DNA of 64,000 bases from Spironucleus salmonicida (Eukaryota): contig NC_090597.1 in the NCBI RefSeq assembly GCF_000497125.1, positions 1,003,797-1,067,796 of the forward strand. The letters are read 5' to 3'. A program made the translations under genes and the position numbers. The notes under the pieces were generated by a model. That model made no database searches. It was not told where the DNA came from and worked only from the letters and a program-made list of their open reading frames with translations. Shown here one piece after another: positions 1-64,000 of the stretch (position 1 is its first letter; every line of letters starts with the position of its first letter).

Positions 1-1
1 G

Positions 2-367
2 TAAGCCTTAGATCAGAGCATAGATGGTACATAGATAGTAGAAAGTGAAAGTTCTTACCCAATAATGTAGTCAATGAACAAACCTATCTCTCTCACTACA
101 GGTCATAGAAATAATAAAATTTAGTTAATGCTAGCATTGCTACTTTAGGAAAGCATGTAAGATAAGCTAATGATAAAGTAAGGTTTATTAATATTCTGGT
201 ATACTGTGCTGCAAGGTGAATGCATTTATAGACTCAAGGCTGACTAATGGGACAGATGGGATCTGAATAGAAGTGGTGTCCAAACCTATTACTACATCTT
301 AACTGAACAGTAAGTAGAAACCTGCATATTAGCAGTGGAAAACTAGAATTTAGGATGCTATCAGTGA
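2..367 (+). CDS. 3' end of an unidentified reading frame (5' truncated by window edge)
   Basis: Frame open for 121 codons under table 6 (QALDQSIDG...NLGCYQ*), ending in CAGTGA like many genes here; no recognisable motif. Confidence 0.35.
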
Positions 368-388
368 AAACATACCAACAGAAGAATA

Positions 389-475
389 CGATACCAGCCA
401 AACTTCTGATACCTCGGGAGTATCGAGCATGGATAGTACCACGGGCTCTGGTACGGTTCGGAGTGGCTGGTATTG
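389..475. other. GC-rich three-way-junction stem-loop, candidate structured RNA or 3' element
   Basis: Outer stem CGATACCAGCCA (389-400)/TGGCTGGTATTG (464-475) encloses two 6-bp hairpins with 7-nt loops (407-425 and 436-454). Confidence 0.4.
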
Positions 476-1183
476 CCCAGGCTATTTAGGTGTCAGGCTA
501 GCCGAGAGGAAGTAATGGAAACCATATTAGCCATTTTCACCAATCTTTCAGTTTAGCATATTAGAATGACATAAATATTTTTGAATTTTGCAGCTATGTT
601 AGTCTAAATAGTATTAGAATAAACCATTTACTGCTAACTTGGAAATATGAATTATTTTATTATACTCGAATAATATTGTTAGCTTCGGTCAGCATAAAGT
701 TGGTCTGAGTAGTACTTATGTTTAAATACCCATAGGTCCAGATATTACCAGCAATCGGGTATTTAGTAAACTTACTGCTATTTCTGCAATAACAGGAGTA
801 TTATATAATATATGGATTTTTTCACTTTTAGTTTTTGCAGTATTATATTAGTATGCACAACTATTATTAAACTCAATCTAAAGATTTACGTGTTTTAAAG
901 ATTATAAGTTACTACGCACTTTGCATAAACTATTATAACACCACTCATGCCTATAATAACAATAACATCGCCATTTCTTTTGTTAAATCTACTGCGATTC
1001 ACCTACAACTACTTTAAGTAAATTTTACTAAATTAGACTTATTTGCATAATATCAATTCCTCATTTAATAATAAACGCTATCCATAAAATATTTCACTTC
1101 CACTTCAATAGTGAAAAACACGAAACTGCAATCCTCGGTAATATTCACAGTTATACTGTAGTCATGTTTCCACTTCTATGAAA

Positions 1184-3451
1184 ATGAACAACTAGTGTAC
1201 TTCTACCGATAAAAATTCCTGCAGTGAAGGTACTTTCTGTCCATCAAACGCAGGAACTGAAGCAAAGGATTGCCTAGCCTGCAAATCAGATTGTGCCACC
1301 TGCACAGGATCATCTGCAGAAGCTACAACGTGTTTAACCTGCGCCGATGGTAAGTATCTTAACAGTGGATCCTGCGCAGACTGCGACGCCAAATGCGCAA
1401 CCTGCACAGCAGAGAACACGTGTCAAACCTGCACTAATGGGAACGTTTTAAGCGGAACCACCTGCACCGCCTGCGTTTCAGGGTAGACCATGAAATGTAC
1501 CTGCGGGTCTGCTGAGAACTGCTCTATTTGCGATGTTACTGATCCGACTAAATGCGACGTCTGCGCGAATGGACATTTCATGTCTGGGACTACCTGCACG
1601 GCTTGTAAAGCTAATCAAATGGCTCCGTGTACATGCAGTACCGCTGTTAACTGCGGAACCTGCGCTACTGATACAAGTAAATGCAAAACTTGCATCAACG
1701 GATACGATCCAACCGGGTCCACCCCTTGCGAGAAATGCAAACCTAAGTACTTCGAGGATACTTCTTAAACTCCTAACAAATGCACAGCTTGCTCTGTAAA
1801 CTGTGTAACCTGCTCTTCTAGCACCGTTTGCAGCGCCTGTGAAGATGGATTTTCTATCAAAGATAATAAGTGCATAGCCTGCACTACAAGCTAAACAACT
1901 GCCTGTACTTGCAAGGTTGCCAAAAATTGCTAAACATGTGATACTACCAATACGGGCAAATGTTCAACGTGTATAGGAAACTTTGACAAATCTGGAAGCA
2001 CTGCTTGCGAGAATTGTTTGACAGGATTTTTCAAAGGGGGCGTTTCTGGGAGTGAAATTTGCACAAAATGCCCAGAGACCTGTGCAACGTGCACAGCAGA
2101 AAACACCTGCCAAACGTGTAAAGATGGAAACGTTTTAAGTTAAAATTTGTGTGTGGCCTGCACTGCAAACCAAATGACTGCCTGCACGTGTACGTCTGCC
2201 AAAAACTGCTCAACATGTAATTCTAGTGATATGAAAAAATGTGAAACATGCATCAACAATTTTGACCCCTCTGGAACCACCCCTTGCGAGAAATGCTTGT
2301 CAGGATTTTTCAAGGAAACAAAATCTGCTATCGAGACTTGCACAGCCTGCTCTGAGAACTGTACAGCCTGCTCTTCTAGCACCATTTGCACAGCTTGCAA
2401 GGATGGGTTTTCGCTCGAAAACAACTAGTGTGTAGCCTGCACAGACGAAAACTGCACGACCTGCACAGCTAGCAAAGACGCCTGTACGGCGTGCAAAACT
2501 GACTTTTCGCTGTAAAGCGGTAAATGCGAGAAAACATGCACAGCAGGTGACGGCAGCTGCGCCTCGAACCAAATATGCGACACGATCTGCAAAGACTGCC
2601 CCAGCAACTGTGCCACGTGCAAAGATGCTGTCGACAAGTGCTTGACCTGCGATCCCGGATTCATTTTAGCAGGTGATAAATGTGAAACGTGCTCTGCTGG
2701 CTGCGCGAACTGCGTCGACAATAAAGACATCTGCAAGGTTTGCAAGGACGACTTTTTCGCCACGGATAAAACCTGCACAGCTTGTACTGCAAACACCACA
2801 GAGCAGTGCACGTGCGGTGCAGCTACTAACTGCGCTACCTGCGATTCTTCCGATAAAGGTAAGTGCGCCACCTGCATTACCGGTTACAAAAAGGCCACAA
2901 ATGAAACCTGCTCCGCCTGCGCCGACGGCTATCTGATGATCGGAATGGCCTGCTAGAAATGCGAGGCCACGTGCGCCACGTGCTCCGAAAGCCTCGAAAA
3001 GTGCGATACCTGCGCCACTTAGCACACCATGAGCATCAATTAAACATGCGAGAAGAATTGCACGACTTAACTGACAGATAACTAGGCCTGCATTGCCGAC
3101 CAGCCTATGGACTGCGGGAGCAGCAGCCAGGTAACTGCGTGTAAATGTAGTAATACTGCAAACTGCCTCTAATGCGATAGTTCGGATGCTGTAAAGTGCG
3201 CGTCCTGCATGCCAGGCTACAAATTAGTAAATCAGCAGTGCTCCACCTGCGCAGATGGGGCCACCCCCGTGGGCTCGTTCTGCTTCCTACAAGGCGACAC
3301 GCTCAGCACCAACCTCTCCAGCGGCGCCGTTGCGGGCATCGTCATAGCCGTCCTGGTCGTTGCTGGGGGAGTCGCCGGTGCCGCTTTCTGGTACATGAAG
3401 AAGTCCAAGGCCAACTAGGAGGTGGAGAAGCAGAACTTCAACATGCAGTGA
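1184..3451 (+). CDS. Cysteine-rich membrane protein (CRMP2-type, VSP/HCMP-like), 755 aa
   Basis: AAAATG start (alternative ATG 1178); track ORFs 1490, 2147, 2642 and 3209 share this frame and join via TAA/TAG=Gln; CxxC/CxC repeats; [29 protein letters not shown]; tail MKKSKANQEVEKQNFNMQ; stop CAGTGA. Confidence 0.92.
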
Positions 3452-5048
3452 GAATTTACATTGAATTGGAGTATATGGATGGCAAGGTGGACTGCGAGTG
3501 GGAACTATTTCAGATAGACAAATTACAAATTAGTACTATATTTCTGAACCGAGTTAGATTTTGTTTAAAACGATGGAAAATATGCTTCTATGGGTGATGA
3601 AGCACTATCTGCACCAACCTGATATTGTAAATAGTATAATTTAGTAATAGCCAATATAACTAATTCTGTAAATTCAATAAGGTGTGTGATTTGCACTTAT
3701 ATTTAGCAGCACAAAAATAAAAAGTGAAATTATATTTTTTGCTCAATTAGTAACGCTAGGTCTGGTTTTGAAAAACTTGGAAGCAGTTTCGATAGCTCCT
3801 ATATGAAATAGAGCTCTAGATATATTATTAGCAGAAATCAGTCAGCAGCAAGTCACCATTCAGCCCAACCAAATTTGCGTGAGTATTTTAAAAGATCAAC
3901 CCTTTATACTTCGCGTTGCGAAATATAAAATAACTAATATTTTTAAAACCATTAAATTAACTTTACACAGGTCTGAATGGTGCTTGCTAGTATAAAATAT
4001 TACAGAATTATAATTTTGAGAAAGCGTTTGTTTCTCCTTACCGTAAACATATATTTGATTTACATTTCATTCTGCATTTTTTAGAGATTAAAAAATACCT
4101 TGTCAAGGCGCGTCGCGGTAGCATTCAAATTCGAATATTGTGTATTTCGAGAGTATAGTTTAATTTGGCGCCATAATCAAATCAGGCATCTCTTAGAAAT
4201 ACAAAAAGGTAATTATTTCAAAATAAGTTAAATTCAGTCTTAAGTCGTTATGCTTGCTTTTAGGCGTCACATTTTCCGATGGAAAATCATCTTAAAAATA
4301 TTTATAGCAAATATAAGAACCGCCGAATATCTGGCCGTGCAAAAAGGTGATAGTAAAAATGTAAAACAGCAACTAAATGGCATCTCCATATTTCACGCAC
4401 ATACTTTTTAATCTTTTTAAGTAACTATTTTGAGCTTCTTCATTCTAGCACGCTTTCTAACCCTCATTTAAGAAACGTTAACTACTGTAATAGTAGAAAG
4501 TAATACGTACTAAAAGCAAATTTCCGTTGGCTTTAGTTTCAGTACCGCCAATCCATTTTTAAGATAGCGATGCAATCATAACTTGTCTCATTGATTTTTA
4601 AACTAGAGCCAAGAAAAAGTTGTCTTTAGTCTTGGTTACTTACTACTAGAGTTTATTATAAATACTGATTTTCCTGAGAAATTAACATGTAGTAATGAAT
4701 ATAATATCAATTACTTATTTATTTCAATATTTGGAAATATGTGAACAAACATATTGAATATGAATAGAAACTCAAGTAATGTATTAAGCTTTTATAATTT
4801 TAGCATACTACCTATGATACTGTATAATATTCCGAGTTTACAATTTAATTAATATTTAAACGCATTCAATAATTTTTTGAAATATATGTTAGATCTACAT
4901 ATAAATTGATAAAAGAATAAATGATCGCAGTTTTTTTTAAATACAATAATATGGATTTGTTTATAATTAAATCATTATTTTTTAAATCAATAATATAAAA
5001 CTCAATATATATAATATTATACATATGTAAAAATATCTCAAACATAAA

Positions 5049-5924
5049 ATGACAGAAAGTGGTAAGTGTAAAGATGGCGATAATAAGTGCAAAATAGATA
5101 CGTATTGCCCTACTAGCGAGGATAATATCGTTGATTGTAAGTCTTGTGCTGATAATTTAATTAATTTTAGGTATGGTTGTAATTGTATAGATAATGTATC
5201 GACTTAACGTTGTTAATTGTGTAAAGATGGAACATGTTCTGTTTGCATAGCTAACTATTTCTTAACCAGTACAAAAACATGCGAGATATGCGACAGCAAC
5301 TGTAAATCTTGTGAAGGAAAGGAAACCGAATGCACTGAGTGCAAACCTGGATTTATTTTAGAGACAACATCTAAAACATGTGTAAAATCGTGTTCTAATC
5401 ATAAAGACTGTAATGCTTAGCATCTTGGATATTGTGATTTCTCTGTTAAACATTGCAAGCCTTGCTAAGAAGACTGTAGCTTCTGCACATCTGCTATCTT
5501 TTGCTTAGAATGCGAAGGACACAAAGCAAAACCTGTTACCACTATCGATGGAAAATGTATTGCAGAGTGTGCTGGTATTGCTGATGGGCAATTCTGCTAG
5601 GATGGCACTTCAACTTCTTGCAGTGCTTCATCTACTTCTTAGTGCAAATGTGCAAATATGTTTAGATGCGCTACATGTAATGATAATAAAACCTAATGTG
5701 CAACATGTTTAGCAGGATATGCTATTAATACTGAGGGTAATTGTACTGACTGTGCATATGGCTATGAACCAGTTGCAGCAATCTGTTTACCATTATCATC
5801 CTCTGGTGAAGGTTCTAATTTTTCAGGAGGGGCTGTAGCTGGAATTGTAGTAGCAGTATTGATTGTGGTGGGAGCAGTTGGTGGTGGTTTAGCTTATTAT
5901 TTTGTCAAGAAGGCCAAGAAGTGA
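5049..5924 (+). CDS. CRMP1: Cysteine-rich membrane protein with KKAKK tail, 291 aa
   Basis: MTESGKCKDGDNKC...; CxxC repeats; [29 protein letters not shown] then KKAKK*, matching the [KR][KR]x[KR][KR] tail of Spironucleus CRMP1; stop AAGTGA. Confidence 0.92.
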
Positions 5925-7007
5925 TAGCTATTTTCCAGGTAATAGGATAATAGTAGGAATATTTTAAAATTTAATCTTATCCTTTTTGTTCAATTTATAT
6001 CGTTTCCAAGCTATTTATCCTTAATAGTGTATTAAGTCATTTCGTTAAATCTGAGTTTGATAAAGAATTTCAAAATATTAGCACATTTCGGTGGATGTAA
6101 TTTAAAATTATTTTGAACATTAATAAATATGATTAAAAACAAAGCACAATGAAATAAGTAGTTAATTAGAATTAATTTTAAAGCATCTTATGCATTTTTA
6201 CCATTCCATAAATTTATTGTTTTGAAGTTTTTAACTATAATAGTAAAAATACCTAATTTTATAAAATATCCGTCTAGATTAAATTTACATTATTAAATGC
6301 TCAGTTTCCGTCAAATATGACTTTTAATACTTAAGTTGATTGATTAACTTCAGCAAATAAGTTTTAAATAAAAAGTGTATCAAAGACGGTTTATGTTTAG
6401 TATTACTAAAAAAGTAAAATTATTAATATTAACTTTATTAAGAAAAACTTATAGTGTGAATTTTTATAGCTAAAGGTTAAATAATTTTAATTTCAGATAG
6501 CAATTTTTATATTAATTCAGTAGTATCAATCATTGAGCACTGTATGAAGTTTATTTGAACATTTTTTAAAATATCAAATATTTTATAATTCGTGTTGCGA
6601 CTATAAATAATTAAGTTTTTCTAAAACCACTAAACATAATTTCATTTGGAAATTAATAGAATCTATCTACTAGTAGAAGGAACCCCGAATAAGGTAAACA
6701 ATTGGTTGTTCCAGTGCATAAAAAATTAAAAATGGCCATCCAGAAAGGGGACCATAATTTTATGAACACAAAATATCTAACTTTTTAGAAAACCATCTCA
6801 GATAATAATTTAACTTACTCGAAGTCAAATACCATGATTCCTGATAGGAATAGATCAATGGGGTAGACCACGACAACGAAGAGCATATAAAATCATTCTT
6901 CCATTAATCGAAAAAATAGTATCTCTCGCTTACTACTGAGTTTAAAAAAATTAAAAAATTATTATAGTAATAAAAAATAAAATTTATTACTAATTTTAAA
7001 AATAGAT

Positions 7008-7547
7008 TCACATCCCACACCATGTCAACGTTTTAGATAATATCTAAAATGGATTCTCAAGTAATTTAATGAGATCCTTTCGTTTATTATTTTTCAAAAC
7101 CCTATTAATTAATTCTTATAAGTAAATCTTACATAACTTAGATGAAGTTGATTAGTTCTCTTACAGAATCGTGTCTAAAATAGCTATCGTGTTGTACAGT
7201 CTAACGTCGCCCTATTTCTTGCCTTTAAAATAATACTCTGATAACGCTACAACTTATTCCACCATGTCATACAATAGTCTGCCTGTTAATTGTAACGAAA
7301 TATATCCTGCCATTAATATTTTACTATAATGACCAAACTTAGCATTGTTACTATCCTCTTCAAACGTTAATAAAGATGATTGCATGCTATTATAATTAGC
7401 CTAACTGAAGTTTAGTTTACTCGAGTCAGTATTCTTGATAACCTCATTTGAGTAGTCCTCTAAGGTATCTTACTTTTATAGAGCCTGTATCGCTTCTTTG
7501 TAACTTGGTTTTGTTTCATGATCCTTTACTACTGCTTATCGATCCAT
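7008..7547 (-). CDS. Hypothetical protein, 179 aa
   Basis: AAAATG start; frame open to TGA under table 6 (MDRQAVVKDHETKPSY...KTLTWCGM*); no motif recognised. Confidence 0.55.
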
Positions 7548-7843
7548 TTTATTTATTAAAAAAAATTATATTATATTCAGAAATATAATTCTCTTGAAGC
7601 TGGTTCGATATTTTAAATAGCTTTAACTTCAGATTTAGTTAATAAATATTATATTTATTTATAGTATTATCCAAACTTGCATGTTTCAATCTTATTAATT
7701 ATTATATACTTACTATAATCTTGCTTAGTTTTAAGTACATCAGGTACATGATAATAATTCTATTGTTCAAGTTGTTAGGGCATTGTGTCTACTACTTCTT
7801 TATCTTTATTAAGTAATCTTAGTAGTAAGTAGCCCGTCGTAAA

Positions 7844-7977
7844 AGCATGAACCCGGACTCGCCAGTTTCAAAACCGACAAATACATTTTTATGACCGCGT
7901 TGCGATTATAACCATGACTTGCGGTTTTTTTAAACCGAAGCAGATTGAACCATACTTTTAGTACGGATTACATACTA
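7844..7977 (+). repeat. ~133-bp repeat, copy A (inverted partner of 11018-11150)
   Basis: AGCATGAACCCG...ATGACCGCGTTGCGATTATAACCATGACTTGC...GAACCATACTTTTAG aligns to the reverse complement of 11018-11150 at roughly 85% identity by hand. Confidence 0.85.
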
Positions 7978-8158
7978 TTATTTGTAAATATAATTATCTA
8001 TACTAATATAATCTATTTTTGTATAAGTATATCAAATTCGTGTTTTAATAATTAAGTATTACTACTATAAATTAATAATACTGTTATTTAAAAACTAAAA
8101 TCCATATCATCATTTACAGCAAGTTTACTAATATATTTCGAAGTTCGATTTTCAGAAA

Positions 8159-9898
8159 ATGACAGAAACAGGGAATTGCTCAAATAAAGTCTTCACCTGC
8201 AAGGCTGGAAATTTCTGCCCTGCAAATAGCTCAACGATCGTAAAATGTCAGCCATGCTCGGAAACTATGGTATATGGATAAAGTTGTTACTGCTAAGACA
8301 GCAAACCCATAGACAACTGCCAAGAATGTGCGGGCAATCGCTGCTCTAAATGCCTGTCTTAGACATTTTTATAAAATGGTAAATGCCTAGACTGTCCTCC
8401 TTACTGCGATACCTGTGCAGACACAAATTCTTGCATTACGTGCACCGAAGGTTACGAAAAGAATCCATATACCGGTATTTGTGAATTATTCTGTAAAAGT
8501 GAAGATGAGTGTCTGCGCATCGGAGAAGAGTTTGGGGAACCTGCTACATCAATGGCTTAAACTTGCATTCCGAATTGCTTAGTATGCTTTACAACCACAA
8601 CTTGCGAGTTCTGCAATCCTAGTGGGTTTATCAGTACACTATCAGGGCAATGCACTAGCAAATGCGTAAATATTTAAAACGGAAATTACTGTGACAACGG
8701 TACTGCAAAGCCTTGCGATGAAAATCTGACGTCAGAATGCAAATGTGGCCGTGCGGACTTTTGTGCTTCTTGTAATCAAGCTGGTACCTAGTGTAAAAAG
8801 TGTTTGCCGCATATGAAATTTAACAAAACTGGCGAATGTGACGGTTGTGAGGACGGATTTGCTCTCGAAAGCAGCTAGTGCATACCCTGCACAGACGAAA
8901 ATTGCAAGACTTGTCCAGCTAAAAAAAATATCTGTACGGGGTGCAAAAATAACTTTATGGTGTAAAACGGAAAATGTGAAAAGCAATGCACCACCATTGC
9001 CAACTGCACGGCCAGCCAAATTTGTGACAAAATCTGCAAAACCTGCACAGGCAACTGTGCCACGTGCAAGGACGCCGTCGACACCTGTATGACCTGCAAA
9101 TCTGGATTTATCTTGGAAAACTAAAAATGTGCAGCCTGTCCCAGCGACTGCGCGAACTGCGACGGCGATAAAAATGATTGTAAAATTTGTAAAGAAGGCT
9201 TTTTCGCCAAAGATAAAATCTGCAATACTTGTGATGGAAACACGACCGAAAAGTGCAAGTGCAGGAATGCAGTAAATTGTGCTACCTGCGATTCTTCTGA
9301 TATAGGAAAGTGCGGAAACTGCATCACCAGCTACAAAAAGGCATCCGATGAAACGTGCTCCACCTGCGTTGATGGCTATTTGATGGTCGGAATGGTCTGC
9401 AAGAAATGTGAGTAAACGTGCGCCACATGCTCATAAAGCATCTAAAAATGCACCAGCTGCATCGATTCGCACACCATGAGCATCAATTAAACGTGCGAGA
9501 AGGATTGCATGGATGCACTAACAGATGGGAATACGTGCACTGACGAGAAGACTGTGGATTGTGGTGGAAATGATCAGATAACTGCGTGCAAATGTAAAGA
9601 TGCTGCAAACTGCCTCAAATGTGATAGTTCGGATAATAAAAAATGTGAATCCTGTATGACAGGCTACAAATTTGTGAATTAACAGTGCGACAGCTGCATA
9701 GACGGGTACACTGCTGTTGGAAAGTTGTGCTTCCCATAGGACGATACGCTCAGTACCAACCTTTCTGGCGGAGCTGTTGCAGGCATTGTTATCGCAGTTC
9801 TGATCGTGGTTGGAGGAGTTGCTGGTGGCGCTTTCTGGTACATGAAGAAGTCCAAAGTTAATTAGGAAATAGAGAAGTAGAATTTTAGCAGGTAGTGA
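8159..9898 (+). CDS. Cysteine-rich membrane protein (CRMP2-type, mosaic), 579 aa
   Basis: MTETGNCSNKVFTC...; continuous CxxC frame under table 6; [29 protein letters not shown]; tail MKKSKVNQEIEKQNFSRQ; stop TAGTGA. Confidence 0.92.
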
Positions 9899-9959
9899 TA
9901 ATTTACTTGGTATCAGGGTTTATGGGCAGTAAGGTGGAGATTCGAGTGGAAAGTATTCT

Positions 9960-11010
9960 ATCGTTTCGATACGAGGGAGCATCATCTATGGTAAATTGAA
10001 CTCTCCATTAATTCTTTCAGCAAAGGTAACATCTTCTATATTAAATTAATAATAGTCAATTACTTATTCATTGACTAAAGCATTTGAATCTAATTAATTA
10101 ATTTTAGTAATTATGTCATTAAATTATCTAATTCTTTTCTATGAGATAACTCCTTAAACCCTATCGTTTAGATTATTGATCATCTCATTGTACTTTTCTG
10201 TTTTAGTTCTTAATAATTTAATCTACTTGTTTTTATATACAGATGAGATTTATTTTTCTAGTATGAGTGATATTTAATTATTGTTCTACTTTATTTAATC
10301 TTTTAAAATAGATATATGTTTGTAATCTTTTTAATATTTATTCTCTTAACCTATTTTAATTTTATCTGATTGTTATTACGATCTGATCTTTCTAATCTTA
10401 CTAATATCTTGTTTCAATAGTTTAGTTTAAGAATCATTTAAATTATCTTTTGTTATTTCAAATAATTTATTCTTCAATAATTTAATATGATGAAGCTATA
10501 CTTTATATTGCTATTATCTTTAGTAATACTATTAAAGAGATATCTCTCTTGAAGTATTGTTATATAACTTGCTACAATTTTTGTAGAATACATTTGATGT
10601 TTAATTATACAAGCGTTGTGTGGTTGTGTTCCATTTTACATAAACATAAAAAATGGTTTTCAAAATTACTATTTTATGTATTTACTTTCTTGAATGTGAC
10701 ATCTTAATTATGCTCTATAAAGAATGAAGTCAAATTTGGTATTGAGAAGTTATCCCATGTTGTTGAGCTTGTTGACATCTTACTCTATGAGCTTATCTGA
10801 TTAAAAACACCTCTAGTTTGTCTCATAGGATGCTTAATTCGAATTCTGACCTAACGCTACCCGGCCCTCTTACAATCTCTAGAACGATCGCTTTCCCCCC
10901 TGGCCGGTTGAAATGTTATTTTGTTAAGTTATTCTGTTTCTATTTTATAATTTAATCTCTATGTTTGTTGATCATTTATTAGTCAAATTTGCCTTTGATC
11001 GTATTCATAT
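9960..11010 (-). pseudogene. Decayed A-rich coding-like sequence next to repeat copy B
   Basis: Interrupted minus-strand frames, e.g. MRQTRGVFNQISSQ...IIEEQII* (~120 aa) and a later helical stretch EKYNEMINNLNDRVQGVISQKRIRQF, separated by stops and shifts; limits approximate. Confidence 0.3.
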
Positions 11011-11017
11011 AATGGGG

Positions 11018-11150
11018 TAGTAAGTAATACGTTCTAAAAGTATGGTTCAGTCGATTTCGGTTAAAAAAACGGCAAGTCATGGTTATGATCGCAACACGGT
11101 CATAAAAAATGACTTTGACGGTTTTAAACTAGAGACTACGGGTTCATGCT
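11018..11150 (-). repeat. ~133-bp repeat, copy B (inverted partner of 7844-7977)
   Basis: Reverse complement reads AGCATGAACCCGTAGTCTCTAGTTTAAAACCG...ATGACCGTGTTGCGATCATAACCATGACTTGC...GAACCATACTTTTAG. Confidence 0.85.
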
Positions 11151-12512
11151 GTTAGTAATAGTTACTTAATTCTATAATAATAAATTATTGAAAAATTAAA
11201 TCTTAATAATAGAAACTAGCTTATTAAAGTGAATATAATAATATTTGATGCACGATTATTATATATTACTTAAATTATATATTATAATATATTTTAGTTA
11301 TGTAATTTATTAATTAAATATGAAATTAAATGGTTTATGATAATGATTTAATTATTTATTAACCAAAACAAACTATTTTTACAATTATCTAAATTAAAAA
11401 TAATAGTAATTTAAATTTCATTTAAAAGATATTTATTGTACTGGTTAATCGTAGAAAAAATATTGTTGAATGAGGATTATAATAACTAATATTTGTAACG
11501 TATTGATGTATATATTCTAATTGTAAGTTATCAAGATAGTTGCTGTTATGATTTACAAATATTAATATATTAACATTAAAACACATGAATGTTTCAAATA
11601 AATGTTACTGTTTGATAATATTTAATGATAATACATATTTGGTATAAGTAATCTCATATAATATATACTCGATTTAAATATTATAACAAATCTACCATTC
11701 ATAGAATGAGCTTTGATTGCAAAGTTTATGCTTAAATTTTAAGTATATGTTTGTAATACTTATATATTTTATTAACATTTATCATCATATAAAATGATGG
11801 ATTACAAATAAAAATTATTTCAAATATAATGAAATCTACACTTCTATGTAATTCATATTTGGTTATAAACATCTTAAAATTATAGTTAAAACCTAAACAG
11901 CATGTACACCTAGACTCAATACAGAACTAAATTATAAATTTTATAAATTTTATATTTTTAAATTTAAAATATTAACATATGTCTTTATATACATAATAAT
12001 CGTATGATATCTGGATTTTATTATCAGTTTAAGTAATAAATATAGCTTTTAATAATATATATTGTTATTATATTTAATATATATATTTATATAAAATAGC
12101 TTATTATTAAAAATTATCCTAGAGGAATAATATTATAATAAACATAATAAATAAATAAAAATATAAAATAATAGTTATATTTATATTATATATAAAAACT
12201 TATTACATAATATTGATAATAAGTTATGATTGTTAATAAATAAAACAAAATAGATGAAAATTATTATTATAATGAAATATATTTATACTTATAATTTAAC
12301 GTATTATTTAACTTTTAAAAAACATAAAAATTAACAGTATATGAGATTTATATTGATATTAATGAAGAACTACTTTTTATTGTTTTTATTATTTTATATT
12401 ATTACTGTTAGAGTAGTTAATCCAAGTTAACCGTCTATCACAAAAAGCGAAACCATTTAATCCTAATTATTTATGAATTAAAGCACTTATCGTAAAATTT
12501 TATTAACTAAAA

Positions 12513-14090
12513 ATGTCTGGAACATGTACTGATAGCGTAAACAGTTGTGCGGAAGGAAATTATTGCCCAACAGGAACCGGCACCACTGATGCAGCCTGCA
12601 TTAAGTGCACTGTCGGTTGCCTTACTTGCTCAGGTACCACCTTAGAAGATACAATGTGCGCCACTTGCGCAGACGGCTAATTTCTTGATGGAAAAAAATG
12701 TTCACCCTGCGACTCCAAATGTAAAACCTGTACCACTACTGCAACCACTTGTTCTTCCTGCCAAAACGATAACTTTTTAGAGAATAATACATGCAAAACA
12801 TGTACTGCCAATCAGTTGAAGCCCTGCATGTGCACAGCCGCCCTTAATTGCGCCACCTGCGCAACCGACAAGACGAAGTGCGACACTTGTAACGGAAACT
12901 ACAACCCATATATTGGCAATCCTTGCTTGACCTGCAAACCAACATTTTTCGAGGACACGACGACAAATCCGAAAACCTGCAAAGCCTGCTCAGCTAACTG
13001 CATCACCTGCTCTTCTGCGACCAAGTGTACACTTTGTTATGGTGGCTTCGCTGTTGAGAATAACAAGTGCGAAAAGTGCACAGTCTTAAACTGCACGAAC
13101 TGCGTAGGTGATAAGGACACCTGCATCGCCTGTGCTTATGGATTTGACCTTACAGACAGCAATTGCGTCAAAAACTGCTCGAAAGATTTCGATTGCAGCT
13201 CTACTGAAATTTGTCAAACGACCTGCAAAACCTGCACTAACAACTGCGCTTCCTGCAAGAATACGCTTAGCGAGTGCAAAAGCTGCCTTTCAGGCTACAT
13301 TTTGGAAGGCACCTCCTGTGCTAAATGCGGAGATAACTGCGCCAATTGCGACGGGAATAAAGCAGTCTGCCGGCTGTGCAAGCCCAACTTTTTCCTGAAG
13401 AATGGTACTTGTACAACCTGCACCGGCAACACCGTTGAGCAATGTGAGTGCAATGAAGCTATAAACTGCGCAGACTGCTAGGTTGCGGACACGAGAATAT
13501 GCGATAAATGCCTCACTGGGTTCAAGAAGTCGAATGAAGGCTCTTGTGACAAGTGCTCGGATGGGTTTTTCATGAGCTAAAAGTTGTGCTTAAAATGCGG
13601 CAACGTATGCAAGAGCTGCTCAGAGGACAGTGAAAGGTGCGATACTTGTATTACTGGGTATACGATGAGCATAAACCAAATATGCGAAAAAGACTGTACG
13701 GATGCTGTTACTGATGGCAACGTTTGCGTTAGGGAGTAAGTAGTGGCGTGTGGGAGTGATAGTTAGACAGTTGCATGCAAATGCGACACTGCGGTAAACT
13801 GCTTCAAATGCAGCGGGACTGATAGTAAAAAATGTGAGTCTTGCATGCCAGGATACAAGCTTGAGGGAGATATATGCACTGGATGCGCTGATGGAGCTTA
13901 AGGTGTTGGTGCGTTCTGCTTTATTTCTGGAAATAGGTCTAAAAATAACCTTTCTGGCGGAGCTATTGCCGGCATTGTAATTGCAGTTTTGATTGTTGCT
14001 GGTGCGATAGGTGGCGGGGTATTCTGGTTTATGAGGGAGAAAAAGAAGACATCGGTGTGTGTTGAAGGTTCTGCTGGAATACAGGAATGA
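12513..14090 (+). CDS. Cysteine-rich membrane protein (CRMP2-type), 525 aa
   Basis: [25 protein letters not shown]...; same frame as track ORF 12816; [29 protein letters not shown]; tail [19 protein letters not shown]. Confidence 0.92.
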
Positions 14091-15163
14091 AATATTTTAT
14101 TGGTAGCATTTATAGATGTGTAAGAAGTTAGATCCTACCGGTACTAAAATTAATTAGATTATAATTGTTTACCTGTGACCATGCAATTTGTGAATGGTCC
14201 CGCTGCAGATGGGAGACTTCCCCTCAAAAGGCACAATAAATTGATTCACACCAGAGGATGTTAAGTAGAAAATTGTTTACTATATTGTGAACATTATCAG
14301 CTTAGGCGTGTTAATAAAACTGGTTTTAAAGTTAAAACATTGTTGTACATTTTTCTCAAATAGATTTTAAATTTTTATGTTACCTTTAAATAAACCTAGC
14401 ATCGCTGTAATCACACTTACTCTACCATAAATTTAATAATATTTCTTAATTACATAATTAAATAAATATCATCCTTAACTGGATATAGATTTACATAACT
14501 AAAATTTCTTTAATAAATTTAGAAGATTCTTTATATTATATCTTGTTAAATACAATGAACAAGTTATTCCAAAATAACATTATATTGTATCTAAACAACA
14601 GTAAATATATACTCTCAATCGAAGATCTATACAAACTTTATTTCATCTTAAAGTTTAGTCGGTGCAACTAGAAATACTGATAATGCAGCATTCAGCAAGT
14701 ACTAATGAAGATAGGCTCTTATTTTTGCAAGCAACAGAGTCGTCTGACTAACCCGCTTTATTCGTAGCTTGTTTCGCCATTTATTTTAAAACTATATATT
14801 GGATACTATATGTAAAATAATAGCATTTTTAGAATAGAAGTGTTTTCTAAAATTCTTAATACTAGGATATTCTCCATATCTACTAGACACTAGTATGACA
14901 TAGTAGAGTGCTGTATACAGGGAGGTAAAATATAATAGTAAAAAATTTATACAGCTGGTGCGTACTTAGTATAGCAGTTAAGCTTTATCGTCTTGGAATA
15001 ATGCGTTGAGTGTGTTAATTACGTGTCACAGGCTCTTTATGAAATTAGTTATAAGGTAAATTAGTTTATAGGCACTAGTAGGATAAATACATTACTTTTA
15101 GTGTAGTTATATAATATTATATTAATAACTATAGTTTTTAATCTAATTAATATTACTCCTTAA

Positions 15164-18100
15164 ATGACCAATCAGGGCTCGAATACCAAGACAGAAGCTA
15201 AGCCTACCTAGCTCACTTTTTCCTCTTTAGACAACGATATTATGGAGCTTCAATAGGATGTGGTGTTTTCATTTATCGGAACTGAATTTTATATAAGCAA
15301 AGTTGACGATGCCGTATGTTACCTAAGAGTAACCATTGATACTGTTGAAACCCTCAGCCTCCTGCACCTCTTCATGTGGCAGCATAGGCAAGGTCTGCTA
15401 CTCAGAAGCGACATCCAACTGATCATGATACAAGATGAACTGAAGGATCCTAGTATATCAGTATCTGAATACTGGCGTAACTTGGCTTCGTTGTCCCTTC
15501 AAATGGGGTTTTCCACCATGTTATTTAATAAATATATTGATATTTTGTTATAGAAGCCAACCCATTAAATGATTATAGTATCAGACGTCCCCAGAATCGA
15601 CTCTCAGTGGCTAGACACCATGGAGGGATTGAGCCACTTCCAGTTTGATGATAAAATGTCCAATTCCATGAAATTGGTTATTTTGGAACGAATTGGCTTA
15701 ACTACCCATAAATAAAAGCAATATGCTCATCTACTGCCAATGATACTGGGGTATAGCGCCTACATTATTTAGAATTAAATTATTTAATATTAAAAATATG
15801 ATATGGAAAGTATTGTTAAAGATACTGTTTATATTAAAAATAAGGGTATTGATAAAGAAATTCTTGATCCAAATTTCCCTCAGGTTTATATTCATCATGC
15901 ATAAGAAGTGTATACTACTGCAACCGTTCCATCTGAGATTTAATATAACGCTACTATTTTAGACAATAATGGAAATAAGAAGATCAAGAATTTTACATTC
16001 GATAATATCACTTAAGTCTTCAAGAATATCTTTGAACTCCCAATACATTTAATAGATTTATTTAAATTTGATGGTACCAACAAGTTCATCTTCCAGCAAA
16101 TGTGCGATGTGTCCTACCTGTTCAAGGCGTAGTACTTTGCGGTGTTCTCAGCCTTCTTCCCCCTCGAAAATGCGATTATGAGCCAGAGCTCGAGGAGCGG
16201 TAAAACTGTCACCCTGCACACTATATTCTACTTCAACCTGTTCTCGGGGCTGAAAATTCCCATATTGATTAACATTGGATATACAAAAAATTTACATGTA
16301 CTGGAAACGCAGCCGTTATACGATAGAAGTTCTATCGAGATTGGTTAACGCCTAAAAGCTTTATTTTGCGGCTATCAAAGTAAACCTGTCCTTGGAGACG
16401 TTATTAGTAGTAATTTGAAAGATGGAGTTGAATATTCTAAAACGATGGCTTATGTTAAAATAGAGTGTTTCAACTTAATCAAAGACTATGATATACTGGC
16501 ATTATAAATATTACTTAAAAGTATATTTGTTTCATATTTCACGGGATATTCTTATTTTGAATAATTTTCGTTAAGTTGTGGGTTTAATTTTTTTAATTAT
16601 TAGCAAGCAGATCAATTGAAATAAATCTAAGTCACTTTAGAAGAAGAGCTAAAATAATTGTAGAAAGAAACTGGAAGTAATTAAAAAAATGAGGAGGTAT
16701 AGTTATAAATAGATCATGTATCCAGGAGAATTAAGTCTTACTAAAATGGATTTATTAAACCAGATAACACGGTAAACTAAATTCAGGAATTTAGCAAAAA
16801 CAAGTAAATTATTCTATTAGTCGATGAGTGTCTAGCTTACCAGAAAGCCAACTACTAATCGTGCACCAGTGCGCTAGTTAGAATAGCAGATTAATTTGTT
16901 GCCAAATTTACGGAAAATGCAAAATCGAGCATCGATGAAGTACTTTAGAATATCAAGTAGATAGCAGCTAGTCAGTTAATATAATTATTAGACTGGCTAG
17001 AAATTCGTAAAAATGGTTTGAAAGTATGTAAAATTGATGATAATAACAAGCTTTTACTCTTGGATGAGGCAAAACAAAAAGTAGAATACATCCTTGGTGA
17101 CCCTATAGAGATTGACCGATATTTCCTTAGGTTAATACCGTCTGAAGTATTTAAAAATTGTAAAGCTTATAAACTTATTGATCTAATGGGTATTTCGTCT
17201 CCAAATTTTATCAACCTTAGAGAACCATTAATAATAAGGGACGCATTCTAGGAAATGATGTCAGATGTTAGAAAATAAACTACAATTGCCGTATTTAGGG
17301 CAAAAGTCTACTAGTTTCTCCTAATGTTATACAACCCGCGTGGTATCGAGACAATATTCTGGAGAAACGTTTCTTTTTCTATGAATTAAGTAGCAGATTC
17401 CATTAATATAACTAATACACCAAGCAGCTAAATTAAAGATGAATTAAACAAATATTTAAGCGAATAGTTTAGTACAGAAACCATGTACATTGATTTCTTC
17501 ACAAGTACATACAATGTTACTATAAAATTCCCTATAGAAAATATTTATGCATAAATTCCCTTTATCTCAGCAAAATCTGCTCACCTACTGGCTGCAGGAA
17601 CTGATCTAGCCCTTATAAACTTCATCAGATAGAATTAGTTTCTTTATACTTCCGAAAATAGTAGAGGTTAAACTCCATATACACAATCGAATATCCTTGG
17701 CACCTCCTAGATGCACCCTTCTTGTCTGACCTAAAGCTACTACAAAGATATGCGAATTACAACCTAGACTGACGATTCTATGAGACAATAAGTAAACGAT
17801 AAGGTAAAAAATATGAACATCAAGGACTTCTACCTCACGATGGTACCGGAACTAGCTGCAGAGCTTTAATTCTTATGTCCACTGATTTGCCCTTAAATAA
17901 TAATTAAAAATTCAACATCTAAATATTTATTTAACTCTACACGATAGTATTAGTATAACATTGGTGAAAAAATTATTGACCTAAATATTTTATCATCTCA
18001 TAGATAGATTTTAAATTCATTATTTATAGAAAGAGAAGATAAGTAAGTTGGTGCAACCTCGTTAGGTAGTAACAGATTGGCACTGAATAAAATTTTAAAA

Positions 18101-20136
18101 TCATAATCCATTTAAGATTTTAATAATAACTTGCGTCTGACTTCATCGTCCTCCCTAAATAGAGAAGTAGTGTTTATTCTTAGTTTTACCATGAGTTAAA
18201 AATTTGTGTAAAATTTAATTATACTAACAACATTAACAGAAGAAGATCTTGTATAACAGTCGTGTGGCGCCCAACAGATATTATGCTAACTTAACTAACA
18301 ACAAGTATCTGAAATATCAGCGGCGCTACTTCTTATTGTTTCATTATGCTAAAATTCTTATCATGAGACAGGTATGAAGCTGCTGATGAATTAAATCAGT
18401 AAAGATTCTTAATTTTTGGAGATATACGAAAATCCATATTACAAATATACTGCAGTTACAGAAATCAAGTTAGACACATTATATAAATAGCTTAAATCTC
18501 TATTCAAAGAAGCATGTTTCATGTTCCTGCAACAGTCATTTGATAAATTTTTCAATGCAAAATCTCCCACTCTGTAGGAATTCTTTTAACATGCTATTGA
18601 TAATGCGGGAATATGTTATGCAAAATTGCTATCAATAGGCTAGATTAAAGCAGGTTAAAAGCTCGCTATTGTAACAATTGTTGATAAGAATCACATATCA
18701 AATGTATTTTTTAAGCCACTGCCTCCAATGCCAGACTATTTGATTTCACTTTTTGGGGTCAGTGACTAATAAGTCATAGACTTCAGTGATTAAAGACTTC
18801 TGTCCATTAACGCTCACCGTAACAACGGTCATAAATTTTCTAGCCTCAACTTCTTGATTGAATCTGGAAATCACATCCCTGAAGAAGTTTCTACCAAATA
18901 AAATGATATAGAAGTTGCTTTGTGCTTCTAAATTTCTAGCAAATAAAAAACTACGGTTACATAAATAGTTCTATTCCATAAAAATGGGCATGCACGGCAC
19001 AATGATGAATAAGATATCGAATAAGACTAAGAAAGGTTAAGTGGAGTCTAACAATGTGCACATCTATCATTCACACAATTTAGCAATTAAGATTACTCCA
19101 TAGGTAGCTATTTGCAGTAGATAAACGTATTTGACGAATTTTAAAAAGTATGGTATTATAAATGTTATTTCTAGTATGGTATCTAATCTTTAATATAGTA
19201 GTAGAGCTTTTCCCCTGAATATGAAATTCATGTGGACTGCTTTTGGGGCTAGAACTTCTTCCTAATTCCAAGATAGTAAAATATACGAAGTGTGCTGAGG
19301 ACTGCAAATCCAAAGCTATTTCTCTTCGAAGCTGTCAAAATTAACAAAAGTGATGCAAATAATAAGGAGTCTTCGGTGTCTATGCACATCATCGTAAACT
19401 AACATTAGCACCTTTTCTAGAAGCTAGGAAACTTATACGAAACTTTAGAATTCGTATCGCCAGCAATCAGAGTGTAAACCAATGTTGCCTGGATCCCGAA
19501 CAAATTTAATACGTGCACTGAAAACCCCATACAAATTACCATTGAACAAATTAACTCTTTAATATTAACGGTAGAAAGTTGCCGTATTGAAAATAGTATT
19601 TAGTATAGATTTTTAAGCAATCTCCTATGTTAGCAAAATTTGACCTTGGTACAAGCACTGTAATGTCGTACTTGCTTAATATAACACTTTTCCCTATCGC
19701 AGTCGAAGGCCAAATTCTAGTGGTAAATTAGCTTGCACCTGACCACTCGGAGTTCGTTGTTCCAGGGCCATCCAAGTCTGAAGAGTAGACTGTTGAGGAT
19801 GCCTCCATATCTCAATACCATACGTTATGCCAAGCTACAAAGGACAAGTATAGAAACGAGCTCTCTGATGACTAAGTGCAGTTCATGCAAAAGAACGTAA
19901 ATGGGGTTTTTGATGCAGCATGCGCGTTACTATAATTTGATGATGGAGTTTTTACATTTAAAGTAAAATATTTATACTAAATGCCTATTACGAGAAGGTA
20001 GAGAACATCTTTTAAGGAGGATTGTTTCGAAACTATTTAAGAATCCAAAGAGTACTTACTGGAAACGTTCATACGACTCAAAGCTGTTATACTGGCCATC
20101 GAGGAAGGCGTCGTCCACGTGATAATTCTTGAGTGA
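15164..20136 (+). CDS. Large (~1650 aa) putative P-loop NTPase, Crinkler/RHS/STAND-like, with probable frameshift near 19590
   Basis: One frame open 15164-20122 (1652 aa) under table 6. Walker A-like AIMSQSSRSGKT (16172-16207), Walker B IILLVDE (16808-16828), sensor-1-like LLAAGT (~17585-17602), ENSRG (~17654-17668). From 19591 a second frame is also open to a GAGTGA stop at 20136. Confidence 0.8.
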
Positions 20137-21869
20137 AAGTGAGGGTTTATTTGTTCTACTGCCTGATGTCACTGGATGGGAAACTGGTGGGCTAAATAAC
20201 TGCTTATTTATATTAACAGTTTCATATATATCATATTCTAGAATTTTGAACGGTTTCCTTAAGCTTGAAATTAGCTATTCCAAATGAGTAAGGTTTTAAG
20301 AATAGGTCGAACCTCTGTAAGGCATCTCAGTGTTCAGATAATTTTTAAATATTCTGGCTACATGATATTTTACAGGAATTACTTTGCTTCAGCGCTTCAA
20401 TTGCTAAATATTGGATGCAGTATTTGAGGTCAATTGTGATCGTTGTTTATAATTATGAATGTCCTGGATCGAGTGTGCTAAACATTCTTCTGCACTGGCC
20501 TTTTTGCGGCCTAAGATGGCGCATATTTCCATTATAGACGTCGCGAAAGTTTGTTCGTTTCCGTTTCAAGCTCATTTACAATTTTAACTCAAATTGCAGA
20601 TCAAGTGATAAAAGACATTCTGGTCCGGCAAACCAGTAGGAATTACAATATAGATACCCAAAATAGGTTAACGTACGGTTTATGTTGTTTTGAAAGATGG
20701 AATTACTGTGCTGAAATTCTAGCTTCATGTATTACTCTATGAGTAATAACAGAGCGGTATGGCACTTTTATGCTGGACCAGTAGCGCATATGCAAATTTA
20801 AAAAATTGAGGATAGGGTTACTGAATGTGAAGCTTACTATATATTGGTGCCTACAATTTCCATTAAAAGCAGTAGTGACTTAACACAATAGTTTATTTGG
20901 TTCATTAAAATGGTAGTAAATGCACCAGACTAGCATATGGCGGGATTTATGGTACATTAATAATGAAACAAAATAGCTGCAGTTTTCGCTATTACTCGTG
21001 ATCTTCGTACCTAACAATATCAAGTTATCGATCTTCTTTATATTTATTGGTTGAGGATGGTCATCACTTCTAGGTTAAATTTAATAATCAATGTTATGAT
21101 TAGGTAATATTACTTTGGCCGATAAATATAGCTGGATATGCATCGTAATCCTTATATTATTATCATACGAACTATTTACCAACAGGTAGTTGCTTGCTAA
21201 TAGAACAGAAAAATTATTTCTAGTGTCAGTAACTTGTTTTCGTATGCTAGTGTTGTGATAGTGTATGGAGTTAAGATAATGACTAAACACGGTACTTATT
21301 ATTATAAGATTACAATTCCTAGCATTTTTACTTTCTAGAGTCTCTCTACACTCTGGAGGTAAAACCGATATACAAGACGTACAATCTGAATTCCCTAACT
21401 ATATCTGATACTTAGTGCAACTGAAAAGATCATTTTGCGATCGTTAACTACTCATGGTATAACTAAAGTAAACACGGAGTTTCACAGCGGTCTGATTGCT
21501 GTTAGGGTACTTATAACTGCAGTAGTAAATAATAATACAAGTCTCAGATGATTATATTCATTTAACTAAATTCCCATAATATGGGAAGAAGAATGGAGTT
21601 GGAAAACCTCGTAAAGTAACAGGATATTGCAGCAATAATCTGCAAAGTGCGAAACCCATCATTATTACTAAATCAAATAGCCGCATACTGCGTGCAGAAA
21701 ATAGTACAATATACAGCATCAAGCTTGGGCAGCTGGTAGCTCATGAGACTTGTAATATGGCCCATGTGCAACCAAAGATATACTTGATGGTTCTTAATAA
21801 AATTATAGATAACACTCATTTGAAATGCTGAATGCAAACACATTAAATGCCGTAATAATTTATATCAAG

Positions 21870-22749
21870 ATATCCAGTGATATTTTACTTATTTATAGTA
21901 TAGTGCATCAACTTCGAATAATAAGATATTCTCATGCTGCAAAAATAGTTCTGAAGGGTCCTTAGGGTCTCTAGGGTATTCCACAACTTTCTTGGTTCCC
22001 ACAATAACCATCATTCCCACAAGATGGTTGAATGCGAATATTTCTATCAAAAGTTATCACCTTGTGGGCGCATCTAGCTCACAAAAAATCACTACCAACC
22101 CGGCCAAGCCTAAAACGCTGGAAAACATTCCAAGAAAAACTTCCCAGTTCACCGTATGCCCACAAAAATACTCCATACAAAACCCCACTCCAACACTGAT
22201 AACAAAAAACACAACTGCTCAACTCCCGGTTCCCATTTTCACGTAACGCCCTTCACCGCGACTTTACCTGCCCTTGAAGATACTTAACCCATGTACACCT
22301 AAAAGCACATCCAGCGATGCCTTATCGATGCCATTGCCACCTGAAGCATATCCCATTAACTACATTTGCAGAGTCATGCGCAATTTCTTACCGCGTTCCG
22401 AGGTCTGGTCGCACTGACTGAAGCAAAGCTGATAACCAGGAAAATTATCAAAACCCCCAATCAGTATCATATACATAACACCTGCAAAACCTCCACCCTG
22501 CGGTATCATGTCAAAAACCTGAAGTGAAATCATTGAAACGTACGCAGACGAAATACCAGCGGCCAAATGCTGTCCACGTCGCATTTGAAGCTGCCGGAAC
22601 CGACGGCAACCAAAATGACACCAATGGAACCAAATTTTAATCTGCAAAAACACAAATTCTGATAATTCTGCAACTATCGCTTCTTCGAGATAATCTTGCA
22701 TATACTGCGGTACAGTCAGTATTGTATCACTTTTCAGCGAATTGCACAT
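21870..22749 (-). pseudogene. Decayed multi-pass membrane transporter, ZIP (ZupT/GufA)-like
   Basis: LAAGISSAYVSMISLQVFDMIP, LLGVHGLSI, LGLAGLVVIFCEL and LVGMMVIV resemble ZIP helices in the expected order; in-frame TGA at 22219-22221 and 22057-22059. Confidence 0.45.
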
Positions 22750-23421
22750 CTATTCATTTATTTTGTCGGTATAGCTATATTTGTATCTGTTCCGGTAGGC
22801 CATGTAGCTGGTGTTACAAATATAGGATAGTTATGGAACTTTGTTGATATGTGACCTCATTGAAATAGAATATTTTTGGATGGGTGTGGTGGGATTCTTG
22901 TGTGGAAGAAGCACGTCCAGGAAAAATGTTATTATAATGATGTAAATAATTGCAGCAGAAGGTCCATAAGTTTGCTACCTTTTTTCAATTGATGAAATAA
23001 TGCAAATATTAGAGATGATGGTAGACTCGTAATTAATGAGCGGCAACGATAGGCTAACTTTATATCCCTATTGATTCATATTATTTTAATACCACCGAAT
23101 GAATCAAGTTGGTCATAAACTATCATGTGTAGTGCGTAATTGGTATTAGAATATCTGCAATTATTCTGCTTTGAGTTAGACATAGACTGAAAACGTATTA
23201 GCAAGATGGAGGATTATCCCAAGCGGTTACATGCGCATCCCATAGACTAATATTGCTTGAAGATACAGTAAATATTATCATCACTTGATGGTGGTATATG
23301 GCTCCTACTAATTTTCAGCAAAATTTAATATTAATTTCGTCATACAACATATTGGTATATAGTATACCAGGTATCAAAGAAAAATATTTTAAAATATTTT
23401 AGTGCTAATATACAGTCTAAA

Positions 23422-23799
23422 ATGGGATTACAGTATCATCCAGTCACACAAAGGGTTCCACAGAAGAATAAATTGTAACTCCTTCGGGTGGAGCTATTAA
23501 AGAGTGGATAATAAATGCAATTAACTGATAAGATATAGCCTATTTTGGAACGGATAGTTTAAAAATTAATGGTAAATATCAAGTATTTTACCAAAATTAT
23601 GACTCTTGGCACACATCTTAATAGTTAATCGTAAGGAATGAAGATCCAACGAAAGTACTATGTATCCACCAACCGAAGCATTTAACATAACTAACATTAC
23701 AAAAACTTGTCGTTTACCATTAAAGAGTAGATAAATTATATACGAAATATGTTGCGTGATGAGAATAAAATAAAAATAAAATTATATAAATCTACATGA
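23422..23799 (+). other. 125-codon open frame, possibly a relic of a non-LTR reverse transcriptase
   Basis: MGLQYHP...IMTLGTHLNS...KIKLYKST*; weak resemblance to RT regions 6, 7 and thumb; no catalytic xxDD motif seen. Confidence 0.2.
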
Positions 23800-25500
23800 A
23801 TACAAATTAATAATTAGAATATCTGTATAATGTTGTTACAAAGTGCTTAGTTTTCGCTACGGTATGGATTTTATAAAAGTAAAATATTTAGAGGCAAATG
23901 GCCATACTGCAGTAAAAACTTACTGGTTTAAAGCCCTGGAAATACTCTAAAACTAAAATCATATGAATAAGTTGGCTAGAACCATTCTAACCACTATGGA
24001 ATGGTAAAACTGAATATAAGGATATCTTATTCCCTTTTACACCTAATAATCGCATCTACTACTATTTTATCATAATTTTACCACTCAGCCCCAAGTAATA
24101 TTTTTACTACAAGACCATTTAACATTTAACGACTCATGAACCCTTTTAGGGCTGTTACAACAATTTTTCAAATCAAACCCTGCAAAATACCATTTTCAGC
24201 CTCCATACTAACTCTCAAGCTACAAAATTGAAGCCACATTCTCACCGATTCCTCAAGATTTCTACCCTACCCTAAACTAAATTTTGCATGACAATATCAT
24301 GTGAATACTGCAATCGTGCGTTCCACATTAGCAGTTCTGCGCATTTGCTGTCAACCAGCGCTCAAACGGTCAAAGAATCTTGCAGGCGCTGAAACAGCGC
24401 AGTTAAGTGATTTTTAATGGCGCAAAACCGCGTTTGAGGCTTTCGTGCAGCAGTTAGCAACGCATTTTGCTATTTGCTTTTCGCGGGAGGTTGCAAATTT
24501 GGGATGCTGTGAAAGAATACCAGAATTAGTGGGGTAGGAAATATGCATGTTAGCAAAATTTTGTTTATCAAATTTGAGGTGGAAATGAGCATTTTTGGCG
24601 ATAATTCATTGAGTCAGTAAATAGAGTGAAAGATACATTGAGTTGATTCATTAATGGAATAGTTTGGTTGCGGCAGTGAGGGCATTGCAGTTCGACTGAT
24701 TATTAGTGCTGGATTTGCGCAGTCTTACTAGGTAAGGGAGTGGGACAGATTTGGAGCGAATATGGTCGTGGTGATTTATGGCGCTGTTGCAACAAACTGG
24801 TATTTGCCAGGTAATAAGTTTTATAATGATTTGGTTTCGATTTAATTTAAAGATTTAGAGATAATTTGATGATATAATATTAAGCAGTATATCTAATTTG
24901 GATGAATCTGAAATATCAGGATCCTATTATCCAACAAATAATAAAATTACATTTGTAAGTTAATGTGAAAATTATGATAAAATAACATGTAATGCTGTTA
25001 AATCTGTATCATATATAGTACAATTATTAAAATAACTAATATATGCAAAGCTGAAACTGTAATTTATAATAGAAAATATATGCCACGGAATCACTCTAAA
25101 GATAGTAAATTAAATATAGGAAATATACATGACACCAAATTTATGACTTAAAGCATGAGTATCATTGATATTACATAAACAAATTGAAATCATAGTTTCA
25201 ATTATTATATACAGAACTACTAATATTCTTGAGCTAAAATATAATAGTAATTGCTTATATGCTGCTATTTTTATTAAATATATCTAAATTAATCTATCTC
25301 TGCCTTGGTTTGACCTCATTATAATTTTATTTCACGTTATCAATTAATGCATTAAATGGTTAAATAAATTGAAAAATATTGCAGTCGACTCAAGTATTCA
25401 CTAACTAACTGTTATAGGTGAATTATCTGGAAGAGTCACACATTAGTCAATAATATTTAGATTCATAAAAAAAACGTATATCACTTTATAATTATTACTA

Positions 25501-26471
25501 TCACTTCTTTCCTTTCTTGATGAAGTAAAAAGCAAGTCCACCACCAACAGCACCAACTACTACTAAAACAGCTACCAAGATACCCGCAACTGCACCTCTG
25601 GACAAATTACGACTAGGAATTATAGCTAAAAAGCAGAAATCTCCAATTTTCTCAGCACCTTCGACGCACTCTTAGCATTTTTCGTCTTTAAGCACATACC
25701 CTGGAAGGCACGACCCACATTTAACCTAAGGTGTTAACATACACTTACCTTCAAATAACCGATAATTCTTAGAATCTATGCAACCAGTGCATGTTGTCTT
25801 GTCGGTATCAGAACATGTACATAATGGATCAGTGCAAACCCCAGCTGATATTTTCGGAAGGTCTGGACAAGTTAAGCAATTCTCTCCTCCTGGTCCACAC
25901 CTGCATTATGTTTTCTGGTCAGCAGAGCCACAGTCAACTTGAATATTATTAACACATGCCTTATGTTCACTAATTGGTCTACATGGAACTATACACATTT
26001 ATTCTATGCTCATCTCATGGTTAGCTTTACATTTTGTGCATTTCGTCTAGCTTCTGCATTTCTCGCAGGTGTCGGGGCAGACGCTACAGACATTACCAGT
26101 AGGTTTTAATTAGCAAAACTATGATTTTTTACAAGATTTCTCGGAATCACATTCATTTATAATAGCTTGAGATTTTTTACATATATCGCCTACAACTTCA
26201 AATCCGACCGCACATGCTGTGCATTTTGCTGCGTTATCACATGTTATGCAGTTATCAGAGCATGCTTTGCATTCGGTCGAATCTTCATCTAAGTAATAAT
26301 TTGGTTAGCATCCACTGCATACGTCTTCACTACCTTCTGTACAGGCATTGCAACCAGGATTAGCTGCAATATTACATTTAATACATTCTTTTCGCTTGTT
26401 TCAGTTGCATCACTTGGACATACTTGTAGTTCTTGGCATTTCTTTCCGCTGTTGTCACATTAAGATGTCAT
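25501..26471 (-). pseudogene. CRMP1: CRMP1-type gene with one frameshift (pseudogene or indel error); ~323 aa if corrected
   Basis: MTSQCDNSGKKCQELQVCPS in one frame; KECIKC...[31 protein letters not shown] in another; one extra A in the run at 26389-26392 joins them; stop AAGTGA. Confidence 0.85.
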
Positions 26472-27149
26472 TTTTAGAGTTTAATTTTATTATTATTATA
26501 TTTATGCTAAATACTTACCAGTTTAATACAATATTTATTAATATAATTAGATATAGATAAAATGTTTGTTATCAGTTTTCAAGTATATATTGATTAGCAC
26601 AATATATGCAAGAGTTATAAAACTAAAAATCAATAACTGAAGCTTTATGTGTAATCTATATATAAATATAAAATTATATTATTTATAAATTAACTAATTT
26701 ATCGAGTTACTGTATAATAGGTTAATAAATAAGCTTATAGAAAAGCTATAAAATGAGAAATGAAAATCATAATTATAATGTAAACCTATTATTTTAATTC
26801 TAAAAGTTGTTATAATAAAATATATATGAACTTCATAAATCTTATTTTCATTTAGTAAAATTATATACATTGTCAGTTAATGCTACGATAAAATAAAATT
26901 TATTTATCTAAAATTTAACAGATTGATCTGACGAGGGTTTAGAGTAATAAATTGATCTTGTATAGTTAGCATATGTAAAGTCTGATGCTAAAAATGCAAC
27001 CAATGAATAAAATATGTCTACCATTATAAATGAAATAGAAATAATCAAATTTATATTTTATGCTGTCTGTACCGCACTACTAAGCACATAGTAAATTATA
27101 TAATAACAATTCTAGTTTTAACAATATTCTTGTATACTTTGGGAAAAGC

Positions 27150-27439
27150 TATAGTTAATATATAAGTCTACAGATGCTGATTCATGAGGAACATATGCTT
27201 TAATAGAACTGAGTATGAAATCTCTTGCCGTATTATAAGTGCACAATAGATTAAAATTTGCATACAATCAACCGAACTAGAATATTGCTGCTGGTTTGAG
27301 CACTATATATAATCAGAGTAAGAAGGTATCAAAAAGTAATAGCATGACTGATCGCATAGGATGAGTGGTTCTGGTGATAATCGGAGCAACTGTTGCGGCT
27401 CTAACGTATTTACTTATCAGGATAGCTGAGATGGAATGA
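27150..27439 (+). pseudogene. Heavily decayed CRMP C-terminal relic
   Basis: Residual TM-like segment RIG*VVLVIIGATVAALTYLLIR and a LPYYKC fragment; limits approximate. Confidence 0.35.
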
Positions 27440-28105
27440 GTGAAATCTTATTCATTATTTGCATAAGTTGTAAACCCTATCATATTATACCTACATAAAT
27501 TTATTTTGAGTTTGTACAATTATAGGAGTTATAATTTTATCTCAATAAATCAATTAAGCAAGCTTGGAATTATAAACCAATTCTCTATGTATTTGAATAG
27601 TATTGTTGTATAATTACAACCATCTAGCTGGAATGAGTAATACTTATTTTTAAAATAGATATAATTACAGTTATTTATAATAATATCACATTTAATATAC
27701 TGTTTTATGACTATCCAAATATATAATATATATAGGTATTATTTTGGTTTTTAATTTTTACTAATACTAAGGTATATAATATAAAACTAGTATTTTTTAA
27801 TTTAATTTAAAGATTGTAAGTTATTACTCATTTTACATAAATAATTATACCTACTATTCTTGCATATATTAAAACGCATTATCACGTTTGTTCAGTTTAC
27901 TGCTATTAATTTATATCTAATGTATGTAAAATTTAATTTAATAAGATACATTATATAATATCAATTCCCATACCTATCGTAAACTTTTCATACAATCTAT
28001 CGTTACTTAATTATTGCACTTCTATTTCAATAAGCAAAAACACAATACCACCAATTCTCATTATTATTCAAACTTATAACATATTCATATTTTCACGTCC
28101 ATAAA

Positions 28106-30235
28106 ATGTCAAAGATGTGTAATTCTTCAAATACAACTTCCTGCAGTGAAGGTTTCTTCTGTCCATCCAACGTAGGATCTGATGATACACCTTGTATCAA
28201 ATGCAAATAAGAATGTGCAACTTGCACAGGAGAATCCGCCGAAGCTGCCACGTGTTTAACCTGCGCGGACGGATAATATCTAAGCAGCGGAACCTGCGCA
28301 AACTGCGATTCGAAATGCGCAACATGCACAGGAAGTGAAGCTAGCACCTGCCAAAGCTGTGCAAATGGGAACTTTCTAAGCGGAACCACCTGCTCTGCAT
28401 GCGTTTCCGGAAACTCCATGAAATGCACCTGTGGAACCTCTGAGAATTGCGAAACTTGCGCTACAGATAAGACAAAATGTGATACCTGCATCGGTGAATA
28501 TGATATATCTGCGACTATTCCTTGCTCAGCATGCAAGGCAGGTTACTTTGAGAGTTCTGATATCCCAAAAACCTGCTCAAAATGTCCAGAAAACTGCGCA
28601 ACTTGCACCGCAGAAACCACCTGCAAAACCTGCAAAGATGGGAACATTTTAACTGCAAATTTGTGCGTTCCATGCACAAAAAATTAAATGACTGCCTGCA
28701 CGTGCAAATCTACTAAAAACTGCTAAACTTGCGAAGCTTCTGATAAGTCAAAATGCGCAACCTGTATCAATAACTTTGACCCATCTGAATCCACCCCTTG
28801 CTAAAACTGCTTACCAGGATTTGTCAAGGAGGTCATTTCTGGAAGCGATACTTGTACGGCCTGCTCTGCGAACTGCGCAACCTGTACCTCCGGCTCCGTT
28901 TGCACCCTCTGTAAGAATGGGTTTTTGCTAAAAGGAAATGAGTGTACTGCCTGCTCTACAATATAAACTACTGCCTGCACCTGCTAGGCTGCAAAAAATT
29001 GCTCAATATGCGATATTTCTATGATTAAATGCGCAGCCTGCATCAACAACTACGAACTAACAGGAACCACCCCTTGCGAGAAATGCAGGCCGAGATTTTT
29101 CGAGGACATTACTGCAATTCCCAATAAATGCACGGCCTGCTCTAATAACTGCACAACGTGTACATCTGCCTCCGTTTGTACAGCTTGCGAGGAGGGGTTT
29201 TTGATTGAAAACAATACGTGCGTAGCCTGCACAGACGAAAACTGCAAAACCTGTCAAGCTAGCAAAGACACCTGCACGGCGTGCAAAAATGACTTTACGG
29301 TGTAAAACGGCAAATGTGAAAAGTAATGCGCCACCGCTGCATAATGTAGGTCCAACTAAATTTGCGACAGTATCTGCAAAACCTGCACTGGTAACTGCGC
29401 GGTGTGCAAGGACGACATCGCCAACTGCAGGGTCTGCTAACCGGGGTTCCTGCTAACCGGCAACACTTGCCGCTAGTGTCCGACGGGTTGCGCGAACTGC
29501 GCTGGCGACACTTCCGTTTGCCAGATTTGCCTGAACAATTTTTACTTCAAAAAAGATAAATGCTTCATCTGCACCGGGAACCTGAAGGAGCCGTGTCAGT
29601 GCCACCGGGCAATTAACTGCGGCAGTTGCGACCTCGAAAACCTATCAAGGTGCGCTACCTGCATTTCTGGGTACGCGATCGACAAGAATGGGGAGTGTAG
29701 TATCTGCGCGTAGGGCTTTTTGATGTTGGGAGGCGTCTGTGCGAAGTGTGATTCCAGATGCGGTACGTGCTCGCAAAACGCGAAAACGTGTGATAGCTGC
29801 GCCAAAGGCTACACGATGAACGTGCATCAGACGTGTGAAGAAGTGTGTGCGGATATGTTAACAGACGGGCACGCTTGCATTGGCGGTAAAGCTGTGTAGT
29901 GCGGGAGCCGCGGGCAGGTCACTGAATGCAAATGCGGGGATAGCATAAACTGCAGAATTTGCTCAGCTGATGGTAGCAACAAGTGCGGGGGTTGCTTATA
30001 CGGCTACAAAATTGAAGATGGTGCGTGCGCTAATTGCGTTGACGGGGCTGTTGCAGTAGGAGCTTTTTGCTTTGCAAGTGCAGAAGAAAGTAATCGTCTG
30101 TCTTCTGGGGCGGTAGCAGGAATTTCGCTGGCAGTTATCGCGGTGGTGTTGGGTGCTTCTGGTGGAGTTTTCTGGTATCTTAGGAGGGCGAAAATCGCAA
30201 AGCGGAAAACAGTAATGAAGTGGAGGTAGTAATGA
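28106..30235 (+). CDS. Cysteine-rich membrane protein (CRMP2-type), 709 aa
   Basis: MSKMCNSSNTTSCSEGFFCPS...; paralogous to 1184-3451 including upstream flank; TM LSSGAVAGISLAVIAVVLGASGGVFWYL; tail RRAKIAKRKTVMKWRQQ*. Confidence 0.92.
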
Positions 30236-30409
30236 TGAAAGTGAGCTGTTGGATGTAAATATTTATTAAATTAGTATCTACTTGGTGATAATTCAAAAGC
30301 TTGCCATTTTGCATTTTGGGGGTAAGTGACAAGGTGTGCTTAGAGGATGGGAAATAAAAACTCTGTTATAACGATAACATATATATTGAAATATATAGTA
30401 GGGAATCTA

Positions 30410-31951
30410 TCATTGAGCCTTGCCTAGTATTGTAGCCGATTCATCAATTCGCTAATATACGTTTTACTTATTAGGTTTTACATTATTATTCTTTTAAACC
30501 AAATTAGATTTTTTCTTCATTAAAACAGCATAGACTACTCCACCTATAACAATGCCAACTACAGCTATTATGCCAACAACGATTCCGATTATAGAGCCGC
30601 TGCTCATCTTATTTATTTATGGTAAACACGACCCGTCTACAGGACGATCATGATTTTTGCATTAGGTGCACACAGATTCACTATCACATGTGAAACACTT
30701 AGCAGGACACTACTCCCAACTATTACCATTATCGTATACCTTGCAGTAAAATCCAGTTAGGGAGTCATTTTCTTATTCGCATTAATCTTCGACACACTTT
30801 TTATCAGACGAAAAGCGTGCATAATGTAAACATTCTGTGCAAGTATCCTTGTCAGAGCAAACCTTGCATAGCTCTGGACACTAAATGCATATATTACCAG
30901 AATCAAGTTATTCACAGTGTTAACTGTCAGAACAACCAATTATATTATCACATTAATCCTCTACACACTGTTCATTGGTGTTGAATCTATATCCTTTCAA
31001 ACACAAATCACATGTATCAGCTGCCTAGCATTGCTAGCAATTTTGAGAACATTTCAAACAGCGGTCATCCTTTTTCAAGTAGCCAGTTGAGCATCTACTG
31101 CAAACCTCTGCAATATTACAAGTAGCACACCCATCAATGCAGTGAACGCAAGTCGATCCAGTGATCTTAGCATCACAGAACTAGTTAGGTCTGCACGGGT
31201 TTTTAGCATTGCATTCGTTCGGAACGCACTCCCCGTCAACCAGATCGTGGTGGTCTTTGCAGAGCCCGCATACATCCTTCGACGAACATGCGCGGCAGTT
31301 GTCTTTGCAGAGCGTGCATGTATTATCCGTCGTATCAAGCAAATAACCATCTTGACAAATTTAGCATTCTAAGTGACTGGAGCATTTTTTGCAGTTTTCT
31401 GGGCAGGGAAGGCACACACCATCTATTGCTCTGTATCCCTCTATACATTCATAACATACGTTATGTTCACAGTTTATACAATTTTCTGGGCATTTCTGGC
31501 ACACTTTATTTATAAAATTATAGTCAGGTAAACATAGGCTACATTACGATTTACTATTGCATTGACCACAACCTGGGGTACACGGCTAGCAATTATTGGT
31601 TCTATCCCTAAAAAATCCCTGGTTACAATCTCTGCACATCCATTATCCACTGCAGATATTGCAGTCCTCCACGCATTTAACACACTAACCGTCTTTAACT
31701 ATGTATCCATGAATGCAGCTGAAGCATCTATGGCCGTTGCAGATAACGCAGTTTTCCTTACATGCCTTGCAGGTATTACTCTCTAAGTAGTATCCATATC
31801 GGCATTCTTCACAATTGCCTCGTGAATATGACTGACACTTCCTACAGTTGAATATTTCGCATGTTTGACATATTTGTGGCTTTGTTTTGTCATCGGTTGG
31901 GCAAACAGTGCCATCTGGACAGCGTTTTGTAGGACAGATGTAGGGATTCAT
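30410..31951 (-). CDS. Cysteine-rich membrane protein (CRMP2/HCMP-like), 513 aa
   Basis: MNPYICPTKRCPDG...; frame read through without TGA; furin-like CxxC repeats; TM GSIIGIVVGIIAVVGIVIGGVVYAVL; longer tail containing YQRI (YxxPhi-like). Confidence 0.9.
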
Positions 31952-32509
31952 TTAATAAACTTTAGAAACTGTATTTACACTTATATATCGGAATTAATAT
32001 AAATGATATTATTTGCGTCCTTGTTTTTACTTATAATTATTATTATTGTGCGAAAGTAAAAACGATAGTTTTTAAAGTTTATATATTTATATGTAAATGG
32101 TACTATCTCAATTTTACCTTTATTGATTAAATAATAAATATATGATCATAAAAATAAAACTAGATCCTCAAAATAATAAATCACAATTAAAAAGTTTCAT
32201 GTAATGTGAAATTTTTACGTAAAATACTCACCATATTATTATTTTATATTAAAATATATAAAATATACTGTATTCAAAGTATGTTATACTAAAATTATTT
32301 ATTAATATATTGTATTGAGCTATATATTATTGATATGCATCTTCAGTTACAAAGCATTGTTTTTATACCCATATAATATTCTATAATTTAGTGTATTTAA
32401 GGTGCAAAGTTAGTTTCCGCTGCATACTTTTTCAAATCCTAAAAGCGCTTCAGCCGATTAAATCTAAAGCTTGTATAATAGTATATAAAATCAAAAACTC
32501 TTAAAATAC

Positions 32510-33243
32510 CAGCAAAATGCGAAAAAGTTCCACCTGCAATGCAAGACCTGGGATTTCAGTGCGAATACTTGAAGCAGCATGTGCTAAATAAGATATATGA
32601 GCAGAGAAGTGCAGTGAGTCCAATACGGGTCATTTAGGCAGTAGAAGCGTTTTTGAGGTGTGCCTGTGGGAGCTATAATAGAAAAGTATTTAAATATGTT
32701 ATAGAGAGTTTTCCCTGAAATATGGAGATATTTGTATCGCAGGATACAAGAAGATAGGAATTTGTCAGTGCATGTGCCGACTGTTATAGGTAATTAACTA
32801 AGTTTGCACAAAGTAAGGTCGAAAGGGTGAACCTTGCTCATATAGAGTTGATTTGTTCTATGCTAGCCTCGTTGTACACCAGATGATAATTAGCTAAGAT
32901 GTTAACATCTTGTGACACATGATTAGCAGAGGGCGGCGCATGCATTGGGACTGCTGCCGCGGCATGCAGAATTGAACCCAAAACAACTGTTTGCAGGCGC
33001 ATAGCCTCTGCTAACCGTCATACCTGAGCCAAAGATAAGACTAAATGCAGTTCTTGCCTCCCTGGGTACAAATTATAAACGGGTAAATGCAAAAATATGT
33101 GAAGACGGTTCTATCTAGTCAGCAGTCTGTAGTTTTGTACCAATAGAGATGTATGACAGCATCCCTGGAAGCATGATAGCCAGAATTATGCTTATGGGCG
33201 CCTTCGGGCCAGCCTTACTTTATATTCCGTCAAGAAGGCATGA
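32510..33243 (+). pseudogene. Decayed CRMP gene
   Basis: Fragments CACGS, CADC, AEGGACIG, T*AKDKTKCSSCLPGYKLQTGKC and terminal LYSVKKA*, with many stops and frameshifts. Confidence 0.65.
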
Positions 33244-33669
33244 ACCGCTAGTTGCGCTAATATTAACTTAGTAATATAATTTAAATATAATATATTTGGC
33301 AAGAAAACATACTATATGCTACTGTAATCATGTGTAGGTGGGGGTTTTCAATCCTAAAAATACATATAATTCCCCATACTTAGGCTCACCATATTAATCG
33401 AAAATGTTGCTAATATAATTTTTGAGCATAGCACTGGTTTTAGTAAACTAGCGGTCGATGGCGATTCTTTATTAAAATTTATTTAAGTATTATATATTAT
33501 TGTATATAATAAATTTTGAATAAAAATGAGGATCCTAAAAGTCCAATTTCAGCTACACTGAAAAGTAGGATTAATATTTGATACTAGGGTATAACAGATT
33601 CTACGGTACTTATTGTTTCATTAATCCGACTAAATTAAAGTATAAGGGATTAATATCGCAATATTACAG

Positions 33670-34664
33670 GTCATGGATACAAGATGTTGCTATCAGTACT
33701 GGGATAGCTGAGAACCTTGCTTTTTTCTTAAAGTAGATACCCTAGCCGGTAGCCACATAGCTACTATCGACCACTATTCGACCAATAGTTCCTGTGATCA
33801 TATTGCTGGTTTGCTGCTTTAGAGTGCAAAGTACTCTATGAAGCTATTTTGCTCTAGATAATACCCATTATCATATCAGTAGCATGCGCAATCAGACAGA
33901 CGGAAGGCTCTCATGCACTGGGTGGAGGCCCTCCCATCACGGAGCAAGCAGGTGTGAAGATTACCACATGTGCACAAAGAGGATATACCATCGGTACCAC
34001 ACTTGATATGCCTTCCACCATGATAGAATTCACCTTCCTTGAGCTCCTGACTGCAGTTGAAACATATTTTCCATTCTTCTTCGCACATTAAAAAAAGCAC
34101 AGCACGCAGCCTACTAACCTGGTATGCATTTCATCTAATTTTACAACTCATAGTTAGTACAGCTCTTCGACGCCCTCAGGTAGAATCGTAATCGTTCATG
34201 ATTTATATCTTGTATGTACCCGTTTTAAGGAATAAACCATTTTCGCATTTATTCCATTTCCTCATATCATTTGATCAGGGTTAATAATTATATATGTTGT
34301 ATCTAGCATATTCCTCCTTATTTTGAATGATTCAACATACATAGCGTTCATTATCCGGTGATACCGTATCATTCTAGCATTTATCGCTATTTTCAACGTC
34401 ATAAAGTGTGAAATTTTAAGAAAACTAATATTAGTAGGTATCTCAATTACCTAACTAAAATGGTTTCCAAGAGGTTCCTGAGTGAATAAAATTGTATATC
34501 CAACCGGTACACACATCATCGGAGATTGAATCCTCTTTGCAGAACAAATAGTAATCCTGGGAATAATTTTAAACGTAATTAGCTTGAAATAATAGCGTGG
34601 GAGGCAGGCTGCGCAGATTATCTGTATGTTGATACTATGTTATTGGTGTCAGTATGAATGTCAT
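33670..34664 (-). pseudogene. Decayed CRMP gene
   Basis: Fragments NCSQELKEGEFYHGGRHIKCGTDGISSLCTCGNLHTC and TM/tail relic ending GIYFKKKARF; multiple disruptions; ATG at 34664; limits approximate. Confidence 0.6.
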
Positions 34665-35741
34665 TTAATATTTACTGATTTGCAAACTAAGGAGTCTCAA
34701 GAGCTGTCGCAATTGCAATCGTTTTATTCTTGGATTTTACTTTTTAGACAAATATCATATGATCCCATAGACTCATATTAGCAATATTAGCATACTCTGC
34801 ACGCTTGATCTGGGTTAATATATTACTAAAGGCTTATATAATAGTGAAAACATTATTGTAGGAATATAAGTATTCTCTATTATATTAACTTTCACAATCA
34901 ATTTATGATAGTAGTTACCTGAACACATTGCACGCTCTTAACTGCATTCAGCACAATCTTTTTATTCTAAATCTTATGCTAGCGCCATGTTATGGTATAA
35001 ATAGCTCTAAGTACAATTGAGAGAGAACTTATTGCAGAATCATTGTACATATATCATTTTATGGCAGCTAATCTTTATATAGGACATGAAAAACATAATA
35101 ATTAACTAGCAATTTCTATATCTAAGTTTAGTTATGTTATTCTAATCAATTTACTGGTATATATCAAATTGAAGTCTAGTTTTTATCTAGATTTATGTAT
35201 TAAATAGCATATTCTAATTCTTCATAAACTATATTTCTCTAGCATATACCTTACTATTATTAGTTTTAGCTATCATACATGACTATAATCTATCTATTTT
35301 CGATAATCAGTAATTAACAATCCTTAATGAATCTCTTTAATGCTTACCCTGTAGCAATTGATTTTGCCTCAGCAGATAATATTTACTTACAGTTATCAAA
35401 AATGACAAAACTGACTATCATAATATTTAACACGGCATTGACTATTACTGGTACTCCGCTTTATCTATAGACTAGTATTCTCAATTTAACATAATTGTAC
35501 TATTTGATCTATGTATATGCTGTTCGCATACTCTAGTATAATTATCCTCATGTTATTTTAATATTATGTTAAACCAGATTATGAAATTGCAAAATTTAGG
35601 ATCTAGTTAAATATTTATAAACCTAAAATTAGTATCATTCATACAATTAAAAATCTAGATATTTCAAATCTGACTAACAACATATTCTGAAATCTAAATC
35701 AAGTATTAGAAAGCTTTTGTTTATTTAAAATAATAAATTCC

Positions 35742-36611
35742 TCACTACTTTTTATTTTTTATCTTTTTACATAAAATAATATCGAGCATTCCCCAAATAA
35801 TACATAAAGCTACTAATGTTCCTAACAAAATATTAAAAACAATAGTGTCGTTACTTGGAATTGGACAAATTGGATTTAAATCTTCTACTGGACTGCAAAT
35901 TTTACCTACTAGCTCGAATCCAGATTCGCACTAGGTACATCTATCATTTTCAACCATTACAAAATTTGGCATGCAAGATGCACACCCATTTTTAGATTCG
36001 TTGCAAGTTCTACAGTTTTAAACTTCATTACAATAACATTGGGAAGATATATTTACATCACATGCTGCTAATGTTCCATTTAAGCAGTAATGGTCCACTA
36101 AACGATTAATACATTATTTTGTACAAATTCCATTAAATAAAGTTGTTCCAACATAGCAATTCGTGCAGAATTCTTTTGTAGAACATTAAGTACATTATTA
36201 GTCACAAAATTCACAGATTTTTAAACATTTATTGCAATAGCCTATATTGTACTTTTAACAATCAGCATTAGTTTCGCACGGAAACCCACATTAATTAGTC
36301 CATAAATTCAGATTATAACCGTCTATACATTCAAAGCATTACGTTTTGTCACAGCGTAAGCAATCTACCGCACATTTAAAGCACGTACTATTAGGTTGCA
36401 GTGAATATTGATTTATACATTCTACGCATCTTCTATTTTAACATTTTAAACAATTCTTAATCATTTTAAAGTCTACGCAGTTACAACCATAATGCTCTCT
36501 TATTGTCTTAGAACATGTTTAACATTGCAGGTTAGTAGTCTGCAGTGAAGGACAATATTAATCAACCAATCAAGTGTTATTTTAACCTGAACAAGTTTTT
36601 GCTTCTTTCAT
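35742..36611 (-). pseudogene. CRMP gene (290 codons) intact except one in-frame TGA at codon 14
   Basis: MKEAKTCSGQNNT*LVDQYCPS...; TGA at 36570-36572 aligns with a conserved Cys of paralogues; rest open; TM IVFNILLGTLVALCIIWGMLDIILC; tail KKIKNKKQ; stop TAGTGA. Confidence 0.8.
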
Positions 36612-37385
36612 TTTTAATGAAGCTGACTATACTAATAATATGCATACTTTGTTATATAAATTTTAAATAGGTAAAACCGGAATTAGAATTTTTTAAAATC
36701 ATCACTCATAATATTAAACTAAGTTCACTTATTTTTTCATATTATTTAGTATTACCGGATAATAAATATTAAATTACTATTATACAGATAGTATTGTTAT
36801 ATTAATTTTTTTAATTCTGTTAGTCTAATAATAATATTAAGATTTTATCTAACTTGTATATATTTTTACAGTCATATAAAAATTTTCAACTGTAATATAT
36901 TAATATTATAATAATCATTTCTATATTTATTCTTCATACTGTTGTTAATAATCCAAGATAATGAATATATTCCGTTTAAATCTTGATATAAAATATAATA
37001 TTAACCTTTACATTATAGAATATTAATCTTTATATATAATATAACCGTAGTTCAAAAAATTATAACCATAGAATATAAATTATAATATTAAAAATAAATA
37101 TATTATGAAACTAATATTCAAATTATTATTTACATACAATAAATAATTTATAAAGTCATTATCAAGCTAAACTAAGGTATTTTCTACTTATAATCATGGT
37201 CAAAAAGATTTATAATAAACTTATTATACAATAATATATATTATAGATTTGAATATGTATAGTTGTATATTTCTGTTTTACTAATTATTATAGTAGTCTT
37301 AATAATAAATACATTATAGTAAAAACATTATAATAAAATTCAATATTATTCAATATAAATGATATTATTCCAGATTATTTATAAA

Positions 37386-38933
37386 ATGATATTGCTAGTT
37401 TTAGCGTTAAATTGCTTCACAGATACCGTAGTTGTATATAGTGCGCAGACCGAAGAACTTACATTAAGTGCTGTATAAGATAAATCTATTAGTATAATTG
37501 ATAAACTATCATGCTAAATTTTTGTAAATTAAAATGTTAAGGTTCAAATTCAGATTGGTGGAATAATATTTGATTCTAACTTTTATATTTATAAAGAAGA
37601 ACACATAGATCTAACACTAACTAAGATTTCTGGTGATTTAGCTACTATTAATTAGTTCTCAGTTGCCTTTTTTAAATTAGAATCTAAGAATGATAACATT
37701 ATGTAAGATGGAACCATAATTCGCTTTAGCATTAACTTTTTTGATAGGCGTAATTGCTTTAAAAATATTTCATTATTCTATAATACCGTAACTTCAGATA
37801 TTACCATACAAAGGTTTCCATAAGTATTATGTAGCTTTGATAAAGACGGAGATATCACATCTAATGTGCAAATAAACCTTGGCACATAACTAGACTAGAT
37901 ATTCGAAGAAAAACTCGTAGATACATATGTCGAGTGGTTCCAAACTAATAATACTTGCAAAAATAAATAATGTGCAAAATATATCATAGAACTAGTGGAA
38001 ATATTATTTCCACTTGGTTATTATAACGTTAATATACAACAGACGTTTAAGAAAACAACCAATGCATTTAAGCCAGATGGTACAACAGTCGAACAAGAAA
38101 CTGAGTTTACTATGAATTTAGTACTAAGATAGCTAATAACATAGTTCACAACAGAGATATTAATTAGTACCATTTCCAATGTCTTAATTCGTCCATTATA
38201 TTAATCTATTGAAATTGAATAAACATTGACAACTGAAAAACCAAATGTGGACAAAAAGCATGATAGTGTTTCAGTAGATATTTGTATAGCAACAGAAAAT
38301 AGTAATTCATCTTAAAGATAATGTTTTACGATTTTTTAAGATTAATTCTAAGCTCTTGAAAAACTAGTATATAGATGTGACGAATAAATAGAAACAACAA
38401 TTTAAGAATGCACCGATAATCTGCTAGAGATAAGCAAATACACTGATAGTTAGGTAGGGCTAATTTACTACGACACATTTCTCGACGATGTACCAGTAGA
38501 ATCATTTAAGTATTACTCTTAAGTTCCAAGAAATAAATACAGTCCAGTCGTATTATTATGTATGCAAACTCATGCATGCATAGATATAAAAATACGCGAT
38601 GGATTTATACTAACTGAAGATAGCATAGAACTTATCTTAGAATGGGAAACATCCGGACAGATACAGCGGTTAATTAACGTATTTAAATTTCCAAATGAGT
38701 AATAATTATACTGCTTTATTGCGACACCGCAATAACTTCGTAATCTGACTGAAGAACATCCATCAGAATTAAAACTTACTATTGGAGGTTAATCTCTTTT
38801 TGTGAACAAAATATTAAACTTTTTACAACCTAGAATATTCATAAATGGAATTATTACTATGTTCATATTAGCATCACTGCTAGTAACTATGATAATCTTT
38901 CTTATGCATTTCAATATTGTTCATTAGAAGTGA
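37386..38933 (+). CDS. Type I membrane protein of unknown function, array copy 1, 515 aa
   Basis: Read codon by codon, no TGA; short hydrophobic leader MILLVLALNCF; C-terminal TM IFINGIITMFILASLLVTMIIFLM; stop AAGTGA. Confidence 0.9.
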
Positions 38934-39584
38934 TTTAAATATAAGACTTATATATACTGAAAAGTATTGTATGAGTTGAATTTAGTGATAACTATATACG
39001 ATTTTCTTTAATCATTTTATTTGAAAATAGAATATTAAGTCTAAAGCCTATAAGTATTCTCCAAAAAATAAGTAATTTTGAAGTTCTTAAATATAATTGA
39101 TAAATTTATAAGTTTAAACTGTTACTTCTTTATAATATTACATATCTCTGTTTTTAAATAATAAAATTTAAATGAATACTTATATTGCACTCGGATTACA
39201 ATCTGATATTATATACTATGATTCATTTCAGCAAGTCATTTCCAAGTTTACGTAATACTTAGTGTGTAAATAATGGTTTGCACATATATAAAAATAAAGA
39301 TGGTTTATTAAGTATAAATGAAAAAATAAATTATACTACTAAATCTCTACAAAATTATTATCAAAATTAGTGAGGATAATGTATTATTAGTATCGACATT
39401 TTATGTTATTTTTATACTAGACATAAATATATAATTAATTATAATATCTATTGCAATAATTTTATAAATTAATTTTGGTTTAAGCTTAAATTACATTGAA
39501 TTTTGGAATAGATTTTTTAATAAAAATACCAAAAAATTAAAAATCAATAAACTTAAATATTAAAAATGTTGTCATATAATAAAA

Positions 39585-41132
39585 ATGATATTGCTAGTTT
39601 TAGCGTTAAATTGCTTCACAGATACCGTAGTTGTATATAGTGCGCAGACCGAAGAACTTACATTAAGTGCTGTATAAGATAAATCTATTAGTATAATTGA
39701 TAAACTATCATGCTAAATTTTTGTAAATTAAAATGTTAAGGTTCAAATTCAGATTGGTGGAATAATATTTGATTCTAACTTTTATATTTATAAAGAAGAA
39801 CACATAGATCTAACACTAACTAAGATTTCTGGTGATTTAGCTACTATTAATTAGTTCTCAGTTGCCTTTTTTAAATTAGAATCTAAGAATGATAACATTA
39901 TGTAAGATGGAACCATAATTCGCTTTAGCATTAACTTTTTTGATAGGCGTAATTGCTTTAAAAATATTTCATTATTCTATAATACCGTAACTTCAGATAT
40001 TACCATACAAAGGTTTCCATAAGTATTATGTAGCTTTGATAAAGACGGAGATATCACATCTAATGTGCAAATAAACCTTGGCACATAACTAGACTAGATA
40101 TTCGAAGAAAAACTCGTAGATACATATGTCGAGTGGTTCCAAACTAATAATACTTGCAAAAATAAATAATGTGCAAAATATATCATAGAACTAGTGGAAA
40201 TATTATTTCCACTTGGTTATTATAACGTTAATATACAACAGACGTTTAAGAAAACAACCAATGCATTTAAGCCAGATGGTACAACAGTCGAACAAGAAAC
40301 TGAGTTTACTATGAATTTAGTACTAAGATAGCTAATAACATAGTTCACAACAGAGATATTAATTAGTACCATTTCCAATGTCTTAATTCGTCCATTATAT
40401 TAATCTATTGAAATTGAATAAACATTGACAACTGAAAAACCAAATGTGGACAAAAAGCATGATAGTGTTTCAGTAGATATTTGTATAGCAACAGAAAATA
40501 GTAATTCATCTTAAAGATAATGTTTTACGATTTTTTAAGATTAATTCTAAGCTCTTGAAAAACTAGTATATAGATGTGACGAATAAATAGAAACAACAAT
40601 TTAAGAATGCACCGATAATCTGCTAGAGATAAGCAAATACACTGATAGTTAGGTAGGGCTAATTTACTACGACACATTTCTCGACGATGTACCAGTAGAA
40701 TCATTTAAGTATTACTCTTAAGTTCCAAGAAATAAATACAGTCCAGTCGTATTATTATGTATGCAAACTCATGCATGCATAGATATAAAAATACGCGATG
40801 GATTTATACTAACTGAAGATAGCATAGAACTTATCTTAGAATGGGAAACATCCGGACAGATACAGCGGTTAATTAACGTATTTAAATTTCCAAATGAGTA
40901 ATAATTATACTGCTTTATTGCGACACCGCAATAACTTCGTAATCTGACTGAAGAACATCCATCAGAATTAAAACTTACTATTGGAGGTTAATCTCTTTTT
41001 GTGAACAAAATATTAAACTTTTTACAACCTAGAATATTCATAAATGGAATTATTACTATGTTCATATTAGCATCACTGCTAGTAACTATGATAATCTTTC
41101 TTATGCATTTCAATATTGTTCATTAGAAGTGA
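39585..41132 (+). CDS. Type I membrane protein, array copy 2
   Basis: Same sequence as copy 1, offset 2199 bp. Confidence 0.9.
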
Positions 41133-41783
41133 TTTAAATATAAGACTTATATATACTGAAAAGTATTGTATGAGTTGAATTTAGTGATAACTATATACGA
41201 TTTTCTTTAATCATTTTATTTGAAAATAGAATATTAAGTCTAAAGCCTATAAGTATTCTCCAAAAAATAAGTAATTTTGAAGTTCTTAAATATAATTGAT
41301 AAATTTATAAGTTTAAACTGTTACTTCTTTATAATATTACATATCTCTGTTTTTAAATAATAAAATTTAAATGAATACTTATATTGCACTCGGATTACAA
41401 TCTGATATTATATACTATGATTCATTTCAGCAAGTCATTTCCAAGTTTACGTAATACTTAGTGTGTAAATAATGGTTTGCACATATATAAAAATAAAGAT
41501 GGTTTATTAAGTATAAATGAAAAAATAAATTATACTACTAAATCTCTACAAAATTATTATCAAAATTAGTGAGGATAATGTATTATTAGTATCGACATTT
41601 TATGTTATTTTTATACTAGACATAAATATATAATTAATTATAATATCTATTGCAATAATTTTATAAATTAATTTTGGTTTAAGCTTAAATTACATTGAAT
41701 TTTGGAATAGATTTTTTAATAAAAATACCAAAAAATTAAAAATCAATAAACTTAAATATTAAAAATGTTGTCATATAATAAAA

Positions 41784-43331
41784 ATGATATTGCTAGTTTT
41801 AGCGTTAAATTGCTTCACAGATACCGTAGTTGTATATAGTGCGCAGACCGAAGAACTTACATTAAGTGCTGTATAAGATAAATCTATTAGTATAATTGAT
41901 AAACTATCATGCTAAATTTTTGTAAATTAAAATGTTAAGGTTCAAATTCAGATTGGTGGAATAATATTTGATTCTAACTTTTATATTTATAAAGAAGAAC
42001 ACATAGATCTAACACTAACTAAGATTTCTGGTGATTTAGCTACTATTAATTAGTTCTCAGTTGCCTTTTTTAAATTAGAATCTAAGAATGATAACATTAT
42101 GTAAGATGGAACCATAATTCGCTTTAGCATTAACTTTTTTGATAGGCGTAATTGCTTTAAAAATATTTCATTATTCTATAATACCGTAACTTCAGATATT
42201 ACCATACAAAGGTTTCCATAAGTATTATGTAGCTTTGATAAAGACGGAGATATCACATCTAATGTGCAAATAAACCTTGGCACATAACTAGACTAGATAT
42301 TCGAAGAAAAACTCGTAGATACATATGTCGAGTGGTTCCAAACTAATAATACTTGCAAAAATAAATAATGTGCAAAATATATCATAGAACTAGTGGAAAT
42401 ATTATTTCCACTTGGTTATTATAACGTTAATATACAACAGACGTTTAAGAAAACAACCAATGCATTTAAGCCAGATGGTACAACAGTCGAACAAGAAACT
42501 GAGTTTACTATGAATTTAGTACTAAGATAGCTAATAACATAGTTCACAACAGAGATATTAATTAGTACCATTTCCAATGTCTTAATTCGTCCATTATATT
42601 AATCTATTGAAATTGAATAAACATTGACAACTGAAAAACCAAATGTGGACAAAAAGCATGATAGTGTTTCAGTAGATATTTGTATAGCAACAGAAAATAG
42701 TAATTCATCTTAAAGATAATGTTTTACGATTTTTTAAGATTAATTCTAAGCTCTTGAAAAACTAGTATATAGATGTGACGAATAAATAGAAACAACAATT
42801 TAAGAATGCACCGATAATCTGCTAGAGATAAGCAAATACACTGATAGTTAGGTAGGGCTAATTTACTACGACACATTTCTCGACGATGTACCAGTAGAAT
42901 CATTTAAGTATTACTCTTAAGTTCCAAGAAATAAATACAGTCCAGTCGTATTATTATGTATGCAAACTCATGCATGCATAGATATAAAAATACGCGATGG
43001 ATTTATACTAACTGAAGATAGCATAGAACTTATCTTAGAATGGGAAACATCCGGACAGATACAGCGGTTAATTAACGTATTTAAATTTCCAAATGAGTAA
43101 TAATTATACTGCTTTATTGCGACACCGCAATAACTTCGTAATCTGACTGAAGAACATCCATCAGAATTAAAACTTACTATTGGAGGTTAATCTCTTTTTG
43201 TGAACAAAATATTAAACTTTTTACAACCTAGAATATTCATAAATGGAATTATTACTATGTTCATATTAGCATCACTGCTAGTAACTATGATAATCTTTCT
43301 TATGCATTTCAATATTGTTCATTAGAAGTGA
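41784..43331 (+). CDS. Type I membrane protein, array copy 3
   Basis: Same sequence as copy 1, offset 4398 bp. Confidence 0.9.
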
Positions 43332-43982
43332 TTTAAATATAAGACTTATATATACTGAAAAGTATTGTATGAGTTGAATTTAGTGATAACTATATACGAT
43401 TTTCTTTAATCATTTTATTTGAAAATAGAATATTAAGTCTAAAGCCTATAAGTATTCTCCAAAAAATAAGTAATTTTGAAGTTCTTAAATATAATTGATA
43501 AATTTATAAGTTTAAACTGTTACTTCTTTATAATATTACATATCTCTGTTTTTAAATAATAAAATTTAAATGAATACTTATATTGCACTCGGATTACAAT
43601 CTGATATTATATACTATGATTCATTTCAGCAAGTCATTTCCAAGTTTACGTAATACTTAGTGTGTAAATAATGGTTTGCACATATATAAAAATAAAGATG
43701 GTTTATTAAGTATAAATGAAAAAATAAATTATACTACTAAATCTCTACAAAATTATTATCAAAATTAGTGAGGATAATGTATTATTAGTATCGACATTTT
43801 ATGTTATTTTTATACTAGACATAAATATATAATTAATTATAATATCTATTGCAATAATTTTATAAATTAATTTTGGTTTAAGCTTAAATTACATTGAATT
43901 TTGGAATAGATTTTTTAATAAAAATACCAAAAAATTAAAAATCAATAAACTTAAATATTAAAAATGTTGTCATATAATAAAA

Positions 43983-45530
43983 ATGATATTGCTAGTTTTA
44001 GCGTTAAATTGCTTCACAGATACCGTAGTTGTATATAGTGCGCAGACCGAAGAACTTACATTAAGTGCTGTATAAGATAAATCTATTAGTATAATTGATA
44101 AACTATCATGCTAAATTTTTGTAAATTAAAATGTTAAGGTTCAAATTCAGATTGGTGGAATAATATTTGATTCTAACTTTTATATTTATAAAGAAGAACA
44201 CATAGATCTAACACTAACTAAGATTTCTGGTGATTTAGCTACTATTAATTAGTTCTCAGTTGCCTTTTTTAAATTAGAATCTAAGAATGATAACATTATG
44301 TAAGATGGAACCATAATTCGCTTTAGCATTAACTTTTTTGATAGGCGTAATTGCTTTAAAAATATTTCATTATTCTATAATACCGTAACTTCAGATATTA
44401 CCATACAAAGGTTTCCATAAGTATTATGTAGCTTTGATAAAGACGGAGATATCACATCTAATGTGCAAATAAACCTTGGCACATAACTAGACTAGATATT
44501 CGAAGAAAAACTCGTAGATACATATGTCGAGTGGTTCCAAACTAATAATACTTGCAAAAATAAATAATGTGCAAAATATATCATAGAACTAGTGGAAATA
44601 TTATTTCCACTTGGTTATTATAACGTTAATATACAACAGACGTTTAAGAAAACAACCAATGCATTTAAGCCAGATGGTACAACAGTCGAACAAGAAACTG
44701 AGTTTACTATGAATTTAGTACTAAGATAGCTAATAACATAGTTCACAACAGAGATATTAATTAGTACCATTTCCAATGTCTTAATTCGTCCATTATATTA
44801 ATCTATTGAAATTGAATAAACATTGACAACTGAAAAACCAAATGTGGACAAAAAGCATGATAGTGTTTCAGTAGATATTTGTATAGCAACAGAAAATAGT
44901 AATTCATCTTAAAGATAATGTTTTACGATTTTTTAAGATTAATTCTAAGCTCTTGAAAAACTAGTATATAGATGTGACGAATAAATAGAAACAACAATTT
45001 AAGAATGCACCGATAATCTGCTAGAGATAAGCAAATACACTGATAGTTAGGTAGGGCTAATTTACTACGACACATTTCTCGACGATGTACCAGTAGAATC
45101 ATTTAAGTATTACTCTTAAGTTCCAAGAAATAAATACAGTCCAGTCGTATTATTATGTATGCAAACTCATGCATGCATAGATATAAAAATACGCGATGGA
45201 TTTATACTAACTGAAGATAGCATAGAACTTATCTTAGAATGGGAAACATCCGGACAGATACAGCGGTTAATTAACGTATTTAAATTTCCAAATGAGTAAT
45301 AATTATACTGCTTTATTGCGACACCGCAATAACTTCGTAATCTGACTGAAGAACATCCATCAGAATTAAAACTTACTATTGGAGGTTAATCTCTTTTTGT
45401 GAACAAAATATTAAACTTTTTACAACCTAGAATATTCATAAATGGAATTATTACTATGTTCATATTAGCATCACTGCTAGTAACTATGATAATCTTTCTT
45501 ATGCATTTCAATATTGTTCATTAGAAGTGA
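43983..45530 (+). CDS. Type I membrane protein, array copy 4
   Basis: Same sequence as copy 1, offset 6597 bp. Confidence 0.9.
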
Positions 45531-46181
45531 TTTAAATATAAGACTTATATATACTGAAAAGTATTGTATGAGTTGAATTTAGTGATAACTATATACGATT
45601 TTCTTTAATCATTTTATTTGAAAATAGAATATTAAGTCTAAAGCCTATAAGTATTCTCCAAAAAATAAGTAATTTTGAAGTTCTTAAATATAATTGATAA
45701 ATTTATAAGTTTAAACTGTTACTTCTTTATAATATTACATATCTCTGTTTTTAAATAATAAAATTTAAATGAATACTTATATTGCACTCGGATTACAATC
45801 TGATATTATATACTATGATTCATTTCAGCAAGTCATTTCCAAGTTTACGTAATACTTAGTGTGTAAATAATGGTTTGCACATATATAAAAATAAAGATGG
45901 TTTATTAAGTATAAATGAAAAAATAAATTATACTACTAAATCTCTACAAAATTATTATCAAAATTAGTGAGGATAATGTATTATTAGTATCGACATTTTA
46001 TGTTATTTTTATACTAGACATAAATATATAATTAATTATAATATCTATTGCAATAATTTTATAAATTAATTTTGGTTTAAGCTTAAATTACATTGAATTT
46101 TGGAATAGATTTTTTAATAAAAATACCAAAAAATTAAAAATCAATAAACTTAAATATTAAAAATGTTGTCATATAATAAAA

Positions 46182-47729
46182 ATGATATTGCTAGTTTTAG
46201 CGTTAAATTGCTTCACAGATACCGTAGTTGTATATAGTGCGCAGACCGAAGAACTTACATTAAGTGCTGTATAAGATAAATCTATTAGTATAATTGATAA
46301 ACTATCATGCTAAATTTTTGTAAATTAAAATGTTAAGGTTCAAATTCAGATTGGTGGAATAATATTTGATTCTAACTTTTATATTTATAAAGAAGAACAC
46401 ATAGATCTAACACTAACTAAGATTTCTGGTGATTTAGCTACTATTAATTAGTTCTCAGTTGCCTTTTTTAAATTAGAATCTAAGAATGATAACATTATGT
46501 AAGATGGAACCATAATTCGCTTTAGCATTAACTTTTTTGATAGGCGTAATTGCTTTAAAAATATTTCATTATTCTATAATACCGTAACTTCAGATATTAC
46601 CATACAAAGGTTTCCATAAGTATTATGTAGCTTTGATAAAGACGGAGATATCACATCTAATGTGCAAATAAACCTTGGCACATAACTAGACTAGATATTC
46701 GAAGAAAAACTCGTAGATACATATGTCGAGTGGTTCCAAACTAATAATACTTGCAAAAATAAATAATGTGCAAAATATATCATAGAACTAGTGGAAATAT
46801 TATTTCCACTTGGTTATTATAACGTTAATATACAACAGACGTTTAAGAAAACAACCAATGCATTTAAGCCAGATGGTACAACAGTCGAACAAGAAACTGA
46901 GTTTACTATGAATTTAGTACTAAGATAGCTAATAACATAGTTCACAACAGAGATATTAATTAGTACCATTTCCAATGTCTTAATTCGTCCATTATATTAA
47001 TCTATTGAAATTGAATAAACATTGACAACTGAAAAACCAAATGTGGACAAAAAGCATGATAGTGTTTCAGTAGATATTTGTATAGCAACAGAAAATAGTA
47101 ATTCATCTTAAAGATAATGTTTTACGATTTTTTAAGATTAATTCTAAGCTCTTGAAAAACTAGTATATAGATGTGACGAATAAATAGAAACAACAATTTA
47201 AGAATGCACCGATAATCTGCTAGAGATAAGCAAATACACTGATAGTTAGGTAGGGCTAATTTACTACGACACATTTCTCGACGATGTACCAGTAGAATCA
47301 TTTAAGTATTACTCTTAAGTTCCAAGAAATAAATACAGTCCAGTCGTATTATTATGTATGCAAACTCATGCATGCATAGATATAAAAATACGCGATGGAT
47401 TTATACTAACTGAAGATAGCATAGAACTTATCTTAGAATGGGAAACATCCGGACAGATACAGCGGTTAATTAACGTATTTAAATTTCCAAATGAGTAATA
47501 ATTATACTGCTTTATTGCGACACCGCAATAACTTCGTAATCTGACTGAAGAACATCCATCAGAATTAAAACTTACTATTGGAGGTTAATCTCTTTTTGTG
47601 AACAAAATATTAAACTTTTTACAACCTAGAATATTCATAAATGGAATTATTACTATGTTCATATTAGCATCACTGCTAGTAACTATGATAATCTTTCTTA
47701 TGCATTTCAATATTGTTCATTAGAAGTGA
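46182..47729 (+). CDS. Type I membrane protein, array copy 5
   Basis: Same sequence as copy 1, offset 8796 bp. Confidence 0.9.
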
Positions 47730-48380
47730 TTTAAATATAAGACTTATATATACTGAAAAGTATTGTATGAGTTGAATTTAGTGATAACTATATACGATTT
47801 TCTTTAATCATTTTATTTGAAAATAGAATATTAAGTCTAAAGCCTATAAGTATTCTCCAAAAAATAAGTAATTTTGAAGTTCTTAAATATAATTGATAAA
47901 TTTATAAGTTTAAACTGTTACTTCTTTATAATATTACATATCTCTGTTTTTAAATAATAAAATTTAAATGAATACTTATATTGCACTCGGATTACAATCT
48001 GATATTATATACTATGATTCATTTCAGCAAGTCATTTCCAAGTTTACGTAATACTTAGTGTGTAAATAATGGTTTGCACATATATAAAAATAAAGATGGT
48101 TTATTAAGTATAAATGAAAAAATAAATTATACTACTAAATCTCTACAAAATTATTATCAAAATTAGTGAGGATAATGTATTATTAGTATCGACATTTTAT
48201 GTTATTTTTATACTAGACATAAATATATAATTAATTATAATATCTATTGCAATAATTTTATAAATTAATTTTGGTTTAAGCTTAAATTACATTGAATTTT
48301 GGAATAGATTTTTTAATAAAAATACCAAAAAATTAAAAATCAATAAACTTAAATATTAAAAATGTTGTCATATAATAAAA

Positions 48381-49928
48381 ATGATATTGCTAGTTTTAGC
48401 GTTAAATTGCTTCACAGATACCGTAGTTGTATATAGTGCGCAGACCGAAGAACTTACATTAAGTGCTGTATAAGATAAATCTATTAGTATAATTGATAAA
48501 CTATCATGCTAAATTTTTGTAAATTAAAATGTTAAGGTTCAAATTCAGATTGGTGGAATAATATTTGATTCTAACTTTTATATTTATAAAGAAGAACACA
48601 TAGATCTAACACTAACTAAGATTTCTGGTGATTTAGCTACTATTAATTAGTTCTCAGTTGCCTTTTTTAAATTAGAATCTAAGAATGATAACATTATGTA
48701 AGATGGAACCATAATTCGCTTTAGCATTAACTTTTTTGATAGGCGTGATTGCTTTAAAAATATTTCATTATTCTATAATACCGTAACTTCAGATATTACC
48801 ATACAAAGGTTTCCATAAGTATTATGTAGCTTTGATAAAGACGGAGATATCACATCTAATGTGCAAATAAACCTTGGCACATAACTAGACTAGATATTCG
48901 AAGAAAAACTCGTAGATACATATGTCGAGTGGTTCCAAACTAATAATACTTGCAAAAATAAATAATGTGCAAAATATATCATAGAACTAGTGGAAATATT
49001 ATTTCCACTTGGTTATTATAACGTTAATATACAACAGACGTTTAAGAAAACAACCAATGCATTTAAGCCAGATGGTACAACAGTCGAACAAGAAACTGAG
49101 TTTACTATGAATTTAGTACTAAGATAGCTAATAACATAGTTCACAACAGAGATATTAATTAGTACCATTTCCAATGTCTTAATTCGTCCATTATATTAAT
49201 CTATTGAAATTGAATAAACATTGACAACTGAAAAACCAAATGTGGACAAAAAGCATGATAGTGTTTCAGTAGATATTTGTATAGCAACAGAAAATAGTAA
49301 TTCATCTTAAAGATAATGTTTTACGATTTTTTAAGATTAATTCTAAGCTCTTGAAAAACTAGTATATAGATGTGACGAATAAATAGAAACAACAATTTAA
49401 GAATGCACCGATAATCTGCTAGAGATAAGCAAATACACTGATAGTTAGGTAGGGCTAATTTACTACGACACATTTCTCGACGATGTACCAGTAGAATCAT
49501 TTAAGTATTACTCTTAAGTTCCAAGAAATAAATACAGTCCAGTCGTATTATTATGTATGCAAACTCATGCATGCATAGATATAAAAATACGCGATGGATT
49601 TATACTAACTGAAGATAGCATAGAACTTATCTTAGAATGGGAAACATCCGGACAGATACAGCGGTTAATTAACGTATTTAAATTTCCAAATGAGTAATAA
49701 TTATACTGCTTTATTGCGACACCGCAATAACTTCGTAATCTGACTGAAGAACATCCATCAGAATTAAAACTTACTATTGGAGGTTAATCTCTTTTTGTGA
49801 ACAAAATATTAAACTTTTTACAACCTAGAATATTCATAAATGGAATTATTACTATGTTCATATTAGCATCACTGCTAGTAACTATGATAATCTTTCTTAT
49901 GCATTTCAATATTGTTCATTAGAAGTGA
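48381..49928 (+). CDS. Type I membrane protein, array copy 6 (N123D variant)
   Basis: As copy 1 except A>G at 48747 (AAT>GAT). Confidence 0.9.
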
Positions 49929-50579
49929 TTTAAATATAAGACTTATATATACTGAAAAGTATTGTATGAGTTGAATTTAGTGATAACTATATACGATTTT
50001 CTTTAATCATTTTATTTGAAAATAGAATATTAAGTCTAAAGCCTATAAGTATTCTCCAAAAAATAAGTAATTTTGAAGTTCTTAAATATAATTGATAAAT
50101 TTATAAGTTTAAACTGTTACTTCTTTATAATATTACATATCTCTGTTTTTAAATAATAAAATTTAAATGAATACTTATATTGCACTCGGATTACAATCTG
50201 ATATTATATACTATGATTCATTTCAGCAAGTCATTTCCAAGTTTACGTAATACTTAGTGTGTAAATAATGGTTTGCACATATATAAAAATAAAGATGGTT
50301 TATTAAGTATAAATGAAAAAATAAATTATACTACTAAATCTCTACAAAATTATTATCAAAATTAGTGAGGATAATGTATTATTAGTATCGACATTTTATG
50401 TTATTTTTATACTAGACATAAATATATAATTAATTATAATATCTATTGCAATAATTTTATAAATTAATTTTGGTTTAAGCTTAAATTACATTGAATTTTG
50501 GAATAGATTTTTTAATAAAAATACCAAAAAATTAAAAATCAATAAACTTAAATATTAAAAATGTTGTCATATAATAAAA

Positions 50580-52127
50580 ATGATATTGCTAGTTTTAGCG
50601 TTAAATTGCTTCACAGATACCGTAGTTGTATATAGTGCGCAGACCGAAGAACTTACATTAAGTGCTGTATAAGATAAATCTATTAGTATAATTGATAAAC
50701 TATCATGCTAAATTTTTGTAAATTAAAATGTTAAGGTTCAAATTCAGATTGGTGGAATAATATTTGATTCTAACTTTTATATTTATAAAGAAGAACACAT
50801 AGATCTAACACTAACTAAGATTTCTGGTGATTTAGCTACTATTAATTAGTTCTCAGTTGCCTTTTTTAAATTAGAATCTAAGAATGATAACATTATGTAA
50901 GATGGAACCATAATTCGCTTTAGCATTAACTTTTTTGATAGGCGTAATTGCTTTAAAAATATTTCATTATTCTATAATACCGTAACTTCAGATATTACCA
51001 TACAAAGGTTTCCATAAGTATTATGTAGCTTTGATAAAGACGGAGATATCACATCTAATGTGCAAATAAACCTTGGCACATAACTAGACTAGATATTCGA
51101 AGAAAAACTCGTAGATACATATGTCGAGTGGTTCCAAACTAATAATACTTGCAAAAATAAATAATGTGCAAAATATATCATAGAACTAGTGGAAATATTA
51201 TTTCCACTTGGTTATTATAACGTTAATATACAACAGACGTTTAAGAAAACAACCAATGCATTTAAGCCAGATGGTACAACAGTCGAACAAGAAACTGAGT
51301 TTACTATGAATTTAGTACTAAGATAGCTAATAACATAGTTCACAACAGAGATATTAATAAACTCTATTTCTGAAATAATTGTTAAACCTCTATACAAATC
51401 TATTGAGTTATAGTAAATATTAACAGGGTTACCTTCAAATATAGACCCAAACTAGAATACTATATTATTAGATATTTGTATCGCATCTGATAATACTAAT
51501 TCATCAATAAGTTATTGTTTTACTATAAGATAAGGCGAGTTTAACGCTGTAGAAACACTTATATATAGATGTGATGACGAATACAATATATCTTTCTAAT
51601 AATGTACCAATAATCTACTAGAAGTTAGTAACTTTAATGATTCACAAATAGCAATAGTTTATTACGATACATTTAAGGATAACGATTCACTAGAATCATT
51701 TAAATATTACTCTCAAGTCGTTAGAAATACATTTAGCAAGGTAGTATTAAAATGTGTTATAAGATAAGCATGTGTTGAAGTCAAAATACGGGAAGATTTT
51801 ATAGTCTCACAAGATACTACAGAGCTAATATTAGAATGGGTCGTATCAGGTTAAACTTAGCGGCTAACTAATGCATTTAAGTTCCCTAATAATGAATCAA
51901 TTTACTGCTTTAGTGCTAGTCCTGTCTAACTTCGAAGTTTAATTAACCCTATATCAACGGATTTTAAACTGTTTATAGGACACTAATCTCTTTTTGTAAA
52001 CACTGTAGAAGATTTTTTGCGTCCGGACACATTTATATATGGAATTATTGCGGGGTTACTACTCGTTTTATTATTAGGTACGATATTAGTATTAATTATG
52101 AATTTAAGCATTAAACACTAGTAGTGA
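50580..52127 (+). CDS. Type I membrane protein, chimeric copy 7 with diverged C-terminal half, 515 aa
   Basis: Matches copy 1 up to 51358, then colinear but diverged (NSISEIIVKPLYKSIE...IYGIIAGLLLVLLLGTILVLIMNLSIKHQQ*); stop TAGTGA. Confidence 0.9.
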
Positions 52128-52157
52128 TTTAAATATAATATTAATATACAATTAAAA

Positions 52158-52403
52158 ATGGCGGATCTTAGCTAAACAGATTTAGGTGGTCCAATGCTCG
52201 CATCAACCAGGATGGCTTCATCATAAATTGATGGATATCCTCCAGTTGCAGTATCTGTTCATGATATGGTTAAAGTAACTCTTGTTGATGATGCTAATCC
52301 AGATAAATACTAGTATCATACTGAGTAGATCGTTAAGTTTGGAAATACAGTTGATAAAATCTAAGCAGATATGATCTAGTTAAAAGCCAAAGTTAACAAG
52401 TGA
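52158..52403 (+). CDS. Small hypothetical protein, 81 aa
   Basis: AAAAATG start, MADLSQTDLGGPML...LKAKVNK, stop AAGTGA; higher GC than flanks. Confidence 0.75.
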
Positions 52404-52795
52404 TCATATTTGATATTTTTCTTATAGATCTTTTTGGATTTTTTAGTCTCAAAATGATTTATTAATTACCAATCTAAGTACTATAGTATAATAAATATTA
52501 ATAAAATTAACTAAATATATATTTTTTTAGTTTATACTAAATTTAATTTTTAGTATATAATATTATTAAATTTAGTTACAAAATTAATAAATAATCATTT
52601 AATACTCAAATATACTGTAAAATAATATTATTTGCTAGAATTATTTTTAACTTACATTTATTGTTTAAAACCTCTATATTGCAAAATTTTATGTAGTATA
52701 ACTACAAGTATGATTACAGCATTACTCTTATTAAAATATTGCATAACTCAAGTAGTTAAAATATATAAATTAATTAGTAAAAATAAAGCATTAAC

Positions 52796-53563
52796 ATGAT
52801 TTTCCCCTTTATATTGAATGAGTAAATACTAAAAAAAATACCGCTGTCCCAAAATGTCTAAAATATTATTAAAAACTCAATTTTATCATAAAAATCAATT
52901 TATTATCTTTATCTTACCACTGAGGTCAATTAATTTTACCGGTACTTGTCACTATCAGTTATTATATTTTAGCTTTTGCGAACCACACTAGCATCAGGTA
53001 TGAACTCTTACAATATCATAATTAACCTTATCCTCGAGATCTAAATTCTGAAAAAAGTATTTCGTCCAGTATATAAGAATAGGTTACTACTCGGATTGGT
53101 ATCTTTTACAGCTTGTTCTACATATTTTAAGCAATAATTACACTTTGACTTTCATTTCTTAATGAAAAATTATTCTATCAGCAAATATAATGACAAAACT
53201 AGCATGCTTCTTTCTACTTCCATTAGATGTACCCTCCTATTGCTCTTAATATATATTCATTCTCTTCCAAAGAAACCTATTTTGATACTAAAACTATACT
53301 CCCATCTTGGTATCAACATAGCACCCAATTTTACCCTCTATCTAAACTTCTACCATCCCTTTTATCATTATCAATTTCAAACTGACTCAATTTCATCTCC
53401 GCTACCCGTTTCCCCTCAAGAAGCAAGAAATGCTACCGAATTTCACAAATAATACGAATTTTATATATTATATCAACTAAAGATCACGTCAATATCATAT
53501 GAATAATATCAATCGAATCGACATCTTATCAACTGCGTTAATATTATTAACTGCATCCATTGA
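52796..53563 (+). CDS. Hypothetical, possibly membrane-associated protein, 255 aa
   Basis: Frame open under table 6 (MIFPFILNEQ...NIINCIH*), includes track ORF 53162; several hydrophobic stretches. Confidence 0.5.
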
Positions 53564-53641
53564 GCATCTATTACACCAATACGATATCATTATACCACCA
53601 GCACATCTCTAATTCTATCCCACATCCTCTACACCAAAATA

Positions 53642-53974
53642 TCACTCCATCTCGTCCATCACACCCTCGTCGTCAATTACCTCACCGTTCTGCTGTTCGT
53701 CATCGTTGGACGTCTTCTTTCCAGCCTCTAGACCGAGCAAAAATAAGTCCAGCGCCTCTTAAAGACCTGGAATTGCAATTTACCGCACAGCTTCCACGAC
53801 GTCTTTCGGCTAAATCTGCTTCTTTGCAGTTTTGGATGCCGACAGGTACGAGACAAATGACGCCGTCGTTGATGCAGAACGCTGGAAAGCTAGTTTTGCA
53901 TCCTTTGATATCTGGGTGGAAAAGTCAAAGAGCTTCATCACCGGCGCTAGTTGGAAATCGGCCTCTTTCTACAT
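53642..53974 (-). CDS. Histone-fold protein, NF-YB/POLE3(Dpb4/CHRAC17)-like, 110 aa
   Basis: FQLAPVMKLF...QISKDAKLAFQRSASTTASFVSYLS...KKQIQPKDVVEAVRQI...L fits the CBFD/NF-YB histone-fold pattern; acidic tail; stop GAGTGA. Confidence 0.75.
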
Positions 53975-54027
53975 ATTGGAGTGTAAATTTTAATGTTAAC
54001 TGGAATATTATAATATATAAAATAAAA
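53975..54027. promoter_or_regulatory. 53-bp AT-rich divergent intergenic region, probable bidirectional promoter
   Basis: Lies between head-to-head ATGs at 53974 (-) and 54028 (+). Confidence 0.55.
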
Positions 54028-54642
54028 ATGGAAGTCGTGTATTCGTTTGACGTACTGACGCCGCAGCCATTTGTGCCTTTGCCACGAGAAAACAGAGTTA
54101 AACGGGTGGATCTTGAAGGGTTCCAAAGTTTGTAGATTGAATATGACAAAATTACTTATCTTTCTCTGCATTTTGTTAATTAATTTGATTTCTAGTTTTT
54201 TTTAAATGTAAGGACAATTATAATTTAAGATTGCGAAATAAGTTATTTGCACAACATTCACAGATGTCAAATGTTAGAGTTTTTTATTGCTGGAGATAAT
54301 AAAAAACTAAGGGATGTTTTATTATTGCAGAGATGCTATAGATTACTTCATATTGACCTTTCTTACAATAATATTGGTTTTATTCCTAAATTCATTGATT
54401 TAGTCTCCTTTTATTATCGTGAAGATTTGAGAACAATGATAGTGATTCCTGATGTACCAATGAAAGGATTTCACGGCTAAAATATGGATCTAGATAAACA
54501 GTTACTAATAAGAAAAAACAGCAAATTACCAGATACTAATAGTTTATTATTATAGCTGCTAAATTTTAGTATTGACTCAGGCTAAATTATTTTGACAATT
54601 TTAGATATTTAAAGAGATATTAATGTGATACTCATCCAGTGA
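54028..54642 (+). CDS. Leucine-rich-repeat-like protein, 204 aa
   Basis: AAAAATG; joins track ORFs in the same frame; LxxLxLxxN-like segments (LLHIDLSYNNIGFI, LEFFIAGDNKKL); stop CAGTGA. Confidence 0.75.
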
Positions 54643-54773
54643 AAAACAAAATGATGTTTCTGTCATGTAAAATTACTTTTCTATTAATTCCATGGTAATT
54701 ATTTTACTTATATTTTCTTGTTTTAACATTATTTGGAGCTAACGTATAAATATGTAATGTATTCATTTTCAGA

Positions 54774-55208
54774 ATGATTATGACTAACTCTACAGTTCCT
54801 GCATAGGGACGTACCAGGCCCTAGATTAAATTAACTTCCCTAAAGCGTGCATATAGTCCATTAAGCAGGCCAAAACAAAGCTTTGCACAACCATAAAGAT
54901 AATGTAATAGTACCATTACTAGTATTTATAATGTATCCAGGTATAATGAAGTTAATTAAATTTTCGACTAACTTATGAACAAAATAAGCAGAAAAGATGA
55001 AGAAAAGCGTAAAGAGTATAACAAAACATTTTTTAAGTAGACTTCAATACTGGATAGACAAGTTAGTACCTATTAGACATTTTTAAAAGAAAATGATATA
55101 AAAGACATCAGATTTGGAGATTATGACATCAATGTTAACTGGAATGATGAACATGACATTAAATATGTGCATAATAATGAAAATGAAGAAGATAATTTAA
55201 TCGGCTGA
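54774..55208 (+). CDS. Hypothetical protein, 144 aa (in-frame upstream ATG at 54651 possible)
   Basis: Open frame MIMTNSTVPAQGRTRPQ...EEDNLIG*. Confidence 0.6.
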
Positions 55209-55521
55209 GTATTTTTGAATTTAACTATAATATATTATTATACATAATGTTAATTTTCACATTTTAAGAAATCAATTTTTAATAATACTTAATATTTTTA
55301 TCCATTAAATAGGTTTAAGTACAATCTAATTCTAACTTATGCCATATTACCATTAAATATCATAATATTTATTATAATTTACCATTTTATTAATCTCTAA
55401 TTTTTTTCACTACTTTCCACTCACAACTCACGAATTCCAAAACTGAGAATCCATTTAAAAATCCCAAACTTCATTTTTATACGGCTATTAACGCAATATC
55501 TTACCTTCCAAATCGCTAGAA

Positions 55522-55938
55522 ATGGAATTATTTCAGCAAATACAGCAAATCAACAAATAGAACCAAAAACAGGGCATCATCGTCACTAACAGCGGAGACG
55601 GCTTCCCGCACCTCAGCCCGGCGGTGGTGCACTTCTCCGAGGCCCGCAACCGCTTCGTCAGCACGGTCGGCGTCAAATCGGAGATCCGAAAGAACTTGAT
55701 AACGTCCCAGAAGGGGAGCCTCTGCATCGGTGACCAGTTTGCGCTCCCGAAGGCGTCACTTGCTGGCACTTTTGAGGTCCTTTCCTTTTCGAAGGCCGCG
55801 GCCGCCGAATTTGAGCTGACGAACACGGCAGAGGTGCAGAAGCAATTCCCGAACCAGGAGGATAGGGTGGTACTGGTGATGGAAACGCACCACATTTCGA
55901 TCAACAGGACCGGAATGTTGGAGCAAATTGACGTCTGA
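55522..55938 (+). CDS. Pyridoxamine 5'-phosphate oxidase-like (FMN-binding split barrel) protein, 138 aa
   Basis: GIIVTNSGDGFPHLSPAVV...STVGVKSEIRKNLITSQKGSLCI matches the aT..dG.Ph.sp / s.k.rNl...p..sl pattern of the PNPOx-like family. Confidence 0.75.
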
Positions 55939-55964
55939 GCGCCTTCGTTTCACTGTAAATCCAA

Positions 55965-57452
55965 TCACTCGGCGCCGTCAGTTTTGGCGTAAATGCTTTT
56001 TTCGCTCTCCGGCTCGCTGTCGAATTCGCAATCAAAATTCATTTTCCACTCCTTTTCCGAGTGTACGACCTGGAACTCAAGGCCGCCAAAATTTTTCAGG
56101 AGGCCCTCAAGCTCGCCGTTTCCGGCCATTTCCTGGAACTGCAGGAACGTTTTAACGTCGATTTTCAAGTTTACCTGTTGCGAGAAATCCTGCCCCTCCA
56201 ACGTCTAAATTAGCTTCGAAATGGACGTCGAAATCGGGCTCAGCTTCGCAGGGCACGTTCCAGGTCGATATTGCTACTCGACGAATTGGTAATCGAATTC
56301 ATTTTTCCACTCCTTTTTCGTTTTTTCTGTTTTCTGATTAATGGTTTTAGTTGATATTTAAAAGTAAAATTATTCTACGGTTAAACTTGAATTTTTCAAA
56401 CTTTCGTAAACGTCGACGTTCTTAAACTGCGTCAGATTCGCTGCAAATTCGGCCATTTTCAGGTGCTGAATGTCCAGAAAATCCTCAATTGAGTTGTTTT
56501 AGTTTTTCAGGAGCTGCAAATGACTGTTTTGCTCGTCCAAATTAACCCATTCGTTATCTAAAATAAGCTGTAGATTTTGATGTTTATGAGATAAATTATT
56601 ATATGTTAATAATGATTATTATATTTACATTTGCAGTTTTTCAAGTTTATCGTCGGCTTCGTTTTTCTTAATTTAGGAATCGTTTTTCTGTTATTGGATA
56701 GTTCTTATGCGCGCTTGCATAGCGATAAATTTTGGAAGAAACTGATTTTTTACTTGCTAAAGGTCGTTTTTAAGGCCGATTAATTGAGTTTCTAGTGTTT
56801 GAATTTCGTTGTGGGGAATTTAGTCGTTTATTGAGTTGATTATTTCAATATTTTCGTTGTGGATTTTGGAAATTGTGTTGTTTTCACTAGTAATGAGTTC
56901 GAGTTATGAGTTAATCTGAGATGTTAGGTGTTCTTGGTTCATATTATCTTATTAGATCTCTGAAAGCTGATACTGCGCGTTTTTTAGCATTTCTGTCAAC
57001 TGCGAATGCTGAGATTTGACGGTTAAAATTTATTTTTCAAAATATGCTTTTGGATCCTATATATTATCTAAATATGTTATCAATAGTTTTTATTTGTCGG
57101 CTTATTTGTCTAATTTTTTTTACAGCTGTAAGAGAATACCCTCTTTTTGGGCAACTAACCGACAGAGTTTCTGTAACTTGATGACATCTTGAGTATCCTG
57201 TGAGTGGCTTTATAGTTAGTCTAGAATTTAATGTAATTTTATATTATCTTACTAAAATTATAATGCTTGTCTTTGTGTATCTTTGAGCTATAGTTGTACT
57301 GGAATTGCCGTCTCTGGTAATACTCGGCTCATACCAGCTACGCTTACTAGGGGTTATAGAGGTGATTTCTCCAAAGTTATGGTTGGGGTCCTATTTTATC
57401 TTACATTTGGTCTATATTAAGAATGAATCTGCGAGGAAGAAATGTCTGTCAT
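55965..57452 (-). CDS. Coiled-coil hypothetical protein, 495 aa
   Basis: Read through without TGA from ATG 57452 (MTDISSSQ...) to GAGTGA; Gln/Leu-rich heptads; includes track ORF 55965-56201. Confidence 0.85.
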
Positions 57453-57605
57453 TGTGCGGTAGAGGAAATACTAATATTATTATATGTTAATAGATTAATT
57501 ATAAAAGGTATACAGTTAAGGTATAAATGTATAATATATTAAATATATAATATAGATATAGGAAAAATACGCGAGTGTTACTGAGAAATGTATATAAATC
57601 CACAA

Positions 57606-58232
57606 TCATTTCATAACTCCGAGTTTATCTGTAAATCTACCTTTAAAAATAACTCCACCTGAGCTAGGCCTAGGACCAAAGCTACTATAAATCGTATTAT
57701 AGGCACCTGGGCCTGGATTCTCGTTAATAACTCGAAATTTGCTTCTCCCTGATATGCTACATCCAGTTCCACTCATTGAACTAGTCATTTCATATGCTCC
57801 AGGTCCCGGTGTGTCTGATTTAATTGTCATCCTAGAACTTCTTCCTAGTGACGAGCTTGGCTTATCTTTTCCGAATTCTCTAGAAATTTGATACTAATTT
57901 GGTCCAGGAATATCATTTTTAAAGTACTAAGTATATCGGGAAGCTAAAGTTGCGGATGCTTGGGATGTCTACATAATAGGATCATATGCACCTGGCCCGG
58001 GTGTGATCTTGATTGGTTCAATTGATGATTTCGATGCAAAAGAAAATGCCGGTGGATTCTTCATTGTAAATTCGTTGTAAGGATCATATGCTCCAGGACC
58101 TGGTGTTACTTTAGGTGGCTTATTTATTGGCCTTGATTTAATTGTAGGTGGTATTACAGTTGATTCGAAAATAGAAGATGATGGATTATATGAGTTTGGG
58201 GCTGGGTTATCATTTGAGAATTTAAACATCAT
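57606..58232 (-). CDS. STPG/ODF3 (SHIPPO-1) PGPGxY-repeat protein, 208 aa
   Basis: Repeated TPGPGAYDP, IPGPNQY, TPGPGAYE, NPGPGAYN; track ORFs 57969 and 57606 join via TAG=Gln. Confidence 0.88.
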
Positions 58233-58527
58233 TTTTGCAATTTTGTAATATTTATAATTTATATTAAATAGTAATATTAAACTACACTTACTGCAGAAAA
58301 TTATACATATATAATATAAAATAATAATGGACATTTTAAATCAGATTGTTATATAAAGAATTTGTATCTAGATTAGTAATAAAACTTTTATCGTAGTTTA
58401 ATTAAATGTTTTTATTTAACAGTTCTAAAGATTCATAAAAATAGGAAAAATAAAGTAAAAATCTAAATAAATTATATTTTATATAAAGAAGAATTCAATA
58501 AATATTAAAATCAACTATTACTAAAAT

Positions 58528-58947
58528 TCAATCACTTATCTAATACAATTTAGGATTCGCCGACTTAGTATATTTATATAATACTGATTTGCAGCGTTTT
58601 ATCATTAGGTTATTAGTTGGTATTTTCTTAGGAGACTTAAACGTACCTGGACTATATGATCCTGGACCAGGGGTTTAAGTTTCATAATTAAATACTTCTC
58701 GTCTACCCACCGAAAATGAAGGTGCGACGTTTGATATTTTACTATAATCGGGATTATAATATCCAGGACCTAAGTCAGTCAGTGTGCTATATGTTTTTGT
58801 CTATAATCTGGGGAACTGGTGTCTAAGACTGTTTTAGGTAAGTCCATATAAATGTTGTGAATACTTTTAAGGTGACGGTGTTTCAGATTATTTTTAGGAA
58901 TAGTAGTTCATTATTCTGATAATTTAATAAACTCTATACTTATCCAT
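58528..58947 (-). CDS. Second STPG/ODF3-repeat protein, 139 aa
   Basis: ETPSPQKY, LGPGYYNP, APSFSVGRR and TPGPGSYSP in one open frame. Confidence 0.78.
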
Positions 58948-59357
58948 ATTTGTATTAATATAAACAAAAGTAAATTATTAATTCTTCATATATTACAATA
59001 TTTTATAGAATACTGAAAATAAAATTTAGAAATTTATATATAATTATCTCGTATATTATATAATATTAATTATCATTTTTTACGATATTATATAATATGT
59101 ATAACTCTAGAGTTAATTTAGCTTATTAATAACAAATATATGTAGATTTCATCGTAATTAAGAAATAATTATTTAGTATTACTATGAATAATATATTATT
59201 TATTTATTAAAAATAAAATAACTATTATCCTGAATAAACCACATTTCTAGTCATCTAATACTAATATCATCACATTATTAGCGTTATATCGTTTAGCATT
59301 ATATGCTTTTTACAATTATAACATTAATAATCTAATAGTTCTCCAATAAATATCCAT

Positions 59358-59684
59358 TCACTCAACAGTTTAACTATTTTCATAACTTAAACATAACATT
59401 TAATGCAAAGGCAACAAACTTATATAACATCCGGCTCCTATTCCTTAATCTTGTAAATTCTGTTAGTAGTTTAAAAAGTCTCCTTTCTAATTGCAAATCC
59501 CTACGCAATTTTGAGGTATTTTTAACTCTTACGATAATTCAGTCATGAAAGAGTCAACCTTCTTTGTAAAAAACTCATTATTAGTCGCTGGTATTATTCC
59601 TACTTTCTTATTAGGTAACATGATCATAAGAGATGTATTTTGAATTGGATGCATGTGATTGTGGAATGGAGAATAATATATCAT
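59358..59684 (-). CDS. Small protein with ubiquitin-like pattern, 108 aa
   Basis: LMIMLPNKKV...LKIPQNCVGICNQKGDFLNYQQNLQDQGIGAGCYISL resembles the Ubl G..L.....L.d.gI..g..i.L pattern; stop GAGTGA. Confidence 0.6.
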
Positions 59685-59781
59685 AATTTTATATATGAAG
59701 ATAGATATATTATTTCATGGTAAATAATATTATAATTAATTATTTTATACATACATTTCTAGAAATAAAAATAACTAGAAA

Positions 59782-61005
59782 TCATTTTATTATATCTTTA
59801 AGTCTATCTAATGAAATTTTTTAGTTGAAAAAATGAGGTACTTTATAACCTAATTTTTCAAAACTTTATCCATTCACAAGTAAACATTTTTCGGGAGTAT
59901 CTAATAAAGAAAGACAGTTAAGAGGGGTTCTTCCTGAGCGTTCATATTCTAGCATTAATAAATCTAAAGTTATACGTCTTTTGCTCTAATCTACCTCTAT
60001 ACCAGCAATACTAGTATACATTGCCTTAAGCTCAATGTCAAAATATCCAGATATTAAGCCTAATACACAACTTTCATAATTTTTATAACTATAACTCTTA
60101 TATAATGGCATGTTATCTATTTTATCAACGACAGTGAAATATACTGCTTGATTGTTTTGATAATAAGCACCTTTATTATTGTAATCATAATTAGGAACTG
60201 AAAATACAGTAATTACATTGTTTTCTTCCAAAAATCCATCTACCATACTATGGCCACGGAAAAGTTATTTTTTATCACTAAATAACAAAAAATTATTAAA
60301 CTTCGAGCCTATCCCTCGATTTTCATTAAATATAAAGCTTTCTATTTAATTTTTATTATAATCTGACCATAATAGGTCGGATAATGGATCTTCATTTGCA
60401 TTAATGATATCAATTTCTCTAAATCTATCAATTTATTGTAATTTTGAAATATGTATCTTACATGGACCTGCATGTACAAATACTGCTGATTTTGATTCAC
60501 AAGATAGTTATAAGCTATGAAATAAATCAACAAATGCATCGTAAAGCAAAATAACGTCGTCAATATTTTCATAATTCTATGTAGAATACTTAATTATCAG
60601 TTCAAGGTAAAACCCTCCAGCCTGAGATATTTATCTAGTTTCATGATTTCCTCTAAGTAATATAATATTATTCTTGTGCTCTAGCAAAAGAGAAAGCAGG
60701 ACAAACAATATTTCCACCCCAAAGAAGCCTCTATCAACATAATCACCAATAAACACATACCTTATATTTTAATCTAATTTACCCGGTATAACGTATTATA
60801 GTGATTGATACATGCCATGTAGATCTCCTATTACTCGATAATCATCATGGTCAAATCTTTCTACATTTGGAAGACTTTTAAGATAAACTGTTGACAATTC
60901 AACCAAATCAAGAAGTTATTAATACGGTATAACTGTTTTACCTAGTATAAGTTTTCTTATGTCATATTAGTTAACCCAATCTGTTATATAGTCAAACTGT
61001 TCCAT
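59782..61005 (-). CDS. Ser/Thr protein phosphatase, PPP family (calcineurin/PP2B-like), 407 aa
   Basis: GDLHG, GDYVDRG, LRGNHE, HAG, LLWSD, RGH and TVFSVPNYDYNNKG motifs in order. Confidence 0.92.
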
Positions 61006-61351
61006 TTTAAATAATAACTATAAACTATTATTAAATAAATTAGTTACTAAATGTCATTTATTAATTTATATAATTATATTAAAATTTATTATTATATACA
61101 ACTATTTGTAAATATTATTTACGTATTATATTTTATATAAAATAATATATTATATACATATCATTTGAAAGAGTAAACATTTTAACTTTTATAGTAATCA
61201 ACATGAGTATGTTAATATATTATATTATATAGTATTTTTTAAATCCATTTATACAATATTCTTATTTTACACACTAACTATACAAAAACTATTACTAGCA
61301 TATAGTTTTTACATATAATCGTTATTCATACAATTCAAATGATAAACTACC

Positions 61352-64000
61352 TCACTCTGCAATAATTTATCTCTCTCCATCCCAGTTGACCATTCTAGCA
61401 TCATTCTTAACTTTACCTTCGAGCTCAACATATCTAACCGCACTTTCCTGCGCATGCTTCTACAACCTCAACTCCAGTATCTCAATTCTGAAAATACTAT
61501 CTCTTATTTCGCTTAGAATCTTTTCCCTGTCGCTGATTTCTAGTTATTCGCTGCTTTTATTATAAACTGCCTTCTTTCTTCTTAAATTTTCTGTTTCACC
61601 CTCTAATCTACTTTAGATAATACTAGACCTTTCAACTAGTCTCATTCTCATCGCATCCATGCAATCATGAAGCACCTTCTTGCTAATCTCTACAGGTAAA
61701 ATTGCAACACTCTTGTATTCATCAGGAATGAATATATCAAGAAAGTCTGTTCCACTTTGCTAGTTTTCTATTTTCTGTATGGGAGTAATTCTCATGTTGA
61801 ATCTTGAATTCAAACCGTGATTTTATAGTGTATTCTTCGCCTAAATAAGATCCCTAGGAGTGAATTTAAGACCTTTAAGCGTCTAATTGAACAATTTTGT
61901 CTCCTAGTTTCTTTCTACTGAATCGACACTGTTAATTTTCCCCTAAAAGTCATTATAAATAACGCTATGAAGCAATTTTTCTCTAGAGCTGAGGAACACA
62001 AATTCCTCTGAAACTTTCAAAACAGAAGTCTGGGGTTCATTGTCAGCAAGCGGAACCTGCTAAAACGACTAAAATATCTTGTTATTAGTCGCATTTCCAA
62101 CAATTGACCCCAGCGGCTAGCGTATTTTCGACTTATTCACGTTCTCCGACTCCCGATTTTGCAACTATTTGGCCAGCCCAATATTCTATGTTGTCACTAT
62201 ATCACTAACGAAATCGTAAACATTGTTAAAATGACACATTCCGCTTTATTTGACAAATAAACGCTAAATAGACATCAAATCCGGATAGGTGTTATAATCC
62301 ACAATCCTGATCAGATTCTCTTCGAAATTGTATTGAATCTGTTCGTAGCGCTGCGGGTCACGCATGTTCATCTGCATGTACGAAACAGCGAGCTTCCCAC
62401 TGTCGTGCATGGGCAGAATCGGCAACTCACGCCTTTTGAGAAGTTTCAGATAGCTCAGAAGGCTGAATGAAGACGAATACTGATCTATCGCAAAGTAGTC
62501 GTAATAGTAGCCCTGCGCGTTCTACCGGAGTTCAGAATCGATATTTTCAAGCCGGTTGAGCGATGGATCAGTTGACGCGATGCCCTTCGGGAGCATCATA
62601 CCGGATTTTTGACTGAATAGCTCAATTAGGTCGGATTTCAAATGATGAGTAGTCTCCTTGCTGTTCTGCGCTTTGAGCGTCTGTGTGCGCTTCTTTAGCC
62701 AGAATTCGATGCCGATTCCAGTCTCCTGCTCCTGGTGCTCCTGCGACGCCTCGGACTCCGAAAAGCTCTTATTCAACTCCTTTTCGGGGAGCTCAAATCT
62801 CAGATTATCGTCCTCTTTCTCCTCCTTCTTCTCTAGGACGTCAGGGCACAGATTGTACGCCATGAGAAGCAGGTCCTCGTGGCGCTTTACGAGACTGCTA
62901 ACGCCCTGCTGGATGCTGTATTTCGGCGTAAAAACGCTAGCAATGTTGCTGCTGAAGAGCTGTTTGTTTGCTACGTAAATGTTGTAGCTGGCGAGCGTCA
63001 GGCTCGTTTCTAGCTCCTAAAACGTGTCCTGATTGACAATTTTGTCCTCATTCTCGATAAATGCGATTTTTGCGTTCTCTTTTTTGGGCTCCTGAGGCTC
63101 GTTTTCGGTGGTTTCTGTTAGTTCTGCCTGGCCTGCTATGAATTAGGCTTCTGCGTTCAAAATGATGTTTTTGCCTTCAATTAGGCGTCTACGCCTGCTT
63201 GTAACCGTTTTCTGGATTGAACCGAGGTCTCTGAACTTTTCAGTAAGCGAGGCTATGTTCACGACTTGGGAGTCAAATTGGCCTGAAATCGTGGTTGAAA
63301 GAGGGATTGTGATCGAATTTTCGGTGTCGACTGCGGAGTTGTAAATGAATTGCCTCTCAATTAATCCGTCAAGGCGCAGTAAATCGTAGAACTTTTGTAC
63401 TATGCTATTGTTATGCTGGGTTTAGCAACTTAAGAAATCTTCTCTTTTAGGATAAAATATCGTTTTTCTAACACCATTTTCATACAAATCATGGGAACTG
63501 AGGCCATCTTCGCGGGTATCGTTGAATATAAAACGATTGATCAAAAGCTTAGAATCTATAGGATATAGTGATTAAAATTTAATTTATTTAAGCTCTTCCT
63601 CTTCTGGAAGCTCGTCTAGGTCTTCACCGATAAAGCACCACATTGGGTATTCATTATCATTGAACTCAATGGTTTCGGTGTCAAATTTCGAAATAAGCTC
63701 ACCACCGTAGTTATTGCGCAAAAATTCATCCAAATTGGGTTCTATGTGAACGATTTTGTCATCAACTTCAAACTATTAAATTCTCATCACCATACCATCA
63801 ACACGACTTCTGAAAACAGATATTCTAGTTATAAACCAATGGGATATCTCATTTTTAATAATATCACCCTCATTATCACAAACTACTGTGTAAACAGGTC
63901 TAGGGCGCGATTGTACAATAGCAGCAACACCAGTTCTCTGTGAAAATGTGTTAAATAATCTGATAAAGCAATCTTTGTATAAAATTGTTTTTTCTGGTAC
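61352..64000 (-). CDS. DRC7: Dynein regulatory complex subunit 7 (CCDC135)-like, 5' truncated by window edge
   Basis: C-terminus DFLDIFIP...CMDAMRMRLVERSSIIQSRLEGE...FRIEILELRLQKHAQESAVRYVELEGKVKNDARM matches the DRC7 C-terminal pattern; RxDG[LM] motifs upstream; same frame as track ORF 62522; stop GAGTGA. The middle was not checked at every codon. Confidence 0.8.

Follow-up and report, generated by a model that had tools for sequence, protein, structure and literature searches.

The locus described here, in the salmon parasite Spironucleus salmonicida, is a real gene that encodes a protein of about 1650 residues, and the gene product matches no known protein family. It belongs to a multigene family that, as judged from sequence comparison, has been seen in S. 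salmonicida alone. The best explanation as a whole, tentative as it is, would be that this is a family of very divergent P-loop NTPases with an ASCE/SF2-like character. The gene lies in a window of 64,000 nucleotides, the whole stretch of DNA that was analysed. An assignment to the Crinkler/RHS (CR) effectors, put forward in a sequence-only reading of the window, is not supported.

The gene is regarded as real because of the statistics of its reading frame, the existence of paralogues with identities to the window product from 81% to about 20%, and its coverage by contigs of two sequencing runs that are probably RNA. The frame had been reported to be hidden in the standard code and open in table 6, and this is indeed the case. 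With table 11, no open reading frame of at least 100 amino acids is found between 14000 and 21500, while table 6 gives a single frame on the plus strand, from 14705 to 20122, of 1805 codons, in which 112 TAA and TAG codons are read as glutamine. The frequency of TGA in the window is 0.0164 per position, and the chance of a TGA-free run of 1805 codons is about 1e-13. Codons within 15164-19621 include 61 TAA, 33 TAG, 21 CAA and 15 CAG, and no TGA. The start at 15164 agrees with the N-termini of the paralogues, and residues are numbered from the methionine encoded there (residue 1). The contigs of the two probably-RNA runs span 15172 to about 20100 and have zero depth in both flanks, unlike those of the DNA runs, which do cover the flanks of the gene; the RNA label is a guess, and no listed run is recorded as RNA. 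The gene appears to be transcribed. The limits of the gene and of its C-terminal part are as follows.

15164 to 20136, plus strand: the whole gene as defined by its paralogues, about 1656 codons with two extra letters set aside
15164 to 20122, plus strand: the deposited product of 1652 residues, in one frame throughout
19621 to 19623, plus strand: frame break, with two letters (19622-19623) in excess of the paralogue P0004
19627 to 20136, plus strand: conserved C-terminal domain of 169 residues, ending in ...VVHVIILE, in a frame different from that of the gene body and 86% identical to the C-terminus of P0004

The description of the gene as a frame of about 5 kb was therefore correct as to the reality of the long table 6 frame, but the stretch from 15164 to 20136 (4973 nucleotides, not a multiple of three) is not one frame. 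At the break, where the sequence reads AAT-CT-CCT-ATG and P0004 serves as the reference, the two extra letters shift the conserved C-terminal 169 residues into another frame than the gene body. The deposited product stays in the first frame past this point, and about 166 of its C-terminal residues are probably out of frame. Either this copy would be intact and the break would stem from a fault of assembly or polishing, or the copy would be a frameshift allele of very recent date. It is a serious possibility that the copy is a pseudogene in which the insertion is real and severs the conserved C-terminal domain, a state compatible with any reading of the function. The insertion is present in the window sequence itself; the assembly, for which Quiver and Pilon were used as polishers, comes with an author list of 194 pseudogenes (PMC9509377); and further family members are split into adjacent models. 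What speaks against a pseudogene is the absence of the two letters from every short-read contig crossing 19622-19623, in four out of four runs (depth_with equal to depth), and for this reason the frame break may be an assembly error. Furthermore, at 19455 and 19468 the contigs of the DNA runs depart from the window, whereas those of the two probably-RNA runs agree with it. The contigs compared at the break had been cleaned, with minority variants dropped, and they show a P0004-like letter at position 19766, so they could be mosaics that include a close paralogue.

The family comprises at least 14 gene models in the current S. salmonicida assembly, with identities down to 20-26%. They are located on at least six large contigs and two small ones (4.3 and 14 kb) and include adjacent split models (P0014 with P0023, and P0015 with P0028). 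The term orphan, used earlier for the gene, thus suits the family and not the gene. An exhaustive phmmer search of 1.84e9 representatives returned 16 hits. Of the 14 that were looked up, 11 are the window's own product or named S. salmonicida and three have UniParc identifiers only; no hit bears the name of another organism. Searching 5.8e9 proteins with a profile gave 13 hits, namely the window's own product, listed without a name, and 12 proteins named S. salmonicida. The relatives that carry an organism name are thus all from S. salmonicida, in accordance with the code and the host group (a diplomonad) that had been deduced. Six family locus tags are not mentioned in the full texts searched, though the family genes could appear in supplementary tables to the papers on the genome and on RNA-seq.

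At least six deep subfamilies can be distinguished, across which about 35 columns are invariant (32 to 39 in the aligned stretch of 1000 residues), mostly with residues of a polar or catalytic type (D, E, R, H, N, Q, S, G). The members share a common plan. A conserved N-terminal domain of about 130 residues comes first, then a Walker A-like loop that leads into a helix. Next are a helical hairpin insert, the hhhhDE strand, which is invariant, and a conserved core of about 450 residues. These are followed by a four-helix bundle and an alpha/beta domain with invariant acidic residues where its strands end, by a variable region and, finally, by a C-terminal domain of about 170 residues that is again conserved. 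In some paralogues the variable region is a long repeat-bearing coiled coil, and the repeat inserts of several of them match crescentin and tropomyosin profiles. As a crude scan shows neither a hydrophobic leader nor a membrane-like segment in family members, the proteins are probably intracellular. One paralogue, P0006 (V6LLP0), bears the database name dynein heavy chain; this was rejected, there being no dynein or AAA profile match in the seven members scanned, and the features in common with dynein heavy chains are only large size and coiled-coil content. All eight strings singled out in the sequence-only reading were found, in the order given there, and they fall among the following features.

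15164 to 15553, plus strand: conserved, polar N-terminal region of about 130 residues, family-wide, ending in W.N.....MG
16172 to 16207, plus strand: AIMSQSSRSGKT (residues 337-348), quoted as a non-canonical Walker A
16181 to 16207, plus strand: Walker A-like SQSSRSGKT, with Q at the first classical position here and A in P0016
16589 to 16774, plus strand: helical hairpin inserted between the Walker A-like and Walker B-like motifs (model residues 196-257, with a pLDDT of about 50-76)
16808 to 16834, plus strand: Walker B-like IILLVDECL (quoted as IILLVDE, residues 549-555, 16808-16828), D554 and E555 invariant in 14 of 14 covering rows
17327 to 17362, plus strand: conserved block L[YF]NPR..E..FW, with R726, E729, F732 and W733 invariant in 16 of 16 rows
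17594 to 17605, plus strand: AGTD block (quoted as LLAAGT, residues 808-813), G812 and D814 kept in 16 of 16 rows, T813 in 15
17654 to 17668, plus strand: ENSRG (residues 831-835), its arginine R834 not conserved in four of 16 rows
17693 to 17896, plus strand: core blocks ILG..Q.HPS (G846 and H851 invariant) and QF.CPLICPQ (Q902), with low AlphaFold confidence
residues 890-897, plus strand: YLTMVPEL, a quoted string
18146 to 19018, plus strand: domain predicted with confidence (residues 995-1285), comprising a four-helix bundle and then an alpha/beta part, with D1127, D1191, G1198, G1235 and Q1256 invariant
residues 1048-1061, plus strand: VSEISAALLLIVSL, a quoted string and a helix of the four-helix bundle
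19229 to 19339, plus strand: HVDCFW (1356-1361) ... LFLFEAVK (1385-1392), candidate PD-(D/E)xK site, in two of seven aligned paralogues

The N-terminal region has no hydrophobic leader in a crude hydropathy scan and no Pfam match. The question of an NTPase activity revolves around the two Walker-like motifs that follow it. The Walker A consensus is [AG]-x4-G-K-[ST]. Its first position is occupied by Q rather than G or A in every member of the family except P0016, the most divergent one, which fits the classical A-x4-GKS. The D554-E555 pair is preceded by four hydrophobic residues (hhhhDE). The retention of both motifs among the paralogues, on which the NTPase proposal had been made to depend from the outset, is largely borne out: of the rows covering each motif, 13 of 16 retain SGK[TS] and all 14 retain DE. 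The subfamily of P0019, P0020 and P0022 has no GK[ST], yet it keeps DE and every downstream invariant, and the DE strand may therefore belong to the downstream core and not to a P-loop. The spacings are long, with 208 residues from GKT to DE and 258 from DE to AGT in the window copy; the latter distance is about 115 residues in P0020, and A-G-T is kept in 15 to 16 of the 16 rows. The suggestion of an arginine finger in ENSRG fails, since R834 is missing in P0016, P0019, P0020 and P0022. Neither a second RecA-like lobe nor a conserved arginine finger was found elsewhere, and the confidently predicted domain gave no RecA-like match.

In structure prediction with AlphaFold2, based on 19 sequences, the 1000-residue model has a pLDDT below 50 at GKT and DE and no strand in model residues 1-630, and so does not show the two motifs on neighbouring strands of a single three-layer alpha/beta P-loop fold; at this low confidence, a helix follows directly after GKT. 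Confidence is also low for residues 840-1000. With this model, Foldseek against the PDB gave no match at E 1e-3 or better (best 0.15), and VIA-align wide matched nothing but the helical hairpin, at model residues 196-257 (best Z 7.0). Pfam, NCBIfam, PADLOC, PHROGs and the PDB sequence profiles gave no match to a profile of any P-loop protein, helicase or other enzyme, the Pfam scan being extended to E values up to 10 for nine members or fragments. In a comparison by hhalign with six reference ATPases of E. coli, only short stretches at motif level could be aligned: the Walker A block falls on Walker A in SecA, RhlB and Rho, and RecQ takes the DE block at its DEAH, neither of them significant (probability at most 1.3%), and the AGTD block fell on SecA 510-515 and not on the SecA TGT at 391. 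In the ESM Atlas, the neighbours of residues 295-640 are DEAD/ResIII/SecA_DEAD clusters, the ten best all belonging to one clan, with a score of 0.89 (168 of 256 shared features) that, by the tool's own figures, is reached by about one in ten shuffled proteins. A whole paralogue gave GBP as the best match, at the noise level of 0.75. The language-model neighbours, which point to DEAD/SecA-like SF2 ATPases, are only a lead.

The domain formed by residues 995-1285 (about 290 residues) is predicted with a pLDDT of 85.5 and has no convincing structural neighbour. The helix VSEISAALLLIVSL, which had been noted by itself, is indeed a helix in the confidently predicted four-helix bundle but not a separate feature. 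The best structural neighbours of the domain are class II aminoacyl-tRNA-synthetase-like proteins (HisZ, the PolG2 accessory subunit and PylRS), with Z 5.7 and an rmsd of 5.1 A over 130 residues, and Z 5.2 in a second comparison, where the tool gives 7-8 as typical of unmatched models. The resemblance lies in a mixed sheet flanked by helices; identity is 5-10% and no membership is claimed. Histidine-kinase DHp-CA chains come first in Foldseek and fill much of its list, yet their E values are 0.013 and weaker, with a TM of about 0.15, and no fold is assigned from them, nor from the RecJ/Cdc45 C-terminal domains (Z about 4-4.6). A BFVD search gave nothing at E 1e-3 or better, the best being 0.086.

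Under the preferred reading, the GK[TS] and DE pair would mark a P-loop NTPase of the ASCE type that has diverged very far and whose nearest likeness is to the first RecA-like lobe of the SF2 (DEAD/ResIII/SecA-like) motors. Hydrolysis of the nucleotide might then be coupled to work by the conserved core and the unmatched alpha/beta domain, and nucleic acid or a protein partner would be the obvious candidates for a substrate. It is less probable, but a fair possibility, that these are non-enzymatic scaffolds or structural proteins, large and lineage-specific, helical and associated with coiled coils, in which GKT and DE are vestigial or coincidental. The coiled-coil inserts with their crescentin- and tropomyosin-like profiles would fit such a role, as would the lack of any enzyme profile match, the preservation of the rest of the protein in the subfamily devoid of GKT, and the helical prediction for model residues 1-630. 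The last point weighs little because of its pLDDT below 50, and a pure scaffold would not usually keep some 35 columns invariant, mostly with residues of a polar or catalytic type, at identities of about 20%.

The high copy number, the fragments and the presence of copies on small unplaced contigs could be accounted for if the gene belonged to, or derived from, a mobile or selfish element, for instance as a helicase-nuclease from a DNA transposon that has gone unrecognised; the SF2-like motifs are in line with this. Such an origin is nevertheless improbable: the copies are not near-identical, their protein sequences diverging by 19-80%, a tblastn search of the window with family proteins turned up no second fragment, tblastn against phage and plasmid collections gave no match, PHROGs are likewise without one, and the stem 'transpos' is absent from the main text of the 2014 genome paper (PMC3916229). 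Still more remote is a Crinkler/RHS-type effector or defence nuclease, in which a header would be followed by a STAND-related NTPase and a toxin domain with a restriction-endonuclease fold. Such a reading draws on the multi-domain build, with a conserved N-terminal domain ahead of Walker-like motifs, on the multi-copy nature of the family in a parasite, on the position of this copy inside a surface-antigen array and on the invariant acidic residues of the downstream alpha/beta domain. However, Pfam, NCBIfam, PADLOC and PHROGs give no match to a Crinkler, STAND, restriction-endonuclease, transposase or defence profile, the searches brought up no relative bearing the name of another organism, the protein is longer than CR proteins typically are, and restriction endonucleases reach only Z 3.3-3.9 against residues 995-1285, under the stated noise level of the tool. 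HVDCFW...LFLFEAVK is not a conserved PD-(D/E)xK site, since it is present only in the window copy and its closest paralogue, two of the seven aligned rows.

The surface-antigen cluster reported around the gene is genuine. Pfam VSP matches five of the ten neighbouring ORFs scanned, the gene neighbours being VSP-like cysteine-rich membrane protein genes, and tblastn with three VSP-matching neighbour proteins reveals six CRMP-like genes and two degenerate relics in the window. TRF reported no tandem repeat, its longest period being 500. It could be imagined, as an unlikely extension of the NTPase reading, that the family is a class of nucleotide-driven machine so far known from S. salmonicida alone. 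Its head would be a P-loop part of SF2-like type, strongly diverged; joined to it would be an alpha/beta domain that looks catalytic and has a fold new to solved structures, a coiled-coil stalk that varies and a tail that is conserved. Such a machine would have expanded to more than a dozen genes and would possibly act on the DNA or chromatin of the fast-changing arrays of cysteine-rich surface proteins, one of which holds this copy.

Most diplomonad genes are without annotation; in the 2014 genome paper, 4903 of the 8067 genes are hypothetical (PMC3916229). Being large, deeply diverged, strongly constrained at about 35 positions and apparently transcribed, the family serves some need of the parasite. 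With functional Walker motifs, it would represent an ATPase lineage diverged beyond recognition by the profile libraries searched. A confidently predicted domain without a structural neighbour is also a good target for structure determination. Furthermore, the record can be corrected as to the probably out-of-frame C-terminal residues of the deposited product and the unsupported dynein name, and the Crinkler/restriction-endonuclease idea can be dropped.

Among known systems, CR effectors, the subject of Zhang et al. 2016 and described as widespread in a review (PMC5289972), resemble the family in having a conserved N-terminal module followed by Walker-type motifs and further domains, and in their expansion in a parasite. 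They differ in their restriction-endonuclease domain, for which the family gave no proof, besides the lack of a CR profile match and of relatives named from other organisms. The comparison with the first lobe of the SF2 DEAD-like proteins (the SecA DEAD motor; Pfam DEAD, ResIII and SecA_DEAD) also has two sides. The family shows no significant profile or profile-profile match to them, has Q at the first Walker A position and spacings longer than those of SecA, is devoid of a recognisable second lobe and arginine finger, is not given the fold by AlphaFold, and has one subfamily without motif I. In contrast, the motif I-like SGK[TS] loop followed by a helix and the motif II-like hhhhDE are alike, and the nearest ESM Atlas clusters of residues 295-640 are all in the SF2 DEAD-like clan. 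In E. coli SecA, about 180 residues (182) separate DEVD (motif II) from TGT (motif III), showing that an SF2-like motor can hold an insert of this size between the two motifs; the G-T block of the family likewise comes after a long insert.

The locus at 15164-20136 on the forward strand holds a real gene, probably transcribed, that belongs to a multigene family found only in Spironucleus salmonicida. Under the bacterial code there is no ORF of at least 100 aa in 14000-21500, while under table 6, in which TAA and TAG are read as Q, a single forward frame is open from 14705 to 20122 (1805 codons, including 112 TAA/TAG). Given the TGA frequency of the window itself, 0.0164 per position, a TGA-free run of this length has a chance probability of about 1e-13. 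Q codons in 15164-19621 are 61 TAA, 33 TAG, 21 CAA and 15 CAG. The sequence-only reading was thus right in describing a 5-kb frame unseen in the standard code, and the eight motif strings that it quoted are all found in the table-6 translation, in the order stated. Its start codon, M at 15164, is the start common to the paralogues (MT[DN]Q...), and contigs of the probably-RNA runs begin close to it, around 15172.

Contigs of two public runs from 2019, X1 and X2, cover approximately 15172-20100 and have zero depth at 14600-14987 and 20226-20400. The label 'RNA' of these runs is a guess, and empty flanks are as expected of RNA. The DNA run X5 covers both flanks and X7, also DNA, the 5' flank. 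Two long contigs, of 1736 and 1864 nt, disagree with the window at two letters and one letter, respectively, so this locus is a far better match for them than the paralogue with 81% identity. In a crude scan nothing points to secretion of the product or to its insertion into a membrane, since no 19-residue stretch has a hydropathy above 1.45 and the N-terminus is polar.

Every relative with an organism name attached is from S. salmonicida. A word-indexed search of 5.8e9 proteins returned seven: the window's own product and six named S. salmonicida relatives, with 81, 63, 58, 49, 46 and 46% identity to the window copy. When residues 61-1260 were compared exhaustively by phmmer with 1.84e9 representatives, 16 proteins were returned at E <=1e-3, none with the name of another organism attached; 11 are the window's own product or source-named S. 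salmonicida, P0018, P0019 and P0022 have UniParc ids only, and P0011 and P0017 make up the remaining two. A profile built from 19 members retrieved 13 proteins, the window's own product (listed nameless) and 12 named S. salmonicida. In the current assembly, at least 13 gene models accompany the window's own, spread over six or more large contigs and two small ones (4.3 and 14 kb), with adjacent split models among them; distant subfamilies go down to 20-26% identity to the window copy. Consequently, the term 'orphan' holds for the family, which has no relative named outside S. salmonicida, but not for the gene, which has these paralogues. Family locus tags are absent from the full texts searched; supplementary tables might list the genes.

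In the window sequence the gene has a frame break near its 3' end. Its length, 4973 nt, is not divisible by three. Where the closest paralogue, P0004, reads ...RFLSN-P-MLAKFDLG..., on to ...VVHVIILE, the window has AAT CT CCT ATG, and therefore the conserved C-terminal 169 residues lie in a different frame, at 19627-20136. The deposited product (P0003, 1652 aa) keeps the first frame until 20122, and its final ~166 residues match no paralogue in the alignment. Contigs of four public runs were compared at the locus, X1 and X2 together with X5 and X7 (2014-2015). Two letters are absent at 19621 in every crossing contig, the depth with this absence equalling total depth in all four runs, in contigs that are cleaned of minority variants. 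These contigs also have a P0004-like letter at 19766 and may therefore mix sequence of the locus with that of a close paralogue. PMC9509377 describes the assembly underlying the window as based on PacBio reads with Quiver and Pilon polishing. That the break in the window copy is real is a tentative view, to which we give somewhat less than even weight. At 16588, one letter is omitted in the sole covering contig of X5 and present in X1, X2 and X7; this could be a contig error, locally uncertain sequence or a paralogue.

The gene had been placed in a surface-antigen cluster, and its surroundings confirm this: a Pfam VSP match is present in 5 of 10 neighbouring ORFs scanned, and a window-wide tblastn with three VSP-matching neighbour proteins located six CRMP-like genes. 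Two degenerate relics were detected by tblastn only, with intact CRMP proteins of the window, at 27-47% identity over short pieces.

CRMP-like genes and relics in the window (tblastn)
1178-3451, CRMP-like gene
5025-5924, CRMP-like gene
8159-9898, CRMP-like gene
12513-14090, CRMP-like gene
~25597-26355, minus strand, degenerate CRMP/VSP-like relic
~28103-30235, plus strand, CRMP-like gene
30410-31951, minus strand, CRMP-like gene
~35895-36551, minus strand, degenerate CRMP/VSP-like relic

For the CRMP at 27587-30235 (+), the longest table-6 ORF opens at 27587 with ~170 low-complexity residues; since similarity to other CRMPs begins around 28103, translation probably starts from an ATG further inside. 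The ~7 kb downstream of the gene (~20200-27500) contain no convincing ORF and no Pfam match, only a CRMP relic, and are long in view of a mean intergenic distance of 460 bp in this genome, as given in PMC9509377. Further on, a tandem array with a period of 2199 nt occupies 37359-52127 (+), at ~25% GC. Five copies of a 619-codon table-6 ORF, 99.8-100% identical, start at 39273, 41472, 43671, 45870 and 48069; a sixth, 80% identical, lies at 50268, and an additional copy starts at 37359. The array was not detected by TRF because the maximum TRF period is 500. In its product, which has no Pfam match, a hydrophobic leader at the N-terminus and a hydrophobic helix at the C-terminus can be made out by eye. 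The genes at the array edge, 61352-63793 (-), with a DRC7 C-terminal domain (E 7.5e-27), and 59782-61005 (-), a calcineurin-like phosphoesterase (E 1.3e-18), are ordinary housekeeping-type genes.

As to function, no relevant Pfam match was obtained for the protein, for seven members, or at E up to 10 for nine members or fragments. NCBIfam, PADLOC and PHROGs (five members tested per library), PDB sequences (phmmer and two family profiles) and, by tblastn, phage and plasmid collections gave nothing relevant; an origin from a mobile element is considered improbable. The sole profile matches are to coiled-coil families, on repeat-insert paralogues. P0005-P0009 carry long coiled-coil inserts that separate the conserved core from the C-terminal domain, with short tandem peptide repeats inside those of P0005 and P0006; the window copy and P0004 have none. 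The name 'Dynein heavy chain' of the paralogue V6LLP0 is unsupported by profile scans.

Conservation is concentrated in a limited set of positions. In A2, an alignment of a 1000-residue stretch of the family, conservation reaches 93% or more at 39 columns, and 32 do not vary across nine divergent representatives; conserved columns include D554-E555, S679-P680, R726, E729, F732-W733, G812, D814, G846, H851, Q902, N924, S995, N999, D1127, D1191, G1198, G1235 and Q1256. Most members have a Walker A-like loop S-Q-S-S-[RK]-S-G-K-[TS], and that of P0016, A-P-S-K-S-G-K-S, matches the classical pattern. SGK[TS] is kept in 13 of 16 covering rows. The three rows without it, P0019, P0020 and P0022, form a subfamily in which tandem helical repeats of ~120 aa fill the N-terminal half and lead directly into LLLLVDEVL; they contain no GK[ST] anywhere and keep all downstream invariants. 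The arginine of ENSRG, proposed as an Arg finger, is absent in 4 of 16 rows, which speaks against that role.

AlphaFold2 modelling of residues 281-1280 with 19 sequences gave a mean pLDDT of 51.8, and only residues 1000-1275 are confident. In this low-confidence model pLDDT stays under 50 over the stretch with GKT and DE, which is without strand, and is ~50-76 in a helical hairpin that separates the two motifs. Folded separately, residues 995-1285 (pLDDT 85.5, pTM 0.87) form a four-helix bundle, which includes the helix VSEISAALLLIVSL noted earlier, followed by an eight-strand alpha/beta domain; the secondary-structure listing of this predicted domain places the invariant D1127, D1191, G1198 and G1235 at strand ends. 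In a VIA-align comparison with 48,161 chains, HisZ, which has a class II aaRS-like fold, ranked first at Z 5.7 (130 residues, rmsd 5.1 A) and was the only chain to reach Z 5, with RecJ/Cdc45 at ~4; a second look gave a top Z of 5.2. Since unmatched models usually get Z 7-8 according to VIA-align guidance, the confidently predicted domain is without a convincing known neighbour. For the same residues, Foldseek found nothing at <=1e-3 in the PDB (best E 0.013, a histidine-kinase DHp-CA, TM ~0.15), nor was there anything at this level in BFVD.

The proposal of a Crinkler/RHS-type effector, an NTPase joined to a restriction-endonuclease domain, is not supported and appears highly improbable. Its PD-(D/E)xK-type site, HVDCFW...LFLFEAVK, occurs in two of seven aligned rows, the window copy and P0004, and is replaced in the other five by unrelated residues or coiled-coil inserts; restriction endonucleases reach only Z 3.3-3.9 against the confident domain. 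We prefer a very diverged ASCE/SF2-like NTPase head, followed by the conserved core and the unmatched alpha/beta domain, and put this at just short of an even chance. It is suggested by motif conservation and one language-model lead; against it stand the profile searches and structure prediction, which gave no confirmation, and the subfamily without GKT. The main rival, a non-enzymatic scaffold, seems rather unlikely.

The lead for an NTPase head comes from ESM Atlas, where the nearest clusters to residues 295-640 are DEAD/ResIII/SecA_DEAD (score 0.89; 168 of 256 features shared), the best ten all falling in one clan; on the calibration supplied with the tool, such a score counts as a lead and not as proof. 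When family blocks were compared by hhalign with six E. coli reference ATPases from NC_000913.3, the Walker A block aligned with the Walker A of SecA, RhlB and Rho, and the DE block with the DEAH of RecQ (P 0.039), all motif-level local alignments with a probability of at most 1.3%. E. coli SecA has GKT at 107, DEVD at 209 and TGT at 391; here and for the family, SF2 motifs are named and recognised by their customary definitions. In SecA, an SF2-like motor, a long insert separates motif II from motif III, as it would in the family, with DE at 554 and AGT at 811-813.
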